Source: Patescibacteria group bacterium (GTDB taxonomy: Bacteria > Patescibacteriota > Patescibacteriia > UBA2591 > JAQUPP01). Taken from it: a DNA stretch of 64,000 bases. The position numbers and the translations under genes are program-made. The stretch lies in assembly GCA_028716665.1 (NCBI GenBank), contig JAQUPP010000001.1, positions 555,073-619,072 on the forward strand. Direction: 5' to 3'. This document shows positions 1 through 64,000 of this stretch, in pieces (the stretch's first letter is position 1; each line of letters opens with the position of its first letter). Under the pieces are notes generated by a model. The model did not search any database and was not told the origin of the DNA. It saw only the letters and a program-made list of their open reading frames with translations.

Positions 1-3000
1 GCCGGACAAGTTGGTTTATCAAAACCGGAAGAAACAATTACGGAAAATTTTTCCAGCACAACCAAGCGCGATGCCGCTCAAACTACGGCTGATTGGAATA
101 GCGGTACCAACGAACTTACTTTAAAGAAAACAATTACGCCAAGGATAGTTGGTACTTATGATACTCCGGCTACTGCTTATGATGTGGCGATTTCCGGCAA
201 TTACGCGTATGTGGTGGATTATAATCAAGGCTTAGAAATTTTTGATATTTCCACCCCTAGTACTCCGATTTTAAAGAGTAAATTAACCAGCGTAATGGAT
301 GCTTATGGTATTACTATATCAGGCAATTATGCATATATAGCCGGTAATGATTGGGGTTTTTGGATCGTTGATATTTCAAATCCTTTAAGTCCAACCTTAG
401 TTAAACGATATTATCCATGGGGCAGTAATACTTTAAAAGTGGATGTTTTAGGTAATTATGCTTATATAGCTCATGGTGGTGAAGGTTTAAGAATTGTTAA
501 TATCACAGATAGAAGCAATCCTTCAGAAACAGGTTTCTATGACACAACAGGTTCTTGTTATGATGTTAAAGTGCGTCAAGTCGGCGGAAATATTTATGCC
601 TACGTGGCTGACGGAGCACCCGGGTTATTGATTTTTGACGTAACCAATCCGGCCAGTCCGGTTCTTCTTGATACTCTTGATACTGAAAATGCCCGTGATG
701 TTTATGTTTCAGGTGATTACGCTTATGTCAGTGATGGAAATTATTTTAGAATTCTTGATGTTTCTACACCGTCTGATATTAAAGAAAAAAGTATTATAGA
801 TACTTTGGATGGCACTGAAGGAATTGATGTCAGCGGCAATCGCGCTTATCTTGCCAGCCATTCTTATGGAGTGCAGATTATTGATATTACCGATAAATCA
901 AATCCAAGTAAAATATCAATGGTTGATACCCCTCAATATCTTACTGATGCTAATAATTCCGCTTATCAAGTTGCAGTTTCCGGCAATTACGCGTATGTGG
1001 CAAATGGGAATAATATTGGACTCGTGGTTATTGATGTGAGTGAACCGTTTTCGCCGAATTTTTCCGAAAGTTTAAAAACTTTATCCGACAGCCAAGGCGT
1101 TTATGTCTCCGGCGATTACGCGTATATGGCTGAAGGTTATCAAGGACTTCATATTTATGATATAACCGGTGATACGCCAAGTTATGTCGGCAGTTATGAT
1201 ACACCCGGTTATGCTCGCGATGTTTATGTCAGCGGCGATTACGCTTACGTGACAGACAGTGATTGGGGTTTGCAAATTATTAATATTTCTATTCCTTCTG
1301 CGCCAAGTTTTGTCAGTTGGTATAATACTCCGGGTACTGCTTACCAAGTCGTGGTTGATGGTGATTACGCGTATGTAATTGATGCTACTACTTTGCAAAT
1401 TATAAATATCAGCAATAAAGCTTTATTAACCTTAACCGGTTCTTATAACTGTCCCGATAATGCTTATGGTTTGGATAAAGTTGGAAATTATGTTTATGTA
1501 ACCGGTTATGGTCAAAATCCAAGTTTTTCCGCGGTAAACGTAACCAATCCGGCCAGCCCTACATTAGCCGGTTCGTATAATGGCAGCGAATATGGCAATC
1601 AAGCTTATGATGTTAAAGTAAAAACAGTTGGCGCTTCAACTTACGCCTTTTTAGCTTCTTATAATTATGGTTTTCAAGTTTTAAATATTACTAATTTAGG
1701 TTCTATCTCTCGCGCTACTTATTTATATAGTACAGAAACGAGTTATGGTATAAGACTATTCCTGTCCGGCAATTATGCTTATCTTGCAAATGAAAGAGGA
1801 GGATTGGAAGTAATTGATATTTCTAATCCGGCCGCAATAAATCGCCAGCAAAAAATAGACGTACCTGATTATGTAATGGATGTGATGATTGACGGAGATA
1901 ATGCATATATGGCTGCGCGTTCTTCCGGACTTCAAAAAGTTAATATTACTCGGCCGGCTTCATTGTCTTCCACGCCAACCAGTGATTATGGTCGTGAAGT
2001 TTTTGTCAGCGGCAACTATGCTTACATGGCGGAAGAAACCAATAGCAGTTTAAGTATTTTTGACATAACTGATAAAACCGCGCCGGTATTTTTATCTAAT
2101 AAAGATTTAGCAGGCACTTATTGCAATGATGTTAAGGTTGTCGGCAGTTACGCTTACGTTTCCTGTTATGACGCCGGTCTTTATATTGTTGATGTTTCCG
2201 ATCCGGCCAATCCTGTTTATAAAGGCGTTTACAATACACCGAGTTATGCTTATGAAGTAATAGTTGACGGCAGTTATGCTTATGTGGCTGATTACACCAC
2301 TTTGCAAATTATTAATATTTCTGATCCGACAAATCCAACGCTTACAGGTTCATATAATTGTTCCGATTATGCTTATTATTTGGACAAAGTCGGCAATTAT
2401 GTTTATATAACCAGCTATAATCAAAATCCAAATTTAACAATAGTTAACGTAACTAATCCGGCCAGTCCGACTCTGGCTGGTTCTTTATATCAAAATGATC
2501 GTCAGTTAAATGGTATTAAGGTTAATGGCAGTTATGCTTACGTGGCCTATAGTGCTGCTTCCGGCGGAGTGGCAGTTTATAATATTTCCAATCCGGCTTC
2601 TATTTCTAAAACTGGTCAATGGGGTTTGAATGATTCAACAACCAATAGCAGTTTTATTACTTATAGCAATAATAAAGTTTATTTGTCAGCCGGCACCGGG
2701 GGTTTGCATGTGGTTGATGTAACTACGGCGGCCACTCCTGCTTATGTCGGGACTTTTGATACCACCAATACCGTGCGCGGCAGTTATATTTCCGGCAATT
2801 ATCTTTATTTTTCAGATTACATAGGCGGATTGAAAATTTTGGATATTTCACAAACCATGGGAGCGCCAACTTTGGAAGGTTCTCTCGACACGCCCGGCAA
2901 TTCTTATCGTTTGGATAAATTGGGCGATTATGCTTATGTGGCGGATTACAGCGGTGATTTAAGAATTATCAATGTTTCCAATCCGGCTTCGCCTTCGGCA

Positions 3001-6000
3001 ACCGGCAATCTTTCTTTAACAGGCAACAGTTATGATGTTAAGGCAAAAGTTCAGGGCAGCAAAACTTACGCTTATGTTGGAACAGATCAACTCGGACTTC
3101 AGATTGTAGACGCGACTACGCCGGCCAGTCCTACATTGGCGAACTCGGTTAATATTGGAAGCAATATTTATGGAGTTGAGCTTAACAATAATTATGCTTA
3201 TTTGGCCAGTGATACCGGAGGTTTAAATATCGTTGCTATTGGTGGGACAAATGGTTCGGATTCTGCGCAAGAATCTTCTGATAATGAAACTTTTCCATAT
3301 AAAAAATCAATTGCTTTGACCGGAGCCGGCGACGCCAGTACGAATTATCAAATTATGGTTAAGGTCGGTTATAGCAGCGCCGCAACAGGAGTAAATTTAA
3401 CGTGTTCCGGTAATTGTCAAGCCGATTTTGACGATATCAGATTTTATGATAATGACGGTGTGACAGAACTTGATTATTTTAAAGAAACATACACTTTGGG
3501 TGATAAAGCCACTTTTTGGGTGGAAGTAAAAGATAGTTTGTCCAGCGGACAAAACCCGACCATATATATGTATTATGGCGACAATGATGCCAGCACCACT
3601 TCCAGCGGCGCCAATACTTTCCCGTTATTTTTTGATGATTTTACCGGCACAACAATTGATACCGGAAAATGGAGCGAAACAGATACATCCAGTAAAATCA
3701 GTCAAAGTGATAAAATTGTTGTTACCGGCGGCGCGGGTTGGGGAAATACCAGTTTATACAGTGTGAGTGATTTTGCCAGAGCTGATAATTTGGAATTATT
3801 ATTTGATTATAAACCGACTGGCGGAACTTCTGTAATGTTTGGTTGGAAAGATAGCACTTCCGGCAAGAGCTATACGGATTTAATTTATTCTTTCTATGAT
3901 ACTAGTGATACAAATCGTATTTACGAAGACAATGGTGACAGAGGACAATTTTCCGGTGGTTGGATCGCCAATAACACTTATAAAGTCAGAATGCCGTTGA
4001 AAACCGGTGGCGGAGCAAAATATATGCGCAGTACTGATGGCGGACGAACATGGGTATTAAATTATGATTCTTCGTATTCCACTGAAGCGACTGAAAAAAT
4101 CGGTTTTATTAATTCTGATGCTGCTTATGAGATTGATAATGCTTTTATTCGTAAGGTTTCTTCTGCTGATCCGAAAATAAATAATTATATTTATAATGCC
4201 GGCGGTTCTGATTTAACAGAGCAAGCTTCGGGTAACGGAGATTTTCCATACAAAAAAACCATTGGTTTATTGGGCCAGGGTGATGCGGGAACGAATTATC
4301 AAATTGAAATTAAAGTTGGTTATGCTCCTACAACCAATGGAGTTAATTTAAGTTGTTCCAGCCATTGCCAAACTGATTTTGACGATATCAGATTTTATGA
4401 TAATGATGGTACGACCGAATTGGATTATTGGCGAGAAACTTATACTGCTTCTGATCAGGCCACTTTTTGGGTAGAAGTTAAAGATAGTTTGTCAGACGGT
4501 GAAAATCCGAATATTTATATGTATTATGGAAATGAAACGGCGGATACCGCTTCTAATTCCGCTAATACTTTTACTGAAACAAATCCTGACACATTTGATG
4601 TGGGAAGCTGGCACATGGAAGAAGGTTCTGGATCTACTACTGACGATGCTTCTGCTAATAGTAATACAGCCACTATTAATGGCGCGACATGGACTTCATC
4701 TGGGAAATTCGGGAACGCGCTAGACTTTGATGGAGCTGATAATGTCAGTGTTCCTTCAAGTTCTGAATTAAGCCCAACAGACGCGATTAGCGTGGAATTT
4801 TGGATTTATCCAAAGGGTCGTTATTCGGATTGGGGAAATATTATTTATAAATCAGGCAGTTATGGTCTTAATTGGGAGGGTTGGAATGCAAGAATGAGGT
4901 GGACAATAGGCGCAAGTTGCGGCGGCAGTTGGGGTGGAGGAGGTCTCCCCACTTTAGCCTATAATACCTGGACTCATGTCGTGGCCACTTATGATAAAAA
5001 TTTACCCAGCAATCAGATGAATATGTATTTTAATGGTGTTGTTGGCGAAACTTTAACCTGTACTAATGCTATTCCTGTTAATTCCAATGCTCTTGTAATG
5101 AAGATTGATAACAATATTCCTGTGGATCAATCAGAAAGATTAGATGAAGTAAAAGTTTATAATCGTGCTTTATCTGCCGATGAAGTTTCATCTTTATATA
5201 ATTATAACTTAATTAGAACTCGTAAGTCTTCTTCTGTTGATCCGGAAGTGGCTAATACTATTTCACCGTTTACACCCGAAATAATCAGTTCTTTTGATAC
5301 GCCGGGTAATGCTTGGGATGTGAAAGTGAAAACTATTGGCGCTGTAACTTATGCTTTTGTGGCAGATTATTCCGGCGGCGGATTAAGAATTATCAATGTA
5401 ACCGATCCTGCCAATCCGGTTGAAGTTTCATCAATCGGTTCCGGAAATACTTTTAGATCAGTTGATGTTGTTGGTAATTATGCTTATTTGGCTCTTGAAG
5501 GCAGCGATCTTTATATTTATGATATTTCCAATATAGCTGTTCCTTTTTTTGTCGGTAATTACAGTATAGTAAATTATGAAGCTTACGATATACAAGTTAT
5601 CAGTAATTATGCTTATTTGGCTAACAGACAAGGAGGTTTGTATATAATAGATGTCAGTAATCCGTATCGGCCGGGCATGGTCAGTCAATATAACACTTAT
5701 CCGGATTATACTTGGGGGTTGATTGTTGAAGGGGACTACGCTTATTTGGCTACTTATACTACTGGTTTAAAAATAATTGACTTAGGTGATTTATCACCGC
5801 CGGTTCAAGTTTCAACTACAATGGCAGTTGGAATTAGTAATGCTCAAGATGTGGCGGTTTCCGGTAATTATGCATATGTGGCGGAATACAATTGGGGATT
5901 AATAGTTATTGACGTCTCAAGCACAAGTACACCAAGCATTGTCGGGTCAGCTCAATCTTTTGGTAATCCATATGCTATTACAGTGGACGGCGATTACGCG

Positions 6001-9000
6001 TATGTGGCGAGCCAGAATAGAGGTTTGGAAATATTTGACATTTCCGATCCGACAGCGCCGATTTTAACCAAATCTTATATTTGGACGGGCAGCGGTTCGG
6101 TTTATGATATTGAAGTAATTGGCAATTATGCGTATCTTGCCAATTATACTTATGGTATTAAAATAATTGATATTACTGATAAATATAATCCACTTTTAGT
6201 CGGCAGTGCAGGCGTAAGTGGAAGCGCAGCCGGTATTGATATACAAGGTGATTATGCTTATGTCACAGACTATGGTGCTTATATGCATATTTTTAATATT
6301 TCCAATAAAACTTCGCCGCAATGGATAAGCAGTTATAATATTACCGGAGGTCAAGGCTTGGTGTGGAGAATAGCTGTTTCCGGCGATTATGCTTACGTGG
6401 CTGACAAAGGATATAATTTATATATTTTTAATATTGCCGACCCATATAATATCGCGCTTGTCGGCACTCTTGATTCTGACATATCAGGACAGAGTGACAG
6501 GGGTGCTTTAAATCTTTTTGTCAGCGGTACGCGTGTTTATATTGCGGATTACACTCGCGGTCTGCAAGTAATTGATATCAGCGATCCGACTGCTCCTTAT
6601 ATTTTATCTTGCATTGACAGAGTTAAAGATAATCAATTGTGGGCTGGAGCTTATTTTGGCGGAGTTATATCTGTATCTATCTCCGGACATTATGCTTATT
6701 TGATTGACACTTTAAGGGGTCTTTGGATTGTTGACCTTGATCAATTATCAGAAACACCGGCAGTGAATACTGCCAGTGGCGGTTATGTGACAGATATAGA
6801 AGTGCAAGGAGATTATACTTATGTTTTGGCGAATAGCAGTGCCGGGAGCGGTTCAACGGCATTTTCTGTTTTATCAATTTTTGATACCAGTACCAATCCG
6901 GCCACTTTAAAGAGTCGAATAAAAATTTATGATGCTTTGGGGATAACGGTCAGTGGTAATTATGTTTATGTGGCAAATCTTGGCAAGGGATTATTAATTA
7001 TTGATGTTTCAAATAAATCTGCTCCGCAGGGAGTCGGCGTTTATGATTCAACCGGTTCTACTTATGACGTGGCGGTCTCAGGAAATTATGCATACTTGGC
7101 GGATTATTCCGGCGGATTTAAAGTAATTGATATTTCTACTAAAACCAGCCCGGTTTATAAGACAGTTATTAATACAGGTGTCGCAACCCAGAGAGTTCAA
7201 GTAAAAGGCAATTATGCTTATGTGACTGATGCCACTACCGGTTTTCATATTATTAATATTACCACCCCCACTTCGCCTTCAGAAACAGGTTCAACTTTAC
7301 CGGTCAATGCTCATTATGACTTCTTTGTTGAAGGAAGTTATGTTTATGTCGGCGACAATACATCGGGTCTAACAATATACAACATTTCCAATCCGGCCGC
7401 GCCTTATTTGGTTGGTACTTATGATACCATGGGTAATGTTTATGACGTAAAAGTTTCCGGCGGATACGCTTATATCAGCGATTATGGCGGCGGACTTTTA
7501 ATTTTGGATGTTTCAATTCCTTCATCGCCGGCTTATGTTGGTAACTACATCAGCAAAAGCTCAACTTACAGACTTTTTGTCAAAAGGAATAAAATATATT
7601 TGGCTACGCAATATCACGGCGTGGAAGTTATAAATTTAAAAACACAAAATTCAAACGTTGTTTCAACCGGACTTGATACTTTGGCTGCTCCGATTTTAAA
7701 AGGTTCTTTAACCGCCACTGACACTGAGCCGACCGGCACTTCTATTACTTATTATTTAAGTGTTGATAACGGCACTACTTGGGAGGCAATTACGCCTGAT
7801 GGCAGTGAATATACTTTTACCGCTTTTGGTTCTGATTTAAAATGGAAGGCGGTTATGACCACTGATGATTCAACAATAACTCCAACTATTTCTCAAGTTG
7901 TAATTTGGGCTTCAACCGGAATGAGCAATACCGGTTATCTTATTTCTTCGGTTTTTGAGCAAAAATCTCCAAATTTTGCTTGGGAAACCATAGAATGGAC
8001 TGACAACGAAATACAAACTACAAGAGTAAAAGTTCGTACTGACGAGACTGCCGATATGGCCACAGCCACGACTTGGACAAATTGTCCATACGCGGTAGAC
8101 GAAGGCGATCTTGGCGATTTATCTTCTGTTTCCTCAACTCAACCTTATATCCAATATCGTCTTGAATTCGCCACTTCGGATATTGATGAAACTCCGATTC
8201 TTAGCGATATTGATATAACCTCAGCGGTTTATGCCACCGCGACTTATGATTATAGTCAAACTAATCCGGTTGGTTGGTATCACATTGATTGGGTTAATTC
8301 CGGCGGCACAGACACGGCTGTAAAAGTTAGAACTAAAGAAGCGGATACTCAAGAAGGATTAGACGATGATACTTGGAGTGATTGGGTAACTACCAGCGGC
8401 CAAGATATCAGAGAAATGGCCAGTCCGACAAAATGGATCAGGCTTGAAGTTCAAATAGAAACAAGAAAAAATAATGTTTCACCGATTCTGGAAAGTTTAA
8501 GTCTTTTTTACGCGGTCAATGTTACGCCAACAGTCTCAGAAATTTCGGCTCAGGAAAACGAAAATGGAGTGGTTCAAATTTCTTATACAGTTTTAGACGA
8601 GGACAGTGATAGTATTAGCACAACTTTTCAATATTGGGATGGTGATTCTTGGGAAGATTGCGATACCACTACGGGTGAAGGCAGTCATGATGTCACTCCG
8701 GGTTTGCAGACAGAATTAACCGGCACGTGGAATGTAAAAACAGATTATAATAATCAATATCTTGCCAATTCTCGCATTAAAATTATTATTGATGACAGTT
8801 CGCCTTATTTAAATCTTGGCGAAGATCAATCTACTACTTTTGTAATTGATACGAAAAAACCGACTACTCCGACTTTAAGTATTAACTCAGGCGCAGCGAT
8901 TACCAACTCTTTGTTTGTAACTTTAACTCCGGCTTGTGTTGATGACAGTGATTTAAAAGTTCAGTTTTCCAATGATGATTTAACTTATGGCACGGTCACC

Positions 9001-11928
9001 AATGTTGAAGGCGTGATAACTAATTCCGGCGAATGGGAGGCCAAGAGTATTGGTAAAAGTTGGATAATGAAAGCAATTGACGGCAGCACAAGAACAGCTT
9101 GGTTTAAATGTAAAGATATTTATGGCAATCAATCCGATACCGGCGGTTCGGCGACCATTAATTACGATACAGGTTTGCCCGGAGTAGTTGATAATGTCAG
9201 TATTGCCGATGCGTCAAATGAATATGTAGAACGTTATGCGTTGACTATTATGTGGGACGCTCTTAGTACTGAAGACAATCCTGATTTTTCAGCTTACAGT
9301 ATTGAGAGATCAACTGATGGTGTAACTTATTCACCGGCAGCCAGTATAAGTGATATCACCACTTCTGTTTATACCAATATCGGTCTTTCCAAAGATATTA
9401 CTTATTTTTATCGCATTAAATCAAAAGACACGGCTGATAATTATTCTTTACCTTCAAGTGTGGTTTCTTATCAACCGGCTTCGGAAGACGATATTCCCCC
9501 GGCTTTAACCGGCGGCTCTCCGGTTGCTACTTCGCACGAAGATTATGCCTTATTCACTTGGGCGACTGATGAACCTTCTGATTCTCACGTGGAATATGGA
9601 ATTATTTCCGGGACTTACACTTCCATGCAAGGTAATGACACTCAAACTGTTTCTCATTCAGTTCAGGTTTATGGATTAAATCCTTTAACCACATATTATT
9701 ATCGTATCAGATCCAAAGATGCCTCTGGTAATCCTTTGGTTTCTCCGGAATACTCTTTTATTTATTGGCCCCCTGAACTTGACGACATTCCATCTATTTC
9801 CGGAGAACAAGCTCAATCTCCGTCGGCTGTTGGCACTGAGGTAACTATTACTTGGATTACTGACAAATATACCACCAGTCAAGTTTACTATGGTTCGACT
9901 CAAACCGGAACTTGTGGAGAACTTAGCAGCTATACCACGGAAGATACAACTTTAAATAAATCGCATACCGTTTTATTAAGAAGTCTTCCTTATGACACTA
10001 CTTATTACTATTGCACACGTTCCAAAGATACTTACGATCATATCACTTGGGGAAGCATGAGAAATTTCACTACTGAAGCAGAACCAAGTCCGGATGACAC
10101 AACCGCTCCGGTTATTTCTGAAATCAATTCGTATCCCACAGAAACGCTTTGCACGATAATTTGGACCACTGATGATTCCGCCAATTCTCAAATTGAATAT
10201 GGTTCAACCACTGCTTACGGAACTTCAAGCACTCTTGATTCAACTTTAACCGCCAAACACGTGGTTCGCTTGACTGATTTAACCACTGAACAAGTTTATC
10301 ATTATCGAATCAAATCAAAAAATGCGGCCGATCTTGAAACCGTTAGCCAGGACTATACTTTTACTCCTCAATATGTTTCTCAGGAAGTAAGAGTGATTAA
10401 TGCAGGAGGAGGAGGCAGCGCAGCTGTCCCGACCAAAGACACAACTTCTCCGGTTATCAGCAACATATCTGCGTCTTCAATCAGCGACAACAGCGCCAAA
10501 ATTTCTTGGACTACTGATGAAAATGCCACCAGTCTAATTAGCTATGGTTTAACCACTGATTACAGTAATTATGTCTTCAGTGATATGACTAGCTTAATCA
10601 CTTCGCATCAAATCACTCTTTCCAATTTGACCAAGTCCACCGTCTATCATTATCAAGTCCTATCTCAAGACGCTTCGGGTAATCTTGCTCAAAGCGCTGA
10701 CGCCGTCTTCACCACTTTAAGTGTATCGGGTGGAACCACCCCGACTCAGGAAACCACGCCTGAAACTCCGGTTACTCCGGAAACACCGGTTGAACCAACA
10801 ACACCAATTGAACCGACTCCAACTCCTGTTACCGCCATAGATCAATCTTTTGTCACGGCCATGGAAGCAGCCAGACAAATCTCCACTCAAGTTACCGGAC
10901 CGGTTCTTGAAACAACTTTCCAGAATTTCTTGAACACTTTGAAAGACATCACGCCGGGTTTGTCGCTTGAAGCAGCTCCTGAGATTGAGATCTCAGCCAC
11001 TGACGCGATTATCAAATGGAAAACAAACAAACGTTCCAACTCTCAAATCGCTTTTGCCAAAGTTGCCGATTACGACGACACCAAATCAGAACCATATTCG
11101 CAAATTGTTGGCCAATCAAATGAGAAAGAATTAAATCACAATGTTAAAATTATCAACCTGACTCCTTCCACCGATTACTATTTCCAAATTCGCTCCAAGA
11201 GCATTATCGGTTCAGAAGCAAAATCAAAAAGATATACTTTCACCACGGCTTCGCAATTGCCCGAAGTGACTAATTTCTCCATCAAAAATATTTCTGAGAG
11301 AGCAGCCACTTTTGTTTGGCAGACAAATATCCCGACTGATTCGCAAGTGAAATTCATCCCTTATCGCAACAATGAACTGGCGGTGGGCGAAGCCCAGACT
11401 GTCAGCAAATCTGATTTCAATGTGGCTCACGAAATCGCAGTCAAGAATCTTGAACCGGGCACGACTTTCAATGTTTCGCTTGAAGGAAAAGATTTGCAGG
11501 GCAACAACTATTCTTTCCTGATTCCAAACTTCACCACCACCAAAGACAAAAATGCGCCAATCATTTCGCAAATCAGAACCTCAATCGCTTTGTCATCAAG
11601 AGGCGATGAAGTCCAGACCATTATTACTTGGAATACCAATGAACCTTCAACCTCGCAGGTTGAATACCAGGTTGGATTTGGTGAGGATGCTCCGACTGTC
11701 CAAATGACCGAAGATATCAGTTTGAGACAAGAACATTTAATGGTTATTACTTCGTTTAAACCCGGATCCATTTACAGATTCAGAGTCATTTCTGAGGATT
11801 CTTCGGGCAACAAAACTCAATCAACAACCAATACTTTACTGACTCCTCAAAAGAGATTGACCGTAACCGAATTGATTTTCCAAAACTTCCAACAGACCTT
11901 CGGATGGATGAAAGGATTGGGTAAATAA
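1..11928 (+). CDS. Giant surface protein, 5'-truncated by the window edge (frame open from nt 1; track start 184 is an internal Met). About 25 LVIVD-type beta-propeller repeats, two DUF2341-like modules, a LamG/ConA-like lectin domain, a second LVIVD block, a long Fn3-like array, a Pro/Thr linker, and a conserved C-terminal three-Fn3 module plus tail.
   Basis: Frame 1 has no stop from nt 1. Repeated 'GNYAYVAD..GL.I.D.S.P..P' units match LVIVD repeats. 'DIRFYDNDG..ELDY..ETY....ATFWVEV..L....NP.IYMYYGN' appears twice (DUF2341-like). 'LDFDGADNVSVP...ISVEFWIYPKG...WTHVVATYD' is LamG-like. Many 'YYYRI(R/K)SKD..GN' Fn3/PAP-N-like units. The C-terminal 600 aa are near-identical to ORF2 and ORF3. Confidence 0.8.
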   Translation, partial: AGQVGLSKPEETITENFSSTTKRDAAQTTADWNSGTNELTLKKTITPRIVGTYDTPATAYDVAISGNYAYVVDYNQGLEIFDISTPSTPILKSKLTSVMDAYGITISGNYAYIAGNDWGFWIVDISNPLSPTLVKRYYPWGSNTLKVDVLGNYAYIAHGGEGLRIVNITDRSNPSETGFYDTTGSCYDVKVRQVGGNIYAYVADGAPGLLIFDVTNPASPVLLDTLDTENARDVYVSGDYAYVSDGNYFRILDVSTPSDIKEKSIIDTLDGTEGIDVSGNRAYLASHSYGVQIIDITDKSNPSKISMVDTPQYLTDANNSAYQVAVSGNYAYVANGNNIGLVVIDVSEPFSPNFSESLKTLSDSQGVYVSGDYAYMAEGYQGLHIYDITGDTPSYVGSYDTPGYARDVYVSGDYAYVTDSDWGLQIINISIPSAPSFVSWYNTPGTAYQVVVDGDYAYVIDATTLQIINISNKALLTLTGSYNCPDNAYGLDKVGNYVYVTGYGQNPSFSAVNVTNPASPTLAGSYNGSEYGNQAYDVKVKTVGASTYAFLASYNYGFQVLNITNLGSISRATYLYSTETSYGIRLFLSGNYAYLANERGGLEVIDISNPAAINRQQKIDVPDYVMDVMIDGDNAYMAARSSGLQKVNITRPASLSSTPTSDYGREVFVSGNYAYMAEETNSSLSIFDITDKTAPVFLSNKDLAGTYCNDVKVVGSYAYVSCYDAGLYIVDVSDPANPVYKGVYNTPSYAYEVIVDGSYAYVADYTTLQIINISDPTNPTLTGSYNCSDYAYYLDKVGNYVYITSYNQNPNLTIVNVTNPASPTLAGSLYQNDRQLNGIKVNGSYAYVAYSAASGGVAVYNISNPASISKTGQWGLNDSTTNSSFITYSNNKVYLSAGTGGLHVVDVTTAATPAYVGTFDTTNTVRGSYISGNYLYFSDYIGGLKILDISQTMGAPTLEGSLDTPGNSYRLDKLGDYAYVADYSGDLRIINVSNPASPSATGNLSLTGNSYDVKAKVQGSKTYAYVGTDQLGLQIVDATTPASPTLANSVNIGSNIYGVELNNNYAYLASDTGGLNIVAIGGTNGSDSAQESSDNETFPYKKSIALTGAGDASTNYQIMVKVGYSSAATGVNLTCSGNCQADFDDIRFYDNDGVTELDYFKETYTLGDKATFWVEVKDSLSSGQNPTIYMYYGDNDASTTSSGANTFPLFFDDFTGTTIDTGKWSETDTSSKISQSDKIVVTGGAGWGNTSLYSVSDFARADNLELLFDYKPTGGTSVMFGWKDSTSGKSYTDLIYSFYDTSDTNRIYEDNGDRGQFSGGWIANNTYKVRMPLKTGGGAKYMRSTDGGRTWVLNYDSSYSTEATEKIGFINSDAAYEIDNAFIRKVSSADPKINNYIYNAGGSDLTEQASGNGDFPYKKTIGLLGQGDAGTNYQIEIKVGYAPTTNGVNLSCSSHCQTDFDDIRFYDNDGTTELDYWRETYTASDQATFWVEVKDSLSDGENPNIYMYYGNETADTASNSANTFTETNPDTFDVGSWHMEEGSGSTTDDASANSNTATINGATWTSSGKFGNALDFDGADNVSVPSSSELSPTDAISVEFWIYPKGRYSDWGNIIYKSGSYGLNWEGWNARMRWTIGASCGGSWGGGGLPTLAYNTWTHVVATYDKNLPSNQMNMYFNGVVGETLTCTNAIPVNSNALVMKIDNNIPVDQSERLDEVKVYNRALSADEVSSLYNYNLIRTRKSSSVDPEVANTISPFTPEIISSFDTPGNAWDVKVKTIGAVTYAFVADYSGGGLRIINVTDPANPVEVSSIGSGNTFRSVDVVGNYAYLALEGSDLYIYDISNIAVPFFVGNYSIVNYEAYDIQVISNYAYLANRQGGLYIIDVSNPYRPGMVSQYNTYPDYTWGLIVEGDYAYLATYTTGLKIIDLGDLSPPVQVSTTMAVGISNAQDVAVSGNYAYVAEYNWGLIVIDVSSTSTPSIVGSAQSFGNPYAITVDGDYAYVASQNRGLEIFDISDPTAPILTKSYIWTGSGSVYDIEVIGNYAYLANYTYGIKIIDITDKYNPLLVGSAGVSGSAAGIDIQGDYAYVTDYGAYMHIFNISNKTSPQWISSYNITGGQGLVWRIAVSGDYAYVADKGYNLYIFNIADPYNIALVGTLDSDISGQSDRGALNLFVSGTRVYIADYTRGLQVIDISDPTAPYILSCIDRVKDNQLWAGAYFGGVISVSISGHYAYLIDTLRGLWIVDLDQLSETPAVNTASGGYVTDIEVQGDYTYVLANSSAGSGSTAFSVLSIFDTSTNPATLKSRIKIYDALGITVSGNYVYVANLGKGLLIIDVSNKSAPQGVGVYDSTGSTYDVAVSGNYAYLADYSGGFKVIDISTKTSPVYKTVINTGVATQRVQVKGNYAYVTDATTGFHIINITTPTSPSETGSTLPVNAHYDFFVEGSYVYVGDNTSGLTIYNISNPAAPYLVGTYDTMGNVYDVKVSGGYAYISDYGGGLLILDVSIPSSPAYVGNYISKSSTYRLFVKRNKIYLATQYHGVEVINLKTQNSNVVSTGLDTLAAPILKGSLTATDTEPTGTSITYYLSVDNGTTWEAITPDGSEYTFTAFGSDLKWKAVMTTDDSTITPTISQVVIWASTGMSNTGYLISSVFEQKSPNFAWETIEWTDNEIQTTRVKVRTDETADMATATTWTNCPYAVDEGDLGDLSSVSSTQPYIQYRLEFATSDIDETPILSDIDITSAVYATATYDYSQTNPVGWYHIDWVNSGGTDTAVKVRTKEADTQEGLDDDTWSDWVTTSGQDIREMASPTKWIRLEVQIETRKNNVSPILESLSLFYAVNVTPTVSEISAQENENGVVQISYTVLDEDSDSISTTFQYWDGDSWEDCDTTTGEGSHDVTPGLQTELTGTWNVKTDYNNQYLANSRIKIIIDDSSPYLNLGEDQSTTFVIDTKKPTTPTLSINSGAAITNSLFVTLTPACVDDSDLKVQFSNDDLTYGTVTNVEGVITNSGEWEAKSIGKSWIMKAIDGSTRTAWFKCKDIYGNQSDTGGSATINYDTGLPGVVDNVSIADASNEYVERYALTIMWDALSTEDNPDFSAYSIERSTDGVTYSPAASISDITTSVYTNIGLSKDITYFYRIKSKDTADNYSLPSSVVSYQPASEDDIPPALTGGSPVATSHEDYALFTWATDEPSDSHVEYGIISGTYTSMQGNDTQTVSHSVQVYGLNPLTTYYYRIRSKDASGNPLVSPEYSFIYWPPELDDIPSISGEQAQSPSAVGTEVTITWITDKYTTSQVYYGSTQTGTCGELSSYTTEDTTLNKSHTVLLRSLPYDTTYYYCTRSKDTYDHITWGSMRNFTTEAEPSPDDTTAPVISEINSYPTETLCTIIWTTDDSANSQIEYGSTTAYGTSSTLDSTLTAKHVVRLTDLTTEQVYHYRIKSKNAADLETVSQDYTFTPQYVSQEVRVINAGGGGSAAVPTKDTTSPVISNISASSISDNSAKISWTTDENATSLISYGLTTDYSNYVFSDMTSLITSHQITLSNLTKSTVYHYQVLSQDASGNLAQSADAVFTTLSVSGGTTPTQETTPETPVTPETPVEPTTPIEPTPTPVTAIDQSFVTAMEAARQISTQVTGPVLETTFQNFLNTLKDITPGLSLEAAPEIEISATDAIIKWKTNKRSNSQIAFAKVADYDDTKSEPYSQIVGQSNEKELNHNVKIINLTPSTDYYFQIRSKSIIGSEAKSKRYTFTTASQLPEVTNFSIKNISERAATFVWQTNIPTDSQVKFIPYRNNELAVGEAQTVSKSDFNVAHEIAVKNLEPGTTFNVSLEGKDLQGNNYSFLIPNFTTTKDKNAPIISQIRTSIALSSRGDEVQTIITWNTNEPSTSQVEYQVGFGEDAPTVQMTEDISLRQEHLMVITSFKPGSIYRFRVISEDSSGNKTQSTTNTLLTPQKRLTVTELIFQNFQQTFGWMKGLGK
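10075..11928 (+). repeat. Conserved 3' gene module, copy 1 of 3, inverted relative to copies at 53355..55200 and 61368..63210. Encodes Fn3-like domains plus the C-terminal tail.
   Basis: Protein stretches such as 'FTTASQLPEVTNFSIKNISERAATFVWQTNIPTDSQVK' are 100% identical between ORF1 and ORF2. Spot nucleotide comparison of 11236-11350 against the reverse complement of about 53940-54060 gives roughly 90% identity. Boundaries are approximate. Confidence 0.7.
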
Positions 11929-11948
11929 ATCTTAAAATAAAAAATATA

Positions 11949-12356
11949 ATGTATTTATTAATTAATAATTTGGAAGAAAGCAGAAATTATTTGGCTTTAA
12001 TAATGGACAAGTCCGCGAAAAAATATTTTTTTTTAACTTTGAAAAACAAAAGAGGACAAGACAATAATATTTTGAAAGGATTGGACAATCTTTTATCAAA
12101 AGTAAATAAAAGATTAAAAGATATTAAGGGTATTATTGTTGTTAATGGTCCGGGCTCATTTGTCGGCATTAGGGTGGCCTTGTCAGTGGCGAATACTTTG
12201 GCTTGGTTGTTAAAAGTTCCCGTGGTCGGCCTTAAGAATGGAGAGAAATTTAATTTGATTAAAATCGGAATTAAAAAATTAAACAAGAAAACAAAAACAG
12301 TCAGGCCGTTTTATGGGAAACTGCCAAATATAAGCCAACCTAAAGAGTTTTGTTGA
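11949..12356 (+). CDS. tsaB: tRNA t6A biosynthesis protein TsaB (YeaZ)-like, short form of 135 aa
   Basis: 'IIVVNGPGSFVGIRVALSVANTLAWLLKVPVVGL' matches the TsaB/YeaZ N-terminal signature (GPGSFTGLR). It lacks the C-terminal half of canonical TsaB. Confidence 0.5.
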   Translation: MYLLINNLEESRNYLALIMDKSAKKYFFLTLKNKRGQDNNILKGLDNLLSKVNKRLKDIKGIIVVNGPGSFVGIRVALSVANTLAWLLKVPVVGLKNGEKFNLIKIGIKKLNKKTKTVRPFYGKLPNISQPKEFC

Positions 12357-12409
12357 AAATTTAGAGGTTGGAAGCCGAATAAATTTTTACTACAAAACCT
12401 TTACCACCT

Positions 12410-12516
12410 TCTTTATCCCAACGATAAACTTTCGATAATCGTTAGGAATAAGGCGAAGCCGCTTCGCTTACGGCGTATCGTAAAAGGGTAGACCCCCGAT
12501 GGAGTAAAGGAGGGGG
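12410..12516. repeat. GC-rich, hairpin-rich intergenic element bounded by imperfect 14 bp inverted repeats (TACCACCTTCTTTA / TAAAGGAGGGGGTA), sitting in the same conserved sequence frame as the element at 14472..14630
   Basis: Hairpins GCGAAGC-C-GCTTCGC and ACCCCC..GGGGGT. Flanked by 'acaaaaccttt' on the left and 'gcaaaattatagttaaaaattt' on the right, the same flanks seen at 14461 and 14631. Confidence 0.5.
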
Positions 12517-12584
12517 TACGCAAAATTATAGTTAAAAATTTCGCCCCGCCAGCTGGCGGATTAAATAATTTAAATAAATTTACT

Positions 12585-13160
12585 ATGATCAATAAAATAA
12601 TGTTGCAGAAATTAAGCAAGGAATACAAAAATCACGTTTCAATGTTTTATTTGGTGAATCAGCAATCAAATGTCGCTTTGCACAAATCAAAACAGGCGAT
12701 TTTTTCTTTGCAGCGTGATCAAATCAGTGAAGCTGAAAAAAGTCTTAAAGAAGTTGAACAGATTTTTATTAAGCTTCAAGGTTCATTAACCAAGTCGCCG
12801 CAACTTTTATATGCAGGTGCTTATAAAGCGGCATTGGAAGAATATGCGGAAGCCAAACTATTTTGGCAAGCCATAAAATTCGGACAATTGAAAGAAATTT
12901 CCGAAATCAAGCTTGGTTTTGAAAGCTATTTGGGCGGTATTTGCGATTTAACCGGCGAATTGGTTAGAAAAATTGTTCTCTTGGCCACTGAAGATAAAGT
13001 TGAAAAAGCGCGAGAACTTAAAGAATTAATCACTCAAGTCGTTGGCGAATTGATTAAATTGGATTTAACCGGTTATTTAAGGACAAAATATGATGATGCC
13101 AAGAGAAATTTGAAAAAAGCGGAAGAAATATTGTACGATTTGAAAATAAGAAGCAAATAA
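12585..13160 (+). CDS. Helical protein, possibly translin family
   Basis: 'ESYLGGICDLTGELVRKIV' resembles the translin/TRAX 'G..DLTGEL.R' motif. Predicted all-helical, about 190 aa. Weak call. Confidence 0.35.
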   Translation: MINKIMLQKLSKEYKNHVSMFYLVNQQSNVALHKSKQAIFSLQRDQISEAEKSLKEVEQIFIKLQGSLTKSPQLLYAGAYKAALEEYAEAKLFWQAIKFGQLKEISEIKLGFESYLGGICDLTGELVRKIVLLATEDKVEKARELKELITQVVGELIKLDLTGYLRTKYDDAKRNLKKAEEILYDLKIRSK

Positions 13161-13164
13161 TTTT

Positions 13165-13395
13165 ATGTCATCACTCGGAGACATGGGGTCATTCTTAAAA
13201 ACAATAATAGGTACTTTTATTTTTGGCATAAAAAATGCTCCTTTGGTTTATATTCCCATTTTAATTTTTGTCGTTTTAATAATCATTTTGATTATTTTTA
13301 CCGGCAGAAAAAAATTATCAAAAACTAATTTTCCGGCAGAGCCAAAAACTTTAATGAAGAAAAAATTTCCGCCTCGTCCACCTTTTATCAAATAA
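13165..13395 (+). CDS. Small hypothetical membrane protein (one TM segment)
   Basis: Hydrophobic stretch 'LVYIPILIFVVLIIILIIF'. No recognisable domain. Confidence 0.3.
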   Translation: MSSLGDMGSFLKTIIGTFIFGIKNAPLVYIPILIFVVLIIILIIFTGRKKLSKTNFPAEPKTLMKKKFPPRPPFIK

Positions 13396-13432
13396 AGGCG
13401 TCGAGAATTTCGCTATAAGTAATAAATGTTAT

Positions 13433-14107
13433 ATGAAAGAAAATAAAAAGAGAATAAGGGCGCAAATTATTCCCGCTGTTTTGGAGAAAGATTTTAAAGA
13501 AGTTGAAGAAAAAATAAATATTTGCCGAGGAATATTCAAATTGATTCAAATTGATATTGGCGACAATATTTTTGTTAAAAATAAAACTTGGCAAAACGCT
13601 TCAGATCTTAAAAATTTTAATGTTCAAATGAATTTTGAGGTTCATTTGATGGTTGAAAATCCAAGGTTGGTTGTTAAAAAATGGTTTTTCAAAAAAATAA
13701 AAAGGATTATCTTTCATCTTGAAGCTGATAAAAATCCAAAACAAATTTTAAAATTGATCAAGCAAAAAGGTTTCCAAGCCGGATTGGCCATTAATCCAAG
13801 AACATCTTTAGAAAAATTAAAAAATATTCCGCCTGAATTGTTGGATGAAGTGCTTTTTATGGGCGTGGAACCGGGGTTTAGCGGGCAAAAATTCGAAAAA
13901 TCAATTTTGAAAAAAATTAAATCTTTCCACAAAATGTTTCCGAAAGTAAAAATAGGCGTTGACGGCGGCGTAAATCCAAAAACAGCGTCATTGCTTGAAA
14001 AATCAGGCGCAAATTATTTATTTGTCGGTTCTTATTTCTGGAAAAATTTAAAGAAATATCCTGGTCAAGAAAAGAAAAAAATAAAAGAGTTAGTGAGACT
14101 CTTTTAA
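13433..14107 (+). CDS. rpe: Ribulose-phosphate 3-epimerase
   Basis: 'IIPAVLEKDF', 'HLMVENP', 'HLEA', 'MGVEPGFSGQKF' and 'VDGGV' match Rpe catalytic and binding motifs. Confidence 0.75.
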   Translation: MKENKKRIRAQIIPAVLEKDFKEVEEKINICRGIFKLIQIDIGDNIFVKNKTWQNASDLKNFNVQMNFEVHLMVENPRLVVKKWFFKKIKRIIFHLEADKNPKQILKLIKQKGFQAGLAINPRTSLEKLKNIPPELLDEVLFMGVEPGFSGQKFEKSILKKIKSFHKMFPKVKIGVDGGVNPKTASLLEKSGANYLFVGSYFWKNLKKYPGQEKKKIKELVRLF

Positions 14108-14114
14108 AAATTAT

Positions 14115-14453
14115 ATGTATTTTAAAGCTCCAAAAAATGATTTTAAAACAATCTGGACCCGACACGCTGTTTCAAAAATGCGCCAATACGGGCTTTCGGA
14201 AAATTGTTTGAAAAAATTGCTTCGCAATTCAATTCGTCAGGAAGAGGGGATTGCGCCGGGAACTACGGCCATAATGCAAGTTTCGGGCAGCAAAAAACAT
14301 CCGACTGAAATTTGGCTGATGTATCAAAAATCAGGCGCGAAAATAAAAATTATTACCGTTTGGCGTTATCCGGGCATAAGCCCGAAAAAAGAAATACCCA
14401 TACCCGAAGACATAAAGGGCTTTGTCCAAAATTACAAGTCGGAGACGCAGTAA
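14115..14453 (+). CDS. Hypothetical protein, DUF4258-like (possible orphan toxin-like domain)
   Basis: 'WTRHAVSKMRQYGLSENCLKKLL...IKIITVWRYPG' resembles the DUF4258 pattern. No partner gene seen. Confidence 0.35.
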   Translation: MYFKAPKNDFKTIWTRHAVSKMRQYGLSENCLKKLLRNSIRQEEGIAPGTTAIMQVSGSKKHPTEIWLMYQKSGAKIKIITVWRYPGISPKKEIPIPEDIKGFVQNYKSETQ

Positions 14454-14471
14454 TTTTGGCAACAAAACCTT

Positions 14472-14630
14472 TACCGAGCACTCAATTTATTCTTTTTTTA
14501 TGTATTACGTTTATATAATCAAAAATCAGATAAAGAAAAAAATATATATTGGCTATACTGATGATTTAAAAAGAAGACTTAAAGAACGTCTCAAATCTAG
14601 TTTAGAGGAATAAATTGAGTGCTCGGTACT
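14472..14630. mobile_element. Miniature TIR-flanked element carrying a truncated GIY-YIG nuclease ORF. Perfect 20 bp terminal inverted repeats: TACCGAGCACTCAATTTATT at 14472-14491 and AATAAATTGAGTGCTCGGTA at 14611-14630.
   Basis: The inverted repeats are read directly from the sequence and are perfect over 20 of 20 bp. The internal ORF encodes 'MYYVYIIKNQIKKKIYIGYTDDLKRRLKE...'. Confidence 0.7.
14500..14613 (+). pseudogene. Truncated GIY-YIG nuclease remnant (37 aa, N-terminal GIY..YIG half only), paralogous to the intact gene at 52443..52691
   Basis: 'YYVYIIKNQ...IYIGYTDDLKRRLKE' aligns with '[28 protein letters not shown]' of the 82-aa GIY-YIG protein. It ends before the catalytic Glu region. 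Confidence 0.6.
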
Positions 14631-14650
14631 CAAAATTATAGTTAAAAATT

Positions 14651-15814
14651 TTGCGTTTTCAACTTAAATTTTCAAATAATTTTGGTATGAAAAGAAAATA
14701 CAGATTCATTAAAGCATTGGCATGTTTTGCCGGAACCATTATCGGAGTCGGATTTTTTTGTTTGCCTTATGTGGCGCGACAAGCGGGATTTTTTGTCGTT
14801 GTCGCGTATTTTATTTTAATGTCCGGCATAGTTATTGTCATTCATTCTCTCTTGGGTGAAGTGACTTGCGACACCCATAGAGTTGCCAGAATTCCCGGTT
14901 ACGCCGAAGAATATCTCGGCAAAAGAGCAAAAAAAATAAGCTTTACGGTTTCTTTACTCAGTTTAACCGGAGCGCTCTTGGCTTATCTTATTATGGGTGG
15001 AGAGTTTTTGTATTTATTATTATCGCCATTGATCGGGGGCGCTGTTATTTATTATGTCTTGGCTTATTTTATTTTGGGATCAATTATAATTTATCGCGAT
15101 CGGTGCGCTATGGTGCCGATTCAATTGATTTTAGGAGTTGTTTTTGTATTGATACTTTTATTTTTCTTTTTCAGAGGCCTACCCTATGTTCATTTGAAGA
15201 ATTTAGTCACCTTTGATTATCGTCTTTTAACAATGCCTTACGGAGTAGTATTGTTTTCTCTTTGGGGCATTACTTTGGTGCCGGAAGCCAAGGAAATCGT
15301 GGATCGAAACCGCAAAAAACTTTTTAAAGTAATCGGTTTTGGCGTTATTATTGCCGCCATTTGCTATCTGCTTTTTATTTTTACTATTTTGGGCGTCAGC
15401 GGTGCAGAAACAACCAATGACGCTATTTTGGGATTTAGTAAAATTATTGATCCCAGATTGATTTATTTGGGTTTCTTTTTGGGATTAATCACCACTTTTA
15501 CTTCTTTTATCAGCATCGGGACGACTTTGAAGAAAATTTTTTGGTATGATTTGAAATTATCCAAAAAGAAATCTTGGGCTTTTGCTTGTTTTATTCCTCT
15601 TGCCTTGTATTTATTGGGTTTTAAAAATTGCATTGATGTTATCGGTCTGACCGGCGGGATTTTTTTGGGGCTGGAAGGAATTATTGTCATTCTAATTTAT
15701 CAGCATTTTGTTAAAAAAAGATTTCAATATCGCATACCGTTTTTCACTTATCTTTTGATAATTTTGCTTTTATTGGGCATGGTTTCGGAAATCGCTTATT
15801 TATTTATCCGTTAA
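14651..15814 (+). CDS. Amino acid permease-like integral membrane transporter (AAAP/aromatic amino acid permease-like)
   Basis: Ten or more predicted TM segments. N-terminal 'AGTIIGVGFFCLPY' resembles the amino-acid transporter signature. Confidence 0.45.
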   Translation: MRFQLKFSNNFGMKRKYRFIKALACFAGTIIGVGFFCLPYVARQAGFFVVVAYFILMSGIVIVIHSLLGEVTCDTHRVARIPGYAEEYLGKRAKKISFTVSLLSLTGALLAYLIMGGEFLYLLLSPLIGGAVIYYVLAYFILGSIIIYRDRCAMVPIQLILGVVFVLILLFFFFRGLPYVHLKNLVTFDYRLLTMPYGVVLFSLWGITLVPEAKEIVDRNRKKLFKVIGFGVIIAAICYLLFIFTILGVSGAETTNDAILGFSKIIDPRLIYLGFFLGLITTFTSFISIGTTLKKIFWYDLKLSKKKSWAFACFIPLALYLLGFKNCIDVIGLTGGIFLGLEGIIVILIYQHFVKKRFQYRIPFFTYLLIILLLLGMVSEIAYLFIR

Positions 15815-15821
15815 ATATATT

Positions 15822-17318
15822 ATGTGGCACCCGAGTGATCGCCAAAAATATCGTTTTTATGAAATGTTTCCCGGAATTATCGTTTGGGTAATATTATTGG
15901 GAAGTCTTTTATTGTCATTTATAAGACCCATTTGGGTTATTTATTTTATTATTGTTTTTGATCTTTATTGGCTGACCCAGGTTTTATATTTGTCAATTTT
16001 GCTTATTTACGCTTGGCGCAAATATCGCAAAAATTTAAAAATTAATTGGCGCGAAAGAGCGGAAAAGTTGCCCGGTTATGCGGATATTCATCATTTGGTA
16101 TTCTTCGCAACTTATAAAGAAGAAATAGATGTTGTCGGACCGACTTTTGAAGCTTTAATAAAATCAGATTATCCTTTGGACAAATTGATAGTTGTTTTGG
16201 CGGGGGAAGAAAAAGATAAAGATAATTTCTTAAAAATGGCGGAAGAAATTAGAAATAGATATGCCGATAAATTTTTTAAATTTTTAATAACCGTTCACCC
16301 GAAAAATTTACCTGATGAAATTCCTGGCAAGGGTTCCAATTTGCATTTTTCCGGACAAGAAGCGCAAAAAATAATCGATGAATTGGGTCTGCCTTATGAA
16401 AAAATAATAGTTTCCAGTTTTGATGTTGATACCTGTGTTCATCCTTTGTATCTTCCATATTTAACTTATGTTTATCTCACTCATCCGGATCCCACTCATT
16501 GTTCTTATCAGCCCGTAGCGGTGTTTAATAATAATATTTGGGACTCGCCGGCGCTTACGAGAGTGGTGGCCAGAGGAACAACTTTTTGGCTTTTAACCGA
16601 ACTTACCAAGCCGCATATTTATTTTACTTTTTCCAGCCATGCCATGAGTTTTAAGGCTTTAACTGACATTGGTTTTTGGCAAAAAGACGTGGTCAGCGAG
16701 GACTCCAGAATTTTTCTGCAATGTTACAATTATTATAACGGCAATTATCAAACAGTTCCGCTTTATATGTCTGTCTCAATGGATACGGTTTATGTCGGTT
16801 CAATTAAAAAAACTTTGATTAATCAGTATAAGCAAATAATGCGTTGGGGTTATGGAGTTGAAAATGTTCCCTGGATGATATGTAATTTTTTAAAAAACAA
16901 AAAAATGCCTTTTAAAAAAAAGATACCCCCATTTTGGGTTCAATTTGAAGGTTCATGCACTTGGGCCACGGTGCCGCTTTTAATTTTTATTTTGGGCAAC
17001 TTGCCGATGCGCATCGCTCATTTGCAAAATAAAACAGAAGCGATTGTTCATAACGCTCCTTTCGTTTTGGAAAAATTGATGACTTTTACTTTAGTCGGAA
17101 TTTTCTTGTCTGCTATTTTAAGCACTATTTTATTGCCTCCAAAGCCTCAAAAACATAAAATCACTCAATATTTTTTTATGATTTTTCAATGGCTTCTTTT
17201 TCCGATTACAATGATTATTTTCGGTTCTATTCCGGCCGGAGAGGGAATCACCAGATTAATGCTGGGTAAATATATCGGTTTCAGGGTGACGGAAAAAAAG
17301 AGAAAAGTTATAAAATAG
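15822..17318 (+). CDS. Membrane-embedded family-2 glycosyltransferase, processive type (cellulose/chitin-synthase-like)
   Basis: N-terminal and C-terminal TM segments. 'SSFDVDTCVHP' (DxD-like), 'SEDSRIF' and the 'KQIMRWGYG' QxxRW motif. Confidence 0.55.
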   Translation: MWHPSDRQKYRFYEMFPGIIVWVILLGSLLLSFIRPIWVIYFIIVFDLYWLTQVLYLSILLIYAWRKYRKNLKINWRERAEKLPGYADIHHLVFFATYKEEIDVVGPTFEALIKSDYPLDKLIVVLAGEEKDKDNFLKMAEEIRNRYADKFFKFLITVHPKNLPDEIPGKGSNLHFSGQEAQKIIDELGLPYEKIIVSSFDVDTCVHPLYLPYLTYVYLTHPDPTHCSYQPVAVFNNNIWDSPALTRVVARGTTFWLLTELTKPHIYFTFSSHAMSFKALTDIGFWQKDVVSEDSRIFLQCYNYYNGNYQTVPLYMSVSMDTVYVGSIKKTLINQYKQIMRWGYGVENVPWMICNFLKNKKMPFKKKIPPFWVQFEGSCTWATVPLLIFILGNLPMRIAHLQNKTEAIVHNAPFVLEKLMTFTLVGIFLSAILSTILLPPKPQKHKITQYFFMIFQWLLFPITMIIFGSIPAGEGITRLMLGKYIGFRVTEKKRKVIK

Positions 17319-17508
17319 CGTTGATTATTTTCGGATAACCGTTTAAAAAATGCCGATTTTGTCTGAACGAAGTGAAGGTACAAAATCGAGCACCCCGTAC
17401 AAATTCTCAAAAAAAAGCAATGTGTTAAAAAATAATTAGCCGTAGGCGATTCAGCGAAAGAAAAATAATTTTAAAATAAATTTTGTCGGGATTTGGTGCG
17501 GGGTTAAT

Positions 17509-18447
17509 TTAATTCAAAATAGAATCAATTATCCGCGGGTATCCATTAAGGAATTCTTTACTATTCATAACCTTTTTCCCTTCTAATTGAATTTCTTTCA
17601 AAATTAAAGCATTTTCGCCGCAAACTACTGCTAGTTGTTTGTCTGTTGTTAGAAATACTGTTCCGGATTTTTTATTATCTTGAGTTTCCAAAAAATCCGC
17701 TTTAATGATTTTTAATTTTTTATTGTCAAAATTGGTAAAAATTCCAGGCCAAGGATAATAAGCTCGCAACATTTTTTCAATTTTTTTCGCCGGAGAAGAC
17801 CAATCAATCAATCCGTCCTCTTTCTTGATTTGTCGCGTAAAAGTTACTTTGGTTTCGTCTTGAATGTTTGGTTTAATTTCTCCTGCCATCCATTTTGGCA
17901 AGGTTTCTATTAAAAGTTTTGCTCCCAGTTCCGCCAGTTCTTTTGATAATTTTGGTAATTGATAATTGGCAATTGGCGATCCCAATTGTTGTTGCGCGAC
18001 AATTGGTCCGTGATCCATTTTTTCGTCCATTAAAATAATACTGACTCCGGTTGTTTTGTCACCGTTTAAAATGGCGGTTTGAATAGGAGTGGCGCCGCGA
18101 TAAAGAGGCAATAATGAAGGATGAATATTAAGACAACCGTATTTCGGAATATCCAATATTTCTTTTGGCAAAAATTTTCCATAAGCGGCGACGATAAAAA
18201 GATCCGGTTTAGAATTTAGAATTTGGAATTTAGAATCTAGAATTTTGTCAGGTTGAAGAACGGGAATGTCATATTTGAGAGCTAATTCTTTTACTGGTGG
18301 AGCGGTTAAAATTTGTTTTCTGCCCACTGGTTTATCTGATTCAGTGATAACTTTGATTGGTTTAAATTCAGTTTGGCTCAGTAAATCTAAAACAATAGCC
18401 CCAAATTCAGGCGTACCCCAAAAAATAATTTTATTTTGACTGTTCAT
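17509..18447 (-). CDS. fmt: Methionyl-tRNA formyltransferase
   Basis: 'IIFWGTPEFG', 'NIHPSLLPLYRGATPIQTAILNGDKTTGVSI' and a C-terminal Fmt domain. Confidence 0.85.
   Translation of the reverse strand: MNSQNKIIFWGTPEFGAIVLDLLSQTEFKPIKVITESDKPVGRKQILTAPPVKELALKYDIPVLQPDKILDSKFQILNSKPDLFIVAAYGKFLPKEILDIPKYGCLNIHPSLLPLYRGATPIQTAILNGDKTTGVSIILMDEKMDHGPIVAQQQLGSPIANYQLPKLSKELAELGAKLLIETLPKWMAGEIKPNIQDETKVTFTRQIKKEDGLIDWSSPAKKIEKMLRAYYPWPGIFTNFDNKKLKIIKADFLETQDNKKSGTVFLTTDKQLAVVCGENALILKEIQLEGKKVMNSKEFLNGYPRIIDSILN
18208..18245. repeat. GAATTTRGA-type short tandem repeat block inside fmt, near-identical to 34111..34143
   Basis: 'tttagaatttagaatttggaatttagaatctagaatt' compared with 'agaatttggaatttggaatttggaatctagaat' at 34111. 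Confidence 0.6.
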
Positions 18448-18491
18448 ATTAAATATTATATCATTTTTTTAAAAAAATTACCATACAAAAT

Positions 18492-20339
18492 ATGATTGAT
18501 AAATTAAAAAAATTATCCAAATTAATCCGCTATTATATTTTATTTTCCACCACTGAAGCCGGTTCCGGTCATCCAACTTCTTCGCTTTCGGCGACTGATT
18601 TGATGGCTGTTTTATTTTTTGGCGGATTTTTTCGTGTAAATCTTCAAGATCCTAAATTTGTCAATAATGACAGATTTATTCTTTCAAAAGGCCACGCTGT
18701 GCCGGCGCTTTACGCTGTTTATGCTGCGGCCGGAATTTTGACCGAAACTGATCTTAAAAAATTGCGTAAATTCGACAGCCCTTTAGAAGGACATCCAGTG
18801 CCGCGTTTTCCATACAGTGAAGTCGCCACCGGTTCTTTGGGTCAAGGTTTGTCAGTCGGTGTTGGTATGGCTATTAATGCTAAATATTTGGATAAATTGC
18901 CTTATCGCACTTATGTCCTTTTAGGTGACAGCGAAATGGCCGAGGGTTCGGTTTGGGAAGCCATTGAATTGGCCAGTTATTATAAACTTGATAATTTAAT
19001 CGGTATTATTGACGTGAATCGCTTGGGACAAAGAGGTGAGACAATGCTCGGTCATAAAGTTAACGAATATGCCAAGCGAATTTCGGCTTTTGGTTGGCAG
19101 ACAATTGTTATTGACGGACATAATTTAAAAGAAATTGAAAAAACTTTTAAAAAAGCCAATCAAATTAAAAATAAACCGATAATGATAATTGCCAAAACCA
19201 TCAAGGGTAAAGGAGTTTCTTTTTTGGAAAATAAAAACGGTTGGCACGGGAAAGCGCTTTCAAAAGAAGAGTTTAATAAAGCTGTGCAAGAATTAGGAGA
19301 AATTGATAAAAAAATAAAGGGAGAAATTCAAGAACCAGAGAAAGGGCAAAAATCAACCCCGACGCCAATGGGTCGGGGCTCCGACCGAAGCGTCGGAGAA
19401 TTTAAAATTATAGAGTATCCAATAAATACTCCGGTCGCAACACGCAAGGCTTTTGGCAATGCCATAACCCGTTTGGCTGAAAAATATCCGGAAATAGTTG
19501 TTTTGGACGGCGAAGTTGGAAATTCAACTTACGCGGAAATTTTTGAAAAAAAATTTCCAAAAAGATTTTTTCAGATGTTTATTGCCGAACAAAATATGGT
19601 TGGTACGGCGCTGGGATTGGACAAGCGCGGAAAAATTCCTTTTGTCCCGACTTTTGGCGCTTTTTTAATCAGAGCTTTTGATCAAATCAGAATGTCGCAA
19701 TATTCAGAAGCTAATCTTAAATTTATCGGTTCGCACGCCGGCGTTTCCATTGGTGAAGACGGACCGTCGCAGATGGCGCTTGAAGATATTGCCATGTTTA
19801 GAACGATTTTAAACAGCGTAGTTTTATATCCGTCTGACGCGATTAGTACGGAAAAATTGGTTGAAGAAATGATAAAATTCAAAGGAATAGCTTATCTTCG
19901 CACCACGCGTTCGGCCACACCGATAATTTATAAACCAAATGAAAATTTTCCCATTGGCGGAAGCAAGGTTTTGAAGAAAAGCGAAAAAGATGCGGTGACC
20001 GTAGTCGCGGCCGGTATTACTCTTTTTGAAGCGTTAAAAGCTTATGAAATATTAAAAAAAGAGGGGATTAATATCAGAATAATTGACCTTTACAGTATCA
20101 AACCGATTGACGCAGCCACTTTGCAACAAGCGGCTAAAGAAACAAAAGCCATTATTACGGTTGAAGATCATTTTGCCGAAGGCGGAATGGGCGAAGCCGT
20201 GCGCAGTATTGGTATAAATATTAATTCATTAGCGGTGAGAAAAATGCCACGCAGCGGTAGGCCGGAAGAATTATTGGATTTTGAAGAAATTTCCGCCAAG
20301 GCGATTATTAAAAAAATCAGAGAAATTATGAAAGTTTAA
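18492..20339 (+). CDS. tkt: Transketolase (single fused polypeptide, 615 aa)
   Basis: 'TEAGSGHPTSSLSATDLMAV' (TPP-binding GHPG region), 'GDSEMAEGSVWEA', and C-terminal pyrimidine-binding and TKC domains. Confidence 0.85.
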   Translation: MIDKLKKLSKLIRYYILFSTTEAGSGHPTSSLSATDLMAVLFFGGFFRVNLQDPKFVNNDRFILSKGHAVPALYAVYAAAGILTETDLKKLRKFDSPLEGHPVPRFPYSEVATGSLGQGLSVGVGMAINAKYLDKLPYRTYVLLGDSEMAEGSVWEAIELASYYKLDNLIGIIDVNRLGQRGETMLGHKVNEYAKRISAFGWQTIVIDGHNLKEIEKTFKKANQIKNKPIMIIAKTIKGKGVSFLENKNGWHGKALSKEEFNKAVQELGEIDKKIKGEIQEPEKGQKSTPTPMGRGSDRSVGEFKIIEYPINTPVATRKAFGNAITRLAEKYPEIVVLDGEVGNSTYAEIFEKKFPKRFFQMFIAEQNMVGTALGLDKRGKIPFVPTFGAFLIRAFDQIRMSQYSEANLKFIGSHAGVSIGEDGPSQMALEDIAMFRTILNSVVLYPSDAISTEKLVEEMIKFKGIAYLRTTRSATPIIYKPNENFPIGGSKVLKKSEKDAVTVVAAGITLFEALKAYEILKKEGINIRIIDLYSIKPIDAATLQQAAKETKAIITVEDHFAEGGMGEAVRSIGININSLAVRKMPRSGRPEELLDFEEISAKAIIKKIREIMKV

Positions 20340-20363
20340 ATTATTAATAAATAGTCCTAATAT

Positions 20364-20393
20364 AAAAAGAGCTTTTTTAAAAGCTCTTTTTAT
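20364..20393. terminator. Bidirectional rho-independent terminator between convergent tkt and 20416..20901
   Basis: 'aaaagagctttt ttaa aagctctttt' palindrome with A-run and T-run flanks. Confidence 0.7.
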
Positions 20394-20415
20394 ATATTTA
20401 ATTAATTTAATATAT

Positions 20416-20901
20416 TTAACTTACTCGCCATTCAATTTCTTTGTCATCTCCGGCAAATTCGCGCCATTCTCCGTCTTCGGCTACGACAAACCATTTTTGT
20501 TTGGTTTGGCTCCAGACCATGGGATTGTCAAGAAAAAAAGGTTTTTTAACAATTTCTTTCGGCTGCAACTTATCAAGTTCCAGCCATTTTTTAAACACGG
20601 TTTCAATAGCATAATCAAGGCGGCGCGACTTAGCCCATTCGGATACTTTATTAATGGCTGTTTTGGCTTGTTCCACGGAACCGGCTAAATCCAATAATTG
20701 TTTTGCTGGACGGGTAAATCTTGAATAAATTATTTTTTTCTTTTTCGCGTCGTCTTTAATTTGTTCAAGCGTTAGACCCTTGCTGTAAAAATAATGATTA
20801 ACTATTTCTTGAATAGCCGTTCCTTTGTCTTCTTTAGGAGCCGCCGGAGGGGTGACTTTGATTTTTTTATTTTTAGGCAGTTTTAGTTTTTGTTCAGTCA
20901 T
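20416..20901 (-). CDS. Hypothetical protein (161 aa, Lys-rich)
   Basis: Clean ORF with no recognisable motifs. Its start codon abuts the repeat element at 20902. Confidence 0.45.
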   Translation of the reverse strand: MTEQKLKLPKNKKIKVTPPAAPKEDKGTAIQEIVNHYFYSKGLTLEQIKDDAKKKKIIYSRFTRPAKQLLDLAGSVEQAKTAINKVSEWAKSRRLDYAIETVFKKWLELDKLQPKEIVKKPFFLDNPMVWSQTKQKWFVVAEDGEWREFAGDDKEIEWRVS

Positions 20902-21041
20902 ACCAGGTAGTAGAAATTTGACTAATTAATATTAAATATTTTTTTAAACTTAGGCTAAGCGCCGAAATAGTAAGAATTTGATTTATTAATACCTATTTTT
21001 ACAGCCCACCTTAGTGGGCGGTCAAATTTTCACTACCTGGC
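20902..21041. repeat. MITE-like intergenic element copy A, about 140 bp, with 21 bp terminal inverted repeats ACCAGGTAGTAGAAATTTGAC / GTCAAATTTTCACTACCTGGC
   Basis: The inverted repeats are read directly. The same repeats bound a second element at 26213..26356. There is an internal hairpin 'gcccac ctta gtgggc'. Confidence 0.65.
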
Positions 21042-21145
21042 ATAATAAAAGTATTTTATCACTTTTGTAAAATTAGGCAAGGTGAAAAAGTTATCCACAG
21101 ATTAAGACTTGTTAATTTTATTTGGGTATGTTACTATGTGTATAG

Positions 21146-21182
21146 ATAACACTAAGTTAATGTATAAATAACATTAAGTTAA
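21146..21182 (+). promoter_or_regulatory. 15 bp direct repeat (ATAACACTAAGTTAA / ATAACATTAAGTTAA, 7 bp spacer) ending 5 bp upstream of the nrtR-like start. Candidate operator.
   Basis: Read directly from the sequence. Its position immediately 5' of a predicted transcription-factor gene heading an operon supports the call. Confidence 0.4.
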
Positions 21183-21186
21183 AAAT

Positions 21187-21888
21187 ATGAAAAACAAAAA
21201 TAAAATTGCCCGTTGGCAAGAAAAACCGGAGAAACCGCAAATAGCGGTGGATACAGTTATTTTTAATATCATTAATAATGATTTAAAAATTCTGTTAATC
21301 AAACGTGGATCGAAAACATTTAAAAATATGTGGGCCATACCCGGCGGCCGAGTTAATAAAAATGAACCGTTAGAGGAAGCGGCAAAAAGAGAGTTAGAAG
21401 AAGAAACCGGAGTGAAAGATGTTTATTTGGAACAGCTTTATACCTTCGGCGACCCTAAAAGAGATCCGAGAGGCAGGGTCATTTCTGTGGCTTATTTCGC
21501 TTTAATCGGCGAAGAACCGCGATTGAGGGCTGACACGGACGCTATAGACACAGACTGGTTTAGTGTTAAGAAATTGCCCCCATTGGCCTTTGACCATAAA
21601 AAAATTGTTAATTATGCTTTAAAACGTTTATCTTGGAAATTGGAATACACCAATATAGGCCGCAATCTTTTACCGAAAGTTTTTACTCTTTCGGAGTTAA
21701 GAGAAGTCTATGAAATTATTTTAGGCAAGAAAATTGATAAAAGAAATTTTCAGAAAAAAATATTATCCTTAAATCTCATTAAACCGGTGCATCAGTTAAA
21801 GAAAAATGTTTCTTACCGGCCGCCCAAGCTTTGGAAATTCATAACCGGTCAAAATGTGATCTTAGAAAAACGGGGATTGAATTTTTAA
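21187..21888 (+). CDS. nrtR: Nudix-domain transcriptional regulator of NAD metabolism (NrtR-like): N-terminal Nudix fold plus C-terminal winged-helix
   Basis: Nudix box 'GGRVNKNEPLEEAAKRELEEETGV'. About 100-aa C-terminal extension. The gene heads a pnuC-nadR operon. Confidence 0.55.
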   Translation: MKNKNKIARWQEKPEKPQIAVDTVIFNIINNDLKILLIKRGSKTFKNMWAIPGGRVNKNEPLEEAAKRELEEETGVKDVYLEQLYTFGDPKRDPRGRVISVAYFALIGEEPRLRADTDAIDTDWFSVKKLPPLAFDHKKIVNYALKRLSWKLEYTNIGRNLLPKVFTLSELREVYEIILGKKIDKRNFQKKILSLNLIKPVHQLKKNVSYRPPKLWKFITGQNVILEKRGLNF

Positions 21889-21910
21889 ATAAATTATTTA
21901 ATATTATAAT

Positions 21911-22585
21911 ATGCATAATTTTTTAAACATTAACAATATATTCTTCACATTTATCGGTTATCAGATGAGTTATTTGGAATTTTTCGGCACTATTTTTAAT
22001 TTATGGTGCGTTTATTTGGCGGCTAAAAATAAAATTTTAACTTGGCCTATCGGTATCGCGGGAATCATACTTTATCTTTTCCTTTTTTATCAAATTCAAC
22101 TGTATTCTGATTTTTTTGAACAAATCTACTTTTTAATTACAAGTTTTTACGGATGGTTTTTATGGCGAAAAATCATGTTAAAAAATAAGTCAGGCGAATC
22201 CAAACAACTGCAAATCAGCTATAATGTTCTTAAAAATAATATCATTGTTATAAGTTTAATAATTTTAGGAACAGCGTTAACTGGTTATTTCATGCAACAC
22301 ATACATCTTTATTTTCCCAAGATTTTCCCCGTGCAAGCATCATTTCCATTTTTAGATGCACTTACAACCGTAATGAGTTTTATTGCTCAATTTTTAATGG
22401 CAAAAAGAAAAATAGAATGTTGGTATCTTTGGATATTGGTGGATATCATCGGCATTGGCCTTTATTATATCAAAGGCGTTAAATTTATTTCTTTGGAATA
22501 TTTAATATTTCTTTGCCTGGCAATAAAAGGATTGGTTGATTGGCAAAAACAATATCATAATCAAATAATCAAGGGAAAAATATGA
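21911..22585 (+). CDS. pnuC: Nicotinamide riboside transporter PnuC-like membrane protein
   Basis: 224 aa with seven or eight TM segments and Trp-rich helices. Located between the nrtR-like gene and nadR. Confidence 0.5.
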   Translation: MHNFLNINNIFFTFIGYQMSYLEFFGTIFNLWCVYLAAKNKILTWPIGIAGIILYLFLFYQIQLYSDFFEQIYFLITSFYGWFLWRKIMLKNKSGESKQLQISYNVLKNNIIVISLIILGTALTGYFMQHIHLYFPKIFPVQASFPFLDALTTVMSFIAQFLMAKRKIECWYLWILVDIIGIGLYYIKGVKFISLEYLIFLCLAIKGLVDWQKQYHNQIIKGKI

Positions 22586-23613
22586 AAAATAATATCGCCG
22601 GTAAAAAAATAGGGAGCGGCCTGGTTTTCGGGAAATTCATGCCTCTGCACGAAGGTCATGTTTATTTATTGAATTTTGCCCTTAAATCATGCAATAAATT
22701 AACCATACTTGTCTGTTCGTTAAAAGACGAACCTATTCCGGGAGAGATAAGATTTTTATGGGTAAAACAATTATTTCCCAACGCAAACGTTATTCATCAT
22801 TATGCCGATATTCCGCAAGAGCCAAAAGAGGATCCTGATTTTTGGAATATTTGGAAAGAAAGTATCAAGAAACATTGCCCGGGAGAGGAATTCGACGCCT
22901 TGTTCGGTTCAGAAGATTATGGCTGGAAAATGGCCGAGACAATGGGAATTGAATATATTCCGGTAAATCGTCAAAGAGATTTGGTGCCGATTTCGGGCAC
23001 AACCATAAGAAAAAATCCGATAAAATATTGGAGATTTCTGCCTGAAATAACAAGACCTTATTTTGTAAAAAAAGTATGCATTGTTGGTCCGGAATCTACG
23101 GGAAAAACAACGCTTGTTAAAAAATTGGCAAAAAAATATAAAACTGTTTTTGTGGATGAATATGCCCGTCAATTATTGGATGAATATGTCAAGCATGCCG
23201 GTTATAAAGAAGGGGAGGTTCGTTATAAAGATATTTTCAATATTGCTCGCGGACAAATAGCAACGGAAGATTCTCAAGTTAAAAGAGCGAATAAAATACT
23301 TTTTTGCGACACGGATTTGAATACAACTGTTTTTTGGTCAAATTTTTATTTTAAAAAATGTCCTCAATGGATCAAGAAAGAAGCTGAAAATAGAATTTAT
23401 GACCTTTATTTATTGCTCGATATTGATGTTCCATGGGTAAAGGATCCTCAAAGGCCGATACCAAAAATAAACGAACGCAAGAAATACTTGAAATGGTGGC
23501 AAGAAGAATTAAAAAAACAAAAAAGACCGTACATTATAATTAAAGGAAACTGGGAAGAGAGACTTAAATTGGCCAATCAATCCATAAATAAATTATTTGT
23601 TAATTCTAAATAA
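22582..23613 (+). CDS. nadR: Bifunctional NMN adenylyltransferase / ribosylnicotinamide kinase (NadR-type, without HTH domain)
   Basis: 'GKFMPLHEGHVYLL' ((H/T)xGH nucleotidyltransferase motif) and 'GPESTGKTTLVKKL' (P-loop of the RNK domain). Confidence 0.8.
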   Translation: MKNNIAGKKIGSGLVFGKFMPLHEGHVYLLNFALKSCNKLTILVCSLKDEPIPGEIRFLWVKQLFPNANVIHHYADIPQEPKEDPDFWNIWKESIKKHCPGEEFDALFGSEDYGWKMAETMGIEYIPVNRQRDLVPISGTTIRKNPIKYWRFLPEITRPYFVKKVCIVGPESTGKTTLVKKLAKKYKTVFVDEYARQLLDEYVKHAGYKEGEVRYKDIFNIARGQIATEDSQVKRANKILFCDTDLNTTVFWSNFYFKKCPQWIKKEAENRIYDLYLLLDIDVPWVKDPQRPIPKINERKKYLKWWQEELKKQKRPYIIIKGNWEERLKLANQSINKLFVNSK

Positions 23614-23627
23614 TTTAAAAAATAAAT

Positions 23628-24491
23628 ATGCGAATTCAAACTTACAGCGTTTTAATAGGAAATCGTAAATGCAATGCTCGTTGTCCTTATTGTGTTTCCA
23701 AAATGACGCCGGCGCAAGGAGTTGATTCTAAAAAATCAAAAATAAATTGGAGAAATTTCAATATTGGCTGTCAATTTGCTCAAAATAACGAGGTTTCCAC
23801 CATTTTGCTTACCGGCAAAGGAGAACCGCTTTTATTTCCAAAAGAAATTACAGCTTTTTTGAAACACCTTAAACCTTACAAATTTCCTTTTATAGAGCTT
23901 CAAACTAACGGCATCCTCATTTTCCAAAAAAGAAATTTATACAAAAAATATCTGAAAGAATGGTATCAGCTTGGTTTAACAACTATTGCTATTTCCATAG
24001 TTCATTATAAAGATGAAAAAAATAAAATAATTTATCAGCCAGAAGGTTCTTATATGAAATTGGTTGATTTAATAAAAATTATTCATTCAGCAGGACTTTC
24101 AGTAAGATTTTCCTGTACGATGTTAAAAAATTTTATAGACAGCCCAACAGAAGTTAAAAAATTAGTTAATTTCGCCAAAGAAAACAAAGTGGAACAAATA
24201 TCCACAAGGTCGCTGGAAAAACCGATTAAAAGTGAAAATAAGGAAATTTCTCAATGGGTTGCCAAACATCAGATAAATGAAACCCAACTTAGAAATTATC
24301 TTAAGAATAATGCCGTTGAAGTGATGAAGCTGGTTCACGGGGCTACTGTTTATGATTTAGACGGTCAAAATATTTGTTTAACCAATGCTCTAACTTTAGA
24401 TCCATCTTCAGAGGAACTTAGACAATTAATATTTTTTCCGGACGGTCATTTAAGATATGACTGGCAATATCCGGGGGCTAACTTAATTTAA
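23628..24491 (+). CDS. Radical SAM enzyme of unknown specificity
   Basis: 'CNARCPYC' is a CX3CX2C cluster motif near the N-terminus. 287 aa with no SPASM extension. Confidence 0.65.
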   Translation: MRIQTYSVLIGNRKCNARCPYCVSKMTPAQGVDSKKSKINWRNFNIGCQFAQNNEVSTILLTGKGEPLLFPKEITAFLKHLKPYKFPFIELQTNGILIFQKRNLYKKYLKEWYQLGLTTIAISIVHYKDEKNKIIYQPEGSYMKLVDLIKIIHSAGLSVRFSCTMLKNFIDSPTEVKKLVNFAKENKVEQISTRSLEKPIKSENKEISQWVAKHQINETQLRNYLKNNAVEVMKLVHGATVYDLDGQNICLTNALTLDPSSEELRQLIFFPDGHLRYDWQYPGANLI

Positions 24492-24496
24492 TAAAT

Positions 24497-25450
24497 ATGA
24501 AAAAATTTAACGCCATTACCACTGTTTACAGTTATTATTTTCCCGAAATCAGAAAAATAATAACTGATTTAACCAAAAATTATCCTCATCAGATATTTCT
24601 TAAATCCATAGATCCCGGTTTGGACGATTTTCATTTTCCGATTATTGATCAATTTTTAAAATTTCAATCCGAGGCAATACCGCGTCTTAAAGATTTTGCT
24701 TTTAAATATCCGATCGGCGGCGCGGAAGAAGGAATACGCGAGATTTTAACCATGCTACAGAGTAAGGGGATTAAACAAATATATGTTTTAAAAGGGGACT
24801 ATGAAGGTTATCAGGCCGTAGCCGAGACGCGCAACATTAAAACGATTGAGGTTGATAAAAATACAGATCCGACAAAAATTAGAAAGGGTTATTGGTTTAT
24901 TTCCAATCCTTCGGCCTGCGACGGCAATATTTTATCCGATGAATTTATAAATAATATCTGTCAGGCCGGTCATAAAATTATTTATGATTTAACTTATCTC
25001 GGCATGACCGATTTGCACCATTTTGATATCAGTCATCCGAACATTATCGCTGTTCTTGTGTCTTTTAGTAAACCGTACGGATTATTTTACTATCGTTTGG
25101 GATTTGCTTTCAGTCGAATATCCATTCCGTCATTATATGGAAACAAGTGGTTTAAAAATATTTTATCGCTGTTGATTATACGGAGAATAATGGTAAAATT
25201 CAATTGTCGATATTTTTCTAAAAAATATAAACCCGTTCAGAAAAAAATCGTTAATGAAATTAATAAGCAGTTTGAATTGAATTTAAAACCAAGTGATGCC
25301 TTGCTTTTGGCTTATTTAAATAAAAAAGATGCAAAAAAACTTAATTCGCAGCAATTAAAATTAATTAAAAAATTTAAACGAGGCGATAATTATAGATTTT
25401 GCCTCACTCCTTATTACCAAGAGTATGAAAAAAATATGCGTTTTCATTAA
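24497..25450 (+). CDS. Hypothetical protein with weak PLP fold-type-I (aminotransferase-like) motif resemblance
   Basis: 'FISNPSACDGNIL' resembles NP.NPTG, and 'VSFSKPYGLFYYRLGFAFS' resembles SFSK..G..G.R.G with a PLP lysine. It is short (317 aa). Weak call. Confidence 0.3.
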   Translation: MKKFNAITTVYSYYFPEIRKIITDLTKNYPHQIFLKSIDPGLDDFHFPIIDQFLKFQSEAIPRLKDFAFKYPIGGAEEGIREILTMLQSKGIKQIYVLKGDYEGYQAVAETRNIKTIEVDKNTDPTKIRKGYWFISNPSACDGNILSDEFINNICQAGHKIIYDLTYLGMTDLHHFDISHPNIIAVLVSFSKPYGLFYYRLGFAFSRISIPSLYGNKWFKNILSLLIIRRIMVKFNCRYFSKKYKPVQKKIVNEINKQFELNLKPSDALLLAYLNKKDAKKLNSQQLKLIKKFKRGDNYRFCLTPYYQEYEKNMRFH

Positions 25451-26213
25451 AACAACCAAGCCCGGCGTGCGTCAAACGGCAAAAGAAATAGAAAAATATT
25501 TCAAAGAACGGAATTATCAGGTTTTTAATAAAATAAATTCATCAGTTTTAAAAAAGGGATTAGACTGGATTATGGTTCTTGGCGGAGACGGATCAATACT
25601 TCATACGGCTAATAAAGTGGCGATTCAGAAAGTTCCCTTAGTAGGCGTTAATTTTGGCTGCAAGGGTTATCTCTGCCGCATTTCAAAAGAACAATTATTA
25701 AAAAAAATGGAAGAGCTTCATCAAGGAAATTTTTCCGTTGATTCTTATACGCGAATTAAAGCGCGGATCACCAGAAAAAATAAAATTATCAAAGAAATAG
25801 ACGCGCTTAACGATATAGTGGTCGGTGGAATCAATCGGGTGGTTTGGTTAAAACTTAAAATTATTCATGGTAATCAAAGGAAATTAGCCAATGTCGTTGG
25901 CGATGGTATAATTTTTTCCACTCAAATAGGTTCAACTGCTTATAATCTTTATGCCGGCGGGCCGGTGCTTTTCAATGATTCTTTCAGCGTGGTTGCCTGC
26001 AACGCGTTCTTTGAATCTGATTATTTTTCGCCCAATACAAGAGCATTTGTCGCGCCAACCAGCGCTTCATTTGAAGTGATAACCTTGCGGAGCGGTCAGC
26101 ATTTGCCTTATGTTGTGGCCGACGGACAGAGAGACTATCGTCTTAATGAAGGCGATAAAGTGGTTATTTCAAAATCATTAATGACCACAAAATTAATAAA
26201 ATTCAAGGATTGA
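25425..26213 (+). CDS. nadK: NAD+ kinase
   Basis: 'WIMVLGGDGSILH' (GGDG) and 'DGIIFSTQIGSTAYNLYAGGPVL' (NAD kinase signature). Confidence 0.85.
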   Translation: MKKICVFIKTTKPGVRQTAKEIEKYFKERNYQVFNKINSSVLKKGLDWIMVLGGDGSILHTANKVAIQKVPLVGVNFGCKGYLCRISKEQLLKKMEELHQGNFSVDSYTRIKARITRKNKIIKEIDALNDIVVGGINRVVWLKLKIIHGNQRKLANVVGDGIIFSTQIGSTAYNLYAGGPVLFNDSFSVVACNAFFESDYFSPNTRAFVAPTSASFEVITLRSGQHLPYVVADGQRDYRLNEGDKVVISKSLMTTKLIKFKD

Positions 26214-26356
26214 CCAGGTAGTAGAATTTTGACTTATTTTTTTTAAGGGCGGTAAGAGGTAATTAATAAATTTTTAAGCTAATAAATTGATAAGTATATA
26301 TAAATAAAGAAATTAAATAAAAAATTAAAGGCCCTGTCAAAATTTCACTACCTGGT
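26213..26356. repeat. MITE-like intergenic element copy B: ACCAGGTAGTAGAATTTTGAC ... GTCAAAATTTCACTACCTGGT
   Basis: Same terminal inverted repeats as 20902..21041. It starts at the last base of the nadK stop codon. The AT-rich interior differs from copy A. Confidence 0.65.
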
Positions 26357-26413
26357 TGACAAATAGCAATTTTTTTGATATTATAATAATAATTTTGCAG
26401 CTCTTTACAATAT

Positions 26414-26427
26414 CCGCTAAATAGCGG
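26414..26427 (+). promoter_or_regulatory. Perfect palindrome CCGCTAAATAGCGG immediately 5' of the pncB ribosome-binding site (AAAGGAGG). Candidate operator.
   Basis: Read directly from the sequence. It lies 4 bp before a strong SD and 15 bp before the ATG. Confidence 0.35.
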
Positions 26428-26441
26428 AAAAGGAGGAAAAG

Positions 26442-27656
26442 ATGGAACATATTATTAATTCATTGTTGGACCTGGATTATTACAAATTGACCATGGCCCA
26501 AGTATCTTGGAAATATTATCCTGAAGTTCCGGTACAGTATAGTTTTATAAATCGCACCGCTCGTGTGAATTTATCCGATTATATTTCCCTTGAAGTTTTA
26601 AAGTCGGAGTTTGACCATGTTAAAACGCTCAAATATCTTCCTGAAGAAATTGATTATCTGCGCGGTTTGAAAATTTTCGAAGAAGGTTTTTTAAATTTCT
26701 TAAACGGCGTAAGGTTGGACGGTATTTCTTTTCGCACTCAACCGAAATTTGAAATTGAAGTGGAAGGTAATTGGAGTGAACGAATTTTTTGGGAAACCAT
26801 AAAATTATGCATCGTTACAGAGTTGTATAATCGGGTTTTAGTAAAACGATCCGGCATGTCCATGGAAGAAGTTTGGAGAGAAGGAGAAAGGCGATTGGAT
26901 GAGAAAATTAGAATTATTCAAAAACATCCGGAAATTAAATTTATAGATTTCGGCACTCGGCGCAGATTCAGCAGAGATTGGCATGATTATGCTGCAAGGA
27001 AATTAAAAAATGAATTATCGCCGGAACAGTTTTTGGGAGTATCAAATGTTTACCTTGCCAAAAAATACGGTTTAGCCTCAAAAGGCACTTATGCTCATGA
27101 AAAAGACATGATTCTTTACGGAGTTTTCTATGACAGTAAAGATCCTGTCCGCGAGTCGCATAACAGGGTTATGGAAATATGGTGGGAAACATACGGTAAG
27201 GGATTATCAATTGCTTTGTCTGATACTTATGGCAGCGATTTCTTTCTTGAAAATTTTACATTAGAACAGGCTCAAAATTGGAATGGATTACGTCAAGATT
27301 CAGGTGATCCTTTTAGATGGGGCGAGAAAGTATTTGATTTTTATCTTAAAAAAACCATTAACCCCACCACTAAAACAGTTATTTTCAGTGACGGATTGGA
27401 CATTACAATGATGTTGAAATTATCAGGATATTTTCGGAATTGCTTCAATGTTTTGTTCGGTTGGGGTACGAATCTGACAAATGATTGCGGTTTTGAGGCG
27501 CTTTCCTTGGTTTCAAAGCCAACGTATTCTTGCGGTCACCCGGTAATTAAATTGAGTGATAATATCGCCAAAGCTACCGGAGATCTCAAAGAAATCGAAA
27601 GAGTTAAACGTATTCTCAGTTATACCAACGACTTTAACGAAACCTGTGTGTATTAA
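26442..27656 (+). CDS. pncB: Nicotinate phosphoribosyltransferase
   Basis: The N-terminal 'LLDLDYYKLTMAQV' is characteristic of NAPRTase. 404 aa. Confidence 0.75.
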   Translation: MEHIINSLLDLDYYKLTMAQVSWKYYPEVPVQYSFINRTARVNLSDYISLEVLKSEFDHVKTLKYLPEEIDYLRGLKIFEEGFLNFLNGVRLDGISFRTQPKFEIEVEGNWSERIFWETIKLCIVTELYNRVLVKRSGMSMEEVWREGERRLDEKIRIIQKHPEIKFIDFGTRRRFSRDWHDYAARKLKNELSPEQFLGVSNVYLAKKYGLASKGTYAHEKDMILYGVFYDSKDPVRESHNRVMEIWWETYGKGLSIALSDTYGSDFFLENFTLEQAQNWNGLRQDSGDPFRWGEKVFDFYLKKTINPTTKTVIFSDGLDITMMLKLSGYFRNCFNVLFGWGTNLTNDCGFEALSLVSKPTYSCGHPVIKLSDNIAKATGDLKEIERVKRILSYTNDFNETCVY

Positions 27657-27707
27657 TAATTTTTTCCGTCTTTAAAAAATAAAAAATCCAAAAAAAGAAA
27701 AAGGGAG

Positions 27708-28319
27708 GTGATTAAAATGAAAGGAAAGATTATCAGGATAAATTTGATAGTGGATGGGATTATTGGTTTTCTTGAAGAAGGTCCGCTTTTCAGTCCGAGA
27801 ACCAGAATAATTATTCCGCACATTGATGAGTATTTAAAAAAGGAATGGACCGAAGAGAGAAGACATAATCAAGAAACCATTTTTGTCGGAGATGCGCATG
27901 GTAAGAATGATCTGGAAAACAAAATATTCGGTGTTCATTGTCAAAAGGGAAGCAAGGAAGCTCAAATTATTCAAGAATTGCGTTGGTGCGCGGAAAATAG
28001 TTATAGCTCGGTTTATACTAAAAAAAGTCACAGCGCGCTTTTTGAAACAGGTTTATTGGATCATCTACAGGCGTATCATCCGTTTAACGCTCCGGTTCCG
28101 GAGAATATGGAAATAGTAATTATGGGAGCTTGGACTGACGTTTGTGTTTTGCACACAATAATTGACCTTGTGAGATACGGTTATAATAAAATTATTGTAT
28201 CAAAGGATTGTGTGGAAACCGGCGATTTACCTTGGCATCCGGGCGATGAAGTGCAAAAATGGGCGCTGGTTTATATAGAAAAAGTATTGGGCGCGAAAGT
28301 AGTAGACCATTTGGATTAA
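27708..28319 (+). CDS. pncA: Isochorismatase-family hydrolase, likely nicotinamidase
   Basis: 'MGAWTDVCVLHT' is the catalytic Cys context of the isochorismatase/nicotinamidase family. The gene lies downstream of pncB. Confidence 0.55.
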   Translation: MIKMKGKIIRINLIVDGIIGFLEEGPLFSPRTRIIIPHIDEYLKKEWTEERRHNQETIFVGDAHGKNDLENKIFGVHCQKGSKEAQIIQELRWCAENSYSSVYTKKSHSALFETGLLDHLQAYHPFNAPVPENMEIVIMGAWTDVCVLHTIIDLVRYGYNKIIVSKDCVETGDLPWHPGDEVQKWALVYIEKVLGAKVVDHLD

Positions 28320-28321
28320 AT

Positions 28322-28354
28322 AAAAAAGCCCTCTCAATAATCGAGAGGGCTTTT
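28322..28354. terminator. Bidirectional terminator between convergent pncA and lemA
   Basis: 'aaaaagccctctc aataatc gagagggcttttt'. Confidence 0.75.
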
Positions 28355-28373
28355 TAAATTATCCGAATATAAT

Positions 28374-28931
28374 TTAGAATTCAACTTTCGGCGCAGTGCG
28401 AGCCGCTTCTTCTTTAAGTTCAAAAAATTCCACTGTTTTAAAACCGAGTTTTCCGGCAATTAAATTGGACGGAAACACTTCGCATTTGACATTGAAATCT
28501 CTGGCATTGCTATTGTAAAATCTACGGGAAGCTTGAATTTTATTTTCCGTATCAGTCAGTTCATCTTGCAGTTTTTGAAAATTTTCCGAAGCTCTTAACT
28601 GAGGATAATTTTCAGCCACGGCGAATAAAGTTTTTAAAGCGCCGGTCAAACCATCTTCCGCTTCCGCTTTTTGCGACATTGTTTGCGCTCCCATGGCTTG
28701 AGTTCTGGCTTGAGTGACATTTTCAAATGTTTCTTTTTCATGAGCCGCGTATCCTTTGACGGCATTAACCAAATTCGGAATAAGGTCGTATCTTCGTTTA
28801 AGTTGAACGTCGATATCAGACCAGGATTCATTTACGCGATTGTGCCAAGTAATTAAGCCGTTATAAGTGGAAATAATCCACCAAACAAACCAAATTACTA
28901 TGACGACGATAATCCAAAGATAAGTAGGCAT
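28374..28931 (-). CDS. lemA: LemA family membrane protein
   Basis: N-terminal TM segment, then 'YNGLITWHNRVNESWSDIDVQLKRRYDLIPNLV...FAVAENYPQLRA...RRFYNSNARDFN', which is canonical LemA. Confidence 0.85.
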   Translation of the reverse strand: MPTYLWIIVVIVIWFVWWIISTYNGLITWHNRVNESWSDIDVQLKRRYDLIPNLVNAVKGYAAHEKETFENVTQARTQAMGAQTMSQKAEAEDGLTGALKTLFAVAENYPQLRASENFQKLQDELTDTENKIQASRRFYNSNARDFNVKCEVFPSNLIAGKLGFKTVEFFELKEEAARTAPKVEF

Positions 28932-28975
28932 ATTTTTATAAATTAAAATTATTAATTAAATTATTATAACACGTT

Positions 28976-29782
28976 TTAAGAAATTTTGAAATGAGCCACC
29001 AGAGTGCCGACGCCAAATGGCGCTTCGTAAGAAAGTATCTCCGGTTTGTAATTTAAATTGTCCAAAACTCCCAAAAGAACGATAATCGGACGCAGACCGC
29101 ATTCTTTAGCTTCTTGAACTAAATTAGGATCAAAATTTATGATTTTATCAATATTTTTTTGTTTGAGAAACTTGATTAATTTTTTATCAAATTCGTTTTC
29201 AACGGGATTCTCCGTTTGACTCAAGGCATGAGATAAATCTCCGGAAGCGATGACGGCGATTTTTTTATCACTTTGCATGATTTCTTCTTTCAATCCTTGT
29301 CCGAATTCAAAATGTTTTTGATAATCCAATTCGGAAACACTGATTGGAATAAGAGAAAAATTTGAAATAGAATCATTGGTCGCGGGTGTTTTTTGAGTTA
29401 AATAATATAACGGTACTGTAACGCCATAATCCAAATTTTGTTCGCTGATCATTGTTAAAAAGGGCGGGGGATTGGCGGTTTCAAAACGTTCTCTGATTCT
29501 GTATGTTAATTTTGAGTCGCTCTTGAATTCCATCTTGGTGGTTAAGTCTCCGAATAATTCAAGGCTGCTGGAATATTTTTCAGCCAAGTTTAAACAAAAA
29601 GCATCGGCGAAAATCAAACCGTGCGGAGAAATAACAATAATTATATCCGGTTTTATTTTAACCAATTTATTTTTTAATTTTTCCATTGCTTCAACGGTCT
29701 GTTTGGCCATTTCAAGTTTTTCTTGGCCAATAGACGGGATGAGAATGGGATGATGAGGAATAATAGCGGCAAAAGAAATCAT
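28976..29782 (-). CDS. Class III extradiol dioxygenase / Memo-like family protein (uncertain)
   Basis: 'AAIIPHHPILIP' ... 'IIVISPHGL' resembles the His-containing motifs of LigB/DODA-Memo superfamily members. Confidence 0.35.
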   Translation of the reverse strand: MISFAAIIPHHPILIPSIGQEKLEMAKQTVEAMEKLKNKLVKIKPDIIIVISPHGLIFADAFCLNLAEKYSSSLELFGDLTTKMEFKSDSKLTYRIRERFETANPPPFLTMISEQNLDYGVTVPLYYLTQKTPATNDSISNFSLIPISVSELDYQKHFEFGQGLKEEIMQSDKKIAVIASGDLSHALSQTENPVENEFDKKLIKFLKQKNIDKIINFDPNLVQEAKECGLRPIIVLLGVLDNLNYKPEILSYEAPFGVGTLVAHFKIS

Positions 29783-29789
29783 AGTATTA

Positions 29790-29828
29790 GCTTTTTAGGA
29801 AGTTAGCTTATTAGCTTTTTAGGAATTA
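29790..29828. repeat. Tandem direct repeat TAGCTTTTTAGGAA (2 copies) in a promoter region
   Basis: 'tagctttttaggaagttagcttattagctttttaggaatt'. Confidence 0.4.
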
Positions 29829-29911
29829 AAAATTTAAAATATTTTTGAAAATTTTGAAGTTTTTCTAATTTTGAATTTTGCTCTGTCATTTTGCACTTTG
29901 ATTTTTACATT

Positions 29912-31267
29912 TTAAATTTTTAACGATTCACCCAGAGTGTACATATATAATACGGTCTCCGGAACAGTCAGGATGGCGCTCCATTGATAACCCAAGGCGT
30001 CAAAAATTTCTTCAGAAGGGATAGGCAGGCGTTGTCCTTGAGTTATTAAATAAACATTCGGTTCATTGGCGGTTTTCACCAAGGTTCCGTCTCTGAATTT
30101 AACCGGTTCGCCATTTTTAAATTCGGTTAAGTATTTTGGTTCACTCTTAACAATATGAGAATAAGGGAAATTAACGTTTAAAATAGACTGATCAACAATA
30201 GGGTACTTTATGTCTTCTTCGACATAATAGACGCTTTTAGAGGCCTTATCTTGAAGCAGGGCGCCTGAAGGATAAGGAGTAAGTATCGGTCTTCCTTCTT
30301 TATAAGTTAATAAATCATTCGGTTCAACTTTAATAATTTCTTCCGGATTAAACCCGATAGCTTTGAATATTTTTTCTGAAATGGAACGTTTGACGCCGTC
30401 AATTAACATAAAAATTTCTCCGGTGGAAGCTTTGACAAGCGAGTAATTCGGGAAAGTCATCGGCTCACCGATTTCAAAATTTTTAAGTTCTTCAAGGCTC
30501 ACTTCTCTTACATTCTTAAAACTGTGATTAAGCAAGAAAACCGTCTTTGAATAAAATGGCCGTCGCTGGTTGTTTTGAATAAGCCAAATACCATTGTCTC
30601 CCTCAGCTTTTAAAAGTGTCCCATCGGCAAATTTAGATTCCGTTTTTTTAACAAACCATTTTTGCCAAATCGACCAAAATAATTTATTGCCGGTAACATA
30701 AGGCGTGTAATTATAAAGGGCGGCCGTGGCTGAATTTTGCGGACTTACTTTTTGATAGCTTATTCTATATGTTTGTCCGGCGCGATAAAAGAATTCCCAT
30801 GGATGCTCTATGAAATAACGCAGTCGCCAGGTGGCGCGATCAACTTGCGTGGCAAAACCGGAAAAACGTTGAACCGGTTTGCGATAATCGTAACATCCGA
30901 ATCCGGTCGCCCAATCGTATTGTGAAGATTTTTTTGGGGGCTGGGAAACAAGAGTTTGTTCTTTTTGGAGCACGGTAATGATAATTTGAGGATTAACTTT
31001 GTATTCTTGGGCGGCTCGATAAATTATTTCCGAAGCTAATTTTTTTTTGCCATCTATGTCCGTACATTGATATGTATCGAGCGTTCCGCCTGCATTTTCC
31101 AAGAATTTTTGAATTTCTTCCAAAGTCATGCTTTGATAATTAGTTAAGTCATAATCGGAAATGATGGAATTTGGATTAAAAAAAACTTCGGCCCGACATA
31201 TTAACGGCCAATTAAGACTGACTAAAACAAGAATCAATAAAACAGCAATTTTTTTTATAAAAGACAT
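29912..31267 (-). CDS. Secreted hypothetical protein (451 aa)
   Basis: Signal peptide 'MSFIKKIAVLLILVLVSLNWPLICRAEV'. No recognisable catalytic motif. Confidence 0.5.
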   Translation of the reverse strand: MSFIKKIAVLLILVLVSLNWPLICRAEVFFNPNSIISDYDLTNYQSMTLEEIQKFLENAGGTLDTYQCTDIDGKKKLASEIIYRAAQEYKVNPQIIITVLQKEQTLVSQPPKKSSQYDWATGFGCYDYRKPVQRFSGFATQVDRATWRLRYFIEHPWEFFYRAGQTYRISYQKVSPQNSATAALYNYTPYVTGNKLFWSIWQKWFVKKTESKFADGTLLKAEGDNGIWLIQNNQRRPFYSKTVFLLNHSFKNVREVSLEELKNFEIGEPMTFPNYSLVKASTGEIFMLIDGVKRSISEKIFKAIGFNPEEIIKVEPNDLLTYKEGRPILTPYPSGALLQDKASKSVYYVEEDIKYPIVDQSILNVNFPYSHIVKSEPKYLTEFKNGEPVKFRDGTLVKTANEPNVYLITQGQRLPIPSEEIFDALGYQWSAILTVPETVLYMYTLGESLKI

Positions 31268-31334
31268 AGAATACTATATTTTATTATATTTATAACTTAT
31301 GGTCAAGGGTTGAATTCTATGTTAAGATGTTTAA

Positions 31335-32207
31335 ATGATGAATTTCAACAAAAAATCTATTTATTTTTGGGAGACCATTTTGTTTATTTTGACCCTAGGA
31401 TTGGGGATATCGGCTGTTTTCAGATTACGTTCATTTTTTACACCGGGCGCTGCCGGTATTCCACCGCTTAATATTTGGCACTTTATGGGACAATTCTTTT
31501 CAGTCACTTTATTTGTTTTTATCATTTCAATATTAGGCGCAAAAGCAGCTAAAATAAAAGACATAATATTTAAAACTATTTTTATTTTAGCTGTATTTTC
31601 GGGTGGATTTATTTTATTGAATTTATGGATGCCGAGTATTTTCGCCTTGATTTTAATAATTGCTTTGATTTTAGTTTGGTTAATCAAGCCGACGGTTTTA
31701 ATTCATGATTTGTCAGTGATTTTGGCAATATCAAGTATTGGCGCCATAATGGGTTTGGGATTTAAACCAATGGAAGTAATTGTGCTGTTATTGATTTTTT
31801 CCGTTTACGATTTTATTGCTGTTTATAAGACCAAGCATATGGTTAAAATGGCCAGAGAAATGATCAGGAGTCAAGCTATTTTGGGTTTTATTATTCCGTC
31901 AAATTTTTCCGCCCAAGGCGGATCGGCCTTGGGCGGAAAAGATTGGATGGAAAATTTAAAAAAAGTGGAACCTGGTGGAAATTTTTTAATTTTAGGCGGC
32001 GGCGATATTATTTTTCCATTGCTTTTGTGCGCGTCTTTGGCAGGAAGGGGGATTATGGATGTTTTGATCGTCGCTATCTTTGCTTTAATCGGACTTTTGA
32101 CAAGCTTTTGGATTTTTAACCGACAATCAAATCGTCAACCGATTCCCGCTCTTCCGCCCATTGCCTTATTTTCCATTATTGGATATTTATTAAGCTTGAT
32201 TGTTTAA
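31335..32207 (+). CDS. Presenilin / signal-peptide-peptidase family (A22) intramembrane aspartyl protease homolog
   Basis: Polytopic. 'FSVYDFIAV' (YD motif), 'LILGGGDIIFPLLL' (GxGD motif) and C-terminal 'QPIPALPPIA' (PAL motif) occur in canonical order. Confidence 0.5.
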   Translation: MMNFNKKSIYFWETILFILTLGLGISAVFRLRSFFTPGAAGIPPLNIWHFMGQFFSVTLFVFIISILGAKAAKIKDIIFKTIFILAVFSGGFILLNLWMPSIFALILIIALILVWLIKPTVLIHDLSVILAISSIGAIMGLGFKPMEVIVLLLIFSVYDFIAVYKTKHMVKMAREMIRSQAILGFIIPSNFSAQGGSALGGKDWMENLKKVEPGGNFLILGGGDIIFPLLLCASLAGRGIMDVLIVAIFALIGLLTSFWIFNRQSNRQPIPALPPIALFSIIGYLLSLIV

Positions 32208-32293
32208 ATATTGACAAATTTTAATAAATCGCTATGATTAAATCAGTTATTTTAAAATTGGGATAAAATATTTCAATAAAAAGGGAGGTAAAG

Positions 32294-32788
32294 ATGTGGT
32301 GGAAAAAAGATAAACAGGCAAAAGTTAATTTTTTGGCGCTTGATTTGGCCAAGAAATTGGCTCCCGTATTGGAAAAAAGACTCAATGAAATGAGTCAACC
32401 ATTTGAACGTTGTCCGGATGAATATGATAGTAAACAATATGGTTCAACCCCAGAATCACCATATACAGTTAGGGTGGAGAGTGGTAGTAATAAAAAAAGA
32501 TGCTTTGTGAGATTTGATATTAACCGAGGCCATATACCTGGTCATAGTTCCTATTTTATTTCGTTCGTATTAGTAGTATCTCTCTCTGACCCCTCAGATA
32601 TTGAACATAAACTTCAATACCTGGATGTTGCGGCCTATAAGGAAAAATTAGACCCAAGGGAGTATCAAGAAATAAGGAATATTTTAAGTGATTTTTTTGG
32701 TGGTAATTGGGAAGAACAGAAATACGATTCTTGCGGCGACAATGAGTATATAGATAAAAACACAAGAGAATTAGTTACGGTTTATTAA
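32294..32788 (+). CDS. Hypothetical protein (164 aa)
   Basis: Strong SD 'aaagggaggtaaag' followed by ATG, and a terminator immediately downstream. No motifs recognised. Confidence 0.5.
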   Translation: MWWKKDKQAKVNFLALDLAKKLAPVLEKRLNEMSQPFERCPDEYDSKQYGSTPESPYTVRVESGSNKKRCFVRFDINRGHIPGHSSYFISFVLVVSLSDPSDIEHKLQYLDVAAYKEKLDPREYQEIRNILSDFFGGNWEEQKYDSCGDNEYIDKNTRELVTVY

Positions 32789-32792
32789 AACA

Positions 32793-32832
32793 GAAAGGCT
32801 TAATTTTTTAATCAAATTAAGCCTTTTTTTAT
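32793..32832 (+). terminator. Rho-independent terminator
   Basis: 'aaaggcttaatttttt aatca aattaagccttttttt'. Confidence 0.7.
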
Positions 32833-32916
32833 TGGTATTGACAAAAGGCTGAATTTGTGTTATGTTTTTATTATATAAAGTTCTTTGATTCAAAAAATAA
32901 AAAGGAGGTGAGTAAT

Positions 32917-33378
32917 ATGGATAACAAAAATACAGAGGATAAAGAGAGAATTTCTCGTATGGCTACTCATGATTTAGTTGAAAAACATCATGAAGATATG
33001 AAGATTATCAGGGGATTATTCCAGAACTCTGCTTTATTGTCAAAAGAAGAGGGGAATAAACTGATTAATTTTTTTAACAGCATAACTGAATTTGAACAGA
33101 GAGCAGCTCTGATGGTTTATGTTCTAATGGAATTCAAATGGCGAGTTGAAAGTAAAATGGATGCCATTTCGGTAGATATTCACGGTGGAGATAAAAAACA
33201 AATAGAGGCGATCAGAGAATCACTTAAGCTATCCTCACAAAACACCGACGAGTTAGGAATCAAACTTACACGACATCTGGACGATTCATTACCGGATAAA
33301 AAATGCGAGTTAATGCTCACTATCTTGAGTGTGGCATTAAACGTAATACATAGAAACAAAAAAGGCTCAATTTATTAA
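32917..33378 (+). CDS. Hypothetical protein (153 aa). Start revised from the track's 32857 to the Met preceded by SD 'aaaaggaggtgagtaat'.
   Basis: A strong SD lies 8 nt upstream of ATG 32917. No motifs recognised. Confidence 0.45.
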   Translation: MDNKNTEDKERISRMATHDLVEKHHEDMKIIRGLFQNSALLSKEEGNKLINFFNSITEFEQRAALMVYVLMEFKWRVESKMDAISVDIHGGDKKQIEAIRESLKLSSQNTDELGIKLTRHLDDSLPDKKCELMLTILSVALNVIHRNKKGSIY

Positions 33379-33457
33379 ATTGGGCCTTTTCTTTTTAAAC
33401 TAAATCAGTATTTATCCACTTAATAAATAGTCTAAATAATGATATACTATACATATA

Positions 33458-34345
33458 ATGATTTCTATTATTATCACCACCAATAAAGAGCCGAAGAGTT
33501 TGCCGCAAGCCATTCAGTCATTTTTGGATTCCAATTTATTAAAAGCGGATGACGAAATTTTAATTGTCGGTCCTGACGAAGAATCTGAAAAAATAGCAAA
33601 AGAATTTCAAATAAGATTTCCTGTTATAAAATATTTAAAAGACAAAGGAAAAGGTAAGCCGGCTGCTTTAAATTTGGTCTTTCAACAAGCAAGGGGAGAG
33701 ATTTTAATTTTAAGCGACGGTGATGTTAAAATAAAGAAAGAAGATTTGGAATATTTAATAACTCCTTTTGAAAATAATAAAGTCGGCGCGGTCAGCGGTC
33801 AACCGATTTCAACCAGTTCTCGCAATAATTTATTCGGTTATTGGTCTCATTTTCTGACTTTTGCCGCTCATCAAATGAGATTAAAAAATAGAAATTTTCC
33901 TTGTTCGGGTTATCTTTTTGCCATTTTAAAAAAAATTATTGATCAAATTCCCGAGAATATGCTGGCTGAAGATGCGGTTATGACTCAGATGGCCAGAAAT
34001 CAGGGTTATCAAGTAGTTTACGCGCCGCAAGCCAAGGTTTATATTAAATATCCTGATAATTTTAAAGATTGGTTAAAACAGAAAGTTCGTTCAACCGGCG
34101 GCTATGTACAAGAATTTGGAATTTGGAATTTGGAATCTAGAATAAAAAAAATGAGAAATTTTTGGCAAGAAGTGCAGAGTGGCATTAAACTATTTTTCAT
34201 TTTTCCAAAGACCATAAAAGAATTTTTTTGGACAATTTTACTTTATTTGGCGAGAATTTATCTTTGGTTGGCCATTTTTTGGCAAATAAAAATAAGAAAA
34301 AAAACCTTTGCTCATATTTGGCAAAGGATAGAAAGTACAAAGTAA
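33458..34345 (+). CDS. Family-2 glycosyltransferase
   Basis: 'ISIIITTNKEP' ... 'DEILIVGPDEESEKIAKEF' ... 'KGKPAALNLVFQQARGEILILSDGDV' is a classic GT2 N-terminal domain. Confidence 0.8.
   Translation: MISIIITTNKEPKSLPQAIQSFLDSNLLKADDEILIVGPDEESEKIAKEFQIRFPVIKYLKDKGKGKPAALNLVFQQARGEILILSDGDVKIKKEDLEYLITPFENNKVGAVSGQPISTSSRNNLFGYWSHFLTFAAHQMRLKNRNFPCSGYLFAILKKIIDQIPENMLAEDAVMTQMARNQGYQVVYAPQAKVYIKYPDNFKDWLKQKVRSTGGYVQEFGIWNLESRIKKMRNFWQEVQSGIKLFFIFPKTIKEFFWTILLYLARIYLWLAIFWQIKIRKKTFAHIWQRIESTK
34111..34143. repeat. GAATTTGGA-type short tandem repeat block inside the GT2 gene, near-identical to 18208..18245
   Basis: 'agaatttggaatttggaatttggaatctagaat'. Confidence 0.6.
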
Positions 34346-34526
34346 AATTCATAGTTATTAGTTAATGGTTCTTAGTTTTGGTTTATTGGTTTCCGGTTTC
34401 TAACTGACGACTGAATAACTATAACCAATAAACTATGAACTAAAAACTATTATTTATTTGTATGATTAGTGGACAAGTCCGCTTGAGGCGGACGAATTAA
34501 ATTAGTAGAGTAATTAATGTTTTAAT

Positions 34527-35996
34527 ATGATCAGAACTCGTTTTGCTCCATCACCAACAGGATTTTTGCATGTCGGCGGCTTGCGGACCTGTCTTTATAG
34601 TTGGCTTTTTGCCAAAAAGAACAACGGCAAATTTATTTTGCGCGTTGAAGACACCGATCGTCAAAGATATGTGGAAAATGCGGTGGAAAATTTACTAAAA
34701 ATGCTGCAAACCATGGGTCTGGATTGGGATGAAGGACCTTTTATTGAAAATAATAAAATAGTTCAAAAAGGAAATTGCGGACCGTATATTCAATCTGAAC
34801 GGCTGGAAATTTATCAAAATTTGGCGAAAAAATTAGTGGAAGAAGACAAGGCATATTATTGTTTTTGCACTTCGGAAGAATTGGATAAAATGAAACAAGA
34901 CCAAATGGCGCAAAAACTTCCGCCCAGATATGACGAAAGATGCAGAAAATTAACCAAAGATGAAATAGCTCTTCGGCTTAGTTCGGGACAACCTTATGTT
35001 ATTAGGTTAAAAGTTCCGGAAGAGGGGACGATTGCTTTTACGGATTTGATCAGAGGTGAAATAAAATTTGATTTAAAAGATATTGACGATCAAGTTTTAT
35101 TGAAATCAGACGGTTTCCCGACTTATCATTTAGCCGTGGTCATTGATGATTACAAAATGGAAATCACTCATATTATTAGGGGAGAAGAATGGATTCCTTC
35201 AGTGCCAAAACATATTTTGCTTTATCAATATTTTAATTGGCCATTGCCTCAATTTGCTCATTTGCCATTATTGCTTAATCCGGATCATTCCAAATTATCC
35301 AAGCGGCAGGGAGATGTTACAGTGGAAGATTATCTATCAAAAGGATATTTAAAAGAAGCTATTTTGAATTTTATCGCTTTCTTGGGTTGGAATCCCGGGA
35401 CCGAACAGGAAATTTTCAGTCTTGAAGAATTGATTAAAACGTTTTCTTTGGAAAAAATTCAAAAAGCCGGAGCTGTTTTTAATGTGGAAAAATTGGATTG
35501 GCTGAATGGATGTTATATACGGCAAATGGATACGGACGAGCTGACAAAAAAATGCATGCCATATTTGGAGCAAACAGGCTTGATAAAGTCATCAAATTTT
35601 GACTGGATTAAAAAAATTGTCGCGCTTGAGCAGGAACGGCTTAAACGGTTGAACGAGATAGGAGATTTAACCAAATTTTTCTTTTTAGATACTTTGGAAT
35701 ATGAACCGGAACTGTTGCAATGGAAAAAAATGGATAATCAGCAAATTAAAGACAGTTTAAGTCAAACCGGAGTTATTTTGGAAAAAATTTCAAGCGATCA
35801 ATTTACTGCTAAAAATATAATGGACAATTTATTACCATTAAAGGAGAAAATCGGAGTAGGAGAGACACTTTGGCCTTTAAGAGCGGCTTTAAGCGGCCTT
35901 AAATCTTCACCTCCGCCCGAAGCGATAGCCGAAGTTTTAGGCAAAGAAAAAACTATAAACAGGGTTAATCAGGCTATTGAAAAATTGAAACAATGA
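34527..35996 (+). CDS. gltX: Glutamate--tRNA ligase
   Basis: 'RFAPSPTGFLHVGGLRT' (HIGH region) and 'KLSKRQG' (KMSKS). 489 aa. Confidence 0.9.
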   Translation: MIRTRFAPSPTGFLHVGGLRTCLYSWLFAKKNNGKFILRVEDTDRQRYVENAVENLLKMLQTMGLDWDEGPFIENNKIVQKGNCGPYIQSERLEIYQNLAKKLVEEDKAYYCFCTSEELDKMKQDQMAQKLPPRYDERCRKLTKDEIALRLSSGQPYVIRLKVPEEGTIAFTDLIRGEIKFDLKDIDDQVLLKSDGFPTYHLAVVIDDYKMEITHIIRGEEWIPSVPKHILLYQYFNWPLPQFAHLPLLLNPDHSKLSKRQGDVTVEDYLSKGYLKEAILNFIAFLGWNPGTEQEIFSLEELIKTFSLEKIQKAGAVFNVEKLDWLNGCYIRQMDTDELTKKCMPYLEQTGLIKSSNFDWIKKIVALEQERLKRLNEIGDLTKFFFLDTLEYEPELLQWKKMDNQQIKDSLSQTGVILEKISSDQFTAKNIMDNLLPLKEKIGVGETLWPLRAALSGLKSSPPPEAIAEVLGKEKTINRVNQAIEKLKQ

Positions 35997-37237
35997 AAAA
36001 AAATATAAAACAATTTTTGACTATTTTTATTTTGGCAAGTTTTATTTTTTTATTTAATTTTGTAAAAACGCCGATAACGGCCGCTCAGGATTATACTCAA
36101 GAGATTGACCAAATTCAGAAAGAGATTGACTCTCACCAGAGTTATCTTAAAAAGTTGGAAGAGCAAAAGAAAGTTTATGAAAAAAATATAGAAATCAAGA
36201 GAAAAGAGGCGGTTAATCTTAAAAATCAATTAAGTATTTTAAAAAATCAAGTCTCAAAAACAAAAGTGGAGATAGAAGAAAAAGAAACAGAGATAACGAC
36301 CACAGATTTATCAATTAAAAATATTCAATTTAAAATTTTGGAAAAGCAAAAAGAAATTCAGGATCAGAAAGAAAATTTACAGCAAATTTTAAGATTGATT
36401 AATCGATATGACAATAAAAATCTTTTGACAATTATTGTTTTAAGCGATTCCATCTCTGATATTTTGAGTCACGTGCGCTATTTAAACACTTTTCAAGGAA
36501 GCCTGTCTCATTCTCTTGAACAAATCAAATTAATCAAAGAAGGGATGGAACTGCAAGAAAAAGATTTACGCACCAATTTGCAGAACATAACCAATCTGCA
36601 GAATGATTTATTGGATAAAAAATCTCAGTTAACAACTGAGAAAAATGCCAATGAAAATATTTTGGAAAAAACACAAGGCGCGGAATGGAAATTTCAAAGT
36701 TTATTGGCCGATGCTGTCGCCGAACAGCGAAGAACGGAAAATGAAATTTCAAATTTGGAAACAAGCATCAGGACAAAATTAGCAGAAGAGAAAGAAAAAA
36801 AAGATCAAATCATGGAGCAAGAGGGTTCAATTGTTTTTTCCTGGCCGGTGCCGAATAATGGTATAACTTGTTCCTTTCATGATCCTGATTATCCTTATAG
36901 AAAATGGATTGGAGAGCATCCGGCTATTGATATTCGCGCCTCTCAGGGTATAAATATCAGAGCGGCAGCCTCGGGTTATGTGGCAAAAGCAAAAAATGGC
37001 GGAATGGGTTACAGTTATATTATGATTATCAATAATGACACCTTTTCCACTGTTTACGGGCATGTAAGTCAAATTTTTGTAAGAGAAGACGAATATGTCA
37101 GAAGGGGTACGGTTATAGGAAAAAGCGGGGGACTACCGGGAACCAGCGGCGCAGGAAATTTTTCTACCGGTCCGCATTTGCATTTTGAAATAAGAAAAAA
37201 TGGTATTCCTGTCAATCCGGAAGATTATTTATTGTAA
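35993..37237 (+). CDS. M23 family metallopeptidase with N-terminal coiled coil (EnvC-like)
   Basis: Signal/TM segment, a long heptad-rich region, then 'HPAIDIRAS', 'GHVSQIF' and 'GPHLHFEIRKNG' (M23 HxxxD / HxH). Confidence 0.8.
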   Translation: MKKNIKQFLTIFILASFIFLFNFVKTPITAAQDYTQEIDQIQKEIDSHQSYLKKLEEQKKVYEKNIEIKRKEAVNLKNQLSILKNQVSKTKVEIEEKETEITTTDLSIKNIQFKILEKQKEIQDQKENLQQILRLINRYDNKNLLTIIVLSDSISDILSHVRYLNTFQGSLSHSLEQIKLIKEGMELQEKDLRTNLQNITNLQNDLLDKKSQLTTEKNANENILEKTQGAEWKFQSLLADAVAEQRRTENEISNLETSIRTKLAEEKEKKDQIMEQEGSIVFSWPVPNNGITCSFHDPDYPYRKWIGEHPAIDIRASQGINIRAAASGYVAKAKNGGMGYSYIMIINNDTFSTVYGHVSQIFVREDEYVRRGTVIGKSGGLPGTSGAGNFSTGPHLHFEIRKNGIPVNPEDYLL

Positions 37238-37359
37238 AAATTCAAACTTATCAGTATTTTATTGATCAGTGGGTTAGTGGTCAAAAATGAGAGGGAATAG
37301 CGTTTTTCCTCTATATACCACGTCGCACAATATTCCTTTTACGTCGCTACCCTTATCTT

Positions 37360-37398
37360 AAACCACTTTTGGAGATAGTGCCCCAAAAGTGGTTTTTT
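37360..37398 (+). terminator. Rho-independent terminator after the M23 peptidase gene
   Basis: 'aaaccacttttgg agatagtgcc ccaaaagtggtttttt'. Confidence 0.75.
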
Positions 37399-37406
37399 AT
37401 TATATT

Positions 37407-38297
37407 CTATGGTATTTGTTTATTTAAATACCATAAATCTCTGAAGCGCAGGTCAATGTGGTCTAACGCTTGCCTATCTTTTAATTGATCTTTTAAAACT
37501 AAATTAAGACTCTCCTCTTGTTTCTTGAAATCCGTCTCAGAATTGACCAATATCTTCCATCCTTCCAATGTGGTGATTTCTGCCTCCAAAATACTCCCTT
37601 TTTCGTTAATTTTAACAATAGTGGCTGTTATGTTGTTTTGCCTTAAAATATTGCCTCTAATTAGGTCTAGAATGCCTTTAATGAAGTTTATATAGGTCTG
37701 ATTATGGAAGTTGGCTGAACCTTGATCATAAAAAATTATCAAATCATTATTTTTCTCTTCATTATTATTTAGTGTCGTAAAATATTGAGTGGATTCTGAT
37801 TTTATTATGATCACTTGGCCGTTAGAATTGAAATAATACTCCCCTTCATAGCCTAAAATTTCCAAACGAGCAACCGGTTGATATTCTTCTATGTTTAATT
37901 CCAATGTATTGGTCATTTTTTTGTTAATTTTAAATGAACGGATACGGGAATCCACACTGAGTATTTTGGACAAACAATTATTGTTAAAAAGAATCAAGTT
38001 GGAACCAAATGGTCTCTTTACTACAGAATTAATCAAATCTTTTAATTCCGCTTCAGAGGTTAAATTATAGTCATTAATTTTGGTGATTGTAATATTTTTA
38101 ATTTTAAAAATCGGACTGAATAATAAAATATAGCCGCCGCCCAAAATTAAAACAAATGCCGAAATGATTAAAATCATCAATTTTAATTTCGTTGTTCTTT
38201 TCTTTATAAAATCTTTCCTTGAGGCGCGTACAGCTTTGACCTCAGGTCTAAAATTTTGTTTTTTTTCGTATCTGGTTGGTTTCTTCCGCGTAAACAT
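37407..38297 (-). CDS. FtsQ/DivIB-like cell-division protein (uncertain)
   Basis: Basic N-terminus, a single TM segment, then a POTRA-like 'IKNITITKINDYNLTSEAELKDLI...GSNLILFN' region. Confidence 0.45.
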   Translation of the reverse strand: MFTRKKPTRYEKKQNFRPEVKAVRASRKDFIKKRTTKLKLMILIISAFVLILGGGYILLFSPIFKIKNITITKINDYNLTSEAELKDLINSVVKRPFGSNLILFNNNCLSKILSVDSRIRSFKINKKMTNTLELNIEEYQPVARLEILGYEGEYYFNSNGQVIIIKSESTQYFTTLNNNEEKNNDLIIFYDQGSANFHNQTYINFIKGILDLIRGNILRQNNITATIVKINEKGSILEAEITTLEGWKILVNSETDFKKQEESLNLVLKDQLKDRQALDHIDLRFRDLWYLNKQIP

Positions 38298-38330
38298 AAT
38301 ATAGTAAATTTTATCCTATTTTTGTAAAAA

Positions 38331-38367
38331 AACAAGAAGGTAATTTTTTAAAATTACCTTCTTGTTA
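38331..38367. terminator. Perfect palindromic terminator between the Zn-ribbon ORF and the ftsQ-like gene
   Basis: 'aacaagaaggtaattttttaaaattaccttcttgtt'. Confidence 0.65.
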
Positions 38368-38382
38368 AGATATTCTGTTCAA

Positions 38383-38556
38383 CTAGACAACTTTAGGAGC
38401 ATCCTTGCCTAAGATTTTATACATCTTGGTTCCGCATTTTGCGCAAGTGCCGGTGGCAGCTCTGCGCTTTACGTCACCCTTGCCATTCATGACAACTTCT
38501 TTAACGTCTTTCATTTCACTGTCTTTGGCTTTACATTTTACACAATAACCTTGCAT
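38383..38556 (-). CDS. Small zinc-ribbon protein (57 aa, two CxxC pairs). Not in the ORF track because it is under 60 aa.
   Basis: Reverse-strand ORF 'MQGYCVKCKAKDSEMKDVKEVVMNGKGDVKRRAATGTCAKCGTKMYKILGKDAPKVV' with CVKC and CAKC motifs. Followed by a perfect terminator. Confidence 0.5.
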   Translation of the reverse strand: MQGYCVKCKAKDSEMKDVKEVVMNGKGDVKRRAATGTCAKCGTKMYKILGKDAPKVV

Positions 38557-38622
38557 AGTTTTAAAATTTAATTGATTAATTTGATTATATTATAGCACAG
38601 ATATAAGATATTAGAAAGGGCC

Positions 38623-39294
38623 TTATTCGTCAAAAACCCCTTGTTGATACAGATGATTAATTATCTCTTTTTCATCTTCATCCGAATAAGTCTTTATTAA
38701 AAGTTGATGAATTTCAGCGGGTTTTAATTTTTTAGTTATGTCCGAATTTCTATCTGTTCTGGTCGAGGCCGCATCATAGAAATCGATAATCGACAAGATT
38801 TTGGCGTATTTTTCAATTATTTTTATTGTTTCTGGACTGGCGGTAAAATTTAATTCGGGTAAATTTTGAGGATATTTTTTTTCGCCAAAATAATGATGAC
38901 GCAATAAAATTTCCGCCGAAAAAGGAAAATCATCTTTTAACAAGAAATAACCGTAAAGAGGATGAGATTTCATCGTTTCCATATCCTGCTCGGTGAATTT
39001 CTCGGTTTTTTGTAAAATTTCTTCGTCTATTGCCACTTTACCCAAGTCATGTAATAAGCCGGCGTAGAAAAATGGTTTAGGGTCTATTTTTAATGATTCG
39101 GCCACCAGGGCGCCGGTTAAACCAACTCTTAATGAATGATTGTATGTGGCAGTATCTTTTCTTTTAATCCAATTTAAATATTCTTTTAAAGAGTTTTGTT
39201 GATTAGGATCAATATTAAATTGATCTATTCTCTGATATAAAAGTTTTTCTAGATTTTTTTCTTCTTGCGTTTGTTCAAGCCCTTCTTTAAACAT
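38623..39294 (-). CDS. HD-domain phosphohydrolase
   Basis: 'HSLRVGLTGALVA...GLLHDLGKVAI' H..HD motif. Confidence 0.7.
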   Translation of the reverse strand: MFKEGLEQTQEEKNLEKLLYQRIDQFNIDPNQQNSLKEYLNWIKRKDTATYNHSLRVGLTGALVAESLKIDPKPFFYAGLLHDLGKVAIDEEILQKTEKFTEQDMETMKSHPLYGYFLLKDDFPFSAEILLRHHYFGEKKYPQNLPELNFTASPETIKIIEKYAKILSIIDFYDAASTRTDRNSDITKKLKPAEIHQLLIKTYSDEDEKEIINHLYQQGVFDE

Positions 39295-39343
39295 GACTTA
39301 ATTATAGCATGTTTTAAAGATAAAACAAGGGGTTTCGGTGAGC

Positions 39344-40165
39344 CTAAAAAGGCTTTTTAAGGGCAAAATTAGGGATTAAAACCCTAGAACTATCCTTCTC
39401 TTGGACCCAACCATTCTTAAAGCCCAGATTTAAAGCATATTTGCAGACCTTATTAAATTCTTCATTATCAACGCATTGGTTGATTTCTTTGAAGTCAGCA
39501 GCTTTATATAGTGGATAATATTGATTCATAAGGCTTAAATGAATGTTTTTATCGATTAAGGCTGTTTGTTCTAGAACTTGCAAACTGTTTTTGGTATTAT
39601 TTGGTAAAACTAAGTGTCGTAAAATAATTCCTTTATAGGCAATGTTATTTTTTGTTTTTAAATGACCGACCTGTCTTAACATTTCTTTAATGGCGTTTGT
39701 GGCGGTGGTTGTGTAATTTTTAATTCCCGAATATTTAAGAGCTATTTCATCATCTCCATATTTAAAATCAGGCAAATAAATATCCACCAATTTTTCCATT
39801 TGTTTAAGCGTCTCCACTTTTTCATAGGCGTTGGAATTCCATACAATTGGTATGATTAGTCCCCTCTTTTTAGCCGCGATGATTGCTTTTTTTATGTATG
39901 GCAGCCAAATAGTTGGTGTTACCAGATCAATATTGACTGCTTTTTGTTTCTGCAGACTTAACATAATATCAGCCAGTTCTTCAATAGAATATTTTTTTTC
40001 AATCAATCTTTGCTGAGAAATTTGAAAATTTTGACAAAAAACGCAACGTAGGTTGCAACCGCTAAAAAAAATTCCGCCGGCTCCTTGATTTTTATTTCCG
40101 ACCAACGGCGGCTCTTCGCCAACATGCTTGCCAAACCAGGCAATTTTAATTATTTTTTCGGTCAT
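39344..40165 (-). CDS. Radical SAM protein, PflA/activating-enzyme-like (COG1180-type)
   Basis: 'GGIFFSGCNLRCVFCQN' is a CX3CX2C motif with the glycine-rich lead typical of activase-like enzymes. Confidence 0.6.
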   Translation of the reverse strand: MTEKIIKIAWFGKHVGEEPPLVGNKNQGAGGIFFSGCNLRCVFCQNFQISQQRLIEKKYSIEELADIMLSLQKQKAVNIDLVTPTIWLPYIKKAIIAAKKRGLIIPIVWNSNAYEKVETLKQMEKLVDIYLPDFKYGDDEIALKYSGIKNYTTTATNAIKEMLRQVGHLKTKNNIAYKGIILRHLVLPNNTKNSLQVLEQTALIDKNIHLSLMNQYYPLYKAADFKEINQCVDNEEFNKVCKYALNLGFKNGWVQEKDSSRVLIPNFALKKPF

Positions 40166-40389
40166 ATTACGTCGATAATATCAAAAATTTTATTTCTTGT
40201 TTTGGCCCCTCTGATTAATCTGATTTTAGATTCGGGTAAATTAAAATGCATGGACAGCATTGTTATTACGCGCTTAGTGGCTCGTCCTTGCTCAGGCTTT
40301 TCTTTGGTTTTAATTTCAAAACTGTCTTTATTTTTTTGAAGAATGTTTTCCTTTTTTGAACTAGGAAAAACTTTTACCTTGATTAACAT
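40162..40389 (-). CDS. DUF167 (YggU-like) small protein
   Basis: 'IKVKVFPSSKKENI...EIKTKEKPEQGRATKRVITMLSMHFNLPESKIRLIRGAKTRNKIF' matches the DUF167 pattern. 4 nt overlap with the radical SAM gene. Confidence 0.55.
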   Translation of the reverse strand: MLIKVKVFPSSKKENILQKNKDSFEIKTKEKPEQGRATKRVITMLSMHFNLPESKIRLIRGAKTRNKIFDIIDVI

Positions 40390-40465
40390 ATCAATATTTT
40401 TTTAGAATAATTTATAATATTATTATACTTCTTTTTGTGATTAGTGTAAAATATCATCAAAAATA

Positions 40466-40502
40466 AAAATACCTTTGATACATTTTATCAAAGGTATTTT
40501 TA
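40466..40502. terminator. Bidirectional terminator
   Basis: 'aaaaatacctttgata cattt tatcaaaggtattttt'. Confidence 0.7.
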
Positions 40503-40515
40503 TTATATAAAAAAT

Positions 40516-40794
40516 TTATTTTTTCGGTTCAATATTATCCGCTGAAAATCCACCGGCCAGCATCATTATAATTCCCAAAAGTATTCCGGTTATTCCGCAT
40601 CCGATGAAAACTTGATTGATATTTTGTTGAGCCTCCAGATATGGATCCATGTTGATAATGGCTTGTTTTAAAGAGTACACTCCGTTAAAACCAATAACCG
40701 CCAGAACAATACCTGCAATTAATAAAATCGCCCCTACCCAAATTAATTGTTGCTTAACACCGAATCCGCGAATATAAATTTTAAATGCTTTCAT
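40516..40794 (-). CDS. Small membrane protein (two TM segments)
   Basis: Hydrophobic helices, no motifs. Confidence 0.4.
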   Translation of the reverse strand: MKAFKIYIRGFGVKQQLIWVGAILLIAGIVLAVIGFNGVYSLKQAIINMDPYLEAQQNINQVFIGCGITGILLGIIMMLAGGFSADNIEPKK

Positions 40795-40859
40795 ATATTT
40801 ATTATTTTTTAAATTAATTTAGATAACTGAATTAATTATATCTTATCCCTGGATAATTG

Positions 40860-43316
40860 TTAGTTATTGTTTTCCACAGGCATTTGATTATTGGAATTAC
40901 GTCCATTTTTGATATATTTTATCAGTTCTACCCAGAAAACAGTAATTAGGGCCACGCCGATAACAATAAACCAATAAAATGGTTTTAAAGGCATTGTTTC
41001 CAGAACTTTATTCAAGACGGGGATATAAATAGCCGCAACTACTAATAATAATCCGTAAATTACCGCCCATATTAAGCGTTTATTATCAAATAAATTTTTG
41101 GTTTTGAATAATGAATTTTTTAAATCTTTAAAAGCAAAAATATAAATCAAATCCACTGTTGCTACGGTGGCAAAAGTTATGGTTCTGGCTAAATTTATCT
41201 GGCCGGTTTGTTTTAAGAAATACGTAAATATAAAAAGTGAGGAAAGTCCGACAGTTAAACTGATTAAAATGATCAGGGCGATAATCGGCTTGTCCAAAAT
41301 TTCTTCCCTTCTTAAGATTTTAGGATCTTCTTCGTGCAGGGCTTTATTTCTTGTTTCAAATCCTAAAACTATGTCAGGCGGCCCGTCGCATATCAAATGA
41401 GCCCATAAAATTTGAATAATGGTCAAAGGGGTTGGTAATCCCATCAAAATAGCGCCGAAAATTAAAACTATTTCGGCAAAAGAATTTGAAAGAACATAAG
41501 CTACTACTTTTTTAATGTTGGAAAAAATTAATCTGCCTTCTTTGCAGGCGGCAATAATGGTTTTAAAATTATTATTTAATAAAATTAAATCAGCCGCTTC
41601 TTTGGCAACGTCAGTCGCATTATTCACGGCTATGCCGATATCAGCTTTTTTAAGAGCCGTGGCGTCATTGATTCCGTCGCCGGTCATTGCCACCACTTCT
41701 CCTTTTTCCTGTAAAACTTTAACTATTTTCAGTTTTTGACGGGGTGTTACCCGACTAAATATGATAATATCGTCGATTTTTTCTTTTAATTCGTCTTCGC
41801 TGATAATTTCCAGAGTACTTCCTTCCATGATGTTTTTTTCAGTAATATTAAATCCTAAACTGCGAGCGATTTTTTCCGCTGTCTTACGATAATCACCGGT
41901 TACTATTTTGACTTTAATTCCGGCTTCCATGGCCACTCTAATTGCTTCTTTAACTCCTTTTCTGATCGGATCTTGAATTCCTATCAGACCCAGCCAAGTA
42001 AAATTATTTTTATCTTTCAAATCTCCTTGATTTTTAGAAATAACTCCTAAAACTTTTAATCCTTCTTCCGCCCAGCAGCTTATTTTTTCCAAAATATCTT
42101 GTTTTTTATCAGCCTCAATGTCGCACATCTGTAAAATAATTTCCGGCGCGCCGATAATAGAAGCGGCTTCATTACCATCTATTTGATTAATGCTTAACAT
42201 GTATTTTTTTTCATTATCAAACGGTTCTTCAAAAGTTCTGGCCATGGAATTAAAAATATCTTGAGGATTAAAGTGTTTTTTTCTGATATAATCCCAAATC
42301 GCCGTTTCCAAATTAGATCTTTGATTGTTGGCCAGGGTTAACCCCAAAAGAGCTTTTTCCTGATCCATGAAATCGGTTTTGACAACTTTCATGACTCCTT
42401 CAGTCAAAGTGCCTGTTTTGTCAGTGCAAATCACAGAAGTTACGCCGAGTGTTTCCATGGCTAATAATTTTTTAACCAATCCTTTCCGTTTTAAAACTTT
42501 TTTCATTCCGAGGGACAAGATGACCATAATTGCTACCGGCAATCCCTCTGGAATGGCTGCAACAGCCAAAATTATCGACATTTTTAACATTTGCAATATG
42601 TTTTGATGGCGCAAAATGCCGACTAAAAAAATAATAGAACAAATAACAATTATTAAATAAACCAATTTTGTGGCGAATTTTTCCAATTTAATTTGCAATG
42701 GTGTTTTTTCTTCTTTAATTTCAGCCAAGCTTTGGCCAATCTTACCGATTTCTGTCTGAGTGCCGATTTTAGTTACTTTCATAATTCCTCTGCCATAAAT
42801 AACAACCGTACCCATAAAAACCAGATTATTTTTATCAATGCTGGATTTTAAAATTGCCTCTTCTTCGCCTGTTAAAATCGCCTCTTTGACCAAAAAATTA
42901 ACGTCTTCAATTAATTCGCCATCGGCCGGAATTTTATCTCCGGGTCCCAAGACAACCAAATCGCCGACAACGATATCTTTTGCTTCTATTTTTTTATTAA
43001 TACCGTCTCTGATGACAATTGTCTCTGGTTTTAAAAGATTTTTTAAAGCGATTAAAGTTTTTTGAGCGTTATATTCCTGAAAGAATCCCATTAACAAATT
43101 AAAAGTTACCACCAAAGCCATTAATCCGGCGTTAATATATTCTTTTAAAATTAAAGAAATGATTGCCGTGGCAACCAAAATATAAATCAAAGGGCTTTTG
43201 AATTGCGACAATAAAATAATAAACCAAGAATTATTTTCCTTGGTTGGCAAAATATTTTCACCGAATTTTTGTCGCGATTCTAAAACTTGATTTTCATTGA
43301 GTCCCTGCCTAATCAT
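40860..43316 (-). CDS. P-type cation-transporting ATPase (type II, Ca2+/Mg2+-like)
   Basis: 'ICTDKTGTLTEG' (DKTGT phosphorylation site), 'MTGDGINDATALKKADIGIA' and the TGES-equivalent region. 818 aa. Confidence 0.85.
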   Translation of the reverse strand: MIRQGLNENQVLESRQKFGENILPTKENNSWFIILLSQFKSPLIYILVATAIISLILKEYINAGLMALVVTFNLLMGFFQEYNAQKTLIALKNLLKPETIVIRDGINKKIEAKDIVVGDLVVLGPGDKIPADGELIEDVNFLVKEAILTGEEEAILKSSIDKNNLVFMGTVVIYGRGIMKVTKIGTQTEIGKIGQSLAEIKEEKTPLQIKLEKFATKLVYLIIVICSIIFLVGILRHQNILQMLKMSIILAVAAIPEGLPVAIMVILSLGMKKVLKRKGLVKKLLAMETLGVTSVICTDKTGTLTEGVMKVVKTDFMDQEKALLGLTLANNQRSNLETAIWDYIRKKHFNPQDIFNSMARTFEEPFDNEKKYMLSINQIDGNEAASIIGAPEIILQMCDIEADKKQDILEKISCWAEEGLKVLGVISKNQGDLKDKNNFTWLGLIGIQDPIRKGVKEAIRVAMEAGIKVKIVTGDYRKTAEKIARSLGFNITEKNIMEGSTLEIISEDELKEKIDDIIIFSRVTPRQKLKIVKVLQEKGEVVAMTGDGINDATALKKADIGIAVNNATDVAKEAADLILLNNNFKTIIAACKEGRLIFSNIKKVVAYVLSNSFAEIVLIFGAILMGLPTPLTIIQILWAHLICDGPPDIVLGFETRNKALHEEDPKILRREEILDKPIIALIILISLTVGLSSLFIFTYFLKQTGQINLARTITFATVATVDLIYIFAFKDLKNSLFKTKNLFDNKRLIWAVIYGLLLVVAAIYIPVLNKVLETMPLKPFYWFIVIGVALITVFWVELIKYIKNGRNSNNQMPVENNN

Positions 43317-43321
43317 AAAAT

Positions 43322-44389
43322 TTAAGCATTACTTTTAATTTCAATTACGTCTCCGTCTTGAATAATATAATCCTTACCCTCAGTGCGAATTAGTCCCTTT
43401 TTGAGCGCTTCGCCAAATCCGCCCACATTCAATAAATCAAGCCAATTAATGACATCTGCTTTGATAAAATGCGTCTCAAAATCGCTATGAATGACTCCGC
43501 CGGCCTGCGGCGCTGTTCCTCCTTTTTTTAACGTCCAGGCGCGAGTTTCGTCAGGCCCGGTGGTTAAAAAAGTGATTAGATCAAGCAGTTTATAAGATTC
43601 TTTAACTAAATCGTTTATTTTTAAATCCGTAGGCAGGTCAAAATCTTTTCTTTCTTCCGGTTTTAAATCCGCAGCATCAAACTCGGTTAAAATATCAATA
43701 ATCAAATATGACCAATTATTTTTTTTGAAGATTTCCATTGTTGCCGAATCAATTTCCGTTTCTGTGCCGTTCAATAAAAATAATCGAGGCTTCATGGTTA
43801 ACAATTGATAATTTTGCAATATTTTTTTCTCTTCTTCTTCCCAAATTTTTTCACTCAATATCTCCCCTTTTTCCAACAAATCATACGCTTTTTTTACAAC
43901 GTCCATTTCTTTGATCGCTTCTTTTTTTCCGGCCCTAACATCTCTATTCAAAGCTTGTTTTCTTTTCTCCATAGTTTCCAAATCCTTAAGAGCCAATTCC
44001 GTGTCCAGAACTTCTTTATCTCTGACAATGTCAATATTTTGCTGGGTATTGATAATTTTTTCATTTTTAAATCCGCGCAAAACATAAACTATTGAATCAA
44101 CTTCTCTGATATTGGTTAAAAATTTATTTCCCAAACCTTCACCCTTTGACGCTCCCTTAACCAATCCGGCAATATCAACAAACTCTACGGTAGTGTAAAT
44201 TTTTTTAGCTGATTTGGTTAATTCGGCTAATTTATCCACTCTTTCATCAGGCACGGCCACGACGCCGATATTTGGATCAATGGTGCAGAAAGGATAGTTG
44301 GAATGATCCACTTGTTTTCTGGTAATCGCCTGAAATAAAGTTGATTTGCCGACATTTGGCAGTCCGACTATTCCGACTCTTAAAGACAT
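43322..44389 (-). CDS. ychF: Ribosome-binding ATPase YchF
   Basis: '[16 protein letters not shown]' G1 motif, '[14 protein letters not shown]' and a C-terminal TGS domain. 355 aa. Confidence 0.9.
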
Positions 44390-44461
44390 ATTAAAATTAA
44401 ATTATAATTAATGATATGATTATAGCAAATAATTCATTATAAAGCAATTAAACAAAAAGAA

Positions 44462-44494
44462 AAAAGGGAGAAAATATAAATTCTCCCTTTTTAG
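44462..44494. terminator. Bidirectional terminator
   Basis: 'aaagggagaaaatataaattctcccttttt' with T-run. Confidence 0.7.
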
Positions 44495-44498
44495 TTTT

Positions 44499-44924
44499 TT
44501 AAAATTCATTTTTTTCGTTTTTCGGCTTAACAACCATTATAATAGCGATTGTTGGACTATATGTACTTTCAACATATCCTGCTTCTGTTGCTATGGGTGC
44601 CATACTAAGTATTTGATACTTCGTGGCGACTTCTTTAATGCCCTTTTTCCAATTTTCAATACTCACGTCCCATTCAGATGTCAAGCGCAGAATAATTATA
44701 TTTTCATCTATTTTTTCTATAGTATACGGATTAACAACCGCAATTTCTTGCGCCGTATTGAAGGTTTTGTTTTCATTGGAATTTGAGCATCCGGAAAAAA
44801 TTCCGGCAATAAAAAATATACAAATTATCCCTGCAATAATGATTGCATAAGTCATTATTGTGTTTCGCCTCCATCTTTCTTTGACTGTCATTTCTTTCCC
44901 CCTTTTTATTTTTTTGTTAAACAA
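44499..44924 (-). CDS. Hypothetical lipoprotein-like protein
   Basis: TM/signal segment then 'FSGCSNS' lipobox-like. The start is uncertain (several in-frame Met). Confidence 0.4.
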   Translation of the reverse strand: MFNKKIKRGKEMTVKERWRRNTIMTYAIIIAGIICIFFIAGIFSGCSNSNENKTFNTAQEIAVVNPYTIEKIDENIIILRLTSEWDVSIENWKKGIKEVATKYQILSMAPIATEAGYVESTYSPTIAIIMVVKPKNEKNEF

Positions 44925-44961
44925 CTTCTATATGTTTTAATAATAGCAAATTTTTGATTTT

Positions 44962-45037
44962 TGTCAACCTCGCACCTTTCGGCGATGGTATTTTTCAAAT
45001 GCGGAGCATATCGCCGAAAGGTGCGGGGTCAAGGTTG
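44962..45037. repeat. Large GC-rich palindrome: perfect 16 bp arms CGCACCTTTCGGCGAT / ATCGCCGAAAGGTGCG with a 23 nt spacer, extended by imperfect outer arms (tgtcaacct / aggttg)
   Basis: Read directly from the sequence. It is an unusually GC-rich structure for this genome, lying between two same-strand genes. Confidence 0.6.
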
Positions 45038-46054
45038 TTATAATTGTGATTTGAATAATTCTTGAACAAAATTAAAAATTTCCGGATGGCCTTGATTTTT
45101 CAACCAGTACCACCACTCCACTCCCCAAAGATAATATTCACTGAAACCGGTACGGCGGGCATAAATTACCACATTTTTCATATAATCCAAGTTGACGATT
45201 TTAAGTTGTTCGTCAAGAGACATTGTCAGAAGCGATCCGCTGGGAGTCCATGGTTCGGCTTGCAATTCCGCGACAATGATTTTTTTTACGCCGGTTAAAA
45301 GTTTTACTATCTCGCCTTTCAAATAATAAGAAGCTTCGGGAAAAGGATAATAAAAATATTTTACGTATTTATTCCAAACCACCCGATACATCGTAATGCC
45401 TAAAGCATCTCCATAATGTCCTCCGCCCAGCCAAGTGGAAAGTTCTCCGCTCTCGGTAACAATAATCGGTCGATTATCAAGAGATTTTACCAAAGCCAAT
45501 TCTTGTCTGAAAAAATCGCGATCAATCGGCGGGCAAATGCCAAAAGTCCTTAAAAAGGGTTCATTTTCAACTTGCCAAGCCGAAATTTGAGGATCTGATT
45601 TATAGCGATTAACTGTCTCTTTGATTAAATTTGAAATTTGTTCTTGTCGTTCTTGCTCGCTTAAATCAGTCGCCCAATTTGGAGTATGGCATTCTGGCCA
45701 ACCCGGTAAACGCCAGCCAATGGCTAAAATAATTTTTGCCTGATGATTTCCGGCTTCATCAACCATCCAATCAAGGTCGGAAAAATTATAAACATCTTTT
45801 TTCGGCATTATATCAGGCCAATAAGCGCCCAGTCGTAAATATTTTACTTGTAACTCATCAAGAATAGATGAATAAGTATTGTGCCAATCAAGTCCTAAAT
45901 ATTCCGCCCTGCCTATGGAAAAAGTTACGCCGAATTTACCTTCAGGCATTTGGCTGATTCTCTTATCGCAAATTTTGATTGCTAAAAAAACAGCTATTAC
46001 TAAAACAGCGATTATCAAAATAATAAATAATATTTTTCTTTTAATGGATGACAT
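45038..46054 (-). CDS. Clan GH-A glycoside hydrolase (GH5-like), membrane-anchored
   Basis: N-terminal TM segment. 'AWQVENEP' (acid/base NEP) and 'IIVTESG' (nucleophile) are the characteristic GH-A motifs. Confidence 0.55.
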   Translation of the reverse strand: MSSIKRKILFIILIIAVLVIAVFLAIKICDKRISQMPEGKFGVTFSIGRAEYLGLDWHNTYSSILDELQVKYLRLGAYWPDIMPKKDVYNFSDLDWMVDEAGNHQAKIILAIGWRLPGWPECHTPNWATDLSEQERQEQISNLIKETVNRYKSDPQISAWQVENEPFLRTFGICPPIDRDFFRQELALVKSLDNRPIIVTESGELSTWLGGGHYGDALGITMYRVVWNKYVKYFYYPFPEASYYLKGEIVKLLTGVKKIIVAELQAEPWTPSGSLLTMSLDEQLKIVNLDYMKNVVIYARRTGFSEYYLWGVEWWYWLKNQGHPEIFNFVQELFKSQL

Positions 46055-46055
46055 T

Positions 46056-46964
46056 TTAGAAATTAATCAGGAAAATACCCGCTCCGATCAATAAAATGGC
46101 GATAATTTTTTGAATAATCACCGATTTATTGACTTCTTCAACTAGAATGCGCGGATATCTGACCAAAAATAAGCTGATTAAAAATATAAACGCGTATTGA
46201 ACGCCTTGCATGGCATTCACCAACGCGACACTGGCCATGGAAATAGCCCAATTAATAAGAATAAAATTTGTTCCGCCCATCAATTGATTTGAAAGAAAAA
46301 GTATTGATGTCAATTTCCCGCTCTTGGCAGGATTTTTTTCTTTTGATTTTTTAAAGACAGACTTGGCGACTGAAGGAATAAATAATAAGAATAAAGCAAA
46401 AATCACTCCGCCAAATCGAGACCAAATAAATCCGCTGATAAACGGCTGATGGAGATAAATATATTTTGTCAAAATATAAAATATTGAAAAAATTAAACTT
46501 GCCAAAATAGCAAGTAAAAATTTACAATCAAATTTTTCTCGTTTCTTGGTCAAACGAAGACTGATCAAAATACTGCCTGCCAATAATAATAGAAATGCGG
46601 ATGTAAATTTCGGGGTTAAAGTTTCGCCCAAAAATATCGTGCTTAAAATTAAAACAAAAACAGCGCTGAAACTGCCGACTACCGGCACTACTCTTGATGC
46701 TTCATTCACTTTTAATGCCTGATAAAAAACCCAACAGGCCAAAATATAAATACCACCGGTTAAAAAATCAATCAGCAGTCCATTCATCCCCGGAAAACTT
46801 AATCCGCCAAACGGAATTAGAACCACGCCGATTACACCCAACATGCCGACATAAAAAGCGTATAATGCCGGTTTGTCTATTCGACCGCTGCCCAGCAGAT
46901 ATTTGTCAAATAAAAAAACTATGGCATTAAGAAATTGAGCGATCAAAACGATAATTAACCACAT
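46056..46964 (-). CDS. EamA/DMT-superfamily transporter-like membrane protein
   Basis: Ten TM segments in two halves. 1 nt gap to the hydrolase gene. Confidence 0.45.
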   Translation of the reverse strand: MWLIIVLIAQFLNAIVFLFDKYLLGSGRIDKPALYAFYVGMLGVIGVVLIPFGGLSFPGMNGLLIDFLTGGIYILACWVFYQALKVNEASRVVPVVGSFSAVFVLILSTIFLGETLTPKFTSAFLLLLAGSILISLRLTKKREKFDCKFLLAILASLIFSIFYILTKYIYLHQPFISGFIWSRFGGVIFALFLLFIPSVAKSVFKKSKEKNPAKSGKLTSILFLSNQLMGGTNFILINWAISMASVALVNAMQGVQYAFIFLISLFLVRYPRILVEEVNKSVIIQKIIAILLIGAGIFLINF

Positions 46965-47026
46965 ACCAAATTTTTTAAAATTTTTAAGTTATTTATAACG
47001 CGAAAAATTTTACTAAAAATTTGAGT

Positions 47027-47064
47027 ACCCGCCCAAGTTTTTCTTTGAAAAATCTGGGCGGGTG
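47027..47064 (-). terminator. Probable terminator for the gene at 47119..48435
   Basis: 'acccgcccaag tttttctttgaaaaat ctgggcgggt'. Confidence 0.5.
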
Positions 47065-47118
47065 AAAGTTTTGTTGCTAAATTTTGTTCGTCTTACAGAC
47101 TCCAAAATTCAGACAAAA

Positions 47119-48435
47119 CTATTTCATTTCTTCTCCGTTAAGCACTTTTTCTATATTAAAAACTCCAAGATTTCTGGCTTCAACAAAACCGTGCATAGCC
47201 GCGTCCGCCAAAGAACCTGTTTTTAAAAAGTCAAAAAGCCATTCATTGGTGTATTTTGGGTCATTTTGAATAATAGCGGCGTGATGTTGAATAAGCCAAT
47301 CGCGATTAAAATTTTCTTGCGAACCGACCGAAGGGGCAATGATAATCGGCAAACCAAGTCCGGAATAAAAGGACAATTCACTTGGCTTAGTCCATAAAAT
47401 ATCCGTTACTCTCAAGGCGGCATTAAATTTTTCAAAGTATTCTTTCATGTTTTTTGCGTAAATAATTTCGATCCCGCTCCTAGCGGGATCATTTTCAAAA
47501 TCTAAATTTTTTAATTCTCCGATAAAGAAATTTTTAACCCAATTTTTAATGCCCGCGACCAAAATAATTTTAATTTCTTCTCTGTTGATTTTTTCTTTTA
47601 AACTTTTAACCACGTTAATGGCTATTTCTTTCTGAGCGCCGGCACCGCCGACAGCGAACATCAGAGTTAAAGGATGTTCTGATTTTTCCGGACAATTATC
47701 CAAATATTGACTGATTAATGTTTCATAACGTTGGTGATAAAGGCCTTTTGGATCAAGATTATCAATTCTTTGACAAAGGTCTGATTTTAAAATTTCCATT
47801 TTTTCCGAACCGATATTTTCATTCGGCAAAGGATAACCGGTTAAAAATATATTTTCTTTTCTGACTCCGTAAAGCTGCAATCGGCTGGCTACCCGGCTGG
47901 TAGGCGCGAAATATTTAATTTTGCTTCTTCGAGGATTGAAAGGAGCCCAAGCTCTGGCGATATCGGCGTCACAAACCACGCAATAAATGTCTCCCGGATA
48001 ATCATAAAATTCCGCCATGTAAGCCGGAACAAAAAAAGTGGTAATAATGGGAATCGGATTTTGTTTTAATTTTTCAATTAAATGTTTTCCCCATCCCTTT
48101 TTAATCGTACCGAGAGTTTGTTTGAGAAATAAATTCGGCTGTGAAAGATTTCTTCTGGGATAAAAATCGGCGATTTTTTGAAATTGGTCAAAAATAAAAA
48201 AACATAAATCGCCTATTAAAGGGACTCTTTTAAAACCGGAAATAAATTCATAAAATTTTCTGCTTGCCTCCCAAACATTTTTATCGGAATTGGGAATTCC
48301 CGGATAATTATTGGCGCTGATCACTTGTCCATCAGGCGCAAGATGTTTCAAGGGATTGGCCGTTCTTTGATGTCCGTAACCCATACTGACATCAATAATC
48401 CAAGCTTGTGTGTATTGTTTTTTAAAAGTATTCAT
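47119..48435 (-). CDS. Hypothetical protein, possibly GT-B fold glycosyltransferase (MurG/MGDG-synthase-like)
   Basis: The N-terminal 'IIDVSMGYGHQRTANPL' resembles the G-rich loop of GT28/MGDG synthases. Weak call. Confidence 0.3.
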   Translation of the reverse strand: MNTFKKQYTQAWIIDVSMGYGHQRTANPLKHLAPDGQVISANNYPGIPNSDKNVWEASRKFYEFISGFKRVPLIGDLCFFIFDQFQKIADFYPRRNLSQPNLFLKQTLGTIKKGWGKHLIEKLKQNPIPIITTFFVPAYMAEFYDYPGDIYCVVCDADIARAWAPFNPRRSKIKYFAPTSRVASRLQLYGVRKENIFLTGYPLPNENIGSEKMEILKSDLCQRIDNLDPKGLYHQRYETLISQYLDNCPEKSEHPLTLMFAVGGAGAQKEIAINVVKSLKEKINREEIKIILVAGIKNWVKNFFIGELKNLDFENDPARSGIEIIYAKNMKEYFEKFNAALRVTDILWTKPSELSFYSGLGLPIIIAPSVGSQENFNRDWLIQHHAAIIQNDPKYTNEWLFDFLKTGSLADAAMHGFVEARNLGVFNIEKVLNGEEMK

Positions 48436-48639
48436 ATTATTTAATTCCCCATTTTTTCAGAGAAAATAATATTATTGTTAAAATTATTATAGATGACAAT
48501 ACTGTTAATATAACATACCAGGGAACTTTCATATAAAACATAAAATTAATCATTATGCTGATTGTACTGATAATTGGCACTAAATATTTTTCCATATTTT
48601 TTTTGTTAAATTGTTTAAAATATAAAAAATGTATTTTTA

Positions 48640-50352
48640 TTATTCTTTTAACATCATTCTGGCTATTCTTAATTCTGTATATGAATATGCCCCATTGAAT
48701 TTTTTAAAAACAGGCAGAAGTGAATTGGTATCAAGTTCGTAAAATGCGGCATAAATTTCAGCAAGAGCGCAAGAAAGAGAAGGCGTGACAAGACGAGACA
48801 GATCTGCTGTATTAATCTTATCACTTAAAACAAGTTTTTCAATATGGCTCAGAATTGTTTCTTCCTTTACTCCGCGCGTTTTGGCAATTTGCGAAATAGT
48901 TTGTCCTTGATTCCATAAGACGAGAGTTTTATCGCGCGTATTGCCATTTTTTTTATTTTTACCGTATGTGTATAAATTTTTCTTTTTGCCGGATTTTGGC
49001 TCTCCTCCGCAAACAGTGATGAAATTTTGATATATTTTTTCAAGTTCAGCGGGTGGAATTTTGGCAAATTCTTTTTCAATCTGTTCTGATAATGACCGGA
49101 ATAATTCATCTTTAACAAGAATTTCCGGATGCACTTGAAAAGCGCGTTCATTCCAACCGAGCAAATAAAGTCCGGAAAGTTTTCTTACCCGAGAAAGCGC
49201 GACATAGCCTTGTCCAAATTCAAAAACATCAGAAAGATCCATAACTGCTTCGTCCAAAGTCATTCCCTGGCTTTTGTGCACGGTAATCGCCCAAGCAAGA
49301 CGAAGCGGTATTTGCGTAATTCGGCCGCGCACGCTGCCATTTTCATCTATTGTCCAATCCATTGGTTCAACCTTAATTTTCATTCCGTTTCTCGTTTTAA
49401 CGATCGGATTGCCGATTTGGTTGAATTCTTCAATAAGGCCGAGCGTGCCGTTTACAAATCCTTTGTTGGGATTATTTTTTGTAAACATTACCGTTGCGCC
49501 GATTTTTAAATAAAGCGTTTCCGGCGAAAGACAGCCTTTTTTAAGAGAAGCGGTAAAAATATCATGGCCCTGCGAAATCATATTAAAAACTTTTGATTCG
49601 CCTTTAATATTAGCCAACATTTCATTATTGATGCGATCTACTTCAATATTGTGCGTAAAAAGTTTGGGTATATTGTTCGGCGCCAGATGATATTCAATTT
49701 TTCGCGCTTCAAGATGGCATAAATGATTATTTTTAAATGAGTTGCGCCTGATTGAAGAAAGTATGGAAAGAAAATTATCGTCTTCCTGGCGAAATTGTTC
49801 ATCAAGATAACAAACGGCTAAATTTGCTCTTTCCCATGACGGAGAATCATAAGCGAAATGAGCGGATGATTTTCCAAGCAGAGAAGTTTGGGAATTATTT
49901 TCATTTTTTATTTTAATAATCGGCGGGAGCTGGAAAAAATCGCCGACAAAAATCACTATTATGCCGCCGAACGGTTCGGAATTTTGCTTGACTTCGCGGC
50001 AAACCAAATCAATCATGGTAATCGTTTCGGGCGGAAGCATTGATACTTCATCAATAATAAGAACTTTGGTTTGATTAATGCGTTTTTCAATATATTTGGT
50101 TGAAGCGATTTTATCCAAATCATGCCTGTCCAATTTGGTTTTAATTCCAATTCCGCACCAGGAATGAATTGTCATGCCGCCGATATGCGTTGCGGCAATG
50201 CCAGTGGATGCGGTAATCGCCGGTTCAATGCCATTTTCGCGCAAATACGCCACATATTTATTTACCAAATATGTTTTTCCTGATCCGGGTTCGCCGGTCA
50301 AATACACGTTTGCCCCGGCCTTAAGTATTGAAAACGCTTGAGCTTGATTCAT
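48640..50352 (-). CDS. PIF1/RecD-family SF1 DNA helicase with C-terminal helix-turn-helix extension
   Basis: 'LTGEPGSGKTYL' Walker A, 'LIIDEVSM' Walker B, 'ITVHKSQGMTLD', and a C-terminal 'TISQIAKTRGVKEETILSHIEKL' HTH-like segment. Confidence 0.7.
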   Translation of the reverse strand: MNQAQAFSILKAGANVYLTGEPGSGKTYLVNKYVAYLRENGIEPAITASTGIAATHIGGMTIHSWCGIGIKTKLDRHDLDKIASTKYIEKRINQTKVLIIDEVSMLPPETITMIDLVCREVKQNSEPFGGIIVIFVGDFFQLPPIIKIKNENNSQTSLLGKSSAHFAYDSPSWERANLAVCYLDEQFRQEDDNFLSILSSIRRNSFKNNHLCHLEARKIEYHLAPNNIPKLFTHNIEVDRINNEMLANIKGESKVFNMISQGHDIFTASLKKGCLSPETLYLKIGATVMFTKNNPNKGFVNGTLGLIEEFNQIGNPIVKTRNGMKIKVEPMDWTIDENGSVRGRITQIPLRLAWAITVHKSQGMTLDEAVMDLSDVFEFGQGYVALSRVRKLSGLYLLGWNERAFQVHPEILVKDELFRSLSEQIEKEFAKIPPAELEKIYQNFITVCGGEPKSGKKKNLYTYGKNKKNGNTRDKTLVLWNQGQTISQIAKTRGVKEETILSHIEKLVLSDKINTADLSRLVTPSLSCALAEIYAAFYELDTNSLLPVFKKFNGAYSYTELRIARMMLKE

Positions 50353-50353
50353 T

Positions 50354-51307
50354 TTATTTTAATTTAGCTTTATACAATTCCGGGTCAATTGTTCTTGTAA
50401 AACAAGTTTTTCCCGTTTCGTGATCCCAATTTTGTTGAAGAGAACCAAATTGATTTAATGCAGGAGAAGATCTTAATTTGGCAGGAGAAATTGATTTGGG
50501 ATTTTTACTTGAAGCGTTAAATGTGGCGCATAATTCAAAAGAAAGAGGACCAGTCACATTATATTCGTATGAAACAACGGTTTCCGGATCTTGAGGAACG
50601 ATAAATCCGGAAATACTGTCTTCCAGCTCGCCAAGATTTTGCGGTAATTTTTCTTTTTGCGTCCAATAATTGACAATTCTTTCTTGAATTTCCTGAAGAT
50701 TGCTGACTCTTTGCTCGTCAAGTCGTCTGTCTCTTTGGATAGCCGGTGTTCCAAGAATAAAAAATCCCCAAATAATACTGATCAAAACAACGCCGGAAAT
50801 AACCCAAGCAAGTATTTTTGGCAACTTGGAAGTTTCCGGATCTTTTCTTTTTAAATCCCAAATGTAATAACCGAAAACGGCCACCGCGACCAAAAGCACG
50901 GTTAAAATTTTCAAAAAGAATTGAATGGTTAATTCGCCGCTTAAAAAATTATTGATAAAAACAATAAGATCTATAATAATAGTTAAGGCGGAAATAAAAA
51001 GGGTGAAATAAAGCAGCCATTTTCTCAATTTCATTTCTCTTTTTTCAGGGTTGTTTTTGAGGTCTTTTCCCAGCATCCAAGAAGTTAATATAAAGACTGG
51101 AATGGATATTATCAATATTGAAGTGGAACTTTGAATCGCTCTTGTTATGCCGTTATAATAAAAACTGAGAGCGTCGGGGAAAATAACGCTGATATATTCG
51201 GTTATAAGCAGAATGAAATTCACAATGCTTAAATAAAAAATAATGATGTTAAAAAGATGCAAGAAAACATCTTTTGGCGTGTTATAAGCGGTGTTTGTTT
51301 TTTCCAT
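50354..51307 (-). CDS. Hypothetical polytopic membrane protein
   Basis: Five or six TM segments then a soluble C-terminal domain. 2 nt gap to the helicase gene. Confidence 0.4.
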   Translation of the reverse strand: MEKTNTAYNTPKDVFLHLFNIIIFYLSIVNFILLITEYISVIFPDALSFYYNGITRAIQSSTSILIISIPVFILTSWMLGKDLKNNPEKREMKLRKWLLYFTLFISALTIIIDLIVFINNFLSGELTIQFFLKILTVLLVAVAVFGYYIWDLKRKDPETSKLPKILAWVISGVVLISIIWGFFILGTPAIQRDRRLDEQRVSNLQEIQERIVNYWTQKEKLPQNLGELEDSISGFIVPQDPETVVSYEYNVTGPLSFELCATFNASSKNPKSISPAKLRSSPALNQFGSLQQNWDHETGKTCFTRTIDPELYKAKLK

Positions 51308-51319
51308 AATTTTATTTTT

Positions 51320-52303
51320 TTAATGTTTTAAAATAGTGATTTTAATTAATTTATTTTTAACTGCAAGGCTCGCTGTTCCGCCAATAGGAAAAGTAATAAT
51401 CGGACTGGTGTGGCCAAAATCAACATTGGCAACAATCGGTATTTTGAAGAGTTGAGGACGAATTTTAATCAACCGTTGCATTTTAGCCAAAGTCATATCG
51501 CTTTCATTCTGAAAACGGCCAAAAATAATACCGCGAATATTTTTTATCCCGAACATTTGAAGGAGTGATTCAAAATCACGATCAAAATGAACATAGTCTG
51601 ATTCGCTGTCATCTTCAATAAAAAGAATAACATTTTTTTTCAAAGGAAAATAAGATGTTCCCTGCAATAAATTCAAAGTGCATAAATTGCCGCCGATTAT
51701 TGTTCCTTCGGCTTCGCCATTGGAAATATTCCAATAACCGCTATTTTCTATCAATACGCGCTTGTCTTGATCAAGATACCACGCGTCATCTGTCCATTTT
51801 GGCGATGGTTTAAGGATAATTGATTGATTATCCATGAGACATTTTTTAAAACAATCCAACGTATAATCAAAGTGTAATTTTTGACCAAAAGTGGAATAGG
51901 CCGGACCGTAATAAGTGACAAGACCGGTTTTTGTCAAAATAGCATTTTGCAGGGCGGTAGTGTCGGAAAAACCGATAAAAATTTTTGGATTTTTCTTAAT
52001 CAAATTCCAATCAAGATAAGGTAAAAGTTGATTGCAATTGAATCCTCCGATTACCGTGAAAATTCCTTTTACATTTTTATCGGCAAAGGCTTTGTGCAAA
52101 TCTTCAACGCGCGATTTGATGGACGAAGAAATAAATTCATCTTTTTCTTCAACGTTTTTGCTGAAACTGAGACTCAAACCAAGCTCTTTAAATTTTTGAT
52201 TGGCAATATCGCGAACGCCCTGTGAAATCAAACCGAGCGATGATGATGGGGCGACAATTCTGATCGTATCCCCTATTTTAAGTTTATTCGGAACAATATT
52301 CAT
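51320..52303 (-). CDS. ldcA: LD-carboxypeptidase (peptidase S66)
   Basis: 'IRIVAPSSS' and 'GFSDTTAL' (catalytic Ser context) with a C-terminal His/Glu domain. Confidence 0.8.
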   Translation of the reverse strand: MNIVPNKLKIGDTIRIVAPSSSLGLISQGVRDIANQKFKELGLSLSFSKNVEEKDEFISSSIKSRVEDLHKAFADKNVKGIFTVIGGFNCNQLLPYLDWNLIKKNPKIFIGFSDTTALQNAILTKTGLVTYYGPAYSTFGQKLHFDYTLDCFKKCLMDNQSIILKPSPKWTDDAWYLDQDKRVLIENSGYWNISNGEAEGTIIGGNLCTLNLLQGTSYFPLKKNVILFIEDDSESDYVHFDRDFESLLQMFGIKNIRGIIFGRFQNESDMTLAKMQRLIKIRPQLFKIPIVANVDFGHTSPIITFPIGGTASLAVKNKLIKITILKH

Positions 52304-52442
52304 AAATTAACTTTATAGTATGATAAATCTACTTTTAGTATATCAAAAATATCACAAAAAGAAAAGAGGAAAGAACCCACTTCTATCCCCTTTTAACGCT
52401 TATTTTTAAAATCAATCATTTTTCCGTCCTTAAAAAATAAAT

Positions 52443-52691
52443 TTAATTATCTTTAATTAATGCTATTTTTTTATTTCTATCCCAACTTTTTATTTCGGCT
52501 TCACGTTTTCTTGCCTCTTTCAAATTTTCGTAAGTTTCCGAATATTTTAAGATTACCGGACGTCGCAATTTTGTATAATGAGCGCCGCACTTGGAATTAT
52601 TATGCTGTTTTAAGCGTTTTTCAAGATTATTGGTTGAACCAGAATATAAGGATTTATCAGCGCATTCAAGGATGTAAACATAGTATTTCAT
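52443..52691 (-). CDS. GIY-YIG nuclease superfamily small protein (UPF0213/YhbQ-like)
   Basis: 'YYVYILECADKSLYSGSTNNLEKRLKQHN' ... 'ENLKEARKREAEIKSW'. Confidence 0.8.
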   Translation of the reverse strand: MKYYVYILECADKSLYSGSTNNLEKRLKQHNNSKCGAHYTKLRRPVILKYSETYENLKEARKREAEIKSWDRNKKIALIKDN

Positions 52692-53323
52692 TCAGATATT
52701 GTTACTGTTTCCATTATGACAGGAGAAAGCGGACGATCATTTGAATCTTTTTTCACTTTGGCAATTGCGTCAACCACTTCTTGTCCGGAAATCACTTTCC
52801 CGAAAATAGTGTATTGGTTTGGTAAAGGATAATCGGCAACCATAATAAAAAATTGACTGCCATTGGTGTCAGGTCCGGCATTGGCCATGGCGACCACGCC
52901 TTTTTTATAACCTTGTTTATAGGAATCGGTTTGAGGATCAAGCTCATCGGCAAATTGATATCCCGGTCCGCCCATTCCTGTTCCGTCAGGATCCCCTCCT
53001 TGAATCATAAATCCGTCTATAACCCGATGAAAAATAACTTTGTCATAAAATCCTTTTTTGGCAAGAGTAAGAAAATTACTAACCGCTCTTGGCGCATCGG
53101 CATCATAAGTGGCGAAACGAATTTCGCCCATATTTGTTTTAATGGTTACAATGTGGTTCATATTTTTTATTTTAGAATTATTAGTTTGATTAGAAGAGTC
53201 TATTTTAATGTTATCAACTTTTTTATTTTGAGAATCATTTTTGGCCGGCGCTTTAAAAAACGAGACACTGAAAATCATCGCCGCGGCCACTATGATAATC
53301 AGTATAATATAAATTTTCTTCAT
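52688..53323 (-). CDS. ppiB: Cyclophilin-type peptidyl-prolyl cis-trans isomerase, secreted
   Basis: Signal peptide, then 'FHRVIDGFMIQGGDP', 'GGPGYQFADE' and 'MANAGPDTNGSQFFI'. Confidence 0.85.
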   Translation of the reverse strand: MKKIYIILIIIVAAAMIFSVSFFKAPAKNDSQNKKVDNIKIDSSNQTNNSKIKNMNHIVTIKTNMGEIRFATYDADAPRAVSNFLTLAKKGFYDKVIFHRVIDGFMIQGGDPDGTGMGGPGYQFADELDPQTDSYKQGYKKGVVAMANAGPDTNGSQFFIMVADYPLPNQYTIFGKVISGQEVVDAIAKVKKDSNDRPLSPVIMETVTISE

Positions 53324-53354
53324 AAATTATAAATTAAAATTTTATTAAATTAAT

Positions 53355-55200
53355 TTATTTACCCAATCCTTTCATCCATCCGAAAGTCTGTTGGAAGTTC
53401 TTGAAGATAAGTTCGGTTACAGTCAATCTTCTCTGCGGAGTCAGTAAAGTATTGGTCGTTGATTGAGTTTTGTTGCCCGAAGAATCTTCAGAGATGACTC
53501 TGAACCTGTAAATTGAGCCCGGTTTAAAGGAAGTGATAACCATTAGATGTTCTTGTCTTAAACTGATATCTTTAGCCATTTGGATAATTGGAGTGTCATT
53601 AGCAAAGCCGACTTGATATTCAACTTGCGAAGTTGATACTTCATTGGTATTCCAGGTAATGATAGTTTGGACTTCGTCGCCTCTTGATGACAAAGCGATT
53701 GAGGTTCTGATTTGCGAAATGATTGGCGCGTTTTTGTCTTTGGTGGTGGTGAAGTTTGGAATCAGGAAAGAATAGTTATTGCCTTGTAAATCTTTTCCTT
53801 CAAGAGAGACATTAAAGGTCGTGCCCGGTTCAAGATTTTTGACTGTAATCTCATGAGTAATACTGGAATCAGATTTGCTAACTACTTGAACTTCATTTGG
53901 AGATAATTTGTTGTTGCGATACGGAATGTATTTCACTTGCGAATCAGTCGGGATATTTGTCTGCCAAACAAAAGTGGCCGCTCGTTCAGAGATGTTTTTA
54001 ATTGAGAAATTTGTCACTTCGGGCAATTGCGAAGCAGTGGTGAAAGTATATTGTTTAGATCTTGTTTCAGAACCGATAATGCTCTTTGATCGAATTTGGA
54101 AATAGTAATCAGTAGAAGGAACCAAATTAATAATGTTGACATTATGCGCTAATTCATATTCGCTTGATTGACCAACCACTTGCGAATACGGTTCTGATTT
54201 GGTTTTATCAAAATCAGCAACCTTGGTGATAGCGACCACACTATTTGCCTTTCTATCAGTCGTCCATTTAACTCTTGCTTCAGTGGCTGATATTTCAATG
54301 CCTGGAGAACCCTCTAATATCGGACCGGGAATAAATCCTTTAAAAATATTAGCGAGTTCTGTAAAACCATTTTCGGCAACAGACAAAGAAATAGTACTGG
54401 AAACTTTTTTAATCATTTCCATTGCCGTCGTAAATGTTTCTTGAGAAACTGTTTGTTCTTCAATCTTTTTTATCTCTTGCGCTTTTTCTTCCGGAGTTTT
54501 TTCCGCTTCCGGTTCTGTAATTTCTTCATTTTCTGTTATTTCCGGAACAGGAGGAATTACCGAACTTCCCAAAGTTGTAAAAATCAAATCAGCGCCTTGA
54601 GCGAGATTGCCGGAAGCGTCTTGGGACAAGACTTGATAATGATAGACAGTGGCTTTAGTTAAACCAGAAAGAATAGCTTGATGAGAAGTTACAAAAGATG
54701 ATAAACCGGCATGCTGAGTGTCAGTATAGGTTGAGGTTAAACCATAATCTATTAAACTATTTGCATTTTCATTAGTGACCCAGCTGATTGTGGCACTATT
54801 TTCAGTAATATTAGAAGTTAAAATATTGCTGATTATAGGGGTTGTTTTATCTATTAATGTTGCAGAACTGCCTCCTCCTCCGGCATTAATCACTCTTACT
54901 TCCTGAGAAACATATTGAGGCGTGAGAGTATAATCTTGGCTGACGGTTTCAAGATCAGCTGAATTTTTTGATTTGATTCGATAATGATAAACCTGTTCAC
55001 TGATCAAGTCGGTCAAACGAACCACATGTTCGACGGTTAAAGTTGAGTTCAAAGTGGTTGAAGTTCCGTAAGCAGTGGTTGAGCCATATTCAATTTGAGA
55101 AGTGGCCAAATCATCGGTTGTCCAGGTGATTGTGCCGATTGTTTCCGTGGCGTAAGAATTGACCTCGGAAATAACCGGAGCGGTAGCATCTACCGGCTCT
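53355..55200 (-). repeat. Conserved 3' gene module, copy 2 of 3
   Basis: See the copy at 10075..11928. Boundaries are approximate. Confidence 0.7.
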
Positions 55201-58200
55201 GCTTCTTGAGTGGTGATAAAATTATAATCGCCGGAAACACTTTCATTATCATTTGCGTCTTTAGATTTTACCCTGAAATGGTAAGTTCTGTCAGTGGTCA
55301 AATCTGTTAAGTGAATAACGTGTTGAATGGTTAATTGAGAATCAAGATCGGTTTCCGTGCCATAATCGGTGGTAGTTCCATATTCCAATTGGCTGGTTGA
55401 TAATTCATCTGTTTCCCAAGTAATAGTGGAAGTGTAAGCGGTGGCGGATGAATTAACTAAAGAAATTACCGGATCAACTTGATCATCGGCGGTAGTAAAA
55501 TAATAATAACTGCCTTGATTATTATCTTTAGCTGTATTTTCTGAAACATCTGTTGACTCAACATAAAAATAATAAATTACATTCGGATAAAGACCGGTTA
55601 AATTTATAACATGAACAGTGTTTAAAGTTTCATCTGTTTCTTGCTGAGGATTGCTTAAATTTGAAGTAGTGGAATAAACCACTTTGGAATCAGAAGCTGT
55701 ATCAGTAAGCCATCTGACGGTAACTTTTTCATTTACGACGGAAGAAATAATAACATTGGAAATAATCGATCCGGCTTTAGTTATAAACGAATAATCATTG
55801 GACTTAGTTGTTTCATTTTCGGCCGCGTCTTTTGATTTAACCCTGAAATAATAAGGAGTATTTTTAGATAATCCGGTTAGAACAACCGAATGACTTGTTA
55901 CCATTGAAGTGGAATTTTTACTTAAAGAATAAACTCCCGGAGTGGCCGAATATTCCACGGTGGAATCGGACAATTCGTCAGTGGTCCAAGTAATAGTCGC
56001 TTGATTTGTAAAAATAGAAGCGCTTGGCACTTCAGGAGTTGAAATAGTCGGACCGGTTAAATCTCCTTCGCGGGTTGGAGTAAATGTATAATCCGCGGAA
56101 ACGCTTTCATTATTATTCGCGTCTTTTGAATAAACTCTGAAATGATAAGTGGAACCGACAGTCAAACTGCTTAATTTGATAACGTGATCAATGGTAAGGT
56201 CGGTTGTTGTTACCGAGGACGGACTTAAAGTTCCGTAACCATCCGTCAAACCGTATTCAACCTGGCTGGTGGCCAATTCGTCAGTTTCCCAAGTAATAGT
56301 GGAAGTGTAGGCCGTGGTAGACGCGGAAACTTCATTAATAATCGGCGGAGTCAAGTCATAGGTGGTATTAAAAAAATAATAATCAGAGGCATTGTCATTA
56401 ATGCCGAGATTGATAGAAATATCATAAGATTTAACATAAAAATAATAGCGAGTGCCGGGCGTTAAAGAAGAAATTTCCACTGAATGTTCATAATAATCTT
56501 CGCTGTTCGGAGTAAGAACTCTGGTTTCCGTGCCATGCGTTAAAGAACCGGATAAATCTGAGCTGGTGGAATAAACAACATAAGAATTTGAAGAAGTATC
56601 CGTGAGCCAAGTAATTTTTGCCGTACTATTATTAATTTGAGAAACAGAAACATTTGTCAAAGTTGGACCGGGAAGTGTCGTAAAAGTATAATAAGCATTG
56701 GAATGATTATCAACGGTTTCATTATTGCTTGGATCTTCTGATTTTACCAAAAAATAATATGGAGTGTCTTGCGTTAAACCATTTATGGTAAGAGAATGCG
56801 ATGTTCCCATGGTCGGAAGATTGACATAAGTAAAAGTTTCTAAAACTTCAGACGTGGAATAACCGACCGTTGAATCCGAAAATTCATCCGTTGTCCAAGT
56901 TATAGTTGCTTGAGAAGTATAAACATCAGTAGAAGTAACATTGGAAACAGTCGGCGCCGTAATATCAGTGCCTCCCCCGCCTTCACCGGAATCTTGAATG
57001 CCATTTGCCTTGCCGGTAATGGCATTGGAACGATAAGAAATATTATTTAAAGAATCATAAGCGATAATTTTATAATAATGGAGAACATTATAATCCGGCG
57101 TAGTGTCCGTATAATAATTGGTTGTCTTAACATTAACCGTGCCGACTTCCGTAAAATCAGCGTCATTAGTAGTATTTGAACGCAAAATGGAATAATGATC
57201 AAATATTCCTTGAGGCGGATCATCTATTACTTCCCAGGCAATAAAAAGCCGATATTCATTGGGCGTAATTCTGACATTTGAAGTGTCTTGGGTCATAATG
57301 CATGCCGGAGTTGCCGGAGTAATTACTGACGCAGTGGCGGAAACATTTCCTTTGGCGTCTTTAAATTTAACATAAACAGTATCCGGATTATCAGCCAAGG
57401 TGATTGTTGAAGCAGTGTTGTATGTTTGATAACTTGCGCCGGAAAATCCGCTGTCCAAAGAAATCATCATAGAGCCCTTGACGCCGGATTGCATCGTGCT
57501 GTCGGTGGCAGACAAGGTTAAAGTTGCCGCGTTAGAACCGTATTGTGTTGAAGCATTAACTTTAATACTTGGGCTGGCCGGATTTATTGTGTCTAATTCA
57601 AAAGTTGAAGATTCCAAAGTGGCGGTGTTGTAAACCAATTCAAGATCATTGGCTGTAACTTTAATTTTCATTCCATTGGCAGTGTATTGATTATTGTAAT
57701 CTGTTTTTGGATCCCAAGTGCCGGTGTAAGTCGTCCAATCAGTAGCCGGAGAAGTAGCCACATTTTTTACTCCTTCACCGGTTGTAGTCGTTGCTTCTTG
57801 CCATTCATCTCCATCCCAATATTGAAAAGAAATTGTTGCTTTGCCCTGATGGGCTTCTTCACCATCATTGGTATCAGTATCGCGGACTTGATATGAAATA
57901 TTTACCAAGCCATCCGCGCCTTGCGAAGCAGTTAAAGTTTGAAGTTCAGGAGAAGCATTTATTGAATAACTGACAGTAAAATCGTTAATTGTCGGACTTG
58001 TGCCGTCAATCGTACTTTCTAAATATGCTTCTGCTTCGCACCAGCGATTAATTCCTGAAGTAATATCGGCCGGAGAAGAAGTGTACCAATCTGACCATGA
58101 AGCTCCGGATAAACCGCCTTCAGTGGCAGCAGTACGAGTTCTGAATTTAACCAAAGTACCGGAAGGAACAGTCGCGTTCCAAGAAATTGTATTCCAACCG

Positions 58201-61200
58201 GCATCACCGCCGGCATCTTTTTTAAGATTAGTAATGTTGCCGAAATAAAGAAGAGGATAATAATAAAAATCAGTTGTACCTCCATGTAAAGCATAAATAT
58301 TTGTTCCATCATAAGCTAAAGCACCGCCGTCATTAATTGCCACGCTTGTTGAAGATAAGGTTGACCAAGAATTGCCGGAAATATTATATTTGTAAAAATT
58401 AGAAGTATTTCCTCCGCGCAAAGCATAAATATTTGTTCCGTCATAAATTAACGAACCGCCGGCTCCAACCGCACCGGTAATGGAAGTCATAGCACTCCAA
58501 GAATTTCCGGAAATATCGTAACGATAAAAATCCGTGCTGCTTCCGCCGCGCAAAGCGTAAATATAATTTCCTGCTCTTACCATTGCTCCGCCCGCGCCAA
58601 TCACGGCAGAAGGTTGGGCTAAAACTTCCCAGCCAAGCGAAGAAAGACTTATGGAATTTGAACCAGAAGATAAAGTATTATAATCATTTAATGTGCCGGA
58701 AGAATTATACCAATTGGTATTGTCCGGAGAAAATTGAAGTTTAAGAACAGAATCAGCCGGAATTGAAGAAGCGTTGTAATCAAAAGAATCAACACTGCCC
58801 TTTAAGCCAGATAAAAGATTAGTTGAAGTTAAAGTGCCGGAAGAATAATAATATGGAGAATACATGTTGTCTATATAGAAAGTATTATCCGCGTCGGCAT
58901 TAACTATGGTAATCACCATACTGTCTATCGCGTCTTTATTGGCATTAGACACGGCTGATATATCCCAAGAAACTGTTTGAAAAACATTTGCCGAAGTAAT
59001 ATTGGGCGTAATTTCCGTAGTCGTTCCGCCAGAATCATGCATGCTTATTTTTATATTGCTTCCTGTTCTTGTAGAACGAATATCAAAATAAATTAATGAT
59101 TTATCGGTTAAATCTATTGTCGGCGAAATTGTGCGAGTAAGAGTTTTATTTAAACTGCCTGTTATCGCCGCTGATCCTTTTAACGCGTAGGTTCCCTGAG
59201 ATTTAATTGTAGATTCAGAAGATGACTGTAAAGAAAGAAAATCTGAAGTTAAACATCTTATTACCACTATTCCTGAACCTCCGGCACCGGCAGCACCACC
59301 ACTATAAGCACCGCCTCCACCACCGCCGCCGGTATTTGGCGTTCCTGATTGAGCGACAGTATCATTACAAGTTCCGTTTCCACCTCCGCCATTGCCACCA
59401 AGACCAGGATTATTTGAATAAGCAGTTCCATATCCGCCGCCTCCACCGCCGCCAGCATAATAAACATTAGTTCCGCTTAATACTATGTCATATGCAAGTC
59501 CAACTCCTCCGCCGGATGTTCCTCCTTCACTCCTTGATGTGCTTCCTACAGCTCCAGCTCCGCCGCCACCGCCGCCGGTAAAAGGGTTTGCATAATAAAG
59601 ATCAGAAGAACCTCCTCCATTATTTCCTTGACCAGAAGTGCCTGCTCCACCGGGAACTAATTGATAGTTACCTTCTTGTCCGCCTCCACCTGAACCACCA
59701 CTTTTAGGAAGTCCCCACGTGCTAGCTCCGCCGCCGCCTCCACCGCCTATTGCAGTTTTTGTACTAAAAACAGAATTTTCGCCATTTCCACCAGCGCTAT
59801 TGCCACCCGTAGGTCCTTTGACACCGCCAGCGCCAACTGTAATAGGATATGCTTGCGCGGTAATTGCAAAATTTGCGTCATAAATTAAACCTCCTCCTCC
59901 ACCGCCGCCAGACATTCCTTGACCACCTCCACCACCGCCGGCAACTACAAGAGTTGCTACATTAGCAGCTTTTGTAGAAGTAAATGTTCCTGATGAAGTA
60001 AATTTATGAACAGTATAATTTCCATTTGTAGTTATCGTTCCACCGGTATTGCCATAAGTGGCATTTGTTACATACGCCGCTTGAGCAAGTGAATTGGAAG
60101 AATATTCCATATAATCAATAGTTACTGCCGATGTATCAAGTTTTATTTGGCCATTTCCCGCGTCAATAACAGTATTTGATTTACTGGCCACTTTGGTTTC
60201 ATCGGTAAAACTATCAGAAACAGAACTGCCGCTATTATAATTAATGGCAATACTGTCCAAAAGCGGAGCGAGATTTTGAGCCGGATTTGATTGAAGAGTT
60301 GTTTTGTAATAAAAACCCGCGCTTCCTGTCCAAAAATTTTCACTGATATCATATCTATAAAAATCAGCAGTGCCGCCGCCGCGCAAGGCATAAATATATG
60401 TTCCGTCATAAGTTAATGAACCGCCGGTTCCAACTGTACCAAGAACAGAAGTCATTGCACTCCAAGAATTTCCGGAAATATCGTAACGATAAAAATCTGT
60501 TGTGCTTCCGCCTCTTAAGGCATAAATATATGTTCCGTCATAAGTTAAGGCTCCTCCTGCGCCAATTGCGGCTGTAACAGAAGTCATTGCACTCCAAGAA
60601 TTTCCGGAAATATCGTAACGATAAAAATCCGTGCTGCTTCCGCCGCGCAAAGCGTAAATATAATTGCCGACTCTAACTGATGAACCGCCGGCACCAGTTG
60701 CACCGGTTATGGCAGTTAAAGATGACCAGACACTGCTAAACGCTGCGTCTGATAATTTAATATCGCCCTCTGAAGTAGTTGTGTCTAATTTTGTTATCGT
60801 CCCTGCTTCCCAATTAGCCTTGGAAGTTACTGTCCAATTATAAGTTGCCGCTTTGGAAAAATGAGGAAAATATTGAACGCTGTTTGTAACAATCAAACCA
60901 ATACATAATGTTACGGCAATAATTCGGCTGATGCCCAATTTTACCAATGATTGGCGGAATTGTTTTTCTAAAATAAAAAATCGCTTTTGTAAAGCAATAA
61001 ATTGTTTTTGCAAATCAAAATATTTTTCTTTCCAATCTAAATTCTCCGACGCTTCAGTCGGAGCCCCGACCCTTCGGCGTCGGGATTTTATTTTTATCGG
61101 CTCGGTTGAGACGATTGATTTTATATACCAACCCGAATAAATTTTTTTGCAAGATTTATCTTTTTTTATATGAATTAAATAAAAAAATCTAAATTCTTTT

Positions 61201-61295
61201 AAAAATTTAGATAATAAAATACTTCCCTGTTTATAAAGGTAAATTAAAATTTGTCTCAAATTTTCTTTTTTGAGGTTCATTTGCCGCTTATTCAA
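53355..61295 (-). CDS. Giant surface protein (2646 aa): N-terminal basic tail and TM anchor, two Kelch-type beta-propeller blocks, a glycine-rich domain, a long Fn3-like array, and the conserved C-terminal module
   Basis: 'GNYIYALRGGSSTDFYRYDISGNSWSAMTSV' Kelch-like repeats occur twice in three-repeat blocks. 'LVVAGGGGGGQGMSGGGGGGG...GSGIVVIRC' is a glycine-rich domain. Many 'YYF.VKSKD' Fn3-like units. The C-terminus is near-identical to ORF1 and ORF3. Confidence 0.8.
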   Translation of the reverse strand: MNKRQMNLKKENLRQILIYLYKQGSILLSKFLKEFRFFYLIHIKKDKSCKKIYSGWYIKSIVSTEPIKIKSRRRRVGAPTEASENLDWKEKYFDLQKQFIALQKRFFILEKQFRQSLVKLGISRIIAVTLCIGLIVTNSVQYFPHFSKAATYNWTVTSKANWEAGTITKLDTTTSEGDIKLSDAAFSSVWSSLTAITGATGAGGSSVRVGNYIYALRGGSSTDFYRYDISGNSWSAMTSVTAAIGAGGALTYDGTYIYALRGGSTTDFYRYDISGNSWSAMTSVLGTVGTGGSLTYDGTYIYALRGGGTADFYRYDISENFWTGSAGFYYKTTLQSNPAQNLAPLLDSIAINYNSGSSVSDSFTDETKVASKSNTVIDAGNGQIKLDTSAVTIDYMEYSSNSLAQAAYVTNATYGNTGGTITTNGNYTVHKFTSSGTFTSTKAANVATLVVAGGGGGGQGMSGGGGGGGLIYDANFAITAQAYPITVGAGGVKGPTGGNSAGGNGENSVFSTKTAIGGGGGGGASTWGLPKSGGSGGGGQEGNYQLVPGGAGTSGQGNNGGGSSDLYYANPFTGGGGGGAGAVGSTSRSEGGTSGGGVGLAYDIVLSGTNVYYAGGGGGGGYGTAYSNNPGLGGNGGGGNGTCNDTVAQSGTPNTGGGGGGGAYSGGAAGAGGSGIVVIRCLTSDFLSLQSSSESTIKSQGTYALKGSAAITGSLNKTLTRTISPTIDLTDKSLIYFDIRSTRTGSNIKISMHDSGGTTTEITPNITSANVFQTVSWDISAVSNANKDAIDSMVITIVNADADNTFYIDNMYSPYYYSSGTLTSTNLLSGLKGSVDSFDYNASSIPADSVLKLQFSPDNTNWYNSSGTLNDYNTLSSGSNSISLSSLGWEVLAQPSAVIGAGGAMVRAGNYIYALRGGSSTDFYRYDISGNSWSAMTSITGAVGAGGSLIYDGTNIYALRGGNTSNFYKYNISGNSWSTLSSTSVAINDGGALAYDGTNIYALHGGTTDFYYYPLLYFGNITNLKKDAGGDAGWNTISWNATVPSGTLVKFRTRTAATEGGLSGASWSDWYTSSPADITSGINRWCEAEAYLESTIDGTSPTINDFTVSYSINASPELQTLTASQGADGLVNISYQVRDTDTNDGEEAHQGKATISFQYWDGDEWQEATTTTGEGVKNVATSPATDWTTYTGTWDPKTDYNNQYTANGMKIKVTANDLELVYNTATLESSTFELDTINPASPSIKVNASTQYGSNAATLTLSATDSTMQSGVKGSMMISLDSGFSGASYQTYNTASTITLADNPDTVYVKFKDAKGNVSATASVITPATPACIMTQDTSNVRITPNEYRLFIAWEVIDDPPQGIFDHYSILRSNTTNDADFTEVGTVNVKTTNYYTDTTPDYNVLHYYKIIAYDSLNNISYRSNAITGKANGIQDSGEGGGGTDITAPTVSNVTSTDVYTSQATITWTTDEFSDSTVGYSTSEVLETFTYVNLPTMGTSHSLTINGLTQDTPYYFLVKSEDPSNNETVDNHSNAYYTFTTLPGPTLTNVSVSQINNSTAKITWLTDTSSNSYVVYSTSSDLSGSLTHGTETRVLTPNSEDYYEHSVEISSLTPGTRYYFYVKSYDISINLGINDNASDYYFFNTTYDLTPPIINEVSASTTAYTSTITWETDELATSQVEYGLTDGYGTLSPSSVTTTDLTIDHVIKLSSLTVGSTYHFRVYSKDANNNESVSADYTFTPTREGDLTGPTISTPEVPSASIFTNQATITWTTDELSDSTVEYSATPGVYSLSKNSTSMVTSHSVVLTGLSKNTPYYFRVKSKDAAENETTKSNDYSFITKAGSIISNVIISSVVNEKVTVRWLTDTASDSKVVYSTTSNLSNPQQETDETLNTVHVINLTGLYPNVIYYFYVESTDVSENTAKDNNQGSYYYFTTADDQVDPVISLVNSSATAYTSTITWETDELSTSQLEYGTTTDYGTETDLDSQLTIQHVIHLTDLTTDRTYHFRVKSKDANDNESVSGDYNFITTQEAEPVDATAPVISEVNSYATETIGTITWTTDDLATSQIEYGSTTAYGTSTTLNSTLTVEHVVRLTDLISEQVYHYRIKSKNSADLETVSQDYTLTPQYVSQEVRVINAGGGGSSATLIDKTTPIISNILTSNITENSATISWVTNENANSLIDYGLTSTYTDTQHAGLSSFVTSHQAILSGLTKATVYHYQVLSQDASGNLAQGADLIFTTLGSSVIPPVPEITENEEITEPEAEKTPEEKAQEIKKIEEQTVSQETFTTAMEMIKKVSSTISLSVAENGFTELANIFKGFIPGPILEGSPGIEISATEARVKWTTDRKANSVVAITKVADFDKTKSEPYSQVVGQSSEYELAHNVNIINLVPSTDYYFQIRSKSIIGSETRSKQYTFTTASQLPEVTNFSIKNISERAATFVWQTNIPTDSQVKYIPYRNNKLSPNEVQVVSKSDSSITHEITVKNLEPGTTFNVSLEGKDLQGNNYSFLIPNFTTTKDKNAPIISQIRTSIALSSRGDEVQTIITWNTNEVSTSQVEYQVGFANDTPIIQMAKDISLRQEHLMVITSFKPGSIYRFRVISEDSSGNKTQSTTNTLLTPQRRLTVTELIFKNFQQTFGWMKGLGK
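58270..60740 (-). repeat. Two near-identical nucleotide blocks (about 58270-58620 and about 60330-60740) encoding the Kelch-type repeats
   Basis: Roughly 55-nt stretches such as 'ggaaatatcgtaacgataaaaatccgtgctgcttccgccgcgcaaagcgtaaatataatt' recur exactly at about 58508 and 60616. Confidence 0.6.
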
Positions 61296-61367
61296 TTAAT
61301 ACCCTTGTATTTAATATTATATAGAAAAAACATTAATAAATCAATATAATAACCATTATTTTAAAGT

Positions 61368-63210
61368 TTATTTACCCATACCTTTCATCCATCCGAAAGT
61401 CTGTTGGAAGTTCTTAAAGATGAGCTCGGTCACGGTCATTCTCTTTTGAGGGGTCAATAAAGTATTGGTTATTGATTGAGCTCTATTGCCCGAAGAATCT
61501 TCAGAAATGACTCTGAATCTGTAGATGGATCCGGGTTTAAAAGATGTAACAACTATTAAATGATCCTGTTTTAAAGTGATATCTTTGGCCATTTGGATAA
61601 TTGGAGCGTCATTGGCAAAGCCGACCTGGTATTCAAATTGAGAATTTGCGGGTTCATCAGTATTCCAGGTGATAATGGTTTGGACTTCATCGCCCCTTGA
61701 TGATAAAGCAACCGAGGTTCTGATTTGAAAAATGATTGGCGAAGTATTATCTTTAACAGTCGTAAAATTCGGGATCAGGAAAGAATAATTATTTCCTTCC
61801 GAATCTTTTCCTTCAAGTGAAATATTGTAAGTAGTGCCGGGCGCGAAATTTTTAATCATAATTTCGTGAGTAGTGTTAAATTCTGATTTATTGACGGTCT
61901 GCGCTTCGCCTGAAGATATTTTATTATTGCGATACGGGATATATTTAACTTGAGAGTTGGTAGGAATATTGGTTTGCCAATCAAAAGTGGCGGCTCGCGC
62001 GGAAACATCTTTAATGGAAAAAGTGATTACCTCCGGCACTTGCGAAGCTGTTTTAAAATTATATTGTTTGGATTTTGTTTCAGAACCGATCAATCCTTTG
62101 GAACGAGTTTGGAAATAGTATTCAGTGGACGGAGTCAAATTAATAATTCTAACGCCATGCGTCAATTGATGTTCATTTGATTGACCGACAACTTGCGAAT
62201 ACGGTTCTGATTTATTTTTATCAAAATCAGAAGCTTTAACAAAAGCAATCATTGAATTGGAACGCTTATTGGTTTCCCATCTGATTATGGCTTCGGTCGC
62301 GGAAACTTCAATGACAGGATTTTTTTCAATGACCGGTCCGGGAGTAATATCTTTTAAAGTATCCAAAATATCTTGAAAAGCGCTTTCCAAAACCGGAGCG
62401 GTTACTTGAGAAGAAAGACTTTTGGCTTCTTCCATGGCGGTAATAAAATTCTGATCCACGCTATTAACGGGTGTTATTACTGTTGATTCTCCCTCTCCTT
62501 CCGAAGAAGTTGGAGTTGAAGGATTTTGATTTTCTGGTGTCGGAGTAACCGGAATTATTCCACCCAAAGTGGTAAAAATAGCATCGGAACTTCGTCTTAA
62601 ATTAGAAGAAGAATCTTGAGACAAAACTTGATAATGATAAACAGCGCCTTTTGTCAAATTAGAAAGAGTGACTTGATGAGTCGTAGCTAAAGTTGACAAA
62701 CCGTCATGCGCGGTATTGGTATAAGCAGCGGTTAAACCATAGTCAATCAAACTGGTGGCTTTTTCATCGGTTGTCCAAGCAATAACAGCGCTGGTTTCTT
62801 TAATATCAGAAACTTTAATATTACTGACAATAGGAGGAATCTCATCTTTAATTGTTGTACTGCCGCCGCCGGCATTAATCACTCTGACCTCCTGAGAAAC
62901 ATATTGAGGTGTGAGAGTATAATCTTGACTGATGGTTTCAAGGTCGGCTAAATTTTTTGATTTGATTCGATAATGATAAAGTTGATTAGAGGTCAAATCA
63001 GTCAAACGAACCACATGTTCAACGGTTAAAGTTGAATTCAAAGTGGTCGAAGTTCCGTAAGCAGTGGTTGAACCATATTCAATTTGAGAAGTGGCAGAGT
63101 CATCCGTTTTCCAAGTGATCGTGCCGATTGTTTCCGTGGTATAAGAATTAACCTCTGAAATAACCGGAGCAGTAGCATCTACCGGCTCTGCTTCTTGAGT
63201 GGTGACAAAA
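61368..63210 (-). repeat. Conserved 3' gene module, copy 3 of 3
   Basis: The tail 'TNTLLTPQKRMTVTELIFKNFQQTFGWMKGMGK' and the preceding three Fn3-like domains are shared with ORF1 and ORF2. Confidence 0.7.
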
Positions 63211-64000
63211 CTGTAATCAATTGAGGTTGATTCGTTGTTGTTCGCGTCTTTGGACTTGACTCTGAAATGATAAGTTTGATCATTGGTCAAGTCAGTCAGA
63301 TGAATAACATGTTGAATTGTTAATCCGGAATCAATATCTGTGATTGTTCCATAATCAGTGGTAGATCCGTATTCCATTTGGCTGGTTGCCAATTCGTCGG
63401 TTTTCCAAGTAATGGTGGCCGTGTAAGCAGTGGCGGCCGAAGAAATGCTGCTGATTACGGGCGCGGATTGATCATCAGCAGTGGTGAAATAATAATAGAC
63501 GCCTTGGTTGTCGGAACGGCTGACATTGTCCAGAGCATCCGTTGATTCCACGTAAAAATAATAGATAACGTTAGGATAAAGACTTACCAAATCCACCGAA
63601 TGAGTGGTGGTTAAAACCGCGTCTGTCTTGGTTTGAGGATTTGAAAGATTAGCCGAACTTGAATAAACAACTTTGGAATCTGAATTTGAATTAGTAGACC
63701 ATTTGATGGTTGCTGTTTCATTAACCACACTGGCCACATAAACATTTGAAATAATTGAACCTAATTTAGTAGTTAAAGAATAACCGACTCCGCCATTATT
63801 ATCAGTTTGAGTATTGGTTGAAAAATCAGTTGACTTGACTCGGAAATAATAAATAGTGCCCGGAGTGAGATCAGTGATGACCAAAGAGTGGCTGATAACC
63901 ATTGAAGTGGAATTTTTGCTTAAAGAATAAACTCCCTGCGTAGCTGAATATTCCACGGTTGAATCGCTTAACTCATTGGTGGTCCAAGTGATTGTCGCTT
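61368..64000 (-). CDS. Giant surface protein paralog, 5'-truncated by the window edge. The visible portion is Fn3-like array plus the conserved C-terminal module, collinear with the C-terminal 870 aa of ORF2.
   Basis: The visible 862 aa align end-to-end with the ORF2 C-terminus. The frame remains open to nt 64000 and the track's Met at 63956 lies inside an Fn3 domain. Confidence 0.75.
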   Translation of the reverse strand, partial: ATITWTTNELSDSTVEYSATQGVYSLSKNSTSMVISHSLVITDLTPGTIYYFRVKSTDFSTNTQTDNNGGVGYSLTTKLGSIISNVYVASVVNETATIKWSTNSNSDSKVVYSSSANLSNPQTKTDAVLTTTHSVDLVSLYPNVIYYFYVESTDALDNVSRSDNQGVYYYFTTADDQSAPVISSISSAATAYTATITWKTDELATSQMEYGSTTDYGTITDIDSGLTIQHVIHLTDLTNDQTYHFRVKSKDANNNESTSIDYSFVTTQEAEPVDATAPVISEVNSYTTETIGTITWKTDDSATSQIEYGSTTAYGTSTTLNSTLTVEHVVRLTDLTSNQLYHYRIKSKNLADLETISQDYTLTPQYVSQEVRVINAGGGSTTIKDEIPPIVSNIKVSDIKETSAVIAWTTDEKATSLIDYGLTAAYTNTAHDGLSTLATTHQVTLSNLTKGAVYHYQVLSQDSSSNLRRSSDAIFTTLGGIIPVTPTPENQNPSTPTSSEGEGESTVITPVNSVDQNFITAMEEAKSLSSQVTAPVLESAFQDILDTLKDITPGPVIEKNPVIEVSATEAIIRWETNKRSNSMIAFVKASDFDKNKSEPYSQVVGQSNEHQLTHGVRIINLTPSTEYYFQTRSKGLIGSETKSKQYNFKTASQVPEVITFSIKDVSARAATFDWQTNIPTNSQVKYIPYRNNKISSGEAQTVNKSEFNTTHEIMIKNFAPGTTYNISLEGKDSEGNNYSFLIPNFTTVKDNTSPIIFQIRTSVALSSRGDEVQTIITWNTDEPANSQFEYQVGFANDAPIIQMAKDITLKQDHLIVVTSFKPGSIYRFRVISEDSSGNRAQSITNTLLTPQKRMTVTELIFKNFQQTFGWMKGMGK

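Follow-up and report, generated by a model that had tools for sequence, protein, structure and literature searches.

The window analysed here, a 64,000-nucleotide (64-kb) stretch of DNA from a Patescibacteria group bacterium, contains between 21187 and 28319 a run of genes that all lie on the plus strand and that, as assigned with Pfam and NCBIfam, encode an NrtR-like regulator (Nudix plus winged-helix domain), the transporter PnuC, NadR (NMNAT plus RNK), a radical SAM protein (rSAM), a PLP-like protein, NadK, PncB and a PncA-like protein (Table 1). The original prediction had placed a 287-aa protein with the CNARCPYC motif and a 317-aa aminotransferase-like protein on this strand inside an NAD island, with nadK overlapping the second gene by 26 nt; the ORF listing and a direct reading of the DNA agree with it, the nadK ATG lying at 25425 and the stop codon of the PLP gene ending at 25450. 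The junctions around the pair are tight (14 nt from nadR to the rSAM gene, 5 nt from there to the PLP gene and -26 nt from the PLP gene to nadK), and we found no convincing internal terminator or promoter in the stretch from nrtR to nadK. A strong sigma70-like promoter match, with 11 of 12 promoter positions matched, is situated ahead of pncB, a hairpin terminator directly follows the pncA-like gene, and an Rfam scan of the operon yielded no significant match. The perfect palindrome in front of nrtR is the sole zero-mismatch site across the 64-kb window for the GT-N7-AC motif, the core of the NrtR operator (Rodionov 2008, PMC2330246). Based on this palindrome and on the tight same-strand spacing, we predict that the pair is part of an nrtR-pnuC-nadR-rSAM-PLP-nadK transcription unit behind an NrtR-type palindrome, the unit being a candidate member of an NrtR regulon.

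Table 1. Features of the NAD gene run, in window coordinates
Feature	Position	Strand	Remarks
Perfect 21-bp palindrome TTAATGTATAAATAACATTAA	21157..21177		10 nt upstream of nrtR ATG; candidate NrtR operator, GT-N7-AC core
NrtR-like regulator, Nudix + NrtR winged-helix domain	21187..21888	+	PF00293 1.3e-23, PF21906 1.5e-22; NF050029 1.5e-48, under its cut-off
PnuC nicotinamide riboside transporter	21911..22585	+	PF04973 2.6e-52; TIGR01528 103 bits vs. cut-off 42
NadR-type NMN adenylyltransferase / ribosylnicotinamide kinase, without HTH domain	22582..23613	+	TIGR01526 1.1e-82; AAA_28 3.4e-37
Radical SAM (rSAM) partner, 287 aa	23628..24491	+	ATG 23628, TAA 24489-24491; PF04055
Small fold-type-I PLP enzyme ("PLPl"), 317 aa (predicted)	24497..25450	+	ATG 24497, TAA 25448-25450; PF00155
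NAD kinase nadK	25425..26213	+	ATG 25425; 26-nt overlap with PLP gene, other frame
Sigma70-like promoter match	26356..26384		ahead of pncB
Nicotinate phosphoribosyltransferase PncB	26442..27656	+	NF003704 391 bits vs. cut-off 379
Isochorismatase-family protein, probable nicotinamidase PncA	27708..28319	+	PF00857 9.3e-17
Hairpin terminator	28323..28355		directly 3' of pncA-like gene

Profile searches placed a Pfam model above its cut-off on both proteins, PF04055 on the rSAM (44.5 bits, cut-off 29.5) and PF00155 on the PLP protein (22.8 bits, cut-off 19.7), and the radical SAM and PLP-like motifs that the original prediction had pointed out are backed by fold prediction, with AlphaFold models of pLDDT 85.2 and 90.5 matching MoaA/viperin and aminotransferases/CobD, respectively. 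The CX3CX2C motif of the rSAM (C15/C19/C22, in CNARCPYC at residues 15-22) is accompanied by GKGEP (GGE-type) and QTNG motifs and by a highly conserved C-terminus, RQLIFFPDGHLRYDWQ. Of 50 partner homologues, 48 have this cysteine motif, the exceptions being L015, where a contig edge cuts the gene, and L064. Outside of the motif, only C250 is conserved (at least 90%) in the rSAM family, with no Cys triad and no auxiliary-cluster cysteines, and we found neither a SPASM/twitch domain nor a peptide-binding domain. The family HMM score above threshold and the partial TIM-barrel fold place the protein in the radical SAM superfamily; as modelled, it has a single cluster and a fold like that of MoaA/viperin, and it is predicted to cleave SAM. 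MoaA (GTP 3',8-cyclase) and viperin (CTP dehydratase), its best fold matches, resemble it in size (viperin core) and are single polypeptides devoted to nucleotide-sugar radical chemistry, but identity to them is 12-20%, the RQLIFFPDGHLRYDWQ motif is unique to the rSAM, the genomic contexts differ, and the C-terminal second [4Fe-4S] site of MoaA, which has three Cys and binds GTP, is absent.

The PLP-like protein harbors ISNPSACDGN at residues 135-144 and SFSKPYGLFYYRLG at residues 189-202, the latter with the Schiff-base Lys192 in SFSK; together with Asp164, Tyr167, Asn137, Arg200 and Arg300, these PLP-site residues align with the motifs of HisC. Among 183 family members, K192, D164 and R200 are 100% conserved and Y167, S189 and S191 at least 98%, position 137 is N or Q, R300, at the position of the Arg386-type carboxylate/phosphate binder, is found in 174, and C302 in 165, no cysteine being invariant in the family. 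We therefore regard the protein, from its model, as a predicted fold-type-I enzyme of aminotransferase class I/II with a full set of PLP-binding residues, and PLP binding is predicted. Foldseek gave a probability of 1.0 to HisC, CobD, DapC, BacF and C-S lyases (TM 0.58-0.70), but TM-scores are equal for many class I aminotransferases, so the likeness to HisC/CobD may reflect small size alone. HisC and CobD (L-threonine-O-3-phosphate decarboxylase), both of which act on phosphorylated substrates, are the best sequence and fold matches, sharing a minimal fold-type-I body of ~320-350 aa and the same PLP residues; in contrast to them, the window enzyme (13-17% identity) has an apparently obligate partner protein, no his genes nearby and HMM scores about one tenth of the cut-offs (HisC TIGR01141, 33.5 vs. 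276.6; CobD TIGR01140, 23.1 vs. 290.6). Its family also has features of its own, comprising the N-terminal 60 residues (VYSY..PE.R, PH, DDFH) and an NKWFKN motif.

These likenesses bear on whether the pair simply consists of known enzymes, namely MoaA with a histidinol-phosphate aminotransferase or a CobD-type cobyric-acid decarboxylase, or an antiviral prokaryotic viperin. JGI labels, weak best HMM matches (MoaA, HisC, CobD and pVip) and similar folds all point that way, but we find such names barely credible, given that every HMM score falls far under its curated cut-off (for the rSAM, MoaA TIGR02666 63.8 vs. 284 and viperin NF038283 31 vs. 180), that the second cluster of MoaA is missing and that no Moco, histidine, cobalamin or defence genes lie nearby. 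With KamA (TIGR00238) likewise far below its cut-off, the identities MoaA, HisC, CobD, viperin and KamA are effectively refuted by the HMM cut-offs and the missing features. A phage or defence origin was rejected as well, as no relatives of the pair were found in viral contigs or plasmids and the PADLOC pVip match (32 bits) is generic and weak.

Both ORFs have hundreds of homologues each, at 50-65% identity from archaea to bacteria, and thus are not chance ORFs. In a survey of 65 unique loci (29 from DPANN, i.e. small-genome archaea, 7 from CPR and 29 from larger-genome bacteria), the PLP gene is adjoined by an rSAM gene in 51 and by a gene that we call c8 in 9, never by both, with a contig edge in 3 and neither partner in 2; the gaps between the PLP gene and its partner are mostly 0-50 nt. 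Depending on the lineage, the partner is a MoaA/viperin-like rSAM, a divergent radical SAM protein, c8, or a partner fused to the PLP enzyme. The unannotated c8 protein (~285 aa) carries an invariant H-[D/E]-x-x-H...E...E signature, which looks like a zincin-type hydrolase or another 2-His/carboxylate metal site, and it had no Pfam, NCBIfam, PADLOC or PDB sequence match, even at E≤10. Replacement of the radical SAM partner by this unrelated family is an observation that goes beyond the original prediction.

Fusions tell of the same partnerships: rSAM-PLP fusions were found in L042 (676 aa) and P0353, c8-PLP fusions in 11 cluster representatives, a NadD-like-PLP fusion in P0341 (TIGR00482 4e-12; BLASTP to a NadD 2e-7) and NUDT9_N after the PLP domain in P0338, in a NadD-like-PLP-NUDT9_N architecture, the NadD-like and NUDT9_N fusions occurring in unrelated lineages. 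Two long ORFs were discarded from this list: P0334 (4960 aa), in fact a read-through gene call across a whole NAD operon, and the 1381-aa ORF of L012, which we treated as an upstream open-frame artefact of GC-rich DNA. In L070 and L026, which have no rSAM, a sugar or hydroxy-acid dehydrogenase gene abuts the PLP gene, GFO_IDH_MocA in the former and 2-Hacid_dh in the latter. From this comparison of loci, the partner (rSAM, c8 or fused domain) appears obligate for the PLP enzyme, the pair being in all likelihood one conserved enzyme system.

Substitution of a radical SAM enzyme by an unrelated protein has precedents in ThiH/ThiO, HemN/HemF and anSME/FGE, and the rSAM/c8 swap resembles these in that the same slot beside a constant partner is filled; c8 may equally well be a hydrolase. 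Another reading is that the partner, whether rSAM or c8, has no small-molecule substrate at all: it could mature or activate the PLP protein, as happens to sulfatases through anSME and FGE and to PFL through PFL-AE, or else both proteins could contribute to a radical PLP rearrangement in one joint active site, like a lysine 2,3-aminomutase (LAM) split over two polypeptides. We deem either version improbable. The rSAM lacks the domains expected of a maturase, its best structural matches are small-molecule enzymes, the BlsE, BtrN and DesII structures also appearing in the fold search, and the PLP site is already complete, so no built-in cofactor is needed. As for a shared site, LAM binds PLP in a different fold, the KamA HMM scores 22.7 vs. 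a cut-off of 199, and the KamA family unites radical SAM and PLP in one polypeptide, whereas PLP is here assigned to a separate fold-type-I protein or domain.

Beyond the partner gene, NAD genes (nrtR, pncA/B, nadE, nadK, nadA/B/C, pnuC, nadR and Nudix) flank the PLP gene in 25 of the 29 DPANN and 5 of the 7 CPR loci, and also do so in a small number of gammaproteobacterial and acidobacterial loci; the pair is embedded in NAD "super-operons" in both the DPANN archaea and the CPR bacteria. Examples are NrtR-PLP-rSAM in a gammaproteobacterium (L044), NadC-NadA-NadB-PLP-rSAM (L053) and PncA-c8-PLP-NAPRT (L052). The original prediction had called for a check of neighbourhood conservation, with a lack of NAD synteny in all relatives as the outcome that would speak against it; the pair turned out to be syntenic with NAD genes over two domains of life. 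Its further claim, that no known NAD step uses a radical SAM protein plus a small PLP enzyme, agrees with NCBIfam, Pfam and the literature searched, and nothing that we found in curated families, solved structures or publications explains or describes the pair.

The richest operons hold every canonical step (NadA, NadB, NadC, NadD/NadM/NadR, NadE, NadK, PncA, PncB, PnuC, Nudix and ADP-ribosylglycohydrolase), which suggests that the pair adds a function rather than substituting for a known enzyme. Replacement of NadB was rejected because L001, L014, L023, L028, L034, L046 and L053 combine the pair with NadB or a DAO-type oxidase, as was replacement of NadA, NadC, NadD, NadE or NadK, each found together with the pair in several operons. 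Separately, c17 gave a weak BLASTP hint (E 0.03) of being a divergent nicotinamidase.

The original prediction had left a choice between a new NAD-related step and an unrelated pathway hitch-hiking in the operon. Hitch-hiking, in which a module of two genes serving a secondary metabolite or a different cofactor is carried in, or co-regulated with, NAD operons, would fit the ~24 of 29 larger-genome bacterial loci where the pair stands without any NAD neighbour, and would also fit its patchy distribution at 50-65% identity across domains, which suggests horizontal transfer of a self-contained module. Set against this are the DPANN and CPR counts above, with synteny recurring in many different gene orders and extending to Gammaproteobacteria and Acidobacteria, the mid-operon position of the pair with overlapping or 3-50-nt junctions, the fusions of the PLP domain to NadD-like and NUDT9_N domains, which favor the NAD-related option, and the neighbourhood survey, in which genes of no other pathway recurred beside the pair. 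We accordingly hold hitch-hiking to be quite unlikely and conclude that the pair very probably forms a dedicated enzyme of two components whose function is linked to NAD metabolism, with the ~24 loci lacking NAD neighbours counting against that link.

As to what this enzyme does, known radical SAM plus PLP aminotransferase pairs, namely BtrN/BtrS, DesII/DesI and BlsE/BlsH of amino-sugar and nucleoside antibiotic pathways, offer a model. By analogy with their logic, and with low confidence, we speculate that the window pair works on a pyridine-nucleotide-related substrate in the following way: 1) the rSAM would cleave SAM reductively to a 5'-deoxyadenosyl radical; 2) this radical would take a hydrogen from a carbinol carbon, probably of the ribose, of a phosphorylated or nucleotide intermediate of the NAD pathway, with NaMN/NMN, NaAD/NAD(P) or ADP-ribose as candidates, giving a keto (or deoxy-keto) intermediate; 3) the PLP enzyme would transaminate this intermediate in a HisC-like manner with glutamate as amino donor, the two proteins working as a complex. 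The antibiotic pairs differ in several respects: their PLP partner is of the DegT/sugar aminotransferase class, whereas the window enzyme is of the HisC-like class I/II; they reside in antibiotic clusters, whereas the genomic setting of the window pair is that of primary NAD metabolism in minimal genomes, and its rSAM has no auxiliary cluster; and here the rSAM and PLP parts can be fused and c8 can replace the rSAM.

We count partner pairing, fusions, NAD synteny, conserved PLP residues, dehydrogenase neighbours and operon structure in favor of this explanation, bearing in mind that the dehydrogenase genes in L070 and L026 may be coincidence. Against the oxidation model, basic residues that could hold a triphosphate are scarce among the conserved positions of the rSAM; BtrN/anSME-type dehydrogenases carry an auxiliary [4Fe-4S] cluster in a SPASM/twitch domain, which the rSAM lacks; and c8, given its zincin-like signature, does not readily suggest the same function as a radical dehydrogenase. 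In addition, we know of no amino-sugar pyridine nucleotide in core metabolism. Oxidation plus transamination on a nucleotide is thus a tentative and rather doubtful chemistry, and the explanation as a whole, which joins the NAD-tied two-component enzyme to that specific chemistry, is plausible while falling somewhat short of probable.

Alternatively, the pair may provide a route that makes the pyridine ring, or a precursor of the ring, independently of O2, where the PLP enzyme would bind aspartate or a decarboxylated (CobD-like) derivative and its partner would oxidise the PLP-bound intermediate, yielding an imine/enamine for NadA or nicotinate directly for NAPRT and bypassing NadB and/or NadC. 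Several loci are in keeping with such a route, given that NAPRT and PncA closely adjoin the pair in CPR and Acidobacteria (L026, L032, L052 and L043), that NadA lies beside it in L039, L051, L056 and L053, and that the flanks available for L027, L037, L039, L048, L051 and L056 contain NadA but neither NadB nor NadC, although the seemingly absent genes may sit elsewhere in those genomes. The PLP enzyme, moreover, has kept Arg300, which is of the alpha-carboxylate type, and is similar to the decarboxylase CobD, and the NadD-like-PLP fusion would place it one step from NaMN formation, NadD acting downstream. Conversely, complete sets of NadA, NadB (or DAO) and NadC share an operon with the pair in L023, L034, L046 and L053, no NadA, NadB or NadC was found across the 64-kb window, ring synthesis by two enzymes is unprecedented, and there is no third gene that is conserved alongside the pair. 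On balance, we consider this route unlikely.

Fold-type-I PLP enzymes have been seen in NAD operons before, B. subtilis nifS-nadBCA being one such case of a desulfurase-NAD operon. Cysteine desulfurase genes of the NifS/SufS type occur in nrtR-nadABC operons as well as in nadBCA operons (Rodionov 2008, PMC2330246). This precedent differs from the pair in that NifS/SufS are class V enzymes with a catalytic cysteine loop that serve Fe-S assembly of NadA, whereas the window PLP enzyme is of class I/II and, unlike them, is found in operons without NadA and with the non-Fe-S partner c8. We rejected a role as cysteine desulfurase for NadA, since the class of the enzyme does not fit, its family lacks an invariant Cys and NadA is absent from the window. 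Another possible precedent, and the only lead to emerge from the literature searched, is nrtX-nrtY, a function-unassigned gene pair regulated by NrtR in Streptomyces, Frankia, Proteus and Hahella (Rodionov 2008, PMC2330246). Compared by description only, it is likewise a two-gene unit with predicted NrtR control, as in the gammaproteobacterial NrtR-PLP-rSAM locus; none of the relatives that we found comes from these four genera, so nrtX-nrtY are probably different genes.

In prokaryotes, the synthesis and salvage of NAD are considered to be mapped almost completely. A strongly conserved pair amid NAD operons that hold every known step implies that a reaction, a cosubstrate supply or a variant of the cofactor is missing from the picture of NAD metabolism in DPANN and CPR, ultra-small and mostly uncultured organisms whose host dependence has often been argued from "incomplete" cofactor pathways. 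It also corrects the database names "MoaA" and [quoted passage not shown], and it brings out a new orphan family, c8, for which there is a clear functional anchor. The Rosetta-stone fusions (rSAM-PLP, c8-PLP, NadD-PLP and PLP-NUDT9_N) make the question testable with a single polypeptide. We see the balance as about even for a broader proposal, that the pair is the catalytic core of an undescribed and first radical-SAM-dependent reaction of NAD metabolism, widespread in DPANN and CPR and spread horizontally to other phyla, which would either yield a pyridine or pyridine-nucleotide precursor without O2 or make or recycle a modified pyridine nucleotide or ADP-ribose derivative, with c8 replacing the rSAM in some lineages. 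In either form, we take the pair as a sign of a step in NAD metabolism that has yet to be described.

The original prediction had placed an unexplained same-strand pair between nadR and nadK, a 287-aa radical SAM gene encoding CNARCPYC and a 317-aa gene with aminotransferase-like motifs; both were recovered at these positions in the ORF table and by direct reading of the junctions, the latter also confirming the 26-nt overlap of nadK with the second gene. CNARCPYC occupies residues 15-22 of the radical SAM protein (rSAM), the second protein (the PLP enzyme) contains ISNPSACDGN and SFSKPYGLFYYRLG, and the rSAM stop lies 5 nt from the start of the PLP gene. A perfect 21-bp palindrome, positioned 10 nt 5' of nrtR and harboring GT-N7-AC, the core motif of operators bound by NrtR (Rodionov 2008, PMC2330246), is a candidate regulatory site; no convincing internal terminator was found from nrtR through nadK, and pncB is preceded by a strong promoter-like site, with pncA followed by a hairpin. 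In protein comparisons, the window matched a Patescibacteria MAG with 100% identity. We also noticed a 20-nt motif, CCAGGTAGTRRAAWTTTGAC, with exactly four copies in the 64-kb window vs. 0.02 expected by chance, arranged as two convergent pairs with non-conserved spacers of ~95 nt that flank the nrtR to nadK block, with one pair 5' of nrtR and a second separating nadK from the pncB promoter. This motif had no match in Rfam and could be a protein-binding site, a recombination site or MITE-like ends.

The rSAM protein has a canonical radical SAM site, scoring above the radical SAM Pfam threshold and showing CX3CX2C, GKGEP and QTNG motifs as well as a striking, invariant C-terminus, RQLIFFPDGHLRYDW, in an alignment of 28 homologues; as this alignment contains no further conserved cysteine set, the protein is taken to lack an auxiliary cluster. 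The PLP protein is barely above the PF00155 threshold, with weak HisC and CobD matches, but its predicted structure (pLDDT 90.5) matched HisC, CobD and many class I/II aminotransferases with probability 1.0, thus upholding the predicted PLP fold. Together with the invariance of D164, K192 and R200 among 183 family members (with Y71, G75, Y102, Y167, S189, S191, W218 and R300 at least 95% conserved), these matches identify a genuine fold-type-I PLP enzyme with a complete PLP site, in which K192 is the Schiff-base lysine. The N-terminal ~60 residues and an NKWFKN motif are unique. Residue 141 is Cys in the window and Arg in 90% of close homologues (NPSARDG to NPSACDG); the wider family has R here in ~50% of members and I, L or V in ~45%, so the position is probably not catalytic. 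No close solved structure was found for either protein, nor does NCBIfam release 20 or Pfam hold a specific model for them, and source databases call them 'radical SAM protein', 'hypothetical protein', 'MoaA' or 'aminotransferase class I/II-fold'. It is extremely improbable that the pair is MoaA and a HisC/CobD-like enzyme, as such names imply, or that it includes an antiviral viperin, since the proteins do not qualify as members of these families, with rSAM reaching only 10-25% of the NCBIfam cut-offs for MoaA, viperin, NrdG, QueE, KamA and others.

Each protein has hundreds of homologues at 50-65% identity, all from uncultured organisms known through metagenome-assembled or single-cell genomes, comprising Patescibacteria, Woese-, Nano-, Pace-, Nanohalo- and Aenigmatarchaeota, Elusimicrobiota, WOR-1, Chloroflexota, Planctomycetota, Myxococcota, Acidobacteriota and Gammaproteobacteria; none was found in viral contigs or plasmids. 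We sampled 63 loci from species-representative genomes plus six around individual proteins (three distinct genomic places), labelling genes via phmmer, tblastn and clustering. Among the 65 unique loci, rSAM directly adjoins the PLP gene on the same strand in 51, and c8, an unannotated family unrelated to rSAM, is adjacent in nine, with the two partners together in none; three loci are truncated at a contig end, and two, one from Elusimicrobiota and one a 30%-identity outlier, have neither. The partner precedes the PLP gene in 49 loci and follows it in 11. In WOR-1 and Polyangiaceae, the rSAM partner is very divergent with the PLP enzyme still conserved, and in larger-genome bacteria the pair is usually alone as a self-contained two-gene module. 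An Obscuribacterales locus (L042) encodes a 676-aa rSAM-linker-PLP fusion and P0353 is a second. The pair is a two-component enzyme that is sometimes a single chain. We consider it improbable that the partner is a maturase, or that the two proteins form a split aminomutase-like shared active site.

The c8 family (~285 aa, about 93 homologues, all unnamed, P0241-P0333 among them) had no match in Pfam, NCBIfam, PADLOC or PDB sequences. In c8-bearing loci the rSAM gene is missing and c8 is always beside or fused to the PLP enzyme. Searching 1.84 billion cluster representatives exhaustively with HMMER yielded 669 relatives; in 11 of the representatives (658-877 aa) the PLP domain is preceded by a c8-like N-terminal domain, detected by a profile of stand-alone c8 only (E 4e-5 to 1e-14). 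Residues F60, R70, Y73, H85, H89, E114 and E122 are invariant in both forms, giving an H-[D/E]-x-x-H...E...E signature that suggests a metal site, either zincin-like or of another 2-His/carboxylate type. One fusion, P0466 (877 aa), adds a pterin-4a-carbinolamine dehydratase as a third domain; its contig is Legionella-like (ankyrin, Sel1, TcdA/TcdB-type glycosyltransferase, zeta toxin), and there are about ten other c8-PLP fusion clusters.

The pair is tied to NAD and ADP-ribose enzymes both genomically and architecturally. NAD genes occur within the available flanks in 25/29 loci of small-genome archaea (DPANN) and 5/7 of the candidate phyla radiation (CPR), showing that the pair is syntenic with NAD genes in relatives; they also occur in L044 (NrtR-PLP-rSAM), L053 (NadC-NadA-NadB-PLP-rSAM) and L052 and L043 (PncA-c8-PLP-NAPRT). 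DPANN super-operons gather NrtR, NAPRT, PncA, NadE, NadK, NadA, NadB or a DAO-type oxidase, NadC, NadM/NadD/NadR, PnuC, Nudix ADPR pyrophosphatases, ADP-ribosylglycohydrolase, nucleoside hydrolase and a deoxyribosyltransferase-like protein. Since each canonical NAD step is found with the pair in some locus, the pair is not a simple substitute for a known enzyme. In P0341, the PLP domain is fused to a NadD-like nicotinate-nucleotide adenylyltransferase domain; the neighbors of this gene are a YqeK-like HD gene on one side and, on the other, a GFO/IDH/MocA sugar-dehydrogenase-like gene that overlaps it. In P0338, a NUDT9_N (ADP-ribose pyrophosphatase-type) domain follows the PLP domain, the region 5' of the latter resembling, by eye and w/o HMM confirmation, a NadD-like domain. 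Of the two possibilities raised originally, synteny and these fusions favor an NAD-related role over hitch-hiking; an unrelated module merely co-localised with NAD genes is thus quite unlikely, and the pair is very probably a dedicated NAD-linked two-component enzyme. Our full-text literature search found nothing tying radical SAM or such PLP enzymes to NrtR/NAD operons. NrtR is described as regulating nrtX-nrtY, two genes of unknown function in Streptomyces, Frankia, Proteus and Hahella (Rodionov 2008, PMC2330246), but to judge by genus distribution identity with our pair is unlikely, as our searches returned no homologue from these genera.

Several other features of these operons deserve mention. 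A single gene call (P0334, 4960 aa) covering PLP enzyme, methyltransferase, Nudix, isochorismatase and NAPRT across a whole NAD operon was rejected as a giant fusion; it presumably arose as an artefact of gene calling, perhaps because the organism has recoded a stop codon. The NAD operons of L027, L037, L039, L048, L051 and L056 gather most other NAD genes and have nadA w/o nadB/nadC within the flanks at hand (up to ±10 kb); nadB and nadC are either located elsewhere, or these archaea/CPR bacteria have a non-canonical de novo branch. Recurrent in DPANN/CPR NAD operons is a ~519-aa protein (L048; also L014, L032, L050, L056) with a class I SAM methyltransferase domain per Pfam and NCBIfam and, by eye w/o HMM confirmation, an N-terminal nucleotidyltransferase-like PGRHH motif, as is a separate ~310-aa methyltransferase (L026, L027, L037, L041, L051). 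The ~279-aa c17 family (L031; also L014, L041, L056), between the pair and nadE, had no match in Pfam or NCBIfam and is only weakly like the N-terminus of isochorismatase-type PncA (BLASTP, E 0.03). In L039 (Patescibacteria), a SufB/D Fe-S assembly gene directly 5' of nadA-PLP-rSAM is reminiscent of the sufS/nifS genes that Actinobacteria and Bacillus carry in their nad operons.

Coordinates of features in the window and in related loci (L-numbers)
Feature	Location	Coordinates	Strand	Evidence
CCAGGTAGTRRAAWTTTGAC copy	window	20903-20922	+	
CCAGGTAGTRRAAWTTTGAC copy	window	21021-21040	-	
NrtR-type Nudix/winged-helix regulator	window	21187-21888	+	Pfam, NCBIfam
PnuC	window	21911-22585	+	Pfam, NCBIfam
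NadR, NMNAT + kinase domains	window	22582-23613	+	Pfam, NCBIfam
rSAM gene, 287 aa	window	23628-24491	+	ORF table, direct junction reading
PLP enzyme gene, 317 aa	window	24497-25450	+	ORF table, direct junction reading
PLP enzyme residue 141	window	24917-24919		
NadK	window	25425-26213	+	Pfam, NCBIfam
CCAGGTAGTRRAAWTTTGAC copy	window	26214-26233	+	
CCAGGTAGTRRAAWTTTGAC copy	window	26336-26355	-	
PncB	window	26442-27656	+	Pfam, NCBIfam
Isochorismatase-family protein, probable PncA	window	27708-28319	+	Pfam, NCBIfam
c8 gene	L046	8845-9702		
c8 gene	L052	890-1744		
c8 gene	L016	9141-10004		
c8 gene	L026	2900-3790		
P0466 triple fusion	L071	8001-10634		
~519-aa protein	L048	13455-15014	-	
~310-aa methyltransferase	L026	2-931		
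c17 gene	L031	3366-4205		
SufB/D gene	L039	457-1878		

As to the reaction, the nearest structural relatives of rSAM are viperin, MoaA and BlsE, which abstract hydrogen from nucleotide/nucleoside sugars, and those of the PLP enzyme, HisC and CobD, handle phosphorylated substrates; in addition, sugar or hydroxy-acid dehydrogenase genes sometimes adjoin the PLP gene where rSAM is not present (L070, L026). Considering these relatives, the NadD-like/NUDT9_N fusions and the adjoining dehydrogenases, we surmise, tentatively, that rSAM may use NAD-independent radical chemistry to oxidise or dehydrate a carbinol in a phosphorylated/nucleotide NAD-pathway intermediate, and that the PLP enzyme would then transaminate the product. 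This model, which we infer to be the most economical, shares the logic of BtrN/BtrS, DesII/DesI and BlsE/BlsH. An O2-independent route from aspartate to a ring precursor, to which adjacency to NAPRT, PncA and NadA and the six loci having NadA w/o NadB or NadC would lend some weight, seems doubtful given that the pair co-occurs with full NadABC sets and that NadA is absent in the window. Pairs of radical SAM and PLP enzymes were already known; their NAD setting is new and unexpected, and c8 constitutes a new orphan partner family.

Follow-up and report, generated by a model that had tools for sequence, protein, structure and literature searches.

What does a bacterial gene encode that carries the motifs of the presenilin/SPP family, a family treated in the searched literature as eukaryotic and archaeal, and what could its product cleave? 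The gene lies in a 64-kb stretch of DNA (hereafter the window, meaning the whole stretch that was analysed), in which neither a tRNA nor an Rfam family match was detected. An ORF check of the locus found no rival long ORF at the gene's coordinates (Table 1), and a promoter/terminator scan around the gene returned sites no more frequently than in shuffled sequence. The product is very probably a stand-alone PSH-type (MEROPS A22, PF06550) intramembrane aspartyl protease of a Patescibacteria (Parcubacteria-like) bacterium. The protease is real but ordinary, as the family is common and already machine-annotated in Patescibacteria; the exception is a palindrome of 30 bases that lies within its coding sequence.

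Family membership, motifs and predicted fold

A preliminary description of the locus had proposed an A22 homologue with YD, GxGD and PAL motifs in that order, and the translated protein bears this out with V157-Y158-D159-F160, followed by L220-G-G-G-D224-I-I-F-P-L-L230 and I270-P271-A272-L273-P274-P275. The A22-type profile search was equally clear. Residues 53-289 matched positions 41-279 of the 283 in the Pfam model PF06550 ('SPP') with an E value of 5.4e-21 and 75.8 bits, the gathering cut-off being 23.9 bits. Neither PF01080 (presenilin) nor, even at E<=10, PF04258 (eukaryotic SPP) was matched in the Pfam search, and no A24 model appeared among the Pfam matches at E<=10.

Table 1. Positions in the window of the protease gene and its parts
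Feature	Position	Strand	Basis or remark
Presenilin/PSH-type GxGD intramembrane aspartyl protease gene (very probable), 290 aa	31335..32207	+	ATG start, stop codon included
TM6, aa 145-166, with first catalytic motif Y158-D159 (codons 31806-31811)	31767..31832	+	AF2 helix
TM6-TM7 region, predicted cytoplasmic, aa 168-220	31836..31994	+	Secondary structure and pLDDT of the model
30-bp in-frame insertion TCCGCCCAAGGCGGATCGGCCTTGGGCGGA, encoding S192-AQGGSALG-G201	31908..31937	.	Absent from L001 and the other aligned family members save P0001
G221-G222-G223-D224 (31995-32006) and TM7 (aa 222-234), with second catalytic Asp	31995..32036	+	AF2 model
PAL motif P271-A272-L273, directly N-terminal of TM9 (aa 273-289)	32145..32153	+	Conservation, AF2 helix

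A phmmer search of PDB sequences retrieved the archaeal PSH (4hyc, E 2.2e-10) with YD, GxGD and the PAL equivalent in register: D159 aligns with PSH D162, which has been named as a candidate catalytic aspartate (PMC2947513), GGGD224 with GMGD220, and PAL with A-G-L-P-P. When 30 CPR homologues were aligned with 19 archaeal PSHs by hhalign, the probability was 98.9% (E 1.5e-17) over 172 columns that span TM4-TM9 and leave out TM1-TM3. The score with the NCBIfam PSH equivalog model NF041679 was 83.1 bits, under its 125-bit cut-off, and the protein is therefore a homologue rather than an equivalog, filed as a separate, divergent bacterial subfamily.

The AF2 model of the 290-residue protein (pLDDT 88.5, pTM 0.87) contains nine TM helices (6-35, 47-66, 69-98, 101-117, 121-141, 145-166, 222-234, 240-263 and 273-289). 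Both catalytic aspartates are placed in TM helices, as had been foreseen, with D159 within helix 145-166 and D224 in the adjacent helix 222-234. Between the end of TM6 and the GGGD motif lie ~50 residues, modelled as a short helix (168-178, TM6a-like), a strand (184-188), a disordered loop and a second strand (217-221), from which the chain passes into helix 222-234 with D224 at its start. In Foldseek, 21 of 21 matches with a probability of at least 0.98 were PSH, presenilin-1/2 or SPPL2a, and the next match scored 0.18. The model superposed on SPPL2a and PSH at 2.3-3.1 A; these superpositions only imply that D159 and D224 would lie opposite one another, with a hydrophilic cavity between them.

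The motifs are close to invariant in the family alignment of 260 sequences: Y158 is found in 257 and D159 in 258, G221 and G223 in 258 each and D224 in 257, A272 in 254 and L273 in 257, while P271 is found in 226, with Ala in 31. Compared with an 81%-identical orthologue (L001), dN/dS was 0.15. Purifying selection acts on the gene, which is intact, and membership of the presenilin/SPP superfamily (MEROPS A22, PF06550 branch) is supported by profile, fold and motif conservation, all of which agree.

The archaeal PSH/MCMJR1 of Methanoculleus marisnigri (PDB 4HYC, 4HYG, 4Y6K) resembles the bacterial protein in its PF06550 assignment, length (301 aa) and nine TM segments, in the YD of TM6 with a subsequent (K/R)TKHM motif, in GxGD at the start of TM7, in a PAL-type motif followed by PP before TM9, in a short TM6-TM7 loop and in its predicted N-in/C-out orientation, and both are presumably active alone. 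The two differ in that identity is ~20-22%, TM1-TM3 cannot be aligned by profile, the canonical P-A-L-P of the bacterial protease stands where PSH has A-G-L-P, a near-invariant Glu (E13) is found in TM1 of the bacterial protein, and the host is a bacterium. Eukaryotic SPP/SPPL (A22B, PF04258; human SPPL2a, PDB 9K92/9K93) has the same YD/GxGD/PAL catalytic architecture and likewise consists of single-subunit enzymes, but identity is ~18% and the predicted orientation is inverted. The marks of that group, namely a PF04258 match, an N-out terminus and a non-cytoplasmic TM6-TM7 loop, are missing from the search results and the predicted topology, and the luminal protease-associated domain and the ER-retention signal, which are SPP/SPPL family features, are lacking as well. 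Presenilin-1/2 of gamma-secretase (A22A, PF01080) is alike in orientation and catalytic motifs, including PALP, and the modelled strands 184-188 and 217-221 lie on either side of the loop, where PS1 with bound substrate forms a hybrid beta-sheet (PDB 6IYC/6IDF). The bacterial protein differs from it by the missing PF01080 match and by having no long hydrophilic loop for endoproteolysis; bacteria are not expected to have the partners nicastrin, APH-1 and PEN-2.

Distribution, membrane orientation and candidate role

At least 566 species-representative genomes of Patescibacteria carry the protease family, and its relatives come from genomes with names such as Patescibacteria, Parcubacteria and Nealsonbacteria. 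NCBI lists a partial copy with 100% identity under the name 'presenilin family intramembrane aspartyl protease', and relatives are called 'presenilin-like A22 family membrane protease' by JGI; as an annotation the find is not new, since the protease already has its name from public pipelines. The earlier remark that these enzymes are sparsely described in bacteria holds for the searched literature, where nothing linked presenilin homologues with CPR/Patescibacteria and only gut-microbiome/Alzheimer papers were returned; for the databases, with these genome numbers and names, it does not.

The window's neighbour genes (LemA, a LigB/Memo-like protein, a 451-aa secreted protein, two orphan ORFs, a GT2 glycosyltransferase, GluRS and an M23 peptidase) are held in common only with the closest relative, L001, and at roughly half of the remaining 79 loci there is a different block comprising a Mur ligase, RtcB, DUF763, NIF3, Elp3, a methyltransferase and a SLOG protein. 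None of the genes in this block has to do with export or proteolysis, and no export gene was found among the conserved neighbours at L001 and the other 79 loci. Gene neighbourhood was dropped as a functional clue, as no informative conserved neighbour emerged at any of these loci.

On the side made up of the N-terminus and loops 2, 4, 6 and 8, Lys and Arg number 17 (eight of them in aa 168-220), versus 2 in loops 1, 3, 5 and 7 and the C-terminus; the family means for the same two sides are 20.1 and 2.4, and the M. marisnigri PSH has the same pattern. From this distribution we infer that the N-terminus and the TM6-TM7 loop are cytoplasmic and the C-terminus faces outward, the orientation of presenilin/PSH and the inverse of SPP. 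Presenilin cuts type I and SPP cuts type II substrates (PMC2947513), and the predicted orientation combined with this rule disfavours signal-peptide remnants and favours type-I membrane stubs, a deduction that draws solely on the positive-inside rule and the presenilin-versus-SPP analogy. By that analogy, the enzyme could possibly clear or process single-pass membrane stubs of type I (N-out, C-in), for instance remnants of C-terminal anchors, and not signal peptides; we put this role forward tentatively and at less than even odds.

An anchor-processing role, in an organism with giant exported proteins, had also been suggested. Each of the window's three giant proteins terminates in an FN3 domain (81-93% identical) and a conserved, non-hydrophobic tail, and a C-terminal TM helix or membrane anchor was found in none of the three; they were rejected as anchored substrates. 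No type-I candidate substrates were seen elsewhere in the 64-kb window. For archaeal PSH too, the physiological substrate has not yet been identified (PMC2947513, PMC9263693).

An SPP-like function, in which the enzyme would clear type-II (N-in) signal-peptide remnants left by signal peptidase after export, was the other role first envisaged, and we consider it unlikely. It would accord with the Pfam title of PF06550 ('Signal-peptide peptidase, presenilin aspartyl protease') and with several genes of the window whose products are secreted or are very large surface proteins, and PSH-type selectivity in vitro is not strict, MCMJR1 having cut unrelated transmembrane domains (PMC2947513). However, the predicted N-in/C-out orientation argues against it, given that type-II cleavage is tied to the SPP orientation and type I to that of presenilin (PMC2947513). 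PF04258, moreover, is matched by many archaeal (Methanomicrobiales) PSHs and not by the CPR members, Sec/signal-peptidase genes are never conserved neighbours of the gene, and the structural match to SPPL2a reflects the common fold and the modelled conformation, not orientation.

It is very improbable that the protein has the presenilin fold and serves primarily as a scaffold or as a cation-leak channel of the kind proposed for presenilins. Activity has been demonstrated for no bacterial member to date and the TM6-TM7 loop carries a foreign 10-residue insertion, but conservation of the aspartates, GxGD glycines and PAL residues in ~99% of the 260 members is hard to explain without catalysis, the low dN/dS speaks for the same conclusion, and the insertion is confined to a disordered, low-pLDDT loop away from the catalytic helices. 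That an archaeal gene (e.g. from DPANN) entered the window through mis-binning or mis-assembly is scarcely credible, even though the family is best known from archaea, the NCBIfam model is named for them, and CPR bacteria and DPANN archaea occupy the same habitats. The same contiguous window encodes Fmt (317 bits, cut-off 201.5), YchF, an M23 peptidoglycan peptidase and a GluRS that scores 550 bits with the bacterial-type model versus 106 with the archaeal one. Three flanking genes are shared with L001, the nearest orthologue, the block with the Mur ligase adjoins the gene at roughly half of the other 79 loci, in genomes named Patescibacteria, and CPR sequences are only ~20% identical to archaeal PSH. 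Just as negligible is the probability of an A24 GxGD protease (type IV prepilin peptidase or FlaK-like) that matures pilins, although type IV pili are common in CPR bacteria. A24 enzymes use a GxGD aspartate too (PMC4985597); this identity is refuted by the Pfam profiles, with zero A24 matches at E<=10, and by the YD and PAL motifs and nine-helix fold, all significant structural matches being to presenilin/SPP.

For the favoured PSH-type protease, established family knowledge suggests that D159 and D224 would activate water in a membrane-embedded cavity, and that a peptide bond would be hydrolysed within an unwound TM helix of a laterally entering substrate. Partner subunits and loop autoproteolysis would not be needed, as with archaeal PSH. 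MCMJR1 is the experimental precedent for such aspartate-dependent intramembrane proteolysis with sensitivity to transition-state inhibitors (PMC2947513).

A palindromic 30-bp element in the TM6-TM7 loop

The insertion is a near-perfect, GC-rich palindrome that is read as SAQGGSALGG in the TM6-TM7 loop. It has the form T-CCGCCCAAGGCGGATCCGCCTTGGGCGG-A, with a length that is a multiple of three and no stop codon in any frame, and its RNA hairpin has a folding energy of -38.8 kcal/mol (z -7.4). The orthologue L001 has an empty site (AAT TTT/AGA GAT), and among the other 259 aligned family members only the 100%-identical partial copy (P0001) has the insertion. In the AF2 model, pLDDT falls below 50 at residues 193-198, the insertion lying in the only low-confidence, disordered part. 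The ten extra loop residues derive from a palindromic DNA insertion and are most likely a tolerated passenger.

The same 28-mer (the arms) was found in at least 120 metagenome contigs. Most copies lie inside housekeeping genes in the same reading frame and are almost always read S-A-Q-G-G-S-A-L-G-G, and the hosts include the essential genes AlaRS, LigA, PyrG, MurB, FolD and HisRS; orthologues with 90% identity or more differ in whether they carry the element. An assembly or linker artefact was rejected, as the insertions are exactly 30 bp long in otherwise collinear genes, occur in proteins from independent projects and are frame-biased. The viral contigs scanned contained no copies, and a synthetic peptide query with SAQGGSALGG gave no protein match at E<=10. 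Our literature search found neither the element sequence nor the peptide in any paper, and a search by keyword for in-frame palindromic elements of CPR bacteria turned up no relevant paper. Taken as a whole, we judge the chances to be evenly balanced that an undescribed 30-bp element spreads, or is preferentially retained, inside coding genes across several Patescibacteria lineages.

The nearest likenesses are the Rickettsia palindromic elements and REP/REPIN, which are also short, dispersed palindromic repeats in reduced, AT-rich bacterial genomes. Rickettsia palindromic elements insert in frame and add a peptide segment to the host protein, as is the case here within housekeeping genes; they measure roughly 100-150 bp, in contrast to the single perfect hairpin of 30 bp. 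Unlike either, the present element is near-unchanged among different candidate phyla (Magasanikbacteria, Nomurabacteria and the JAQUPP01 organism). From REPs it further differs by the absence of GTAG/CGTC end tags and by being mostly intragenic rather than extragenic (PMC3733652).

Implications for the family and for Patescibacteria

The presence of a GxGD protease of predicted presenilin orientation in at least 566 species-level Patescibacteria genomes makes this a widespread bacterial gene, not a rarity. The enzyme may be the main membrane-stub-clearing protease of Patescibacteria, acquired from archaea or common with them, and it could clarify the evolutionary origin of the family, be it common ancestry or transfer between CPR and archaea. 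Being small and partner-free, and found in organisms with very small proteomes, it could bring a first physiological substrate within practical reach. As for the palindrome, CPR bacteria would, if our reading is true, have their own small-scale equivalent of the Rickettsia palindromic elements, one that remodels the loops of housekeeping proteins. Should the element prove to be mobile and to reside in coding sequence, it would add a new case in which selfish DNA shapes the loops of proteins in reduced genomes, and would be a practical caveat for protein alignments and structure predictions in CPR bacteria.

Family assignment of the protease

The protease gene is the only long ORF at its position, begins with ATG and encodes 290 residues that include V157-Y158-D159-F160, L220-G-G-G-D224-IIFPLL and I270-P271-A-L-P-P275; the position, strand and three motifs (YD, GxGD and PAL) claimed in the preliminary description are thus borne out. 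So is the claim of A22 homology: the sole significant Pfam family is PF06550, ‘SPP, signal-peptide peptidase, presenilin aspartyl protease’ (E 5.4e-21, 75.8 bits vs a gathering score of 23.9), matching residues 53-289 over model positions 41-279 of 283. The archaeal presenilin homologue (PSH, MCMJR1) of Methanoculleus marisnigri (4hyc and related entries) was the sole real match in a PDB sequence search (E 2.2e-10), with YDFIAVYKTKHM pairing with YDAISVYRTKHM, GGGDIIFP with GMGDLIMP and PALPPI with AGLPPL. Profile-profile comparison of 30 close homologues with 19 archaeal PSHs gave a probability of 98.9% (E 1.5e-17) over 172 columns, from transmembrane helix (TM) 4 to TM9. With the NCBIfam PSH model NF041679 the protein scores 83 bits, under the equivalog cut-off of 125, and it is therefore a clear homologue, but one of a divergent subfamily.

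An AlphaFold2 model built from the alignment of the 30 close homologues (pLDDT 88.5, pTM 0.87) places D159 within TM6 and D224 where TM7 begins, with PAL immediately N-terminal to TM9, so that both catalytic aspartates are predicted to lie inside TM helices, as required. A Foldseek search of the PDB gave 21 matches at a probability of at least 0.98, all of them to PSH, presenilin-1/2 or SPPL2a; the next match stands at 0.18. A mere coincidence of motifs is not the explanation, and the family assignment is sound.

Across an alignment of 260 full-length relatives, D159, G221 and G223 are each kept in 258 sequences, Y158, D224, L273 and P274 in 257, P228 in 256 and A272 in 254. Comparison with the 81%-identical orthologue of the closest relative (L001) gave a dN of 0.08, a dS of 0.53 and a dN/dS of 0.15 (279 codons). 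The gene is intact, full-length for its family and under purifying selection. Glu13 in TM1 (window 31371-31373; motif W-E-A-F-L-F) is invariant across the 30 close homologues and found in 198 of the 260 family members, with no alignable counterpart in archaeal PSH.

Coordinates of features in the window and in the protease (AlphaFold2 model for structural elements)
Feature	Position	Strand	Remarks
Giant ORF	184-11928	+	3914 aa
451-aa protein	29912-31267	-	N-terminal signal-like helix; divergent from protease
Protease gene	31335..32207	+	
Insertion	31908-31937		exactly 30 bases, TCC GCC CAA GGC GGA TCG GCC TTG GGC GGA; in frame, encodes SAQGGSALGG
164-aa ORF	32294-32788	+	just downstream of protease
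173-aa ORF	32857-33378	+	downstream of protease
Giant ORF	53355-61295	-	2646 aa
Giant ORF	61368-63956	-	at least 862 aa, at window edge
TM1	residues 6-35		
TM2	residues 47-66		
TM3	residues 69-98		
TM4	residues 101-117		
TM5	residues 121-141		
TM6	residues 145-166		
Short helix	residues 168-178		past TM6
Strand	residues 184-188		
Low-confidence loop	residues 193-198		pLDDT below 50
Strand	residues 217-221		
TM7	residues 222-234		
TM8	residues 240-263		
TM9	residues 273-289		

Host and spread of the family

The window is bacterial. It encodes Fmt (methionyl-tRNA formyltransferase; TIGR00460, 317 bits vs a cut-off of 201.5), a GluRS scoring 550 bits with the bacterial model vs only 106 with the archaeal one, YchF and an M23 peptidoglycan peptidase; no rRNA or tRNA genes were found in the 64 kb. 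Among proteins, the protease best matches a partial sequence of 100% identity, which NCBI names ‘presenilin family intramembrane aspartyl protease, partial [Patescibacteria group bacterium]’; further matches come from Nealsonbacteria, Paceibacterales and Parcubacteria, and JGI names relatives ‘presenilin-like A22 family membrane protease’. Two peptide patterns specific to the family, scanned against GTDB species each represented by a single genome, yielded at least 566 confirmed loci. The best 80 of these carry names from Patescibacteria lineages (Parcubacteria/Paceibacterota, Nealson-, Staskawicz-, Yanofsky-, Azam-, Uhr- and Falkowbacteria), the uninformative ‘bacterium isolate’ or, where assemblies were named automatically, ‘uncultured Candidatus Saccharibacteria bacterium’ or ‘uncultured Gammaproteobacteria bacterium’. 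Searched exhaustively with a profile, a set of 1.84 billion cluster representatives gave 1,503 clusters at E<=0.001, of which 265 reached E<=1e-30. The CPR (Patescibacteria) radiation thus commonly carries the family, which annotation pipelines already recognize. The earlier statement that such proteases are sparsely described in bacteria holds for the papers searched, none of which connects presenilin homologues with CPR bacteria, but not for the databases, where the loci are numerous and named. The gene is a new, uncharacterized bacterial member of the presenilin/SPP family that public pipelines had already named.

The species-representative assemblies with the Saccharibacteria or Gammaproteobacteria label (L075, L078 and a large share of the protease loci L002-L071) carry Parcubacteria-type protease genes. 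The two ‘Gammaproteobacteria’ loci have a low to moderate GC content (34-43%) and the same RtcB-protease linkage as other loci, and these organism labels therefore look like placeholders, unfit for taxonomic conclusions.

Orientation and possible substrates

The N-terminus and loops 2, 4, 6 and 8 of the protease hold 17 Lys/Arg residues, and loops 1, 3, 5 and 7 with the C-terminus hold two; the family means for the two sides are 20.1 and 2.4, and M. marisnigri PSH has the same pattern. Under the positive-inside rule, this distribution would place the N-terminus and the TM6-TM7 loop in the cytoplasm and the C-terminus outside, a predicted orientation equal to that of presenilin and PSH. The topology of SPP is apparently opposite to that of presenilin, which may relate to cleavage of type-I substrates by presenilin and type-II substrates by SPP (PMC2947513). 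By homology, the two aspartates would activate water, and a substrate let in from the side would be cut inside a transmembrane helix; no partner would be needed, as purified MCMJR1 acts alone (PMC2947513). The span between TM6 and the GGGD motif, ~50 residues, is too short for a presenilin-type endoproteolytic loop. The two predicted strands of the protease model correspond in position to a hybrid sheet that presenilin-1 shares with its bound substrate (PDB 6IYC and 6IDF, both among the Foldseek matches).

The natural substrate of the archaeal PSH members is not known (PMC2947513, PMC9263693). For the protease described here, the preliminary description had proposed processing of signal-peptide remnants or of anchors, in an organism with giant exported proteins. 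The signal-peptide role is disfavoured because of the predicted topology, opposite to that of SPP. A tentative alternative is that the enzyme might process or clear type-I-oriented single-pass stubs, e.g. C-terminal anchor remnants. The giant proteins did not prove to be anchored substrates of this kind: their common C-terminal 150 residues (81-93% identical) comprise an FN3/purple-acid-phosphatase-N-like domain and a conserved, non-hydrophobic tail, ...TPQKRLTVTELIFKNFQQTFGWMKGLGK (also written ...TELIFKNFQQTFGWMKGLGK), and no hydrophobic anchor was found at the C-termini of the three, so that none of them is an obvious candidate for intramembrane cleavage. The shared C-terminus may be an attachment or sorting signal, or may reflect recent duplication or gene conversion. 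Two 2-kb bins (10001-12000 and 58001-60000), both at or within giant FN3-protein genes, have a GC content of 0.42-0.44 and negative GC skew, most of the window being at ~0.33-0.36.

The genes flanking the protease are shared with the nearest relative only. Of the other 79 loci, about half have the protease in a different, recurrent block. Upstream, on the strand of the protease, lie Mur ligase, RtcB, DUF763 and NIF3, of which NIF3 or DUF763 frequently adjoins or overlaps the protease start codon; Elp3 follows downstream on the other strand, and a methyltransferase, a small EF-Tu-domain-2-like protein and an SLOG protein are encoded nearby. This arrangement is lost in the window and in L001, and none of the genes in the block points to export or proteolysis. 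The 451-, 164- and 173-aa proteins beside the protease matched no Pfam or NCBIfam family; the first is conserved next to the protease in L001 only (90% identity).

A palindromic insertion in coding DNA

Relative to orthologues of 81-84% identity, the protease has 10-11 additional residues, which form one block in the disordered cytoplasmic loop. The corresponding empty site in L001 reads AAT TTT/AGA GAT. The inserted bases form a near-perfect GC-rich palindrome in a genome of 35% GC, and flanking T and A runs lengthen its stem; the corresponding RNA has a folding energy of -38.8 kcal/mol (z -7.4). The window holds this one copy only.

Scanning metagenomes for the two 11-nt arms with any 6-nt centre gave at least 120 contigs, and 80 loci were read in detail. 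The perfect 28-bp palindrome CCGCCCAAGGCGGATCCGCCTTGGGCGG occurs in 62 of the 80 (canonical form T-CCGCCCAAGGCGGATCCGCCTTGGGCGG-A), with flanks that are mostly unrelated between loci and usually open with a T at one end and an A at the opposite end. For 53 of the 80 loci, the surrounding stop-free stretch is 150 codons or longer; the element is stop-free in all three frames, and ~45 of the 53 use the single frame reading SAQGGSALGG. The hosts are unrelated housekeeping proteins, those confirmed by NCBIfam being NifS, FolD (insertion between DVDGF and HP), MurB, LigA, PyrG and AlaRS (two different sites), and the host organisms found by exact look-up are named Candidatus Magasanikbacteria, Candidatus Nomurabacteria and Patescibacteria group bacterium. 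In an AlaRS cluster at 90% identity, two members have the block and four full-length ones do not, the site being conserved otherwise; a HisRS cluster likewise contains both kinds of member. In a related copy (protease locus L071, 4397-4424) the two arms have changed in a compensating way and the palindrome is still perfect; in several loci a further, degenerate copy lies close by.

We read the palindrome as a short element inserting into, or surviving in, coding DNA. The closest analogues are the Rickettsia palindromic elements, which are much longer than 30 bp. REPs carry GTAG/CGTC end tags, which the palindrome lacks (PMC3733652). No copies were found in the viral contigs scanned, and a literature search found no paper with the palindrome sequence or the SAQGGSALGG peptide. 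For the protease, the insertion is most likely a passenger, tolerated in the loop most permissive of insertions, and it is the most unusual feature observed in the gene. The protease finding as stated is of modest interest, and the palindrome merits study of its own.
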